The notes: generated from the sequence alone by a model not told the origin. Counted from the stretch's first letter, positions 1 to 36,073 are shown. The stretch: 36,073 nt of DNA from a virus (IMGVR_UViG_3300045988_182789:1-36073), one strand, 5' to 3'. Numbers and translations: made by a program.

Positions 1-93
1 TAAAATTCATTATACCTCCTTGACTTTTTCCTGCCTCTGCTCTATAATAATAGGAACGGAGGGGCTTAGGCAGGTTGTTCGCCCCTCTTCCCT
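1..93. repeat. Left terminal inverted repeat
   Basis: nt 1-79 are the exact reverse complement of 35995-36073. Similarity continues to nt 93, with mismatches at 80, 88 and 89. Confidence 0.95.
20..48 (+). promoter_or_regulatory. Inward-facing sigma70/sigmaA-type promoter inside the left repeat
   Basis: TTGACT (20-25), 17-nt spacer, TATAAT (43-48). Confidence 0.6.
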
Positions 94-146
94 TATCGCC
101 GTCCTACGCTTTTTGCATTTCCGTCGGACGGCTTTTCTTTTTTACC
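55..146 (+). ncRNA. Putative ~90-nt small RNA (promoter, 5' hairpin, intrinsic terminator)
   Basis: Predicted start ~55 after the 20-48 promoter. Hairpin GAGGGGC(59-65)/GCCCCTC(81-87). Second stem GCCGTCC(98-104)/GGACGGC(126-132) followed by TTTTCTTTTTT. No credible ORF. Confidence 0.3.
98..146 (+). terminator. Rho-independent terminator candidate
   Basis: 7-bp GC-rich stem (98-104 / 126-132), 21-nt loop, T-run 133-143. The T-run is present only on the + strand. Confidence 0.4.
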
Positions 147-157
147 TTTTTACCTTT

Positions 158-271
158 TTACGTTTTTGCTAAATATGTAAGCATCTCAATGATTTCCTTA
201 TCCGTCCAACCTTTTGTGGTCAGATACTCGATTATCCGTTCGAGCGTCTTGTCTTGCATTTCTTCGTCCAT
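158..271 (-). CDS. Small hypothetical protein (37 aa, MDEEMQDKTLERIIEYLTTKGWTDKEIIEMLTYLAKT)
   Basis: ATG at 271, TAA at 158-160, purine-rich AGGTAAAGGA upstream. Below the 60-aa cut-off of the ORF track; translated by hand. Confidence 0.3.
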   Translation of the reverse strand: MDEEMQDKTLERIIEYLTTKGWTDKEIIEMLTYLAKT

Positions 272-369
272 TCCTTTACCTGCCTTTTTATATTAGTTAG
301 CCATTTCGTCTAACTTAATCATATTTTATCACACATTTTGTCTATTGTCAACTATTTTTAGCCATTTTG

Positions 370-398
370 TTGAATTTATTTGCACTTTATGTTAAAAT
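370..398 (+). promoter_or_regulatory. Promoter of the XRE gene
   Basis: TTGAAT (370-375), 17 nt, TAAAAT (393-398). AAGGTGA ribosome-binding site before ATG 417. Confidence 0.5.
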
Positions 399-416
399 GT
401 TTTAAGGTGAAATATC

Positions 417-806
417 ATGAAAACTTTGAAACCATTAAGAAAAGCACTGAAACAAACACAAACGGATATAGCTAAATATTTAGGTATTACTGTATCTGCT
501 TACGGCAATTACGAATTAGGGCAACGCGAACCCGATATAGCCACACTCAACAAGCTTGCCGACTATTTCGACGTTTCCGTTGATTATCTATTAGGCAGGA
601 CTGAAATCCCCAATGCTTACGAAAATATTGTTAATACGCATATAAAAAATAAGTCTGCCGATTTTATTTCGACAGACTTACCCACTGCTATAGCTGAAAG
701 AATGCGCTCTCATAATTTATCTTTAGAAAAATTTAAAAATTTAACTCCTCAGCAAACTGACGATTTACTTAATATTATCGAGATATTTCTCAATAATCTC
801 AAGTAG
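417..806 (+). CDS. XRE-family helix-turn-helix transcriptional regulator (129 aa) with a C-terminal extension
   Basis: N-terminal pattern QTDIAKYLGITVSAYGNYELGQREPDIATLNKLADYFDVSVDYLLGR is a classic Cro/CI-type HTH. Confidence 0.85.
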   Translation: MKTLKPLRKALKQTQTDIAKYLGITVSAYGNYELGQREPDIATLNKLADYFDVSVDYLLGRTEIPNAYENIVNTHIKNKSADFISTDLPTAIAERMRSHNLSLEKFKNLTPQQTDDLLNIIEIFLNNLK

Positions 807-872
807 CTTTTCTCCATCCTCGTACTCTAAGTCTTCCAACAATGCCGCAATAAAATAATAGAGAAAATCCAT
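765..872 (-). CDS. 35-aa ORF, truncated paralogue of the 35721-35927 protein, antisense to the 3' end of the XRE gene
   Basis: MDFLYYFIAALLEDLEYEDGEKLLEIIEKYLDNIK aligns with EFLYYFIAALLQEMPYEAGEKLLDTVENYLDTI (about 23/35 identical). Strong AAAGGAGGAAAA ribosome-binding site and its own promoter at 925-953. Confidence 0.35.
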   Translation of the reverse strand: MDFLYYFIAALLEDLEYEDGEKLLEIIEKYLDNIK

Positions 873-924
873 TTTTCCTCCTTTTATACTTTATTCACTT
901 TAATAGCTATCGAGGTGTATTTAC

Positions 925-953
925 ATTATACAATATATTTCGTCAAATTCCAA
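925..953 (-). promoter_or_regulatory. Minus-strand promoter reading into the 35-aa ORF and antisense through the XRE gene
   Basis: On the minus strand: TTGGAA (953-948), 17 nt, TATAAT (930-925). Confidence 0.45.
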
Positions 954-1186
954 CTGATAGAGTAAAATTTTTACATTTTTTTCTTGCAATTTTATCAAAA
1001 ATTTTATATTGAATCAAAAATTGAATACTTTATACGATTTTTAAAAATTTATTAAAAGTACCCTATCTAGCAATTATAAAAAATAATTTTATTTAAAAAG
1101 AAAAAACTCTCTTGGTAAGTCATCTATTTGTTTAGAAAAATTTAAAACAAAAATAACCCACTTCGGGGGTGTTAAGGATAAATTAA

Positions 1187-1981
1187 ATGTTTAGTGACAA
1201 GCGAAGATACAGACTTTATATAGACGAAAGCGGAAATTCTGATTTAGGACATTGCGACAATCCCAATCATCGTTATTTAAGTTTATGCGGTGTTATTATT
1301 GAATTAGACTATGTTCAAGATTTTCTTAATGAAGATATGAATATATTTAAAACAGCATTTTTAGGAAAACCTATTGATAAACCGATAGTATTACATAGAA
1401 GCGACATAATAAACCAACGGAATCAATTTCGTGTTTTAAAAAATGATAAAATACGTTATGCTTTCAATGATGAACTAAAAAGACTACTTTCAACTTGGGA
1501 TTTTTCAGTTTTAAGCGTTCTAATAGATAAAAAAGCTTTCATAGAAAAATACTTTAGTTGGCGTGAAAATCCATATCATTACTGTTTAATGGTAATGTTA
1601 GAAAGATATTGTCATTTTCTAAAATCTCATTACGGAGTAGGAGATGTTTTAATAGAATCTCGCACCAAAGAAGATGATAAATATTTATCAGATTATTATA
1701 GTCAACTATACAAACATGGAACAAACTTCATGGACGCCGATATTTTTCAAGAAGCACTAACATCAAAAGAAATTAAAATACGTAAAAAATATGAAAATAT
1801 TGCAGGTTTACAAATTGCTGATTTAATTGCACTACCTATCAGAAATAGAATTCTAGAAAAATACCGTTTTCTTTCTTTTGATAAAGAAAATTATGGAAAA
1901 TCAATTTTTGAAACTATAAAACCTAAAATTTATTCCGAATACAACAAAATTTGGGGATGGGGATTAAAATTCTTACCATGA
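1187..1981 (+). CDS. DUF3800-like protein (264 aa)
   Basis: N-terminal RYRLYIDESGNSD motif and a length typical of DUF3800. The gene and its 315-nt upstream spacer are visibly more AT-rich than the rest of the window. Confidence 0.55.
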   Translation: MFSDKRRYRLYIDESGNSDLGHCDNPNHRYLSLCGVIIELDYVQDFLNEDMNIFKTAFLGKPIDKPIVLHRSDIINQRNQFRVLKNDKIRYAFNDELKRLLSTWDFSVLSVLIDKKAFIEKYFSWRENPYHYCLMVMLERYCHFLKSHYGVGDVLIESRTKEDDKYLSDYYSQLYKHGTNFMDADIFQEALTSKEIKIRKKYENIAGLQIADLIALPIRNRILEKYRFLSFDKENYGKSIFETIKPKIYSEYNKIWGWGLKFLP

Positions 1982-2071
1982 AAAAAGGCTTGCAAAACGC
2001 AAGCCCGATGGACAAACCATCTGCCTCCAAGCTATTGGATTACTTGTATTATATGCGATAATTTACCGTTT

Positions 2072-2112
2072 GTCAACCCCTTGTTGACTTTTTTCCAAAA
2101 TCTTATTAAATA
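2072..2112 (+). promoter_or_regulatory. Inverted repeat plus candidate integrase promoter (possible operator or attP-proximal site)
   Basis: GTCAAC(2072-2077)-CCCTT-GTTGAC(2083-2088), overlapping TTGACT (2084-2089), 17 nt, TAAATA (2107-2112). Confidence 0.3.
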
Positions 2113-2139
2113 ATACTCTCTAAAAGAAGGTGATAATGT

Positions 2140-3573
2140 ATGTCGATTATTAAAGCAGCTCTTTACGTCAGAGTTAGCACGATGGAACAGGTGACCGACG
2201 GATATTCCATAGGCGAGCAAAAGGATAAATTACTGCACTACGCAAGCGCGCAAGGGTATGCTGTCGTCGATACGTATTCCGACGAGGGCTTTTCCGGCAA
2301 AGATTTATTACGCCCGAATATGGAGCGAATGCTGAACGATATTCAGCACGGCAGGATAAATACCGTGCTGGTATATAAGCTTGACCGTCTTTCACGCCAT
2401 GTCAAGGACGTATTAGAACTTGTCGAAACCTTTGATAAATGTAACGTAACTCTTTATTCGCTTTCGGAAAACTTCGATCTAGCCTCTCCTTTCGGCCGCG
2501 CGGCATTAAAAATGATGGCTACTTTTGCCGAACTTGAGCGTGAAACTATTGTAGAGCGCATGGAAATGGGCAAAATCGCAAGGGCCAAAGAAGGCAAATA
2601 TACGTGTCCCGGGACGCGCTGCCCTTTCGGATACCGGCACGATAAGAAAAACGACCGTCTCCTCATTGAAGAATCCGAAGCCGAGATTATACGCAAGATA
2701 TTCGATTTATACGTTAATCACGGTTATACCTTCAGAAAGCTATACGATTATTGCCGCGAAGCCTATCCGGACGTTAAATATTTCAACAATCAAATGTGCT
2801 GCAAGCCTATAATCGAAAGGCCGCTGTACGCCGGCTATTTCCGTTACCGCGGCGGAGAACTCACAAAAGGGACTAATTTCGAAGCGATTATTTCTTACGA
2901 GCTTTTTCTCCAGGCGCAGGCGCAAGTTGACAGAAACCGTACTAAACGGCTTTCGGACAGCTCGCCCTATCTTTTAACCGGACTTCTGATTTGCGGAAGG
3001 TGCGGAAACCGATACGTCGGCAAAATGTATGAGCGTTACACTAAAAAGCCGGACGGTACGCACACCAAGCATTACCGTTACCGGGATTACGGTTGCGCGG
3101 CCAGACTTAAGCGCGATAAAAATTATCACCCGGCAAAATGCGACAATGATATTTACCGCGCCGAGGAGCTGGAAAAAATCGTCGAGGATTACGTACTCAA
3201 TCTGAATATTGACGATTACAACAAAGCCGACTTCTCCCCCGGCCTCATAGATAAAATGATGAGCGAAATAGGCGCGATAAAACGCTCGCAAAGCAAACTG
3301 CTTGACCTGTATCTTTCCGGCGATATCGACAAGGATACTTTTCTTATAAGAAAAATCGAATACGATTCTAAAATTGCGGAGCTGCAAAATCTGATAGAAA
3401 AAGAAACTGAATCCGTACAGTCCGCGCCGACTAACGCCGAAGCGATTAAAAAGTCTATTGCAGAATACAGTATGCTCAACCGGCGGCAAAAGCGCACGTT
3501 GCTAGAATATCTTATCAAAAATATCATAGTTGACGGCAGCAGAATCACAGTAAATTTACGGCTCAAAAAATAA
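2140..3573 (+). CDS. int: Large serine recombinase / phage integrase (477 aa)
   Basis: N-terminal resolvase domain (AALYVRVSTMEQ catalytic Ser context, VLVYKLDRLSR), Cys-rich zinc-ribbon region (CGRCGNRY...YGC) and a C-terminal coiled coil. Confidence 0.9.
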   Translation: MSIIKAALYVRVSTMEQVTDGYSIGEQKDKLLHYASAQGYAVVDTYSDEGFSGKDLLRPNMERMLNDIQHGRINTVLVYKLDRLSRHVKDVLELVETFDKCNVTLYSLSENFDLASPFGRAALKMMATFAELERETIVERMEMGKIARAKEGKYTCPGTRCPFGYRHDKKNDRLLIEESEAEIIRKIFDLYVNHGYTFRKLYDYCREAYPDVKYFNNQMCCKPIIERPLYAGYFRYRGGELTKGTNFEAIISYELFLQAQAQVDRNRTKRLSDSSPYLLTGLLICGRCGNRYVGKMYERYTKKPDGTHTKHYRYRDYGCAARLKRDKNYHPAKCDNDIYRAEELEKIVEDYVLNLNIDDYNKADFSPGLIDKMMSEIGAIKRSQSKLLDLYLSGDIDKDTFLIRKIEYDSKIAELQNLIEKETESVQSAPTNAEAIKKSIAEYSMLNRRQKRTLLEYLIKNIIVDGSRITVNLRLKK

Positions 3574-3581
3574 TTCAACCT

Positions 3582-3620
3582 AAAAAAAGAGGCTTTTTTA
3601 TAATAAAAACCTCTTTTTTT
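3582..3620. terminator. AT-rich bidirectional hairpin terminator after the integrase gene
   Basis: AAAAAAAGAGG (3582-3592) pairs with CCTCTTTTTTT (3610-3620). Confidence 0.5.
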
Positions 3621-3621
3621 C

Positions 3622-3650
3622 TTGACAAATATATTTAACGGCTCTAAAAT
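3622..3650 (+). promoter_or_regulatory. Consensus-like promoter with no adjacent ORF, reading antisense through 3739-3951 toward 4060
   Basis: TTGACA (3622-3627), 17 nt, TAAAAT (3645-3650). Confidence 0.5.
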
Positions 3651-3738
3651 AGAGGTGAAGCTCAGAAAAATTGAATAGTCCATTGGCGCAATAATGAAGT
3701 AACGCTATAAATGTTAACTTCAATAGGGCGATAAAATA

Positions 3739-3951
3739 TTATATCGGAAACATAAGCTCAATATCGAAATCCAGGCCGTTTTCCTCGGCCGAATCCCAGC
3801 AAGCTATAAGCTCAAGACACTCTACATAAGCGGTTTTCTCTCCGTAAATAAAATCGGTATCAACGACTTCTGAATCGTACAGTTCGCGCAAATGACTTTT
3901 AACCGTTTCGATAACGTACTTCAATGCTTCTTCAGCTTTCATCTTTTGCAT
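3739..3951 (-). CDS. Small acidic hypothetical protein (70 aa)
   Basis: ORF with a GGGGGA ribosome-binding site and a minus-strand TATAAT at 3988-3983. No recognisable domain. Confidence 0.6.
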   Translation of the reverse strand: MQKMKAEEALKYVIETVKSHLRELYDSEVVDTDFIYGEKTAYVECLELIACWDSAEENGLDFDIELMFPI

Positions 3952-4059
3952 AATTCAATCCCCCACTGTATGTGCTGAATAAATTATATCTTATTTATAT
4001 ATCAGGATTTTCGCCCACTAAGGGCCTAATCAAATATTTTTTACAAAGGAAGTTGAAAA

Positions 4060-4455
4060 ATGAAACACTATCAAAAGGTTAAACCGACGGAAAGACTGAT
4101 TTTAAAAGCCCTTGTCGCTAAAGAAGATAATCCCGAAATAACCGAAGCATTCAGCAGGGCTCTGGACTTTTTCGACAGCTACGACAAGGTCGAACACACG
4201 GCGCACGCGGAGGTCATGCGAAAAATTTATCTGAATAATAACTGTTATAAATACTCCGACAGCACGCACGGACTGCCGAGAAAAACCGGCGTACCAAGCA
4301 GAACGCTCTGCCGATACAGAAAAAAATACCTGTCGTATCTTTACATGTTTTATTGCCGCCTGACCGGCAACGAATACACCGACAACATTACGAGCTTTTT
4401 TATACTGTTAAAACAAAAATTCAGTAAACAAAAACACGGAGGAAAAACACAATGA
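4060..4455 (+). CDS. Hypothetical protein with a possible C-terminal HTH (131 aa)
   Basis: The GVPSRTLCRYRKKYL segment resembles sigma-region-4/resolvase-type HTH. AAAGGAAG ribosome-binding site. Its stop overlaps the next gene's start (ATGA). Confidence 0.55.
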   Translation: MKHYQKVKPTERLILKALVAKEDNPEITEAFSRALDFFDSYDKVEHTAHAEVMRKIYLNNNCYKYSDSTHGLPRKTGVPSRTLCRYRKKYLSYLYMFYCRLTGNEYTDNITSFFILLKQKFSKQKHGGKTQ

Positions 4456-4691
4456 ACAACGAAACGGATATAATCAAACAAGAGCTGCGATATGCTATAA
4501 TAAACAAGCGCGCCGAGCTCGATATTCCGCAAACAAAAATGGCCGAGCTTTTGGGAATTTCGCCGAGATGCTACGTTGATATCGAGCACGGTATCAGCAT
4601 ACCGCGCACGCAAACTTTAATTAAATTCATGTGCCTGTTTAAGGACGACGCAATGAGGCTAATTGACAAAATTATTTTCAAAGTGAACTAA
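4452..4691 (+). CDS. Small XRE-type HTH protein (79 aa)
   Basis: IPQTKMAELLGISPRCYVDIEHG HTH pattern; translationally coupled to 4060-4455. Confidence 0.7.
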   Translation: MNNETDIIKQELRYAIINKRAELDIPQTKMAELLGISPRCYVDIEHGISIPRTQTLIKFMCLFKDDAMRLIDKIIFKVN

Positions 4692-4712
4692 AAAGAATAT
4701 TAAAAATAAAAG

Positions 4713-4745
4713 CCTACGGAATTACTCCGTAGGTCTTTTTATTTT
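4713..4745. terminator. Bidirectional rho-independent terminator between convergent genes
   Basis: CCTACGGA (4713-4720), loop ATTAC, TCCGTAGG (4726-4733), then TCTTTTTATTTT. An A-run upstream serves the opposite strand. Confidence 0.8.
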
Positions 4746-7700
4746 ACGCTACAAAACTTAACAAATTCTCACGAATTGAATTATCTAAAGCCGCTTCGTT
4801 AAAATAACCGGCAACCTTGTTTTTCCCGATATCTCCCAATTTATAACCGGCAAGGAGCATTAAAAGATATTTATGCAACGACGACAACGGCAATCCGTCA
4901 ACATACGTTTCTACTTTTTTCTTACGGCTGCCGTTAATAGTATTTCCGTTGCTGTCCGTATCGGCTGTAAGCGAAGATATGTGCGCTAAATATATAAAAA
5001 TCCTATCGTCGTTAATCATATTACATATCGTTTGCTTCCTGTCCAGCTCTGCCCCGAACGCTTTATTCATTGCCAACGCATAATAGTAATCATACATTTT
5101 TACTGCCGCTTTTTCCTTTTCGTCATCTGTAAGCTGTCTATATGCGAAACCCTGCGTTAGTTTAGCAACGCGTTTGTCGTAATCGATTGAATTCAATATC
5201 TCATCCAAAACATCAAGGCCTTTTACCGCCGATTTTTGCGTCTGACTTATTAAAACCGAAACAGCTTCGCTTTGCGCGGATTTATCCTGCTGAGATAAGT
5301 CCGAATTTTCTATTTCCCTACGCTTAGCGTACATATCGCTGACTTCGCCGGCAATATCGTTTAAATATCTGTACTTAAAAGCCGCGTTTCTGTCGCCGTC
5401 GTTTTTGGCATAAGTAATCTCGTCAAGTTTGTCGTAAAACTCGCCGGAATACCTGTTAGACACAGCCGTATTGACGGTAAAATTACTCGCAATCAAGCCC
5501 CTTTCTCTTTTAGCGGTTGTCATAGGTAAAACGATGTCTCCGATAACGCCCGAATACTGATCGATAATATAATGAATCTTCTTGGGCGAATAATTTAAAG
5601 CCTTTCCCAAAGCTTTAGCTATTTCGCTTGTGCTTTCGTCATAACGATTTTCCGGCGATAAATTCTGTAGTCCCCGGCCTTCGATAACTCCGCCGTACCA
5701 AGTAGTATTTGTCGCGGCGTCCGTCAAAGGAGAAAATATTGTCCTTGTAAAATTATCAACCGGTGAAACCGCGCTTGCAGCCGATTCCAGGTATCCGTCC
5801 CAAGCGTTAGCGTTTCCTTTTGCGCTTTCCTTTCCTCTGAGATACAGAGAACCAAATACGGATAAAACCCTGCCCTTAGGCAGTTTAAGAAATTGCCCGT
5901 CGCCGATATTGAATAAATAATAATTTTCCTTATCGCGTAAAGAAACCGCTTTATAATCCTCATCGTCGCCGTTTAACAGATCGTTAAGCGCCGTAAGTCC
6001 TATACCTAAAAGCAGGCTTCTGACAATAAGCTGAATCCATTGAGAAACGTTCTTTTTGCCGAATACAGTGCGCACAAGCTTGCTCCAGCCCTGAATCGAT
6101 GGATTAAGAAACGGCATAACGGTCCTGTTAAGCATTTTAGCCGTTTTACCGCCGCGTCCGAAATTGGTGGTCACGTCGGCACTGTCCAACAGCGACTGCT
6201 CGACGCTAAGGCCTTTTTGCCGCGACAGCATATACTCCGCAAGCCTCGGAGCCTGCTCGATAAACATATTGGCATATTCCAGCTTATTAAGCGCACGCTC
6301 AGCCAAACTCTTTAAACCGGTCCCGCCGCGCTTTATGCCCGTATTATAATCAAACAAACCGCTGGACAAGCCCCCGGCAGCAAGATATTCGTTCCACATT
6401 TCCCCTTTAGTCGCAATCTGCTTATAAGCCTTAGCCAAAGACGGCAGAAACCTGCGGATACCGTGCTTTGTATAAAATAACGAGTCCTGAAGATCTCGAA
6501 AAAAGTTGCGAACCAAAAAAAACGGATTAGCCGACGTAACAAGTTTTTTGAACATCGTATTGCCTTTAGCCACAACCTCGATCAACTTATCGCGGTAAAC
6601 GGTATTGGGCGCAAAATCCTCAAAGCCTGCAAAAACTTCCGGCGTAACGTCAAGCGTAATTCTATTTCCGTCCTTATAAAACGAAATCTGATTATTCATA
6701 TCCCGCATAGTTGAATAATCAACGTCAAGCGTGTTATAAAGCTCGGCTTTAACGGGCGCGGTCAAGCGCAGTTTTTCAGTAACTTTATTTACGCGCTCAA
6801 CACCGGCCACGCGCATATCGGAATAATTCTGTCTGCTCTCAAGCGCGTCGTAAAGACTGTTTTTTAATTGATTGATTCGTCCGGCTCTTACTACCTCCAT
6901 TGTCTGACGCGCCATAATAACGTCTATGGGCATAATGTCCAGAGTAGAACCCTTTGCCGTCTTAAGCGTACTTTTTACCGCAAGATTGTATTTTCCGCTT
7001 AATCCGCCGATACCGGAGCTACCGCCTTCACGGAAAGTAGGCACGTAATGCGGATACAGTTTACGGCAGGCCGCCGCAGCTTCTGCGGTAATCAATCCCG
7101 TATCAACCCTGTACTGCAGCAGATTATCGTTGTATTTCCACACCTTAGCGGCAAGCGTCTTAAATTCCGGATATTTGATCTCTCTTTGAACGGCAAGCTG
7201 CAAAGCCTCGGCCGCGGTTAAATCTCCCAAAACCGTTTTATCAACTTTGATTCTATCCGCATGATGCTTAAGCAGCAAATAGGTATAAAATTCTTTAACG
7301 TATTCCTCACCCTTCTTATACACCGGCGAAAATATTTTTTTAAGTCCGTCGCCGACGCGTTTACCGGAAATATCCGCTTGATTTTCGTCCAGCATACTGT
7401 TAGCAGCGTTATATGCGGCGCGGACATAATTAGTCTTTGCGTCTATATCCTCAATGCCCAATTTTTTTCCGGCTTTGACAATACCCGTCTGCGCGTCCGA
7501 AAAATTTATCTGAAAATTTGTCCAAGTGTCCTTTGCCATTTCGCCATAAGACAGTTTATCGATCTTAACCTTTGTCAGGACCTCGCTGTATTTCCCCGGT
7601 TTTTGGGTTACAGACATTCCGTTGCCATAAGTTGTTATTTCGTTTTTTAACGAATTTCTTTCATCTCCGCCTTTTTCACGTAAACTGTTGACTTTTTCAG

Positions 7701-10700
7701 TTGGCTTCTCAAGCGAATAAATCAGATCTGCAGTCTCTCCAGCGCTTCCAGTACCTCTTTCTCCGTTTTGGACTTGCGAATCAGTTCCGCCACCCGCTCG
7801 GCTTCCTTCTCGTTGTTCGCGGCGTTGAAAAGTTTCTGCATTGTAGATTTCGAGTATCCCGTCCCAGTAACTATCGCTAATAATTCCTTTGCTTTCATAA
7901 ATCTTACTCCTAACTAAATCTATATCTGTCTCATTATCCAGTTTGATGCGTATAATTCGCGTAATTTTGGGGTTTTGATATGTTCCTTTGGCAAACACCA
8001 GCACATTGTTTATACCGAAGCGGTCGCTATGCATGTCGTTCACCGGAATTATGTACTCTCCGGCCGCTGTCTTATTCCGTCGGATTTCCGCAGTCAGGTT
8101 GTTCAGTTTGCTATTAAAGTCGCTGTACTCTCGATTGCTCAATACGTCGTTCGCCCTAACCCAGCCGTAATCATTATATTGCTTTTCAGTATAACTGTCT
8201 ATCTTTTTTAACGAGAATCGGTTATCTAAATTATTTTTATCGAAACTATTGACTTTTGCTTCACTCATGCGTATAATAATATCAGAGTCGTAGGTTGTAA
8301 GGGCTTGCGGGAATTGGACCCGTATTGTATCGTACAATTTACGGCTTTTTTCTTTATTCCAATATAACAGATTTTCTTGATTTATGTGTTTCAATATAAA
8401 TGAAGCAAAGCCATCTTTCCCGTAAAAACTAGTAACAAAATTACTCTTAATATCTATACCTAAATACATTCCGCTTCCGTCAGCCCTAACTGCCACCACT
8501 ACAGGACGTCCTTTGTCGTCAAGCATATCCGTTACCACGACAATACTCCGCGAGTCCGTCAAACTGTCAATGAGCATTACAGGATTCTGCAAGCGAATAG
8601 GCAACTGCTTTATTTTTTCTCGGCTTATTCCATGATAATTACCCTTACCAACCGTTTCTTCAGGTGTATTTATATCTCTTAAATGTTTTTGAGTTATCAG
8701 CATCGGCAAATCATCAAAACCAGCTTTTATTATCCACTCCGGCGTATGCTCACTTACCAAAACAGAATCGCCTTTAGGTAATTTTCTATCCAGCGCGCCG
8801 TCCACCTGCTCGGCAAACGGTTTCAATGAATAGCGCAATTCAGAATTTTTTTCAATATTTTTTGATTTTTCTGTTGACTTTTCAGTTTTTTCGCGTATAC
8901 TAATATTAGAGTCGGTAATTCTTAATGGAGCGGGCAATTGCAGCCCGTGGCGTGTTAAGAGTTCGCCGACTTTTTCTTTATTCGAATTTACGTATAATAT
9001 CCCGTCGTTGTCCGCGGCATATTCAAGCAAGCCTTTTACATTACGACCGTATGCGCTGGCCACAAAGTTGGTCTTTACCGTTACCGGCTTGTCTAAGTCT
9101 ATATCCAGATACACGCCGTCCTGATTTACCCATACGGGAACTATGAGTTCGCCCTTATCCGTCACGATCTCCGTAATAGCCACGACACTCTCATTGGGAT
9201 TGGTTTTGGATTTCAGTATAAACAGCGGATTCTGTATGGCCTCCGGAATCTGCTTGATGAGTTCCACGCTCATCTCCATATGCTTTTCCAGAATCTCCTT
9301 TACTTTGGAATTACGCATAAGCATAGGAGTTTTAGGAAACCCGAGCTTAACAAACACATCCGGCGTTTCTGATACATATAAGTCCAAGTTTGCAGAGCGC
9401 TTTCCCGCAAGCACGTCGTCCACCTGCTCGGCAAACGGTTTCAATGAATAACGCAATTCAGAATTTTTTTCAATATTTTTTGATTTTTCTGTTGACTTTT
9501 CAGTTTTTTCGCGTATACTAGTAGTAGATGGCGTCGCGCGTTCAAAGGGGTTCGCTCCTTCTGCGGCGTCTATCTTTTTGCCATTTTGTTCAGTTACAGT
9601 AAATTTTGTAGGTTTAAAATCAACCACGTCGTACAATATCATATTGCTGCCCGTAAAGCCGACTATCACATTTGCCGCGTACTGATTACCAGCGATATCC
9701 AACAGAACGTTGCCACGCGCAAATTCCTTAATATTGTCGTTTCGAGTGTGCTTTAACCCTTCGTTTACGTAACTATCCGAAGCAAGCACAATCTCATCTA
9801 AATGCCCGCTTGATTTCATTTTATCAATAAATATAGTATTTTTTGTAATATTTCCTTTCAGATATTGCGCATTTTTTGAATTTATATATTCATTTCTTGT
9901 TATTGCATTTACTTTTATCAACCTCCCACCTGCTATCGGGATTCCGTTGCTAAATTTTTTCATAGTGTCATATACGGTTTTCAATCTGTCTTTTTTAGAC
10001 ACTCCATCTAAAATATTATCCTTAATTAAGACAGCTTTTCTACCTGCGTTGATGTTAACAATACTATATCTTGCTTCTTCCCCCACCTCATTTGACTTGG
10101 TTTCAGAATTTTTTTCAATATTTTTTGATTTTTCTATTGACTTTTCAGCTCTTTCGCGTATACTAGTATTAGAGACAGTTTTTATCCTCGGTAGCGTTTC
10201 GGACGTTCTGTTCAGGGTTTCGGCATTGGGCGACTGAGAAGTAGACTGCTTTTCATTAGACCTTTCGTTAAAAATTGCCAACGATTCATGCAGTTGGTGA
10301 TTAACTTGCGGAAGGTCTTTTTTTATGTACTCGACGCGCTCGGCGCGCTTCTGCAAAAGGTTGCGCACATAATTGTCTTTTGCAGAGAAAGCCGATACAA
10401 CAAGATTGTACTTGCTGTACTTGGAATTGATGTCTTTGACGGTATTTAGCTCAATGGAGATTATGCCGCTGCTGCCCTTGTCGGTTTTCATTTCCGCAAG
10501 GATATTCAGCCGTCCGTTATCCATACGCACAATAGCGTCAGGATCGGAGATGAGCTGCGGCAACTGCGTCGTAATTTCCGCACCGAGATCATGATAATTC
10601 CCGTCAAGCGCACCGTCGGCGCGAGAGGCGAGATAAAGCGCGTCAAAGCGTATAATCACCTCCAAATCTTGCGCACCCTCCACGTTGTTGAGAATAACGT

Positions 10701-12825
10701 CGGGAGTGTGTTTCATTATAGAAATATACGAGTCCGCCGCCTTTGCAGCACGGGCGTCTGCGTCACTCATTGAGAGAATATCCTTCACGTTATTCTCAAA
10801 AGAACGATTGTTCATAAGAGAGAAGCGAATAGTCTCCGCCTGTCCCCTATTCGCCGCCTGTGCCTGTGCTTCCGCAGAGGCGTTTTCTGTTTCCAAATAC
10901 CGCTGATTGCGCGACGTTTCCTTTGCTTTAAAAGCGTTATCCATTGCAGTAATGCTTACGCCTCCGGTAGGATTATCCAAAGCTTTGGCAAGCTGTCTTT
11001 CCGCTTTTTTATAAAAGGCAATATTACTCCTGTCCCCGCCTTTAGAGACGAGGATTTTTATTTTATCCCTTACCCAGTCCAAAATCCGCTGTACGATATT
11101 CCTGTCGCGGTTTATAAGCCGCCGCAAAACAGCCTCGTCGGTGAGCATTTCCTTTGCGGCAAAATCCGCCACTATTTCCGTCTGCACTATGTACTGCAGG
11201 GTTTCAGGCGCAACGCCGTCATGCGCCGCCGAATAGTTTTGAATATATCTATCAATGTTATATTTATTTTTCAGAGCTTCGCTGGAATTGATTTCCTTTA
11301 ACACCGTATTGGCAAAACGCTCGTATTGCCTGCTACCCTCCAGGGTATGCACAAGCTCGTGCGAAGCGACATAGGAGCGCACGTCTCCGGCATCGGCTTT
11401 ACCCGACAAATAAGTTATACCGCTTTCACGGTCGTAAAAACCGTTAACGCCGTCGCTTAAACCGTCCGTGATAACATACTGTCCGTTGCCGTCGGATAAC
11501 AGCGTAACGTCCTTAACCGCTTGCGCTATATCCGGACGGATAGCGTTGGCGGTAGGCTTGTATTTTAGTTTATCTTTATCGATATTAGCGATATTTTCGC
11601 TGTATGCCTGAGCGTTGTATCCTTGCGACACGATACTGTTTTCAGATGCCGACTTTATACCGCCGTCGGCATTGAAATAATTTTCAAGTCCGTTGCGGGA
11701 AATAAATTCGCTTCTTTGCGCCGAATCCATTTTACGCAGATTGTCGGATAGCTTTTCACGCAAAGCGGTATTATCCAGAACCTTTCCGCCCTTTACGGCG
11801 GCCTGTGCGTTTTGTCCTTCGACGCGCTTAAATTCCGAAGCGTTTTCAATAGCGTTGAGATTATTAAAACCTTTTGCCTGTATAGCTCTGCCCGCTCTGT
11901 CCGCGCTGCCCAATACCGATCCGACCGTTCCGCCGACTAAAAAAGTATGCGGAAGCTGCTCGGGCAGATCGCCGTACTGCCGCTTTACCTCCTCCCAGCT
12001 GTTGACGCCCGTTATTCCTCTTAACGCCGGATCGATTATATCGCTGGCGACTTCCTCCAAGCCCTCGCCGACAAAGTTAGCGGCCAATTTTCCCGCCGTG
12101 CTTTTTGCGATTTGTTTTCCAAACATTTTGCCGGTGGCTTTGCCTAAAAGCTTGCCCGTGCCGCCGCTAATCTTTTCTACCAAACCTTCCACAAGTCCGC
12201 TTCCCGTGCCGTACAGCCATTCATTGCCGCTCAGTCCCTCATTCTGTTTAGCTGCGTCCGACACGCTCTGTCCCGCCGCGCTCGTCATAAACATACCGGT
12301 AGACAGCGCAGGGCCGATACCGGGTATTGCCGCTGCGCCTATACTCGGCAGCATACCGCCTACGCCGCTTGCCACGTCGCCCACAAACTGCATTACGCCG
12401 TCAGGATTATACCATTCATTAGCATGATCGTAGTTAATCCAATCGTTGCGCATCTGCTCGTCCGCCCACTCATCCTGCCCGAACAATTCGGCTACGCCGC
12501 CTACAACATAATCGCTGATTCCTTCCAAAGAACGCACCAAACCTAAGCCCAACTGCTCAATAGCATATCCCAAGCCGCCCCAGAAACCGCCTTTATTGGT
12601 TTCCTCCTCTGTCTTTTCGGCAACATTCTGCGTAATATTCTGATTTACGTCGTAAGCAGGCGTATAAGACTCAAATTCCGGCGTATTTTGAATGTAATTG
12701 CTTTCCGCGTTAATTTCCTCGTCGCGCGTCTTTAAACTCTTATCTCGGGCATATTTACGCTCCGCAAGTTTACGGTGATAATTTTCGACAGGATTCGACT
12801 TGTTTTTATTGAGATTATATATCAT
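4744..12825 (-). CDS. Giant polyvalent virion/ejection-type polyprotein (2,693 aa) with an embedded zincin-like metallopeptidase
   Basis: Single uninterrupted ORF. Gly-rich hydrophobic N-terminal region (aa ~78-310). HELVH motif at aa 489-493 (nt 11347-11361). Three paralogous ~180-aa modules (aa ~667-840, 1125-1300, 1331-1510) plus other modules joined by K/E-rich linkers. ~1,000-aa C-terminal region with hydrophobic segments. Confidence 0.8.
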   Translation of the reverse strand: MIYNLNKNKSNPVENYHRKLAERKYARDKSLKTRDEEINAESNYIQNTPEFESYTPAYDVNQNITQNVAEKTEEETNKGGFWGGLGYAIEQLGLGLVRSLEGISDYVVGGVAELFGQDEWADEQMRNDWINYDHANEWYNPDGVMQFVGDVASGVGGMLPSIGAAAIPGIGPALSTGMFMTSAAGQSVSDAAKQNEGLSGNEWLYGTGSGLVEGLVEKISGGTGKLLGKATGKMFGKQIAKSTAGKLAANFVGEGLEEVASDIIDPALRGITGVNSWEEVKRQYGDLPEQLPHTFLVGGTVGSVLGSADRAGRAIQAKGFNNLNAIENASEFKRVEGQNAQAAVKGGKVLDNTALREKLSDNLRKMDSAQRSEFISRNGLENYFNADGGIKSASENSIVSQGYNAQAYSENIANIDKDKLKYKPTANAIRPDIAQAVKDVTLLSDGNGQYVITDGLSDGVNGFYDRESGITYLSGKADAGDVRSYVASHELVHTLEGSRQYERFANTVLKEINSSEALKNKYNIDRYIQNYSAAHDGVAPETLQYIVQTEIVADFAAKEMLTDEAVLRRLINRDRNIVQRILDWVRDKIKILVSKGGDRSNIAFYKKAERQLAKALDNPTGGVSITAMDNAFKAKETSRNQRYLETENASAEAQAQAANRGQAETIRFSLMNNRSFENNVKDILSMSDADARAAKAADSYISIMKHTPDVILNNVEGAQDLEVIIRFDALYLASRADGALDGNYHDLGAEITTQLPQLISDPDAIVRMDNGRLNILAEMKTDKGSSGIISIELNTVKDINSKYSKYNLVVSAFSAKDNYVRNLLQKRAERVEYIKKDLPQVNHQLHESLAIFNERSNEKQSTSQSPNAETLNRTSETLPRIKTVSNTSIRERAEKSIEKSKNIEKNSETKSNEVGEEARYSIVNINAGRKAVLIKDNILDGVSKKDRLKTVYDTMKKFSNGIPIAGGRLIKVNAITRNEYINSKNAQYLKGNITKNTIFIDKMKSSGHLDEIVLASDSYVNEGLKHTRNDNIKEFARGNVLLDIAGNQYAANVIVGFTGSNMILYDVVDFKPTKFTVTEQNGKKIDAAEGANPFERATPSTTSIREKTEKSTEKSKNIEKNSELRYSLKPFAEQVDDVLAGKRSANLDLYVSETPDVFVKLGFPKTPMLMRNSKVKEILEKHMEMSVELIKQIPEAIQNPLFILKSKTNPNESVVAITEIVTDKGELIVPVWVNQDGVYLDIDLDKPVTVKTNFVASAYGRNVKGLLEYAADNDGILYVNSNKEKVGELLTRHGLQLPAPLRITDSNISIREKTEKSTEKSKNIEKNSELRYSLKPFAEQVDGALDRKLPKGDSVLVSEHTPEWIIKAGFDDLPMLITQKHLRDINTPEETVGKGNYHGISREKIKQLPIRLQNPVMLIDSLTDSRSIVVVTDMLDDKGRPVVVAVRADGSGMYLGIDIKSNFVTSFYGKDGFASFILKHINQENLLYWNKEKSRKLYDTIRVQFPQALTTYDSDIIIRMSEAKVNSFDKNNLDNRFSLKKIDSYTEKQYNDYGWVRANDVLSNREYSDFNSKLNNLTAEIRRNKTAAGEYIIPVNDMHSDRFGINNVLVFAKGTYQNPKITRIIRIKLDNETDIDLVRSKIYESKGIISDSYWDGILEIYNAETFQRREQREGSRAGGGTDSQVQNGERGTGSAGETADLIYSLEKPTEKVNSLREKGGDERNSLKNEITTYGNGMSVTQKPGKYSEVLTKVKIDKLSYGEMAKDTWTNFQINFSDAQTGIVKAGKKLGIEDIDAKTNYVRAAYNAANSMLDENQADISGKRVGDGLKKIFSPVYKKGEEYVKEFYTYLLLKHHADRIKVDKTVLGDLTAAEALQLAVQREIKYPEFKTLAAKVWKYNDNLLQYRVDTGLITAEAAAACRKLYPHYVPTFREGGSSGIGGLSGKYNLAVKSTLKTAKGSTLDIMPIDVIMARQTMEVVRAGRINQLKNSLYDALESRQNYSDMRVAGVERVNKVTEKLRLTAPVKAELYNTLDVDYSTMRDMNNQISFYKDGNRITLDVTPEVFAGFEDFAPNTVYRDKLIEVVAKGNTMFKKLVTSANPFFLVRNFFRDLQDSLFYTKHGIRRFLPSLAKAYKQIATKGEMWNEYLAAGGLSSGLFDYNTGIKRGGTGLKSLAERALNKLEYANMFIEQAPRLAEYMLSRQKGLSVEQSLLDSADVTTNFGRGGKTAKMLNRTVMPFLNPSIQGWSKLVRTVFGKKNVSQWIQLIVRSLLLGIGLTALNDLLNGDDEDYKAVSLRDKENYYLFNIGDGQFLKLPKGRVLSVFGSLYLRGKESAKGNANAWDGYLESAASAVSPVDNFTRTIFSPLTDAATNTTWYGGVIEGRGLQNLSPENRYDESTSEIAKALGKALNYSPKKIHYIIDQYSGVIGDIVLPMTTAKRERGLIASNFTVNTAVSNRYSGEFYDKLDEITYAKNDGDRNAAFKYRYLNDIAGEVSDMYAKRREIENSDLSQQDKSAQSEAVSVLISQTQKSAVKGLDVLDEILNSIDYDKRVAKLTQGFAYRQLTDDEKEKAAVKMYDYYYALAMNKAFGAELDRKQTICNMINDDRIFIYLAHISSLTADTDSNGNTINGSRKKKVETYVDGLPLSSLHKYLLMLLAGYKLGDIGKNKVAGYFNEAALDNSIRENLLSFVA
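8799..8902. repeat. Intragenic linker repeat, copy 1 (104 bp)
   Basis: 103/104 identical to 9417-9520. On the minus strand it encodes SIREKTEKSTEKSKNIEKNSELRYSLKPFAEQVD. Confidence 0.95.
9417..9520. repeat. Intragenic linker repeat, copy 2 (104 bp)
   Basis: Direct repeat of 8799-8902, 618 bp away, in frame. Confidence 0.95.
10102..10165. repeat. Intragenic linker repeat, copy 3 (partial, 64 bp, ~4 mismatches)
   Basis: Matches the TTCAGAATTTTTTTCAATATTTTTTGATTTTTCT...CGCGTATACTA core. Encodes SIRERAEKSIEKSKNIEKNSE. Confidence 0.85.
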
Positions 12826-12841
12826 TATATTATCCTCACAA

Positions 12842-12869
12842 TTGATTTATTAAAAAATTATGTTATAAT
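12842..12869 (+). promoter_or_regulatory. Promoter of the lipoprotein moron
   Basis: TTGATT (12842-12847), 16 nt containing TG, TATAAT (12864-12869). AAGGAAGGAAA ribosome-binding site. Confidence 0.6.
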
Positions 12870-12903
12870 AAGTAAAAAACTACATAAAAGGAAGGAAACT
12901 AAT

Positions 12904-13665
12904 ATGGAAAAGAAAATGAGATTTATTAACTTTTTATTTCTTGTTATGCTAATTGCTCTGTGCGGTTTACTTGGCGCTTGTTCAGATACGCCGCCCGATA
13001 CACCAGATGATATCACCCAGAATGATACAGCAGATATCAATACCGATAATTTCAACGCGCAGCAAGAACAAACTTTAATTGAAATAGACACAAGATTAAA
13101 CGACGTAAAATTACTTATTTCAACAAACGGAATGACAATGCCGACCTCAACGCTCAAAAATCTTAATTCTGCTAAAGAAAATGCTCATTTATTGATTTAC
13201 GATAAAGCTAAGACAAAAGATGATTTAACTAATATATTACAATGGGCAAGTTTATCGTTTTTACAAGAATATTATAATTGCGCTTTAAAACATTACGCAA
13301 TTTTATACAACAATCTTATACAACTAAAAGATGATTTTGAAGCAGAGCGACAAGCTATTGATAATAAAATTAGCGAGAACTATAGCAATTACATTATTGA
13401 ACAACGTTATTTAGCCGAAGAATTGGCTAGACAGGGATTAGATATAAATTCCGGGTACGGCGCTCAAAGAAAAAAAGAATTATATCAAAGTTATCAAAAG
13501 AAAAACAGCGAATTAGTAAAACAGAGCAATAAACTTGAAAGTAATTATCAAAACTATCTTAAAGACGTAAAAGCAACCGACGATCAAATTACTAAAACTG
13601 AAGAAAAACTTAAACAATGCAAACGCGACTTAGCAAAATATCAGGAAATCATAGATAAAATGTAA
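12904..13665 (+). CDS. Phage-encoded lipoprotein (253 aa), opposite-strand moron
   Basis: Signal peptide MEKKMRFINFLFLVMLIALCGLLGAC with lipobox LGAC. AT-rich. Own promoter. The real start is taken at ATG 12904, not the track start 12775. Confidence 0.8.
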   Translation: MEKKMRFINFLFLVMLIALCGLLGACSDTPPDTPDDITQNDTADINTDNFNAQQEQTLIEIDTRLNDVKLLISTNGMTMPTSTLKNLNSAKENAHLLIYDKAKTKDDLTNILQWASLSFLQEYYNCALKHYAILYNNLIQLKDDFEAERQAIDNKISENYSNYIIEQRYLAEELARQGLDINSGYGAQRKKELYQSYQKKNSELVKQSNKLESNYQNYLKDVKATDDQITKTEEKLKQCKRDLAKYQEIIDKM

Positions 13666-13671
13666 TTTATA

Positions 13672-13704
13672 GCGATAAAAAGCATTGCCGCTTAATGCCG
13701 GCAA
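13672..13704 (-). terminator. Minus-strand terminator after the 477-aa gene
   Basis: Stem TTGCCG (13685-13690) / CGGCAA (13699-13704), extendable with one mismatch. On the minus strand it is followed by GCTTTTTATCGC. Confidence 0.45.
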
Positions 13705-13710
13705 CGAAAA

Positions 13711-15144
13711 TTAAACTTTCGCCTCGTGCCAGCCGCCACGCGCATAAACATATAGTTTGCCGTTTTTTCGTTTCCACGCAAATCCACCCACGTTTTTAGT
13801 TTCACCTTCCGAGAGAGAATTAAATATTTGTTGGGTATAACTCGGATTGCCATTATCGTTATCAACGCTTTGCTCGCTCCAGTTTTTATCCACGTTATCG
13901 GAATCAATGGTCGCTTTATTTGTCGTTTTATAAAACCGTCCGTTGTAATAAACGTAATTATCGGCTTTTCCGGCGCCGTAATTCATGTTTATGACGGTGC
14001 CGTTATCTATTGCTCCTTCCTTTGCCTTTCCTATAATTTTATTGATATACTGGTCTTGTTGAGTCCCCTTTCCGGTTCCGTTGTATTTACCGAAGCTTTC
14101 TGCACCGGCTGTATCCAGAACAATACCCGCATAAGGATCAACTATACCGTATTTATTCTGAGTAGCGAAATCAGGAGCAGGATCCTTATACTCGTCGTTT
14201 TCAAAATTCAAACCGACTATTTTGGCAAGCTTTTCTTTCTGCTCTGCGTCAAGATATTGGTTTTCATTTATATTCTGCGCAATTTCTTTAAGCGAGTAAG
14301 TCTTATCCCCTGACAAATAATTTGTAATCATGTTGCCTATTTCGTTATAAGCAGCCGCTCTTTTTTCTTCTATTTCCTGAATATCAAGCTCGCTGTTAGC
14401 GTTTCTACGAGCGGATTCGGTCTCAAGAAGCTGGGACTGCGTATCGTTAAGCAACTCGCGCATATGTGAATTATATTCTCTCTGCGCATCCGCACGACTA
14501 TTTGCATACTGAGTATTAATATCCGACGCCGCCGACGTAGTAAGTCCGATATTAGTGTCCCAACCACTGCGCGCAAGCTGTTCCGTCAGATATTTCTTGG
14601 ATAATTCGGTAGAAACATAGGCATCCCTGAGCTGCTCGTACATATTATCACGCGCCTGCTCCTGCGAAGTCATGTAATTTTTATTAAGAATTTCATAAAC
14701 GTCAAAAGCGTCCCTGTCATTCTGGTACTTCTGCAACTCATATCCCTCCAGCCCGGAAGCGTCGTAATCGACCAAGCTACCGCCGTATTTATCGTTTAAG
14801 GGAGATAAATAATTTTCAAACAGCTCCGAATTATTATTTGTGCCGTTATTTGCAGACGACGTCGCGGAACCGCTGTTTCCTTTTGCAGAAATATCTTTAA
14901 CCGCCGCGGCAGAATTATTGTTTTGAGTATTATCAGAATCGATAACGGAGTCAGCCGCAGTATTAACATTTTTGTTTTTAACGGTACCGTTACCCAACCA
15001 ATCATTCATTGTGTACGGCTTATTGGCAACATTATTTGCCGCAATACCCTTGTCGCCGGAACCTGCCAATCCTAAAGCCTGCTGAGACACGCTTTTCAGT
15101 TCGTCAGCATCGGTTTTAACCTTTGTCATTCTGTTTGACGTCAT
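13711..15144 (-). CDS. Virion-associated protein of unknown function (477 aa), N/S/T-rich N-terminal part plus coiled coil
   Basis: GGAGGAG ribosome-binding site 7 nt before ATG 15144. Positioned after the fibre and membrane genes. No catalytic motif recognised. Confidence 0.6.
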   Translation of the reverse strand: MTSNRMTKVKTDADELKSVSQQALGLAGSGDKGIAANNVANKPYTMNDWLGNGTVKNKNVNTAADSVIDSDNTQNNNSAAAVKDISAKGNSGSATSSANNGTNNNSELFENYLSPLNDKYGGSLVDYDASGLEGYELQKYQNDRDAFDVYEILNKNYMTSQEQARDNMYEQLRDAYVSTELSKKYLTEQLARSGWDTNIGLTTSAASDINTQYANSRADAQREYNSHMRELLNDTQSQLLETESARRNANSELDIQEIEEKRAAAYNEIGNMITNYLSGDKTYSLKEIAQNINENQYLDAEQKEKLAKIVGLNFENDEYKDPAPDFATQNKYGIVDPYAGIVLDTAGAESFGKYNGTGKGTQQDQYINKIIGKAKEGAIDNGTVINMNYGAGKADNYVYYNGRFYKTTNKATIDSDNVDKNWSEQSVDNDNGNPSYTQQIFNSLSEGETKNVGGFAWKRKNGKLYVYARGGWHEAKV

Positions 15145-16015
15145 TGTAACACTCCTCCGATATAAAATTTATAATGTTGTGTTCTTTTGTTACGTCGGCT
15201 TTGAATTTATCAAGCTCATTAATCTGACGTATTGTTCTCGCACGCAGTTCATCAGTAACAAAAAAATATGTATTAACGCAATTCATGGCGCCCATAAGCA
15301 AAAATAAAGCAACCTGCAACAGTGTCCAAACGAATTCCGCCCATGAAAAATTAGCAATAAGATTAACCCCGTAACAACCGGCTAAAACAGACGTTGCCAT
15401 TTTACTTATTAAACCTGTACGGGCATTAGACTTACGATATTCCTTTCTGCCCTTTCCCATATTATAAGGATCGTCATCCATACCATCTCCGCTTGTCAGC
15501 GACGAAACAGTCAAAGGCGTTATGCGTTTTCTTAAAGCCTTACGGTAACAAATATAGCGCTTAAGCTCTTTCTTACGCTTTTCCTTATTTTTAAAATCAA
15601 ATGCAACCTCTCGGGAATTTCCTTGTTCATCGAAATAATCCTCGTATTTCATACCCTCCCTGGACAAAATCTTTCGGCGGGATTTTTTCAAAGCCTCGAT
15701 ATTTTTCTTATCGCACCATTCGTCCAACAAATTTATATAATCGCAAATGCTGTCCACGGTTTCTCCGTGTAGTTTATTTGTAGCCACTACTTTTTCATTT
15801 TGGTCGCCTTTTAAAAAACCTTGTTCCCCGAACATTTGAGTTATAAACAGCGAAAATAAAAGAGCTAGCGCTCCGTCTCCTATAATCTCGAACGGAGTTT
15901 TTCCAGTTTCGTTAATTGCAATCAATCCCCTTGCTATGTATGCCAAACATGCAATCGCAATTATTATCGGGATTATATTATTTCTGAAAAAATCCTTAAC
16001 TTTATTTTCGTCCAT
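15116..16015 (-). CDS. Integral membrane protein (299 aa; two N-terminal and two C-terminal hydrophobic helices, basic central loop)
   Basis: Hydrophobic segments IIPIIIAIACLAYIARGLI, ALALLFSLFITQMF, VLAGCYGVNLIANF and VWTLLQVALFLLMGAM. Confidence 0.65.
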   Translation of the reverse strand: MDENKVKDFFRNNIIPIIIAIACLAYIARGLIAINETGKTPFEIIGDGALALLFSLFITQMFGEQGFLKGDQNEKVVATNKLHGETVDSICDYINLLDEWCDKKNIEALKKSRRKILSREGMKYEDYFDEQGNSREVAFDFKNKEKRKKELKRYICYRKALRKRITPLTVSSLTSGDGMDDDPYNMGKGRKEYRKSNARTGLISKMATSVLAGCYGVNLIANFSWAEFVWTLLQVALFLLMGAMNCVNTYFFVTDELRARTIRQINELDKFKADVTKEHNIINFISEECYNDVKQNDKG

Positions 16016-16017
16016 AA

Positions 16018-16449
16018 CTATACTCTCCCGGTATATTTTGACATAACGCTTTCCATGCTTTTTGCGGTAGCGTCAGCTGTAATGCCGGCGTCAATTTCTT
16101 TCACGGTTCGAGCTATGACATTTTTAAATGCAATCACATTTACACCTTGTCCGATAAGAACGCATAAAAGGATATCGTTTAACTGAAGTAAAATGGGCTG
16201 CAGCAACGTCAGTATCACATACATAGACGCCACTACGGTAACTCCATTTCCGAGTACTTTACCTAACTTACCCGCCATTTGCAACCCGACAACCATACAG
16301 ACAAGAACGCCTCCTATAGTCAGCGACCAGCCAGCTTGAGAAGTTGTTACAATATTCCTCCAATTTATGCCGACATACACTCCCATAGGCGCTAATTGCG
16401 ACAAAAAAGATCCGGTGCGCAAAATCGCAAGTTTAATCGTTTTGTTCAT
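16018..16449 (-). CDS. Multi-pass membrane protein (143 aa), holin or ejection-channel candidate
   Basis: Start moved to MNKTIKL (ATG 16449), which has GGAGGTG 7 nt upstream. Three to four hydrophobic helices. Confidence 0.6.
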   Translation of the reverse strand: MNKTIKLAILRTGSFLSQLAPMGVYVGINWRNIVTTSQAGWSLTIGGVLVCMVVGLQMAGKLGKVLGNGVTVVASMYVILTLLQPILLQLNDILLCVLIGQGVNVIAFKNVIARTVKEIDAGITADATAKSMESVMSKYTGRV

Positions 16450-16882
16450 CGTTAAGCACCTCCGCAATTTTTGCCGCCGTACCGTTTTTTACAGCCGCGT
16501 TATCTTGCCCCACAAGTAAAACAGCCGCGTCGCTTGCTTTTGATTTTATTTTTATAAGCCGATCTATGGCAATGCGCAGCTCTTCGTTCTCAGCTTTAAT
16601 AGACATGAAATCCGCCTTAAACTCTTCAAAAATCTTGTTCGTCTTGCTGTAAATATCTGCGACTTTAATATCTTTATCCGTAAGCGTCCCTATAGCCGAC
16701 TTTAATTTAGAAAATATAAAAGTCAATCCCGCGAATACGCTTATTATGCTTGTAACCAAAGGCAATACGACGCTGTTAATATCTTGTCCCAAAAAGCTTT
16801 CAAGCTCATTTTTAAATATTACGCAGCACACCGAGGCTCCGACCAAAAATACTACCGATAAAATTTTAATTGCCGTTTTCAT
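16433..16882 (-). CDS. Membrane protein with two TM helices and a coiled-coil tail (149 aa), holin-like candidate
   Basis: ILSVVFLVGASVCCVIF and LPLVTSIISVFAGLTFIF helices, then an amphipathic C-terminus. Confidence 0.55.
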   Translation of the reverse strand: MKTAIKILSVVFLVGASVCCVIFKNELESFLGQDINSVVLPLVTSIISVFAGLTFIFSKLKSAIGTLTDKDIKVADIYSKTNKIFEEFKADFMSIKAENEELRIAIDRLIKIKSKASDAAVLLVGQDNAAVKNGTAAKIAEVLNDEQND

Positions 16883-17438
16883 TTACAACTTCCTCCGAAA
16901 TATTAAATTCCTTCTTTGCCTGAGCCTTACACTCTTCGGCGTATGTATTGTATGCCGTAAATTCTTCGGGCTTTGTGTCCCGCTGCCGGAGTATCGCCAA
17001 TTCCTGTGAAACCGTATATTTCTTTCTTATCAACTGTTCGACATACGCCTCGTATTTCCACTGTAAGCTTTCTGGCGTGTTTCTTAACTCGTTTAGGTGT
17101 GCTTGATATTCAGTATCCGTTGGACTGGTGACTTCACCGTTGACGTATTGGGAATATCCTAATTTTAAATGCGCGATTTCGTCATAGAACAAATAAACCG
17201 GAGTATTAAACGCATCCTGTTCTTCCGTTGAATAGCCGACAATCACGTTATTGGATAATTCAAGATAATACCTATTCGGGTTAATTACATTTTCGCCTAT
17301 AAGTTTCGACTTACCCGGCACTATCTTGTCTAACTCCTCTTTCGGAATATCTATTACTACACCGCCGGCAGTATTATCGGGTATTGTGGTATCGACCAGA
17401 ACAATAATGTCGTTATTAGTCACAACGTAGGTTATCAT
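16866..17438 (-). CDS. Hypothetical protein (190 aa), possibly a fibre-assembly or accessory protein
   Basis: Start moved to MITYVV (ATG 17438) behind GAGGAGGAG. The 54-aa upstream extension in the track overlaps the fibre gene. Confidence 0.55.
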   Translation of the reverse strand: MITYVVTNNDIIVLVDTTIPDNTAGGVVIDIPKEELDKIVPGKSKLIGENVINPNRYYLELSNNVIVGYSTEEQDAFNTPVYLFYDEIAHLKLGYSQYVNGEVTSPTDTEYQAHLNELRNTPESLQWKYEAYVEQLIRKKYTVSQELAILRQRDTKPEEFTAYNTYAEECKAQAKKEFNISEEVVNENGN

Positions 17439-17452
17439 TAAATACTCCTCCT

Positions 17453-18229
17453 CTAATCTATTCTGATATAATCCAGCCAAGCGTTTTGAGTTCCGGCGCT
17501 TACCCACTTGCCCATAAGATATAATGTTACCGCATTGTTTCCCGTATTGCGGTATATCCTGGTACAACACGATACCGAGCCGAACACCGAAGCGCCGCAA
17601 ACCATTGTATATATCACCTGTCCCGTATCACTATTTGTACAAATAGCTATCTCTTTGCTGTTTGAAGCCGTCCACTCGCAAGACCCGCTCACAATAACGG
17701 TTTTACCGGCAGGGACGCTTACCGAACAGCCCGTATAAACCCATGCGTCAGCAGTAGAAGTTACGCTTTTTCTTACAGTCCCGCATTCCATATCGCCGAC
17801 CATAGCCAAAGTGCCGTTTTTATGAGGAATTGTAACATATACGTCTCCCTCATAGTTATACTTTTGCAAAGGTTGCAAATACGTACCGTCTCCGGCATAC
17901 ATCAGCTTAATAGGCGTTTGATCAAATACTTTAAGCGCAGTTATCGACTGAACCGTGTTTAACGTTACAACTCCTGCAGTAGAAATATCGCCGGTTTCTC
18001 CCTTTTCGCCTTGTGGCCCTCTTACGCTTCCGTATTTCGTCACACTATAAGATGAGGCAGCTATAGCGGTTATTCTGCACATATCTCCGTTTGCATTAAT
18101 TATCGTGTCTCCAACTAACGGATCGATATTTCCGCTTTGAACGGACGATTTCAAAATACTTGTATAACTAGTAGACGTAGAACCGAAAACTCCGCCGCCC
18201 TGTACTCTTCCTAAATTGATTGTAGACAT
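17453..18229 (-). CDS. Tail fibre protein with a short collagen-like segment (258 aa)
   Basis: Start MSTINLGRVQGGG (AAAGGAG ribosome-binding site). G-X-Y run GPQGEKGETGD. The N-terminus is paralogous to the 18240-19097 protein. Confidence 0.7.
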   Translation of the reverse strand: MSTINLGRVQGGGVFGSTSTSYTSILKSSVQSGNIDPLVGDTIINANGDMCRITAIAASSYSVTKYGSVRGPQGEKGETGDISTAGVVTLNTVQSITALKVFDQTPIKLMYAGDGTYLQPLQKYNYEGDVYVTIPHKNGTLAMVGDMECGTVRKSVTSTADAWVYTGCSVSVPAGKTVIVSGSCEWTASNSKEIAICTNSDTGQVIYTMVCGASVFGSVSCCTRIYRNTGNNAVTLYLMGKWVSAGTQNAWLDYIRID

Positions 18230-18239
18230 ATACACTCCT

Positions 18240-19097
18240 TTATTCAAAAGTTGCAATCAGTTCTCCACTTGTATTTATCGATAAACTTGGAGTTTTACCG
18301 TCCGAGCCGGCCGGCCCCGTATCACCTGTTGCACCCTTGTCGCCGGTTTCGCCTTTATCGCCGCGCGGAATTATAAAATTTAATACTGCTTCCGTCGCCG
18401 TGCCGCCGTTTGTAACCTGAGCAGTACTGCCTGCCGCCCCCGTATTTACCGTCCCGATAGTAATGCTTGCCGCCATACCGTCAGCGCCGTTTTCGCCCTT
18501 AATACCACGCGGAGCAATAAAAGTAACGGGCACGGACGAATTATCGGTTTTTTGAATGGTCAAAGTGTAAGATATGCCGTCAGATACGTTTGTTCCCCCG
18601 TCAATAGTCACAGCGGAAATACCCACACCCTGCTCGCCCTTAGCTCCCTGCTCGCCTTTAGCGCCCGTCTCGCCTTTTATACCCTGTGAACCCGACATAT
18701 CGGTAATGAAACCATAAGCCGCAGCGCCCTTAACATAGAGTTTTGCATTATCCGGATCGTTAACATTGCCGTTTTCAATAATGACAAAAGCACCCTCGGG
18801 CAATCCGTCAGTTGCAAATCCCGCATTCATTGCGCTAATCGAATTATAAGTTTTAGCAATACTGAAACCTTGTCCCTCAACGCCTTTTATGTTACCCTTC
18901 AAAACCCAAGTAAGCGTCTCGGAAACCGGCGCATATTGATATATATTGCCGTTTTCAATATTTAAATACAAATCAAGCTTCAACGGTATATAACCGGCCG
19001 ATGAAAGCGCGGCCGCTATGGCCGAGTTATCATCGGCTGTACCCGTGTACCACATTGAGCCTTTTACACGCCCCAAATTAACAGTTGTTGTCGCCAT
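18240..19097 (-). CDS. Collagen-like tail fibre protein (285 aa)
   Basis: Start MATTTVNLGRVKG. G-X-Y runs GIKGETGAKGEQGAKGEQG, GIKGENGADG and GDKGETGDKGATGDTGPAGSDGK. Confidence 0.75.
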   Translation of the reverse strand: MATTTVNLGRVKGSMWYTGTADDNSAIAAALSSAGYIPLKLDLYLNIENGNIYQYAPVSETLTWVLKGNIKGVEGQGFSIAKTYNSISAMNAGFATDGLPEGAFVIIENGNVNDPDNAKLYVKGAAAYGFITDMSGSQGIKGETGAKGEQGAKGEQGVGISAVTIDGGTNVSDGISYTLTIQKTDNSSVPVTFIAPRGIKGENGADGMAASITIGTVNTGAAGSTAQVTNGGTATEAVLNFIIPRGDKGETGDKGATGDTGPAGSDGKTPSLSINTSGELIATFE

Positions 19098-19110
19098 AAT
19101 ATTCTCCTTT

Positions 19111-19665
19111 TTAATAATTGATTTTAATCGACATGATTCCAAATTCGTCTATAAGATAATTTACGTTATTATCGGAAGCATCTGCTTTTACTAACAGCAA
19201 ATCTCCTTGAGATAAAGCAAAACTGTATATATCGTCGCCTTTTTCTCCTTTTTCGCCCGTATCGCCTTTATAGCCGCGCTCACCGCGTAAATTTTCAAAA
19301 ACAAAGTTTCCGTTGGGCCCGATACTAACTTTGGACGGATTTTCAACAGTAGCTTCATTGCCGGCATTTGCATAATCCGGCGCCAGCAATAATTTCTTAA
19401 CCTCAGCATAAGTAATTCCGTACTCTCTTGCTACTTCTGTCAAATCTTCGTTTATTTCAGCTACTATGCGATTAATTTCTTTTACAATATTGGTTTTACC
19501 CGATAGCGCGTCATCATTTTCCGATACGCCGGTTACATATTCCACCATTGCGCGTTTAACGTCAGCGGCAGTCTTTCCGGCTACAGAAGGATTGTCCGGT
19601 AATCCCAGCACGGAACTGTTGCGAAGTTTTCCTCTGGCTTCCTCACTGATTTTATTTACGCTCAT
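19111..19665 (-). CDS. Collagen-repeat structural protein (184 aa), fibre or fibre-connector
   Basis: GERGYKGDTGEKGEKGD triplet run; its start overlaps the upstream stop (TAATG). Confidence 0.6.
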   Translation of the reverse strand: MSVNKISEEARGKLRNSSVLGLPDNPSVAGKTAADVKRAMVEYVTGVSENDDALSGKTNIVKEINRIVAEINEDLTEVAREYGITYAEVKKLLLAPDYANAGNEATVENPSKVSIGPNGNFVFENLRGERGYKGDTGEKGEKGDDIYSFALSQGDLLLVKADASDNNVNYLIDEFGIMSIKINY

Positions 19666-22184
19666 TATCTTACGCCCCTCAACGGCTTGATTACCTTATA
19701 CTCAAACATAACATTGTTAACTGCGCAATCGCTCTTTGTGTTCGATAAAAATGCAAATCTTACGTAATTTGCATTCCTCAGTCTTACGCGTTTAACATTG
19801 TTTTGAGCAAATCTGTTTACCGTAAACGCTATGTTGCCAAAATTCAAGTCCCCAAACTCCGCAGCGTTTTCGCCGCTTCCTATATCTTCCAGCTTAAAAA
19901 CGCCTCTTGTCGGCGCATCTACCGTATAGGCTCCGGTGCCTTTATCGGTTCCGACCGATGCAGCATAACTAAATTGAACTTCACTTTCGTAATTCGGCTC
20001 TAAACCGATGCCGATACCCGTTAAAGTTTTGAGTAAATAATTTGCGCCTAAATCAATATACGGACTTTCCCAAAATGCCTTTACTGCCCGAAATTGACTT
20101 AATATTGCTGCTTGCGAAGTAACGGGTTTGTTAAAAGTAATTGTGCTGTTTTCCGTATCGACGCTTATTACCGTAGCCGTATCCAATAAATCCCCCGGTT
20201 CAAATTTATCCAACGCACTTCTACTGACGGCGCTTACATAACCTCCTGTTCCATCCGCAACGCTCACTCCGACCGTATTAGCAGAAATAGAAACTTTTAC
20301 AACGTCTGCAAAAATATTGTCGTTTCTCAATTTACATAACTTATTTTCCGCAGAAATATAACATAAAGAATTTTCAAATACAAAAAAAGCCTTCGCGCAT
20401 ATATCCCAGACAAACCATTCGTAATTGAACGTGTCGTCCATATCTTTATCCTCGGTATATCGATATCGGGCATCGGCAACATAAGTTTTGCTCCCGTCAG
20501 AAATGTATAATTTATTCTTATGGGAAAAACAACATGCTTCACTTAAATCCGCATTCATCAATTCAGGATTTATAGTGCCGCTTCGCTCCCGCATAAACCT
20601 GACATCTGAAGAAATATTTTGTTGCGTAACTATGCCAAACAAGCCCTCATCAGCTAAAAATACATAATCGTCGCTAAAGTTAAGCATACATCTGTCATTA
20701 ACAGCGCCGTAACCGGTTGCTCCGGCTTTAGAAATAAAGCTTTCTGTCTCTATCACGTTTTCATCGTTCACCTTTTTGTTAACTAAAATAGGCGTTATAT
20801 AATAAATACTTTTATCGCCGCTGTCGCTTATACTCTTACTGACGCCCAGCGTTCCGTCCGCTATTTTACACAAAGCCGTAACGGGACTTTCCGGGCTGCC
20901 GCACTTAATCACATTGCTTTCGGGGAAATAAGTATAATCATTTACCGCCGAATAAAACACATAATTTTCTTTTGCAAGAAACAATCTGTTTTCATTAGCC
21001 GCCGATCCGAAAATACAGTTAATATAAGCCTCTTCCAGTTTCCCGGCAAGCTCCATAGTCGCAGCGGTCACGCGCGCATATCCGTAAACGACGGCATTAT
21101 CCTGAAATACACCGTCGTCGTCTCTCATATACGGCGAACGCAAGTAAGGCAAGGCAGCTGTGTTCATAAAAAGATAATATAAATTTTTATTAGGATTTCT
21201 GGCTATGATAGCATCATAATCAGTATCGGGGATTATATCCGACCAATTAGCGTCATGAAACTTAAGCATCTGACCGCCATAATAATTAGCTCTATTGAAA
21301 GTTGCAACATCGCTTATATAAACTTGCTTCGGTATAAGATCAACATTATTGGTAAGCACTTTTCGTGACACGCAGCTAACAGTTTTTCCATTGTCATTCA
21401 CAATTTCTAGCGTTACGGTAAAGTGATCGCTTACCAGCTCTTCTCTAAAAGAGCTAATAAAGAAATCGCTTGTAAGTTCTATGCCGATTAGCTCTGCGGG
21501 TTCAAAAGGCGCGGAACCTATTTCATTGTAAAGTCCGTAATTTTTACTGTAATCGGTTGACGAGTTGTAATGTAATTTTTCCATGACCGGAGATACATAT
21601 TCAACAATTTCTCCCATTACAAAATTATAAGTAATTTCTCTTACATCCAATAAATTTATATCGTCCAGTCTTTCCCGCTTATTTTCCTCTCCAGGGCCTC
21701 CATTGATAGAAACAACCGGAGTATAAGCGCTTACGATTTCTGATAAGGAAATATCGTCGCCTTGCCTGTAAATGGTAAAAAGTTTGCCGTAATTAGACAA
21801 AAAATAAATTTCATTTTCTTTTTTTACAAATCTTCCGGTTAATCCTCCGTGTTTCAGCGAAGTCGTCTCCAATAGAGTTTCCGTTTCTCCGTCTTTGAAA
21901 TAATATACCCGTATAGTATCAGGAACCGCAAAAGTAGCTATGAATAATCCGTCGAACGCCGAAATAACATCAACTATATTTTCCGTTTCGTGAGGCGGAC
22001 AAAAAAACTCCTCCCAACCGTTTCGTTTATGCAAAACTCCGTCAGTCAAAACTAAGTTTTTTATTTGCGCAGCGCGATACGGTTTAATGTTAACAGGCGA
22101 AGAAGAGTAATCAACGCCCTTAAATCCATCTATAAACTTGTTTTTTCGTTCCGTTTGAACGAATGAAGGTACATTTATTCGCAT
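19665..22184 (-). CDS. Large tail structural protein (839 aa), nozzle / tail-tubular-B-like by size and position
   Basis: It follows a ~200-aa protein directly after the capsid gene. That pairing resembles the T7 gp11 (~200 aa) and gp12 (~800 aa) pair. No sequence motif was verified. Confidence 0.45.
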   Translation of the reverse strand: MRINVPSFVQTERKNKFIDGFKGVDYSSSPVNIKPYRAAQIKNLVLTDGVLHKRNGWEEFFCPPHETENIVDVISAFDGLFIATFAVPDTIRVYYFKDGETETLLETTSLKHGGLTGRFVKKENEIYFLSNYGKLFTIYRQGDDISLSEIVSAYTPVVSINGGPGEENKRERLDDINLLDVREITYNFVMGEIVEYVSPVMEKLHYNSSTDYSKNYGLYNEIGSAPFEPAELIGIELTSDFFISSFREELVSDHFTVTLEIVNDNGKTVSCVSRKVLTNNVDLIPKQVYISDVATFNRANYYGGQMLKFHDANWSDIIPDTDYDAIIARNPNKNLYYLFMNTAALPYLRSPYMRDDDGVFQDNAVVYGYARVTAATMELAGKLEEAYINCIFGSAANENRLFLAKENYVFYSAVNDYTYFPESNVIKCGSPESPVTALCKIADGTLGVSKSISDSGDKSIYYITPILVNKKVNDENVIETESFISKAGATGYGAVNDRCMLNFSDDYVFLADEGLFGIVTQQNISSDVRFMRERSGTINPELMNADLSEACCFSHKNKLYISDGSKTYVADARYRYTEDKDMDDTFNYEWFVWDICAKAFFVFENSLCYISAENKLCKLRNDNIFADVVKVSISANTVGVSVADGTGGYVSAVSRSALDKFEPGDLLDTATVISVDTENSTITFNKPVTSQAAILSQFRAVKAFWESPYIDLGANYLLKTLTGIGIGLEPNYESEVQFSYAASVGTDKGTGAYTVDAPTRGVFKLEDIGSGENAAEFGDLNFGNIAFTVNRFAQNNVKRVRLRNANYVRFAFLSNTKSDCAVNNVMFEYKVIKPLRGVR

Positions 22185-22202
22185 TATTTACTCCAATTAA
22201 AG

Positions 22203-22814
22203 TTATACAAATAAAACAGGCTGCACATATTCCTGCCGTCCGTTATCTTCACAAATAGCAAATAAATACTGCTCAAAATAACTCATTGCTGCCGACGCCG
22301 CGCCGGGTTCCTCATCCGCATAAAGTTCGCCTTTAATAAAATACGGTAAAATATGTCCGATTTCATCCGCAATATCAAGCTCGGCGCTATTCGGCGTATC
22401 ATACGTTATATACGGAGCTTTCTTATAGTATGTAAGTCTATAACTGAGTTTTGGGTTTATAAAGCGTCTGAGTTTTATTTTGTTTGACTCAACAATAAAA
22501 TTTATCGGCCGTTCTCCGCCGTTTTCATCTCGAATAAAAACTCTGTCGGCGCGACCGTAATCGGACAGTAACGACAAATCATACTCGCCCGACTCGTTAA
22601 GAGCCGTATTATTGAATAAAACATCTTTTTTACCCAGCTTGCCTTCGTTATACAAGCGCGTCATAGCACGGTTCAAGCTGCCGTTCATTGCGTAGAGATA
22701 GCTTCTGGCCGTATCGTCATTATAAAACGTATCAATATTAGTATTGTCGGCACCCATATATCCGATAATACTCATTAAGTTTAACGCTTCGGCTTTGATA
22801 TCTCCCAATTTCAT
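22203..22814 (-). CDS. Head-tail adaptor / tail-tubular-A-like protein (203 aa), positional call
   Basis: First gene after the major capsid gene, just upstream of the 839-aa tail protein. Confidence 0.4.
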   Translation of the reverse strand: MKLGDIKAEALNLMSIIGYMGADNTNIDTFYNDDTARSYLYAMNGSLNRAMTRLYNEGKLGKKDVLFNNTALNESGEYDLSLLSDYGRADRVFIRDENGGERPINFIVESNKIKLRRFINPKLSYRLTYYKKAPYITYDTPNSAELDIADEIGHILPYFIKGELYADEEPGAASAAMSYFEQYLFAICEDNGRQEYVQPVLFV

Positions 22815-22876
22815 AATTTACATTCTCCTTTGCCTTTCCGCCGAGTTGCACGGCACATACTCTCAAAGGCATAAAC

Positions 22877-22896
22877 GGGAAACGGAAAACCGTTTC
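22877..22896 (-). terminator. Hairpin just downstream of the capsid gene (partial terminator or mRNA stabiliser)
   Basis: GGAAACGG / CCGTTTCC 8-bp stem with a 4-nt loop, 13 nt after the capsid stop. The U-tract is weak. Confidence 0.4.
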
Positions 22897-22908
22897 CACG
22901 CTTGACCG

Positions 22909-23865
22909 TTAAACTGCAGCTATAGCAGACGTTACTTTTATGATTGCGTCATTATCCAGGACGGTTGCCGTAAAAAGATTTTTCCAACCTACTGATGCGC
23001 GTTGATTAAGCGGATCGTCTGTTCCGGACGAACCGAAATCTTTGGTTATTATATCCGGCTTTCCGGCGCCGCTTTCCATATCCACAACGCCATAACTATC
23101 GGCGCCGTAAATTATCGCGTCAGATGTATCGATTTTTGCGCTGGCTGCGCCGTGAGCGCCCGAGTCGGTCTTTAAAATTGTTTTGGCGTTGGTAGATTCC
23201 ATAAATCTCACACCGTGAAGTTCTCCGACTTCCCCCTTAAGCAGTTTTTTTATTGAGCCGTATTTTGCGGCGTCGATCCACCCGGTTTCTCCCATAAGAC
23301 TATAGGCTTGTGCGGGCGTTATTATCGCATGATAGTAGCCGTCCTCAAACCTGCGCGCATTTTTATTTTTAAGCTTAAGGACAACTTTCATAATATCTGC
23401 TTCTTTAAGAGTATCTGCAGCAGTGATAGTACCGGTTGCCTTATCGCCGGCAAAAACGACGTTTGTGGTCTTATACATAGCGTCCAATATTACGCTGTCT
23501 ATAAGCAACGCCGCTTGTTCTCCGCAAAGCAAAGAGCCCTCCGTAAGCGCCTTATCGATTCCCGTTTTAGCCAAAAGATCGGATATTACGACATAATCTC
23601 CATACTGCTTTGCTTCGGCCGTTATAGCGGTTACCGCCAGATTTTTTCCGTTAGGCGTAGTGCCTTCGGTAAGCGCCGACGTAGGAATAGCGAGCGAACT
23701 GAATTTACGGAAATTTACGGTCGTTCCGCTGTTCTTGGGTAAAATCGATTTCTGCGCGTCGTTATACGCGTGCAATGTGGGAAGCAAACGCTTCAAAAGA
23801 GCGCGCTCATAAAAAACTCTGTTTTCGGCTGTTAACGTGCCGATTGTATTTACTGTCTGTGCCAT
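22909..23865 (-). CDS. Major capsid protein (318 aa, HK97-fold type)
   Basis: Position after the scaffold gene. The pattern LPKNSGTTVNFRKF...LTEGTTPNG...AEAKQYGDYVVISD is typical of podophage (N4 gp56-like) capsid proteins, recalled from memory. Confidence 0.8.
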   Translation of the reverse strand: MAQTVNTIGTLTAENRVFYERALLKRLLPTLHAYNDAQKSILPKNSGTTVNFRKFSSLAIPTSALTEGTTPNGKNLAVTAITAEAKQYGDYVVISDLLAKTGIDKALTEGSLLCGEQAALLIDSVILDAMYKTTNVVFAGDKATGTITAADTLKEADIMKVVLKLKNKNARRFEDGYYHAIITPAQAYSLMGETGWIDAAKYGSIKKLLKGEVGELHGVRFMESTNAKTILKTDSGAHGAASAKIDTSDAIIYGADSYGVVDMESGAGKPDIITKDFGSSGTDDPLNQRASVGWKNLFTATVLDNDAIIKVTSAIAAV

Positions 23866-23886
23866 AATTTTAACTCCTTATTTAAT

Positions 23887-24753
23887 TTAAATTTTTTCCT
23901 CGCCTCTTAATACCGCTTTTAGTTTACGTTCAAAATCCGCGTCGGACATTTCACCGTAACTAATCGAAGCGGTTTCCGAAGAAGACAGCGAGCCGGGCGA
24001 GGCCTTTGATTTCGCCATCTCCATTTGTAATTTTCTTTCCGCTTGTCTCTCAAATTCAGCGTTTAACGATATAAAGTCGCTATATATTTCACTCATAGAC
24101 GAAACGCCGATTCTCCCACGTGCAAACAGCTGAAAACTACCGTCCCGTGCAAGTTTAGCAATATCTACGTCGGGATATTCTTTAAGGAATTTTATTCTAT
24201 CGTCCTCAAACCACTTTTTCTTATTCTCCGCAGATATTTCCGCTGTCCTTAGTTTACTTTGCTGCTTGCGTTTCTCTTTAGCGTACCGATGATAATCACT
24301 GATAGGATCGCCGCCTGTTTTATCTATATCGCGCATCAAAATATACTCGTCAATATCGGCATCATCCTCAATGGTTTCACCTGTATAAGGGTTAACGCCG
24401 CCAACCGCATCTGTTAGCCCTTTTCTATACGCTTTTTCCTCAGCCGCCTTTCTTTCCCGCTCCAGGGCAGTTTTTTTGTCGCGTTCCCGCCTCATGCGCG
24501 CCTGTTCAGAATCTTTACCAAATTCTTTTTTGTTTGTCTCGGAATTTACTTCTCCGGACTGCCCGGAATCTTTCTGAACTTGCTCGGCGTCACCAGAACC
24601 ATTGTTTACAGCGTCTGCCGTATATTCGGCAAACTCCGCATCGCTAACATTTTCCGATGCGTCTACCTGCTTTTCTTCGTCGGGTTCAGCGTTTCCGACC
24701 TGCACCGATTCATTCTCCGTGCTTGTTTGCGCTGTCAATTTTTCCTCTTCCAT
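23887..24753 (-). CDS. Scaffolding protein (288 aa)
   Basis: Acidic N-terminus, K/E/R-rich coiled coil, located between the portal and capsid genes. Confidence 0.65.
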   Translation of the reverse strand: MEEEKLTAQTSTENESVQVGNAEPDEEKQVDASENVSDAEFAEYTADAVNNGSGDAEQVQKDSGQSGEVNSETNKKEFGKDSEQARMRRERDKKTALERERKAAEEKAYRKGLTDAVGGVNPYTGETIEDDADIDEYILMRDIDKTGGDPISDYHRYAKEKRKQQSKLRTAEISAENKKKWFEDDRIKFLKEYPDVDIAKLARDGSFQLFARGRIGVSSMSEIYSDFISLNAEFERQAERKLQMEMAKSKASPGSLSSSETASISYGEMSDADFERKLKAVLRGEEKI

Positions 24754-26762
24754 TACACCTCCGTACCTGTACTTGCATTTTTACCCTCTTGCATGGGAAT
24801 TTTCGCATTTTTACCCTGTTGCGTTGGGATATATTGTGTCGCTTTACCAGCGATAACACCTCGGTCTGCATTACGGCGATTTAATACTTCCGCCATAAGC
24901 TTAGCATCGCGCGTTACTTCTTTTCCCTTTTTATCCATGACCTTAAGTGCACTGTTTTGCGCTAATATTTTCGTTGCCGATTCTATCTTTATGGCATCGA
25001 GTTGCTTTTGCATTTCGTCAAACCTTGAAATAAGCAAGACTGCTTTTTGTACAGTTGACTGCTGCTCCCGCATATATTCAATAAGCTGCTGTATCTGTTT
25101 CTTAGTTTTTTCAAGCTCTATATTTTGCTGCTGAAATTGTGACTTTAACATTGCAGTTTCGCTCTGCTGCTTTTCCGCAATTTTTTGTTTAAGAGTAGAT
25201 TTGAAGGGCATAGCCGTATCCGGATAAAGTTCGATATAAGTCGAAAAATCTATAAGTCCGGCAGACATAAGTCTTTCAAGAATATTAGCGCTTATTGCTT
25301 CGCTCCATTTACTTCCGGCTCCAGCCTCTACCTTTACCGAAAATTCAAAGTTCTGTATCTCCGCGCCATTAAAAATATCCTCATGCCACTCATCTTCTTC
25401 AAGATAACTATACGGTTTATTTTCATAGTACAGCTTATAAAACTGTTCGACTATCTTTCCTCCTCTTTCACACGTCCGCCAAAATGTTTCTTTAAGGTCG
25501 TCTATTGGTTTAAGCGCTTGCGCCTGAAGCTGCGCTATAGCTTCGCCTGATTGATTGGCTCCCATTACCTCGCCGGCAACCGTTTCGCTTGCTCCTGTTA
25601 CAATTCTCGTCGTCTGAGCTAAGGTATCGGCTATTTTAAGCGCCGTATCCGATATAGGTTGTCCCTGCATCTGTTTTATGCCGTTACCAGCCACATTGCC
25701 AGGACTGTAATCAATCAAAACCTGTCCCGGAATGTTTGTTATTACCTGCCCGCGCAATGCCCCTTCAGACACGATATACTTTCCCCAAGCAGTATTTTGC
25801 GCCGCCAACGCATGCATACTTGACATCAAATTTATTATTTTCTGATTGGGAATTATACCCTCCACCTCGGAGAGTCCGTAAATACATTTTTCGCGTTTCT
25901 CATACCTATATGCTAATACCGGATAAAGCCTCGCTTTATATTCAAAAACCATAGCTTTTTCTGATTTGTCCGGACTGCTACTCTCCGCCTCGTCCAATCT
26001 ATAGCTGTCATTTTCCAAACTCTCGATTGAAGGAGTCAACGCTCGCGGTTTATGCAGCATAATTGATTTAGTCGCGCGTTCATAATAAACTTCGCCGCCC
26101 TTGCGAAAATATCTTGTATAAACAGTTACCAAATCGCCGTCCGCCTGTTCCTTTTCGTCATAATCGTTATTATCACGATTATCCGGAATAATATCGTCTT
26201 TATTTACAGATTTGTCCGCCATAGACTTTACGGCATCAACGTCAATACGAGAGACAATGATGATCCATTTCTGCTTTTGCTCATCAGTTTCTGTAGGATT
26301 GGAAAAATATATATTCAGCGGATCTATAATTTCAGCGCGAACGCCACCCTTATATTCTCCGATTTCACCCACAGCGTCCGCGTCCCAGTAATAATGCAAA
26401 AAACCGCTTCCTTTAACTATTCCGCTTTCAACAAGATCCTCACGCAATCTTTGCATATCCATTTCCGCTTCCATTGCATCATTAAATCGAGTCAGTTTAT
26501 TAGCATATTCAGAGTTTTTTGAGCATGTAAAAGCCAGCTTTACGTTGCTTGATAAAATCCCGGCTTTTTTATTCCTTACTATAAGCCTTACATAATTAGT
26601 CACCGGTCGCGGGATAGCAAGCGTATTTTCCGTTTTTTCCGCCCACTGCTTCCCTTCATAAAAACGTACATTTTCAGAAACAGTTTCAACAATTCGCATG
26701 CTTTGCTGATATGCCCGGCCGCTACTGTAATCTTTATAAAGTTTCGTTACTTTTTCGTCCAT
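24753..26762 (-). CDS. Portal protein (669 aa)
   Basis: Size, position after terL, and the N-terminal RFYEGKQW-type motif common in portal proteins. Confidence 0.8.
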   Translation of the reverse strand: MDEKVTKLYKDYSSGRAYQQSMRIVETVSENVRFYEGKQWAEKTENTLAIPRPVTNYVRLIVRNKKAGILSSNVKLAFTCSKNSEYANKLTRFNDAMEAEMDMQRLREDLVESGIVKGSGFLHYYWDADAVGEIGEYKGGVRAEIIDPLNIYFSNPTETDEQKQKWIIIVSRIDVDAVKSMADKSVNKDDIIPDNRDNNDYDEKEQADGDLVTVYTRYFRKGGEVYYERATKSIMLHKPRALTPSIESLENDSYRLDEAESSSPDKSEKAMVFEYKARLYPVLAYRYEKREKCIYGLSEVEGIIPNQKIINLMSSMHALAAQNTAWGKYIVSEGALRGQVITNIPGQVLIDYSPGNVAGNGIKQMQGQPISDTALKIADTLAQTTRIVTGASETVAGEVMGANQSGEAIAQLQAQALKPIDDLKETFWRTCERGGKIVEQFYKLYYENKPYSYLEEDEWHEDIFNGAEIQNFEFSVKVEAGAGSKWSEAISANILERLMSAGLIDFSTYIELYPDTAMPFKSTLKQKIAEKQQSETAMLKSQFQQQNIELEKTKKQIQQLIEYMREQQSTVQKAVLLISRFDEMQKQLDAIKIESATKILAQNSALKVMDKKGKEVTRDAKLMAEVLNRRNADRGVIAGKATQYIPTQQGKNAKIPMQEGKNASTGTEV

Positions 26763-26932
26763 TATTTGCCCCTATTTTCACCATATAACAGCTCTAACAA
26801 TAGTTCTTCTCCACTCGGCTTTTGTAGTTCATTGCCCTTATCGGTATTCAACTCCTTAATTGTTTTTTCCAGCGCGGCAACACGTGCGTTTAATTTCAAT
26901 AAATCATCGCTTATCTTCTTTTTATTTTTCAT
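26762..26932 (-). CDS. Small coiled-coil protein (56 aa) between terL and portal
   Basis: MKNKKKISDDLLKLNARVAALEKTIKEL...; its stop overlaps the portal ATG. Hand-translated, below the track cut-off. Confidence 0.45.
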   Translation of the reverse strand: MKNKKKISDDLLKLNARVAALEKTIKELNTDKGNELQKPSGEELLLELLYGENRGK

Positions 26933-26940
26933 TTTTACTC

Positions 26941-28287
26941 CTAAAATTTCATAAAATCAAAACCATGATTTTGTTTTTCCCCGTCCAATTCCCACGGTAG
27001 CTTATGCTCCTCTAACAATATTTTTTTAACAGCAGGATATGTCCAATAAATAGCAAAATATCTAAGCGAATCCGGAGCATGCGTTATTTCGTGAGGTTCA
27101 TGAGCTGTGTCTGTAGGCCGCTTATCATCGTACTGCAATGCCGGTAAATCTGAAATCAACTTTGTGCAATTACGGAAAATTTTAAGACGAGGCTGACCGT
27201 CATTCCTGATCTTTAATAATTCTTTAATTGCAAGCCACCCGGCCTCTCTGTCATTATTGCTTTTCTCTAATCTTAAACCGGCTTCATCAAACAATACCGC
27301 CTTGCTTTTACCGGTTTCCTGACTGCGGTTCCATAGATCAGGCGGCGCAAGCGTACACCATACTTCTTCTTCGGTTCGCTCCAATATTTTTTCCGCCGCC
27401 GTAGAAATAGGTAAATCGCTTTGACAAAATTCACGGAATACATAAACGCTGTTACCGCTGTCACAAGCGATCCAGTAGCAAGCCAGCATATCCAAACCGT
27501 AATCCAAAGTTCGATAAATTTTCCAATTCTGTGGAATTGGAAACGGATCGCAAGTGTGCACTTCATACTTAAACTCTCCGAAATACTGTCCTTCAAATAT
27601 GTCCCAATCTCCATAGAGAAACGCTTTTTTCTGCGCATCAGGTAAATTTTCCAAACGTCTGACATACGCCGGATCGTTTTTCATCAGTATTTCATTGTCA
27701 TATACTTGGGCAGGAATAAAAGCAATAATATTGCCGGTTACGCAATCACGATATTGTTTTGCACCGTGCCCCGTAGCCTCTATATATCTTTTTTTCACCC
27801 AAGTATGACCTTTCCCTCCGGGATTACATGTTCCTCTGAACAACGGTTTAAATCCTTTAGGCGAGCGTAAACACGACAACAGCACCTGTACCGCTTTTTC
27901 ACTATGCTTTGTTAACTCATCTATTCCTATAAAATCTATACTTCTCCCTTGATAGCCGTCCGCATCTTCATCGTTTGATATATATCTAAATAAAACCCTG
28001 GAGCCATTTCTAAGACTTGCAATATGTTTGCTTTCACTGTACTCATATAATTCCTTAGGTACTTTCTGTTTCCATTCCTGAACAAGATTCGCTTCTAAGT
28101 CATCATAAGTTTCACGAAATAAATATGCGGTAGCGCCCTTATTTTCAAGACAATACGCTAAGCATTCCATTACAAGAGCACAACTTTTACCGCCGCCTTT
28201 ACTTCCGCCGTATACTACTTCATCCGCCGCGCATGAATGAAATATTTTTTGTTTCTTATTGGGCGTGTACGCTATCCTGATTTGCAA
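26941..28287 (-). CDS. terL: Terminase large subunit (448 aa)
   Basis: Walker A YGGSKGGGKS, Walker B-like IDFIGIDE, C-terminal nuclease-type region. Confidence 0.9.
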   Translation of the reverse strand: MQIRIAYTPNKKQKIFHSCAADEVVYGGSKGGGKSCALVMECLAYCLENKGATAYLFRETYDDLEANLVQEWKQKVPKELYEYSESKHIASLRNGSRVLFRYISNDEDADGYQGRSIDFIGIDELTKHSEKAVQVLLSCLRSPKGFKPLFRGTCNPGGKGHTWVKKRYIEATGHGAKQYRDCVTGNIIAFIPAQVYDNEILMKNDPAYVRRLENLPDAQKKAFLYGDWDIFEGQYFGEFKYEVHTCDPFPIPQNWKIYRTLDYGLDMLACYWIACDSGNSVYVFREFCQSDLPISTAAEKILERTEEEVWCTLAPPDLWNRSQETGKSKAVLFDEAGLRLEKSNNDREAGWLAIKELLKIRNDGQPRLKIFRNCTKLISDLPALQYDDKRPTDTAHEPHEITHAPDSLRYFAIYWTYPAVKKILLEEHKLPWELDGEKQNHGFDFMKF

Positions 28288-28657
28288 TTTTATTACCGTC
28301 CTTTTTCGTCCGCACTTTCTTCGGACGCGGAATATCGAATATTACCTCTATGTTCCCATCTAATTGCACCTTATCAGTCGGTTTTTCTCCTATTAAATCT
28401 CGTAAGCTGTTTATTGCAGATATATCGCCCGCAGAAGCTTTCAGAAATAACGCTGCGGCTACAGCTTCAAAACCATTCTCCTGCTCTCCTGTATCAGGAT
28501 TATTCCTCACAACTTCTAATATTGCAAGAGCAGCCTCTTTCAATGATTTTTTACGTCTTCTCGATTCTGCCGACGCTTTACCACCTTTTCTGCCCTGTTC
28601 TCGGGCTTCGCTCGGGCTTAATTGTTTTAAATTCTGTTGATTAGCCAAATTTTTCAC
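28256..28657 (-). CDS. Putative terminase small subunit / DNA-binding protein (~130 aa)
   Basis: Basic N-terminus REQGRKGGKASAESRRRKK; overlaps the terL start. The true start may be TTG 28648, which lies 8 nt after AAGGAG. Confidence 0.45.
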   Translation of the reverse strand: MKNLANQQNLKQLSPSEAREQGRKGGKASAESRRRKKSLKEAALAILEVVRNNPDTGEQENGFEAVAAALFLKASAGDISAINSLRDLIGEKPTDKVQLDGNIEVIFDIPRPKKVRTKKDGNKIANQDSVHAQ

Positions 28658-28674
28658 TCCTTTACCTTATATTG

Positions 28675-28706
28675 AAAAAACGCGATCTATTTAATATGAT
28701 CACGTT
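28675..28706 (-). terminator. Intrinsic terminator in the leader of the late (terminase) operon
   Basis: Minus-strand RNA AACGUGAUC...GAUCGCGUU (9-bp stem with one G-U pair) followed by UUUUUU. It ends ~12 nt before the terS ribosome-binding site. Confidence 0.55.
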
Positions 28707-28748
28707 TCTTCACCAGGAGATAAGACATGCTACAATTTTTACAATATC

Positions 28749-28757
28749 ATTATAACA
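28749..28757 (-). promoter_or_regulatory. Extended -10 promoter element (TGTTATAAT) upstream of the late leader
   Basis: Minus strand reads CATGTGTTATAATG. No good -35, as expected for an activator-dependent or extended -10 promoter. Confidence 0.45.
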
Positions 28758-28783
28758 CATGAAAAAGTAATAAAAGTAACAAC

Positions 28784-29206
28784 TTATATTTTATTAGCTA
28801 TTTTCTCTAAAGCCTTGCGTTTTAAATATTTAATATGTCCTTCACTGTAATGCAATTCTCGCGCAAGCCGTTTATGAGATTTATCCCGCATATAATATCC
28901 TACAATAATATCATGTTCTGTCTCCGTCAATAAATGTACCGCTTCATTTAGCTTATCTTCTTCATACATAATTTCGTCCAATAGCTTTTCTAAACGTAGT
29001 TGTTGCTTTTCCATAAGCAATAATATACGTTCTTCAATACTATTTAACTTACCTCCATCAACTTGCTCCATTCCATCTAAACCAGACTTCAACGATAATG
29101 CCGCTTTATTATTCTTACACTCATTTATATCTGCAACTATATCGCGCGCCTTGTTTTTCAAATATCGTATACGCTTTAATTTTTCTTTTGCCTCTTCAAA
29201 CGTCAT
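28784..29206 (-). CDS. ArpU/RinA-like late transcription regulator (140 aa, sigma region-4-like C-terminus)
   Basis: C-terminal ETEHDIIVGYYMRDKSHKRLARELHYSEGHIKYLKRKALEKI; located directly upstream of the terminase genes. Start taken at ATG 29206 (AAGGGGGA ribosome-binding site) rather than TTG 29233. Confidence 0.65.
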   Translation of the reverse strand: MTFEEAKEKLKRIRYLKNKARDIVADINECKNNKAALSLKSGLDGMEQVDGGKLNSIEERILLLMEKQQLRLEKLLDEIMYEEDKLNEAVHLLTETEHDIIVGYYMRDKSHKRLARELHYSEGHIKYLKRKALEKIANKI

Positions 29207-29216
29207 AGTATCCCCC

Positions 29217-29309
29217 TTAGTCTCTGTCGTCAAAATGCGCTATGACATAGGCTATCGCTATCGGGATTATAAATATCCCTGCAAAAAGTATGTATTGCCA
29301 TAGCTTCAT
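29217..29309 (-). CDS. 30-aa single-pass membrane peptide (MKLWQYILFAGIFIIPIAIAYVIAHFDDRD)
   Basis: ATGA overlap with the upstream stop. Hand-translated; very short. Confidence 0.25.
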   Translation of the reverse strand: MKLWQYILFAGIFIIPIAIAYVIAHFDDRD

Positions 29310-29515
29310 TTTTCAATCTCCACTCCGAATCTCTCTACAATTTCCTTTGCTATGCTTCCGTCAATATACGGCTCAAATTCACCCGTCATCAGCTCGTATA
29401 TCTCAAGCGCCGTTCCCTTTGCGATTTCATTCAAAATATTTGTAAGACGTTTCAGATCAACTTCGCTGTAACAGCGCGCAAATTCTTCTAAAATGTCTCT
29501 CGCTTTTTCCCTCAT
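29306..29515 (-). CDS. Hypothetical protein (69 aa)
   Basis: ORF in the operon, overlapping start/stop with its neighbours. Confidence 0.55.
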   Translation of the reverse strand: MREKARDILEEFARCYSEVDLKRLTNILNEIAKGTALEIYELMTGEFEPYIDGSIAKEIVERFGVEIEK

Positions 29516-29772
29516 CCCAAATACTCCTTTACAAGTTTTTCAATAGCGCTTACAGTAACTGCCATACCGCAAGTATACATATCGCTACTTTCTACCGCTT
29601 CCGATTCCAGCCTTTTTGCAAACTCTTTTATCGCTTCTCGCTTTACCTCATCCCCCTTTTGGTATCCTGCTGCATAAAGAGCTTCGGCTATATCTTTCTC
29701 CCCCGTATCATACACCCAATATAACTCATTGATTATTTTTGTCATCTCTTCTATCTGTTGCTTTTTGTTCAT
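29512..29772 (-). CDS. Hypothetical protein (86 aa)
   Basis: ORF in the operon; AGAGGGG ribosome-binding site. Confidence 0.55.
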   Translation of the reverse strand: MNKKQQIEEMTKIINELYWVYDTGEKDIAEALYAAGYQKGDEVKREAIKEFAKRLESEAVESSDMYTCGMAVTVSAIEKLVKEYLG

Positions 29773-29920
29773 TTCTTCGCCCCTCTTTGAATACTCTTGC
29801 CCAGTCTATAGGCTTGTCCTCTATATAATGCGCTTTCTTACATCCCGGGCATACTCTCTTTTCCGTCATCATAAACGGCGTTACCGTGTAACCTAGCTCT
29901 TCTCCGCACTCGCATTTCAT
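29726..29920 (-). CDS. Small zinc-ribbon protein (64 aa)
   Basis: CxC...CxxC pattern (MKCECG ... CPGCKK). Confidence 0.5.
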   Translation of the reverse strand: MKCECGEELGYTVTPFMMTEKRVCPGCKKAHYIEDKPIDWARVFKEGRRNEQKATDRRDDKNNQ

Positions 29921-29929
29921 ATTTGCTCC

Positions 29930-30355
29930 TTAAAACGGCAAATCGTCGTCAGCTACCGATATAGGTTTCAGAGTATCGAGAGATACTCCTTCCTTCTGCG
30001 GCTTGTACGCTGCCTCTCCGGGCTTGTCCTCCGACACCTGTTTATTCCCCAAAAATTCAGCTTCCTGCACTAATATCTCCGTTACAGTGCGCTTAGCCCC
30101 TGCCTTATCCTCATAACTGCGGTTTTGAAGCTCGCCCACTATCGCTATCCGATCGCCTTTCCTGACGTACTTTACTATCGCTTCGGCAAGTCCGCGCCAT
30201 GCTGTGCAGTTGAAAAAATCCGTCTGTTTGTCCCCGTTTGAATCTGCATAATCTCGCGTTACCGCAATGCTGAATCTCGTCAGCCTTATCCCTCCGCTTG
30301 TCGTATATATCTCCGCGTCCTTCGTCATCCGTCCTATTATTATACTCTTATTCAT
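29930..30355 (-). CDS. ssb: Single-stranded DNA-binding protein (141 aa)
   Basis: OB-fold pattern IIIGRMTKDAE...TDFFNCTAWRGLAE...VGELQNRSYEDK and the acidic C-terminal tip DDDLPF. Confidence 0.92.
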   Translation of the reverse strand: MNKSIIIGRMTKDAEIYTTSGGIRLTRFSIAVTRDYADSNGDKQTDFFNCTAWRGLAEAIVKYVRKGDRIAIVGELQNRSYEDKAGAKRTVTEILVQEAEFLGNKQVSEDKPGEAAYKPQKEGVSLDTLKPISVADDDLPF

Positions 30356-30379
30356 TTCTATCTCCTTTTTTATAATCCA

Positions 30380-31213
30380 TTACAGGTCCTCATAATTAAG
30401 ACTGTCAAACTTGGCGTTCAGCGCCTCCGTAGTATATGTTTTTACGCTCTTGTTCTGTACCTTGCTTAACTCCTTCGCTTTGTCCTCTTTATTCCACTTA
30501 AGTATTGTTGCTTTAACGTTAAACGTCGCTGTCGGTTTCTTTTCTAAAAAGGCGGCTACGCGCTCTAAATAATAGTCGGCGGCGTCTTGACCTATTGTCG
30601 CGCATATGCTTGTATATTCCTCTTCAGTCAATAAATTGCTACCGCCATCCTTTCCTTTACTTTTCTCTTCTTTACTTTCCTTTACTTTCCTTTGGGGATT
30701 ATTCGGTCGATTTACCCCTTTTGTCGGTCGATTATCTTCGTTTTTCGTCTGACTAACCTTTGAAAGATAATAAAAATGCTTTTCGGACAGATCTTTCATT
30801 TCCGAAAGAGACAACATCCAAATCGAATCGTCTATTACGACTGACTTGCGCTCTACGGTCGCTGAGTAATAGACAGCTTGTGAGCGTTTCGAGGTTATAT
30901 TTTCGGGATAGCGGTCGCCGCTAAATAGTTCACACGCCACTAGCTCCTCAATAATCTCTGCAATCGTGTTTGCGTCAGGCTGATACTTACCCTGCAATAT
31001 ATCCATCACGTACCAGATACAATCCTCTTTCTGCGATGATGTTTTATACGGTATGTAATAGCCTTTTTCCGAATACAATAACGTCAGTAATGCTATATAT
31101 ACTTCCGTCGCTAAGTATCCGTACTTCATTTTCGGTCTGCGCAATTTCTTATCTTTCTGTAAGGCTACGTCGAAGGGGAAATAATCCAATCCCTCTTTCT
31201 GCGGCCTCGACAT
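30380..31213 (-). CDS. Replisome organiser, DUF4373 (Lin1244/Lin1753-like) N-terminus with a DnaD-like C-terminus (277 aa)
   Basis: The N-terminal GLDYFPFDV motif is typical of this phage replication family. Confidence 0.7.
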   Translation of the reverse strand: MSRPQKEGLDYFPFDVALQKDKKLRRPKMKYGYLATEVYIALLTLLYSEKGYYIPYKTSSQKEDCIWYVMDILQGKYQPDANTIAEIIEELVACELFSGDRYPENITSKRSQAVYYSATVERKSVVIDDSIWMLSLSEMKDLSEKHFYYLSKVSQTKNEDNRPTKGVNRPNNPQRKVKESKEEKSKGKDGGSNLLTEEEYTSICATIGQDAADYYLERVAAFLEKKPTATFNVKATILKWNKEDKAKELSKVQNKSVKTYTTEALNAKFDSLNYEDL

Positions 31214-31215
31214 TT

Positions 31216-31545
31216 TTATTTATGCCCCTCCTTTGGTTCTATACCCAGCACCTGCGCCAGCGGAGTATTCCTTTTCAGGATTTCGTCCGCTCGTTTTCTG
31301 TTCTCGTTATACGCGTGCCTTGCCGCTCGTATATCCTCCGGCGAACCCCTGTTTGCTATCCTGTACCCTCTTTCGTTCGATACCGATATTACCGGACACT
31401 TCAGCGCTACCTCGTGCAGCATATCCCTCGCCGTCCTTTCATTCGTCCCAAACATACTCATCACCTCCTCCTTCGTCACCTTTTTTATTCTCATTACTCG
31501 CACCAGCTTATTCAGTTTTGCGCAATTCTCTTCGTTATGTATCAT
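31216..31545 (-). CDS. Winged-helix DNA-binding protein (109 aa)
   Basis: The pattern SMFGTNERTARDMLHEV...PVISVSNERGYRI resembles HTH_11/DeoR-type winged-helix domains. Confidence 0.45.
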   Translation of the reverse strand: MIHNEENCAKLNKLVRVMRIKKVTKEEVMSMFGTNERTARDMLHEVALKCPVISVSNERGYRIANRGSPEDIRAARHAYNENRKRADEILKRNTPLAQVLGIEPKEGHK

Positions 31546-32222
31546 TCCGCGGCCTCCTTGTTTTTTGCCTTAAGTCGCCACTTTCCGCAAAGCTCCTTAT
31601 CCAGCTTAACTGCCTGTAAATGGTACTTTTCCAAAAACTCGCTCTTGCCGGACGTATGCGCTTCCGTATGGTGCTCGCGGCATAGCGGCAGCGCTCTCAT
31701 CCCCTCGTGCTCTATTTCCGTTCTGTCTCTGCCCATGCCCACCGCGTCCACGTGATGCAGCTCCGCTTTTCTTCCGCACACCGCGCAACTTTTGTGCATA
31801 AGACAGGAATATACATATTTTTCCACGTCCTCGCACAGCTCTCTCAGCGGTACCCGCGTCGGTATCTCATGCGCCAATATAAAGTCCGTCAGATATGTTA
31901 TAAAGTCCCTCGCCAGCGTCACATCGCAGTCGGATAAACTGAATATCCCCTCTGCCATTCCCTTTAACTCGTCATGTATGTATTTCAGCTTAAACAGTCT
32001 TTTTACATATTCCGGCATTTCTCCCATGTACTCCGTTATTTCCTCCAGCAGCGCATATGCTCTTCTTCTCTGCTCGTTCGTTATTCTCCGACTGTCCTGT
32101 AATACTATCCGACATTCCTTATATCCGCATCGCGCCAGCGCGGAGATATTTTCGTAATGCGCCCTTATTACCATTTCTCCGCGCTCGTCATAGTCCGTAA
32201 TTCTGCCGTCGATTATTTCCAT
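31542..32222 (-). CDS. Putative HNH-type nuclease (226 aa)
   Basis: CAVCGRKAELHHVDAVG...LPLCREHHTEAH (Cys pair plus HH...H..H); adjacent to the annealase, as in many phage recombination modules. Confidence 0.65.
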   Translation of the reverse strand: MEIIDGRITDYDERGEMVIRAHYENISALARCGYKECRIVLQDSRRITNEQRRRAYALLEEITEYMGEMPEYVKRLFKLKYIHDELKGMAEGIFSLSDCDVTLARDFITYLTDFILAHEIPTRVPLRELCEDVEKYVYSCLMHKSCAVCGRKAELHHVDAVGMGRDRTEIEHEGMRALPLCREHHTEAHTSGKSEFLEKYHLQAVKLDKELCGKWRLKAKNKEAAE

Positions 32223-32225
32223 TGC

Positions 32226-32951
32226 TTAGTCCTTAGCCGGCTTATACGCCTTTACCATTGCTATCAGATCGCTGTATTGCTGCTCCGTCAGCTCGTCATA
32301 GCTCTTTGCAGGTATTGCATTCATAAACATTATTATCCTGTCGTTGGGACACTTGCTCGCCAGCTGATGTTGTTTTACCGTCAGCTTCCTTGTGAGCGTA
32401 GGCGAAGTGTTTGGATTTTTATCCATTTGCGCAACTGCTTTACCGAAAACAATATTACCTTTATCATCGGATATTGTAACCGACACTATGCTCCTTCCGT
32501 CGTATTGAATATCTTGTACTGAATACCTAGCAAATGGATTTACAATTTCGTAACCTTTACCGCCTTGTTTTTGTTGCGTTTCTACTTTTAAAAATATAAA
32601 CGGCGCAGTATATAACTCTCTACCGATTCCCCATTTAGTGCCTGCTCTCTTAAATGCGTCGCTCGCTTCACCTTTCTTTTGGTTTCCATCGTTATCCTCG
32701 CGGCTCTCGACTCCGCAATCCCATTTCCATACCCATTCATTACGTTCTACGTTGTATATTCCTATTCCTGCATATAAATTACCTTTAATTTCTTTGTAAT
32801 CCGACTGCCAATTTTCCGCTCCGATTTCCGCATCAAGTTTTGCCATATCCACTCTTGCTGTTTTATATAAGAGTGCTACCGCGCCGTTTGCTCCCACCTG
32901 CTTAACTTTGACCTCTATATCGTCTTTTGTCAGCAATTCAAACTCTTTCAT
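32226..32951 (-). CDS. Rad52-family single-strand annealing protein (241 aa)
   Basis: GEASDAFKRAGTKWGIGRELY matches the conserved Rad52/Sak-type motif. Confidence 0.7.
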   Translation of the reverse strand: MKEFELLTKDDIEVKVKQVGANGAVALLYKTARVDMAKLDAEIGAENWQSDYKEIKGNLYAGIGIYNVERNEWVWKWDCGVESREDNDGNQKKGEASDAFKRAGTKWGIGRELYTAPFIFLKVETQQKQGGKGYEIVNPFARYSVQDIQYDGRSIVSVTISDDKGNIVFGKAVAQMDKNPNTSPTLTRKLTVKQHQLASKCPNDRIIMFMNAIPAKSYDELTEQQYSDLIAMVKAYKPAKD

Positions 32952-32957
32952 ATTCCG

Positions 32958-33464
32958 TCACCTTATTTGCAAGCTCGTGCTCTTTTCAAACCTTGCACCT
33001 TCAATTACTTTACCGAGCTTTAAGTCTTTAGCTATCTTTATTTTGTCAACTTCCTCTACGGCGGGTTTTGTACGCCAATATTCAGACGGCAAAAATTCTT
33101 CGTCAACTATAACCTTATCGCTCTTCCTAATCGTTAGACGGCATATTTCACCGTCTATCCGCTTATCACCAAAAGCCTCCATAGAGTGAATTATGTATTC
33201 TTTTAAGCGATCCGCTCTCGTTTGCACGGTTTTTGAACGTTCTGTAAGAAGCTTAGCACGCTCTTTAAGCCCTTCTGCTGCTGTTTCTATTTCTTCCACC
33301 GCCAAAGCTATATTTTCCAGCTTTTTTCTTCTGTCGAGTTTCAACTTATTAAGCGCTTCCGTTATATATTGCTTTTCACCGTTCTCATCCTCAAATGCTA
33401 TTACGCCGCTTTCGAGCATATCTATCATGTTTCTTATTTCTTCGTTAATTTCGTACATTTTCAT
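32958..33464 (-). CDS. Siphovirus Gp157-like protein (168 aa)
   Basis: N-terminal MYEINEEIRNMIDMLE, central coiled coil, RLKEYI...RLTIRKS pattern typical of the family. Confidence 0.65.
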   Translation of the reverse strand: MKMYEINEEIRNMIDMLESGVIAFEDENGEKQYITEALNKLKLDRRKKLENIALAVEEIETAAEGLKERAKLLTERSKTVQTRADRLKEYIIHSMEAFGDKRIDGEICRLTIRKSDKVIVDEEFLPSEYWRTKPAVEEVDKIKIAKDLKLGKVIEGARFEKSTSLQIR

Positions 33465-33473
33465 ATCTTCACC

Positions 33474-33728
33474 TCAAAAATATGTCAGTACGATGCAACG
33501 CCAATCTTCATCATATACTGCTTCGAGTATACTCTTACCGTCCTGCGTTTGAACGTCCATGTTTTCATCAAATTTAATTCGCTTCAATACGCTCGTCAGT
33601 TCATTCGCTAAGCGTCTTCCTCGCGCTACCCCGTCGCATTCTTGCTCGTGCGCTCTGCATGCGTCTTCAAAGAAAAACATATTGCCGCACTTTTCACAAG
33701 TATAAATCGTTTCTGTGGTGGTTTTCAT
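33474..33728 (-). CDS. Small zinc-finger protein (84 aa)
   Basis: CEKCGN...CRAHEQEC. Confidence 0.5.
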   Translation of the reverse strand: MKTTTETIYTCEKCGNMFFFEDACRAHEQECDGVARGRRLANELTSVLKRIKFDENMDVQTQDGKSILEAVYDEDWRCIVLTYF

Positions 33729-33744
33729 ATCTTTTTCTCCTTTT

Positions 33745-33782
33745 TTGTTTAAGAATTTTACAAAATAACTAGGCTCTTAAAC
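33745..33782 (-). promoter_or_regulatory. Conserved intergenic RNA hairpin, copy A
   Basis: Minus strand: GTTTAAGA...20 nt...TCTTAAAC. ~31/35 identical to 33996-34030. Confidence 0.4.
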
Positions 33783-33959
33783 TTTTATACGGTATCCCAT
33801 ATACATATTGCTGTTTTCTTCTACCGCCTCTTCACTTTCCTCTTCCTCGTCCATATATTCCACTTCCACTCCCAGCTTGTCCAATGCCGCGCATAATTCC
33901 GCTGCCGCGTCGAAATCCTTTACCTTTATTCTTTGTGTTTCCAATACTACTTCGTACAT
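33777..33959 (-). CDS. Small acidic hypothetical protein (60 aa)
   Basis: ORF with an AAAGGAG ribosome-binding site. Confidence 0.5.
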   Translation of the reverse strand: MYEVVLETQRIKVKDFDAAAELCAALDKLGVEVEYMDEEEESEEAVEENSNMYMGYRIKV

Positions 33960-33995
33960 ATCTCTAACTCCTTTTAAATAGTTTCGTTCTTCTTT

Positions 33996-34030
33996 TTGTC
34001 TAAGAGTTACAAATAACTAGGCTCTCAAAC
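33996..34030 (-). promoter_or_regulatory. Conserved intergenic RNA hairpin, copy B
   Basis: Minus strand: GTTTGAGAG...CTCTTAGAC, pairing kept through two G-U wobbles. The loop sequence GCCTAGTTATTT is shared with copy A. Confidence 0.4.
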
Positions 34031-34376
34031 CACCTCTTAATGCTAACTCATATTCCTGTTTACCGCTTTTATACGGTTCAACTCTTGCGTTTACCATTTC
34101 TGCTACTCTCATCGTCTCCTCCGCTATCCAGTTGAAACACTCTCTAAACGCGTCGTCACCCTCAAACTCTTTTATCTCTCTACCCATGCCATACTCCTCC
34201 GCGTTGACCGTTGCACGTAGTTTTCTGTATCTCCAACTGATATACGTTTGTACATACGTTTCGCCTATTCTTTCTCCCCACACGCTCAAAAACTCCTCTC
34301 CCGTCCATTTCCATGCCCCGTTTGCGTACTTCCTCGCTATTTTCGCCGCCACTTTCTCTTTTTCATTCTTGTACAT
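34017..34376 (-). CDS. First gene of the leftward early operon, hypothetical (119 aa)
   Basis: Start moved to MYKNEKEK (ATG 34376) behind AAGGAGAA. The track start 34412 lies inside operator O1. Confidence 0.6.
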   Translation of the reverse strand: MYKNEKEKVAAKIARKYANGAWKWTGEEFLSVWGERIGETYVQTYISWRYRKLRATVNAEEYGMGREIKEFEGDDAFRECFNWIAEETMRVAEMVNARVEPYKSGKQEYELALRGGLRA

Positions 34377-34404
34377 ACTTTTAATTCTCCTTGTAATTGC
34401 TATA

Positions 34405-34421
34405 ACAACCATTTTGGTTGT
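34405..34421. promoter_or_regulatory. Operator O1 (17-bp palindrome ACAACCA-TTT-TGGTTGT)
   Basis: Exact 7-3-7 dyad, just downstream of the predicted start of the leftward promoter. Confidence 0.75.
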
Positions 34422-34431
34422 TTATGTTACC

Positions 34432-34460
34432 ATTATAACAACCATTTTGGTTGTTGTCAA
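34432..34460 (-). promoter_or_regulatory. Leftward early promoter, full consensus
   Basis: Minus strand: TTGACA (34460-34455), 17 nt (= O2), TATAAT (34437-34432). Confidence 0.75.
34438..34454. promoter_or_regulatory. Operator O2 (identical palindrome)
   Basis: Forms exactly the 17-nt spacer between the -35 and -10 of the leftward promoter. Confidence 0.75.
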
Positions 34461-34467
34461 TCATTTT

Positions 34468-34484
34468 ACAACCATTTTGGTTAT
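34468..34484. promoter_or_regulatory. Operator O3 (ACAACCATTTTGGTTAT, one mismatch)
   Basis: Overlaps TATAAT (34482-34487), the -10 of the rightward promoter for the 34507 HTH gene. Confidence 0.65.
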
Positions 34485-34506
34485 AATATTTAAGAGGTTT
34501 ATTACT

Positions 34507-34722
34507 ATGATAGAAAATATACTAGGTACAAGATTGCGAGAAATTAGAACAGCAGCAGGTTTGACAATAAAAGATGTTTCCATTTCCATTGGATTAAGTC
34601 CAATGGCCTATAATCATTATGAATGGGGAGATAGAGAACCGTCCTTAGATGTTCTACGTAAGCTTTGCGATCTGTTCAATGTAAGTTCCGATTATCTTAT
34701 CGGCCGCTCTGACGACTATTAA
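34507..34722 (+). CDS. Small XRE/CI-like repressor candidate (71 aa)
   Basis: MIENILGTRLREIRTAAGLTIKDVSISIGLSPMAYNHYEWGDREPSLDVL HTH. It is the only + strand gene in this region, is divergent from the early operon across O1-O3, and has an AAGAGG ribosome-binding site. Confidence 0.75.
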   Translation: MIENILGTRLREIRTAAGLTIKDVSISIGLSPMAYNHYEWGDREPSLDVLRKLCDLFNVSSDYLIGRSDDY

Positions 34723-34906
34723 GTTGAGCGTAAACAACTTCCTCAATGGTTACGTCATATATTTTTGCTAAGACTATAACCTTTTCAAGACTTATTTCTC
34801 TGTTACCCCATTCATAATGATAAATAGTTTGTTTATTTACCCCTAACTTTTCAGCTACAGCAGCGGCCGTCAGCCCTGCTGTTTTTCTTAATTCCCTCAA
34901 CGTCAC
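34697..34906 (-). CDS. Small XRE-type HTH protein (69 aa), last gene of the right-end operon
   Basis: GTG start 7 nt after GAAGGAGG. LRKTAGLTAAAVAEKLGVNKQTIYHYEWGNRE HTH. Its 3' end overlaps 34507-34722 by 26 nt on the opposite strand. Confidence 0.7.
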   Translation of the reverse strand: MTLRELRKTAGLTAAAVAEKLGVNKQTIYHYEWGNREISLEKVIVLAKIYDVTIEEVVYAQLNSRQSGR

Positions 34907-34966
34907 GTCCTTACCTCCTTCAACCCATAGGCTTTTATCCTTCCGGCTGCATAATCCGCGTTTCTC

Positions 34967-35554
34967 TCAAACCTTGCCAAAATGAATTTTAATCAGTTCT
35001 ATAAAGGCCTTATACTCTTTTCCGTAGATATTATCACCATGCGTTTCTTCAACCTTTTTTTCAAACTCATTAAGCATGCCGCAGAAACACCCGCATACTA
35101 TTTTTACTCCCCCATCTTTTTCAATAAATGCTGTTGTAGTGCCAAACCTTGATCCAATTTTGGAACACCATATAATGTCTGTGTTGTCGTATACACTCGC
35201 GTTGCCAGATACCCACGCGTTGCCAGATACCCTCGCTTTGCCGTATACCCTCGCGTTGCCGTATACACTCGCGTTGTCGTATACCTTCGCGTTGCCGTAT
35301 ACACTCGCGTTGTCGTATACCCACGCTTTGCCTGATACACTCGCGTCACCGTATACCCACGCGTTGCCGTATACCCTCGCGTTGTCGTATACCCACGCGT
35401 TGTCGGATTGACTTAAATTTTCTTCTTTTTCTATGTACCCGCCTAAATCGCCTTTCTTGATTCCTAATGCTTTTATTGCCCTTACTGCGCGTATTCGATA
35501 AAGAGTTATTCCTGTTTGTTCTATCGTAATATCTGTTAATTCATATTTCTTCAT
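34967..35554 (-). CDS. Hexapeptide-repeat (beta-helix-like) protein (195 aa)
   Basis: Twelve consecutive six-residue repeats, consensus N-A-x-V-Y-G (aa 51-123), flanked by non-repetitive N- and C-terminal domains (C-terminal CGCFCG). Confidence 0.7.
   Translation of the reverse strand: MKKYELTDITIEQTGITLYRIRAVRAIKALGIKKGDLGGYIEKEENLSQSDNAWVYDNARVYGNAWVYGDASVSGKAWVYDNASVYGNAKVYDNASVYGNARVYGKARVSGNAWVSGNASVYDNTDIIWCSKIGSRFGTTTAFIEKDGGVKIVCGCFCGMLNEFEKKVEETHGDNIYGKEYKAFIELIKIHFGKV
35186..35404. repeat. 18-bp tandem coding repeat (about 12 units)
   Basis: Units such as GCGTTGCCGTATACCCTC / GCGTTGTCGTATACCCAC; in frame with 34967-35554. Confidence 0.9.
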
Positions 35555-35730
35555 TGCTTGTCCCTCCTTGCGCTCAACCCGTTTGCGTCTCTCACAAACC
35601 CCGACAGCGTATCTACTAATACCTTAAAGCTTCCTTCTGCAAATTCATACGCTCGCCTTATCGCCGTTTCCTTGTCCGAATATCCGTACCGTCTCAATCC
35701 CTCGTCCCGTATTACCGTTACTATATACAT
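35551..35730 (-). CDS. Hypothetical protein (59 aa, MYIVTVIRDEGLRRYGYSDKETAIRRAYEF...)
   Basis: Hand-translated. ATGA stop/start overlap with 34967-35554, and overlaps the upstream stop. One residue below the track cut-off. Confidence 0.5.
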   Translation of the reverse strand: MYIVTVIRDEGLRRYGYSDKETAIRRAYEFAEGSFKVLVDTLSGFVRDANGLSARRDKQ

Positions 35731-35927
35731 GCTAACACTCCTTCACTTTTGATATCCGTAATGGTATCCAAATAATTTTCTACAGTATCCAACAGTTTTT
35801 CGCCTGCTTCGTAAGGCATTTCCTGCAATAACGCCGCGATAAAATAATATAAAAACTCCGCGTTATTTTCTGCTTTCTCTAATACATGCGTCCCTTTTGC
35901 TTCCTCTGTGCGTATTCCTAAATCCAT
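35721..35927 (-). CDS. Hypothetical acidic protein (68 aa), first gene of the right-end operon
   Basis: GGAGGA ribosome-binding site before ATG 35927, downstream of the promoter in the right repeat. Paralogue of the 765-872 ORF. Confidence 0.6.
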   Translation of the reverse strand: MDLGIRTEEAKGTHVLEKAENNAEFLYYFIAALLQEMPYEAGEKLLDTVENYLDTITDIKSEGVLACI

Positions 35928-35948
35928 TTTTTAAATCCTCCAATTTAT

Positions 35949-35977
35949 TTGACTTTTTTACCTGCCTGTCATATAAT
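35949..35977 (+). promoter_or_regulatory. Outward-facing promoter, sequence-related to the repeat promoters
   Basis: TTGACT (35949-35954), 17 nt, TATAAT (35972-35977). Shares TTGACTTTTT..CCTGCCT with the terminal-repeat promoter. Confidence 0.55.
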
Positions 35978-35980
35978 TAG

Positions 35981-36073
35981 AGGGTCGAGGGGCAAACAAC
36001 CTGCCTAAGCCCCTCCGTTCCTATTATTATAGAGCAGAGGCAGGAAAAAGTCAAGGAGGTATAATGAATTTTA
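35981..36073. repeat. Right terminal inverted repeat
   Basis: Reverse complement of nt 1-93 (79 nt perfect, then 3 mismatches in 14 nt). Confidence 0.95.
36026..36054 (-). promoter_or_regulatory. Inward-facing promoter inside the right repeat, driving the 35927 operon
   Basis: Minus strand: TTGACT (36054-36049), 17 nt, TATAAT (36031-36026). Confidence 0.6.

Follow-up and report, generated by a model that had tools for sequence, protein, structure and literature searches.

Phage polyvalent proteins, as described by Iyer et al. 2017 (PMC5512222), combine from two to fifteen domains, of effector type or LPD and unrelated to one another, in a single chain, and the Pfam families MuF_C and LPD38 were defined in that work. 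The general model given there is that such proteins are packaged and processed by a metallopeptidase, yet N4 vRNAP, ArdC and TraC1 contain peptidase domains of this kind and are transferred uncleaved. The gp47 protein of phage phi24B (vb_24B_48, 2,807 aa) was abundant in virion proteomics and invisible in cryo-EM, and was proposed to be an ejection protein that includes a peptidoglycan-directed peptidase (bioRxiv 10.64898/2026.04.10.717836). The gp25 protein of Escherichia phage PTXU04 (PTXU04_00025) is needed for infection and is the sole member for which this was shown (PMC11879866). In prophages phi1 and phi4 of Clostridium clostridioforme LM41, an ORF of ~8 kb with similarity to LPD3 lies at the 3' end and takes up ~20% of the genome (PMC11318856). 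PBECR domains are described in the literature searched solely as predicted RNases.

The window analyzed here, the whole 36,073-nt stretch of viral DNA, comes from a prophage of a gut bacterium and encodes a terminase, portal, major head protein, fibre, serine integrase and repressor. The host belongs to the Christensenellales and is known from a MAG alone. On the minus strand, a single ORF of 2,693 aa starts with ATG, contains no internal stop and occupies 8,082 of the 36,073 nt (22.4%), in agreement with the preliminary description of an uninterrupted ORF making up 22% of the genome. That description had also raised the concern that re-sequencing might split the ORF by a frameshift. Public collections hold the identical protein from independent assemblies, in several contigs of different sources (4 contigs for P0001 and 3 for P0002, one of them 318 kb), the protein in the 318-kb MAG contig being near-identical; a frameshift artefact of sequencing is thus unlikely.

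The giant gene follows the morphogenesis genes on the late-gene strand and adjoins lysogeny genes (HTH, integrase and repressor), with a terminator-like hairpin and a lipoprotein gene on the opposite strand between it and the late operon. The closest isolated relatives of the portal were Bacillus Pagevirus podophages (E 2e-71), as was the case for the virion protein, and searches of Pfam and PHROGs revealed no tape-measure, tail-tube, sheath or chaperone family anywhere in the window, so that the initial reading of a podovirus-like genome lacking a tape measure holds. The encoded protein consists of three parts, an N frame (aa 1-640), a cargo region (aa 640-1700) and a C frame (aa 1702-2693), the features of which are listed in Table 1.

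Table 1. Features of the giant gene and its flanks, in window coordinates.
Feature	Position (nt)	Strand	Details
Whole ORF, polyvalent protein, 2,693 aa	4744..12825	-	Stop codon 4744-4746; ATG start; identical protein in public collections
GAGGA ribosome-binding site	12833..12837	-	Sequence reading; ATG 7 nt downstream
Gly-rich conserved helical domain, N frame, aa 78-320	11866..12594	-	Gly content, invariant columns, helical model
Zincin-like HExxH domain, N frame, aa 405-625	10951..11613	-	HELVH = 11347-11361; E550 = 11176-11178
Module K, MuF_C/PBECR copy 1, aa 667-885, RFSL start	10171..10827	-	Pfam PF18819 E 1e-10, 41.9 bits
Linker DNA repeat copy 3	10102..10179	-	Encodes ..SIRERAEKSIEKSKNIEKNSE..; at recombination breakpoint vs sister phage L003
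Module A, divergent LPD3-like, aa 919-1090, RYSI start, GC 0.35	9556..10071	-	BLASTP to module O
Linker DNA repeat copy 2	9401..9534	-	92-93% identical to copy 1
Module C, MuF_C/PBECR copy 2, aa 1125-1300, RYSL start	8926..9453	-	PF18819 E 2e-16, 60.3 bits; weak PBECR3
Linker DNA repeat copy 1	8783..8916	-	Flanks the 1,155 nt inserted in L003
Module F, MuF_C/PBECR copy 3, aa 1331-1535, RYSL start	8221..8835	-	PF18819 E 6e-22, 78.0 bits
Module G, aa 1536-1701, RFSL start	7723..8220	-	Copies in sister proteins; low-confidence model
C frame, aa 1702-2693, conserved all-alpha	4747..7722	-	pLDDT 80-95; LPD38; fold matches
Hydrophobic helix, aa 2266-2284	5974-6030	-	KD 1.66
Pfam LPD38, aa 2288-2439	5509-5964	-	E 5e-34, 118.6 bits vs cut-off 27
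Bidirectional intrinsic-terminator-like hairpin	4712..4734	.	Directly 3' of ORF stop codon

The N frame begins with a domain that had been called Gly-rich and hydrophobic. The first term was appropriate, with Gly making up 16-18% of aa 101-300, but the region is weakly hydrophobic, its best 19-aa Kyte-Doolittle window (aa 162-180) reaching 1.3. Many G/E/P columns of this domain are invariant among 60 homologues, it was modelled as helical with a pLDDT of 60-80, and its family comprises 878 representative clusters, in which it is nearly always N-terminal in proteins of 2,000-3,600 aa.

The HELVH motif was verified at aa 489-493, and residues H489, E490, H493 and E550 are invariant among the 60 homologues. 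The AlphaFold model of this region (pLDDT 80-90) shows the topology of a zincin core, namely a helix (431-443), three strands (449-453, 462-465 and 470-474), the HExxH helix (479-495) and a Glu helix (540-560), and thus the succession of a three-stranded sheet, the HExxH helix and, further on, a Glu helix by which the zincin-like MPTases of polyvalent proteins are defined. The best PDB fold matches found by Foldseek were metalloproteases of the PprI/IrrE/ImmA type (probability 0.95-0.98, E 0.03-0.2), but no Pfam peptidase model, PF18818 included, matched the region at E<=5, and a profile search of PDB sequences with it returned no match. The proposed zincin-type peptidase is therefore partly supported, and the region is assigned as zincin-like from its motif and its structure model.

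Five cargo units, in the order K-A-C-F-G, lie between the frames: three MuF_C/PBECR predicted RNases, one LPD3-like module and one without a family, each with a Lys/Glu-rich linker followed by an R[YF]S[LI] start. The three paralogous modules recognized earlier have their quoted cores at aa 745, 1183 and 1398, each inside a Pfam MuF_C match, and the resemblance to the MuF C-terminal type proposed earlier was borne out by three PF18819 matches above the gathering cut-off of 27.6 bits. In the alignment of these copies, the catalytic-type positions read NYH-D, EKH-M and NYH-G, with K.N.V.S in all three; module K keeps His745 and the K.N.V.S strand, module C the catalytic-type His and Ser, and module F His1398 and Ser. 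Judged from this alignment, none of the three modules has lost the His and Ser positions that an active PBECR RNase should have, and all are predicted RNases. Module F is homologous to the MuF_C domain of phi24B gp47 (E 2e-8), and in sister phages a PBECR3 module is carried in place of module K.

Both of the further modules placed earlier at aa ~918-1080 and ~1536-1670 are real, the first being module A and the second module G. Module A had no direct Pfam match; it is related to the LPD3-like modules of sister proteins through module O of P0009 (BLASTP 1e-23), which itself matches PF18798 LPD3 at E 2e-5. Pfam and profile searches gave no significant family for module G, which is optional among sister phages and has 52% identical copies in P0025, P0027 and P0028.

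The suggestion that homologous phages be compared for swapped modules was answered by a protein BLAST map and by DNA alignments, which both revealed cargo exchanged between conserved frames. The sister phages L002 and L003 have DNA 99.2-99.4% identical to that of the present phage over 12 kb upstream, up to aa 640-656, and 98.7-99.2% identical for 5.5-6.8 kb downstream, starting from aa ~1710 (L002) or ~1305 (L003), and the cargo is the only difference in the compared DNA. The cassette exchange points are the frame edges and the in-frame linker DNA repeats, three of which occur inside the gene (78-128 nt, 92-93% identity) at spacings of 618 and 645 nt, both multiples of 3. Nine architectures were found among close relatives with frames at least 87% identical, two of them confirmed in DNA at 99% flank identity; they include B-A-C-D-H-F-G, B-A-D-F-G and O alone, amongst others, with PBECR3 and LPD3 named by Pfam among those modules, and the ORFs of the sister phages range from 1,827 to 3,479 aa. 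The protein is a conserved chassis carrying swappable cargo. At the module boundaries, the motif R[YF]S[LIV] was observed 279 times in 109 divergent homologues against 16 expected, is confined to the middle 20-70% of their sequences, and stands at the start of the C frame in 14 of 27 homologues. In models of LPD3-like modules, R[YF]S[LI] forms the first beta-strand of the domain, so the motif may be structural and not a cleavage site.

The C frame, of ~990 aa, was confidently modelled and is nearly all helical. A C-terminal region of ~1,000 aa with hydrophobic helices had been proposed; the conserved helical region is there, but the plural is somewhat overstated because there is one strongly hydrophobic helix, followed by LPD38. 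Foldseek against BFVD matched this fold to the C-terminal portions of 82 polyvalent proteins from viruses (E<=0.001; TM 0.5-0.6 over ~900 columns), tblastn with the C frame found matches in 360 phage records, and a PHROG annotated 'DarB-like antirestriction' matches it weakly (E 3e-4). No solved structural relative was found in the PDB, where the best Foldseek hits were unrelated membrane proteins (E 0.3) and no sequence matched. With LPD38 near the C terminus inside a conserved fold of ~900 aa, the C frame has the makeup of LPD38-type giant podovirus proteins, and it is a conserved core common to the giant proteins of many podoviruses.

The designation as a polyvalent protein was right. The protein combines three MuF_C modules, LPD38, an LPD3-like module, the HExxH domain and one further module, it is phage-encoded in a virion-gene context, and its orthologues are mosaic, with relatives carrying PBECR3, LPD3, ART-PolyVal, M23 and other cargo. 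By these sequence features it is a well-supported member of the LPD38 class of phage polyvalent proteins, a class already known.

Several described proteins share parts of this organization. Like the present protein, phi24B gp47 is the giant product of the last gene of a temperate podovirus and contains a MuF_C module; its LPD38 region, also C-terminal, is directly homologous to that of the present protein (E 3e-18; 2e-8 to 6e-8 for the MuF_C copies); it differs in its LPD5 and LPD1 cargo and in having no detectable N-frame homologue, and phi24B has a Gram-negative host and a T=9 capsid. PTXU04 gp25 (2,198 aa, LPD38) is a C-frame homologue (tblastn E 9e-14; Foldseek E 1.4e-24, TM 0.54, ~900 columns), but PTXU04 is a virulent coliphage and gp25 has no annotated cargo beyond LPD38. 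Palmer gp20 of a Bacillus Pagevirus (1,678 aa; E 3e-14) is also homologous to the C frame and is encoded by the last virion-block gene before the holin and lysis genes; it is shorter, is annotated as hypothetical and had no MuF_C detected in the match. The 'DarB-like' Bcep22 gp75 and JC1 gp69 likewise take up ~22% of a podovirus genome and have LPD3 cargo and LPD38 at the extreme C terminus (aa 4195-4401 in JC1 gp69) (PMC9144972), whereas their methylase, helicase and lytic transglycosylase are all absent here. A P1 DarB-like antirestriction protein was ruled out by Pfam, which found no methyltransferase or helicase domain in the ORF; such domains are present in the distant relatives P0113-P0115. 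A MuF-anchored polymorphic toxin was ruled out as well, there being no N-terminal Phage_Mu_F domain in the ORF according to Pfam. Mosaics of the Helicobacter prophage jhp1044 type resemble the present system in that orthologues have duplicated and reshuffled PBECR, LPD3 and other domains, giving many combinations, but have a DdrB-ParB chassis, and the accessible text of Iyer et al. 2017 does not describe linker repeats or a boundary motif for them. The LM41 ORFs are likened by their published description, as gut Clostridia prophages like the present one (PMC11318856).

The earlier suggestion of an ejection protein with a role like that of T7 gp16 is supported by the C-frame homologues phi24B gp47, PTXU04 gp25, Palmer gp20 and HTVC204P gp40, of which the first is virion-borne and the last is informative by gene position. 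The gene for gp40 of Pelagibacter phage HTVC204P (1,253 aa) has the internal-virion-protein genes on one side and the tail fibre gene on the other, a position that we take to be the gp16 slot of the T7 gene order. T7 gp16 and P22 gp7, gp16 and gp20 are comparable to the present protein by analogy of role, as large proteins housed inside short-tailed phages; they differ in that the present protein has no transglycosylase domain and no sequence or fold similarity to any solved structure. Membership in the T7 gp16-like or P22 ejection families was rejected (no PDB sequence match; best Foldseek E against the PDB 0.3), and as no solved ejection protein showed a detectably similar fold, this is an analogy and not membership.

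Other explanations were weighed against these observations. It is unlikely that the protein has a purely structural role in ejection or as a conduit. In that case the frames would cross wall and membrane, the zincin would target peptidoglycan or host proteins, and the middle modules would not be released as effectors but would remain in the intact protein, working as part of it or as spacers. Such a protein would be compatible with the C frame being the only part common across podoviruses, with near cargo-free homologues (P0009, 1,827 aa; BFVD targets, 955-1,430 aa; HTVC204P gp40), with the M23 or lytic transglycosylase domains of relatives, with the peptidase proposed by the phi24B authors and with the uncleaved packaging of N4 vRNAP given in Iyer et al. 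2017. However, the positions expected of active PBECR RNases are apparently kept in 3/3 MuF_C copies, the boundary motif is conserved between unrelated modules, the fast turnover of cassettes between 99% identical phages resembles an arms race and not spacer drift, and the zincin fold matches are cytoplasmic regulatory proteases, not wall hydrolases. That the prophage end expresses an accessory moron which is absent from the virion and serves as a toxin or in defence, much like the polymorphic or MuF-linked toxins of temperate phages, appears quite improbable: homologous C frames occur in virulent podophages within the virion gene block, phi24B gp47 is virion-borne and PTXU04 gp25 is needed for lytic infection, and the present gene lies directly after the late genes on the same strand, with no Phage_Mu_F head domain, secretion signal or downstream candidate immunity gene. 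What would favor it are the neighboring HTH, integrase and repressor genes, the hairpin and lipoprotein moron that separate the gene from the late genes, its own ribosome-binding site and terminator, and the toxin-type BECR domains inside the protein.

The HMM searches proposed as a check for an ordinary tape-measure or tail-fibre protein gave no such match for the ORF. A structural protein of this type from a long-tailed phage is highly improbable despite the large size, the position at the end of the morphogenesis block and a best BFVD target labelled 'Siphoviridae sp.' (a metagenomic label), given the absence of tail families throughout the window, the lack of fibre or collagen-type repeats in the ORF, the Pagevirus-like portal and virion protein, and the effector-type domain content. 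That the long ORF is an assembly chimera seems scarcely credible, even if repeats like those in the linkers can mislead assemblers, for the identical protein comes from several contigs and sources, with a near-identical one in the 318-kb MAG contig, the reading frame is intact across all junctions and the sister architectures are each internally consistent.

As a whole, an LPD38-class chassis with cargo that is packaged and ejected is the best explanation, and we regard it as probable. By analogy with its homologues, the giant protein most likely travels in the virus head and enters the cell together with the DNA: it would be made late, packed inside the capsid and expelled via the short tail at infection, with the C frame serving a packaging or ejection function. 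The Gly-rich region and the hydrophobic helix may then act at the cell membrane, and the putative zincin domain may cleave the protein where a linker meets D-[IV]-R-[YF]-S-[LIV], either before or after delivery. The predicted RNases and other modules freed in this way would target RNA of the host or of its defences during the initial minutes of infection.

The large protein is a string of interchangeable modules held between two conserved frames, and it differs from its counterparts in sister phages by the exchange of whole cassettes. BLAST of the ORF against homologues delimited conserved frames at aa 1-640 and aa ~1700-2693 around a variable middle, the cargo. At the DNA level, the sister phages L002 and L003 match the window at 99.2-99.4% identity upstream, over 12 kb that end at aa 640-656, and at 98.7-99.2% downstream, over 5.5-6.8 kb that begin at aa ~1710 (L002) or ~1305 (L003); the difference lies only in the cargo. 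Such phages, 99% identical in DNA and with the cargo string as their only major difference, constitute a natural experiment, and the chassis is thus cleanly separable from the payload.

To catalogue the modules, proteins were cut at the junction motif, the linkers were trimmed and the resulting pieces were clustered, which yielded a small module alphabet. The order is K-A-C-F-G in the window, and among homologous proteins it is B-A-C-D-H-F-G (P0003), B-A-D-F-G (P0005), B-A-C-D-H (P0006), B-A-E (P0008) and P-E (P0010); the series extends from a single module, O, in the 1,827-aa protein P0009 to eight units in the 3,479-aa protein P0004. Modules B and P belong to PBECR3 (E 1e-15), and D, E, H and O are LPD3-like. 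Cargo is exchanged at the edges of the frames and at three linker DNA repeats, whose spacings of 618 and 645 nt are both multiples of three, so that unequal crossing-over between them would preserve the reading frame. The GC content of the modules, which ranges from 0.35 to 0.47, fits a mosaic origin.

Features of the large protein, its gene and the surrounding window (nt unless marked aa)
Feature	Position	Strand	Remark
Large gene	4744-12825	-	uninterrupted; 2,693 aa; 22.4% of the 36,073-nt window
MuF_C copy 1 (PF18819)	aa ~742-826		Pfam E 1e-10
MuF_C copy 2 (PF18819)	aa ~1175-1283		Pfam E 2e-16
MuF_C copy 3 (PF18819)	aa ~1394-1495		Pfam E 6e-22
LPD38 (PF18857)	aa 2288-2439		Pfam E 5e-34
Linker DNA repeats (three, 78-128 nt)	8783-8916, 9401-9534, 10102-10179		92-93% identical
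Ribosome-binding site GAGGA	12833-12837	-	7 nt 5' of the ATG of the large gene
Terminator-like hairpin, bidirectional	4712-4734		directly past the stop codon of the large gene; followed by a convergent HTH gene (4452-4691)
Terminator-like hairpin	13683-13706		just past the 477-aa late gene
Repressor-like HTH	417-806
DUF3800 gene	1187-1981	+	GC 0.27
Serine integrase	2140-3573
Lipoprotein gene	12904-13665	+	253 aa; within a GC 0.34 island
Block of three genes	13711-16467	-	477, 299 and 149 aa
Large terminase, portal, major head protein	22.9-28.3 kb
Large-terminase ORF	26941-28657	-	TTG start
Sigma-70 region 4 gene	28784-29233	-	149 aa

The identical 2,693-aa protein is recorded from several contigs and sources, and a near-identical one, named by NCBI, is encoded on a contig of 318 kb. 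Given these records, a single faulty assembly or a frameshift artefact does not account for the ORF, and the element is a prophage of a gut Clostridia lineage. The motif positions quoted for the protein in the preliminary description were all correct. The large gene is the last on the late strand, separated from the preceding 477-aa gene by a hairpin and an opposite-strand lipoprotein gene, and owing to the two hairpins it may form its own transcription unit.

Within the cargo, all three MuF_C copies retain the His and the K.N.V.S strand. MuF-C was defined by Iyer et al. as a PBECR domain, a predicted RNase of the BECR fold (PMC5512222). Module A (aa 919-1090) had no direct Pfam match, and it aligned with the LPD3-like modules of sister proteins, including that of P0009 (42% identity, E 1e-23), which itself matches LPD3 at E 2e-5. 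No family could be assigned to module G (aa 1536-1701) by searches that included Pfam. AlphaFold modelled aa 660-1100 and aa 1530-1700 with pLDDT values under 50-60, and for this reason no fold was inferred for modules K, A and G. Sub-threshold matches were left unused, amongst them LPD14 (aa 247-315, E 0.02) and EcoR124_C on module G (E 0.01). For the ORF as a whole, an NCBIfam search returned no family and phmmer against PDB sequences nothing meaningful.

In the N frame, H489, E490, H493 and E550 were invariant across 60 homologues at 27-50% identity. Foldseek of the HExxH region against the PDB placed PprI/IrrE and a related Mycobacterium regulator on top, both ImmA/IrrE-type metalloproteases, at a probability of 0.95-0.98 but with E values no better than 0.03-0.2. 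The AlphaFold model of aa 320-620 (pLDDT 80-90) runs from a helix through three strands to the HExxH helix, with E550 on a further helix downstream, and the agreement of this order with the description of Iyer et al. suggests a zincin core. No Pfam peptidase model matched the HELVH region, a profile of it found nothing meaningful among PDB sequences, and it is probably a zincin of an uncurated clade. Searched alone, the N frame was found in 878 representative clusters, and among the matches listed it lay almost always at residues ~30-100 of proteins of 2,000-3,600 aa. Many homologues have the N frame in common and a different C-terminal region. Additionally, P0025, P0027, P0028, P0038 and other giant proteins carry the N frame at ~50% identity without the LPD38 C frame, sharing at the far C terminus only aa ~2560-2690 of the large protein, which implies that the same N module is carried on alternative C-terminal chassis.

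The C frame was modelled as almost entirely helical over aa ~1760-2693 (pLDDT 80-95); LPD38 is preceded by an acidic patch, and this in turn by a single hydrophobic helix (aa 2266-2284). In 82 predicted structures of viral proteins the C-terminal part matched it at TM 0.5-0.6 over ~900 columns, including those of PTXU04, Ralstonia phage Alix and proteins with RelA/SpoT, methylase or lytic transglycosylase domains elsewhere in the chain. By tblastn it was found in 360 phage records, amongst them Stx phages and phages of the Vibrio, Pagevirus, Pelagibacter, Ralstonia and Burkholderia groups.

The position and behavior of several homologues inform the function of this frame. The 1,253-aa homologue of Pelagibacter phage HTVC204P follows tail tubular protein B and an internal virion protein and precedes the tail fibre, which is the gp16 slot of the T7 gene order. 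The C-frame homologue Palmer gp20 closes the virion block, with the holin directly after it. Phage phi24B gp47 (LPD5, LPD1, LPD38, MuF-C) shows direct homology both to the C frame (E 3e-18) and to the MuF_C modules of the large protein; it was abundant in virion proteomics and missing from the cryo-EM model, and its authors proposed an encapsidated ejection protein (bioRxiv 10.64898/2026.04.10.717836). PTXU04_00025 is needed for efficient infection (PMC11879866), the "DarB-like" protein of Bcep22-like phages occupies 22% of the genome and has LPD38 at its end (PMC9144972), and prophages of C. clostridioforme end in a comparable ORF of 8 kb (PMC11318856). Casjens and colleagues had already listed putative ejection proteins of very large size in short-tailed phages.

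The window is a temperate phage that also encodes a tail fibre with a collagen motif and a virion protein of 839 aa. Among isolated phages, the Bacillus megaterium Pagevirus podophages come closest to it in the portal (E 2e-71) and likewise in the 839-aa protein. Families of tape-measure, tube or sheath proteins were looked for in the window and not found; together these sequence comparisons make a podovirus-like phage well supported, though short of proof. The rest of the genome had no megablast match among isolated phages, and nothing in the window could be assigned to an endolysin or holin family. The large-terminase ORF aligns solely with the later portion of terminase profiles (from profile position ~150-260) and its start is overlapped by a 133-aa ORF (phrog_2412, unknown function), so the gene could be split or unusually organised. 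A candidate regulator of the late genes is encoded just upstream of the terminase genes; this protein contains sigma-70 region 4 and weakly resembles antiterminator Q. Just upstream of the large gene lie genes for an Asn/Ser-rich protein of 477 aa without a family, for a membrane protein of 299 aa with a weak DUF6773 match, and for a 149-aa protein that spans the membrane several times. The lipoprotein, whose signal peptide ends in the lipobox LLGAC and whose remainder is rich in coiled coils, has no Pfam family; its gene, in a low-GC island between the large gene and the 477-aa gene, is kept in both sister phages and looks like a moron, possibly with a role in superinfection exclusion. The very AT-rich DUF3800 gene adjoins the serine integrase, and since the 99%-identical sister L003 has an Abi_2 (PF07751) gene (L003 21796-22734) in its place, this site is a second hot spot of cargo exchange.

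Several other readings of the large protein were considered. Tape-measure, tail-fibre, MuF-toxin and DarB identities were each rejected on domain tests, the first also because no such family was found in the window. Homology to T7 gp15/gp16 or P22 E proteins was rejected as well, since the C-part model had no Foldseek relative in the PDB (best E 0.3). The best-supported reading, in line with the preliminary description, is that of a polyvalent protein that would be packaged in the virion and ejected, both of which we infer from the homologues. Under this reading packaging or ejection would depend on the C frame, whose function is conserved and probably essential; the N frame would contribute a zincin and a Gly-rich domain that may act on membranes, and the interchangeable middle would carry early-acting effectors, here mainly three predicted RNases. 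We hypothesize, further, that the protein processes itself at the junctions and that the cargo has RNA targets.

All cargo units start with R[YF]S[LI] preceded by a Lys/Glu-rich linker, and the C frame of the large protein starts with the variant IYSL. Across 109 divergent homologues, R[YF]S[LIVM] was observed 279 times versus 16 expected from composition. D-[IV] often stands before it, and it occurs only in the central 20-70% of the chains; in 14 of 27 divergent homologues the C frame opens with the motif. The motif may mark the structural start of a module, may signal cleavage, or may do both, the first being possible because in LPD3-like modules it is modelled as the first beta-strand, following a low-confidence linker. 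The literature consulted on such proteins yielded no description of this motif, although an earlier one is possible. Together, the repeat spacing in multiples of three and the 17-fold enriched boundary motif provide testable rules for the junctions. A bolder proposal, which we consider unlikely on balance, is that the N-frame zincin recognises and cuts the junction, a Lys/Glu-rich linker with D-[IV]-R-[YF]-S-[LIV] after it; the family would then be a self-processing polyprotein in which in-frame recombination at linker repeats reshuffles the set of effectors, and any module between two junctions would automatically be packaged, delivered and released.

In many podoviruses a giant LPD38 protein occupies a fifth of the genome, and one such protein is needed for efficient infection. 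The unannotated N-terminal Gly-rich and HExxH module is now defined in ~880 representative clusters, and possibly new are only the natural series of cargo variants and the candidate junction signal. If the junction is not cleaved, the large protein would be a well-documented example of an already described class; if it is a cleavage site, the chassis would be usable to deliver chosen proteins into bacteria.
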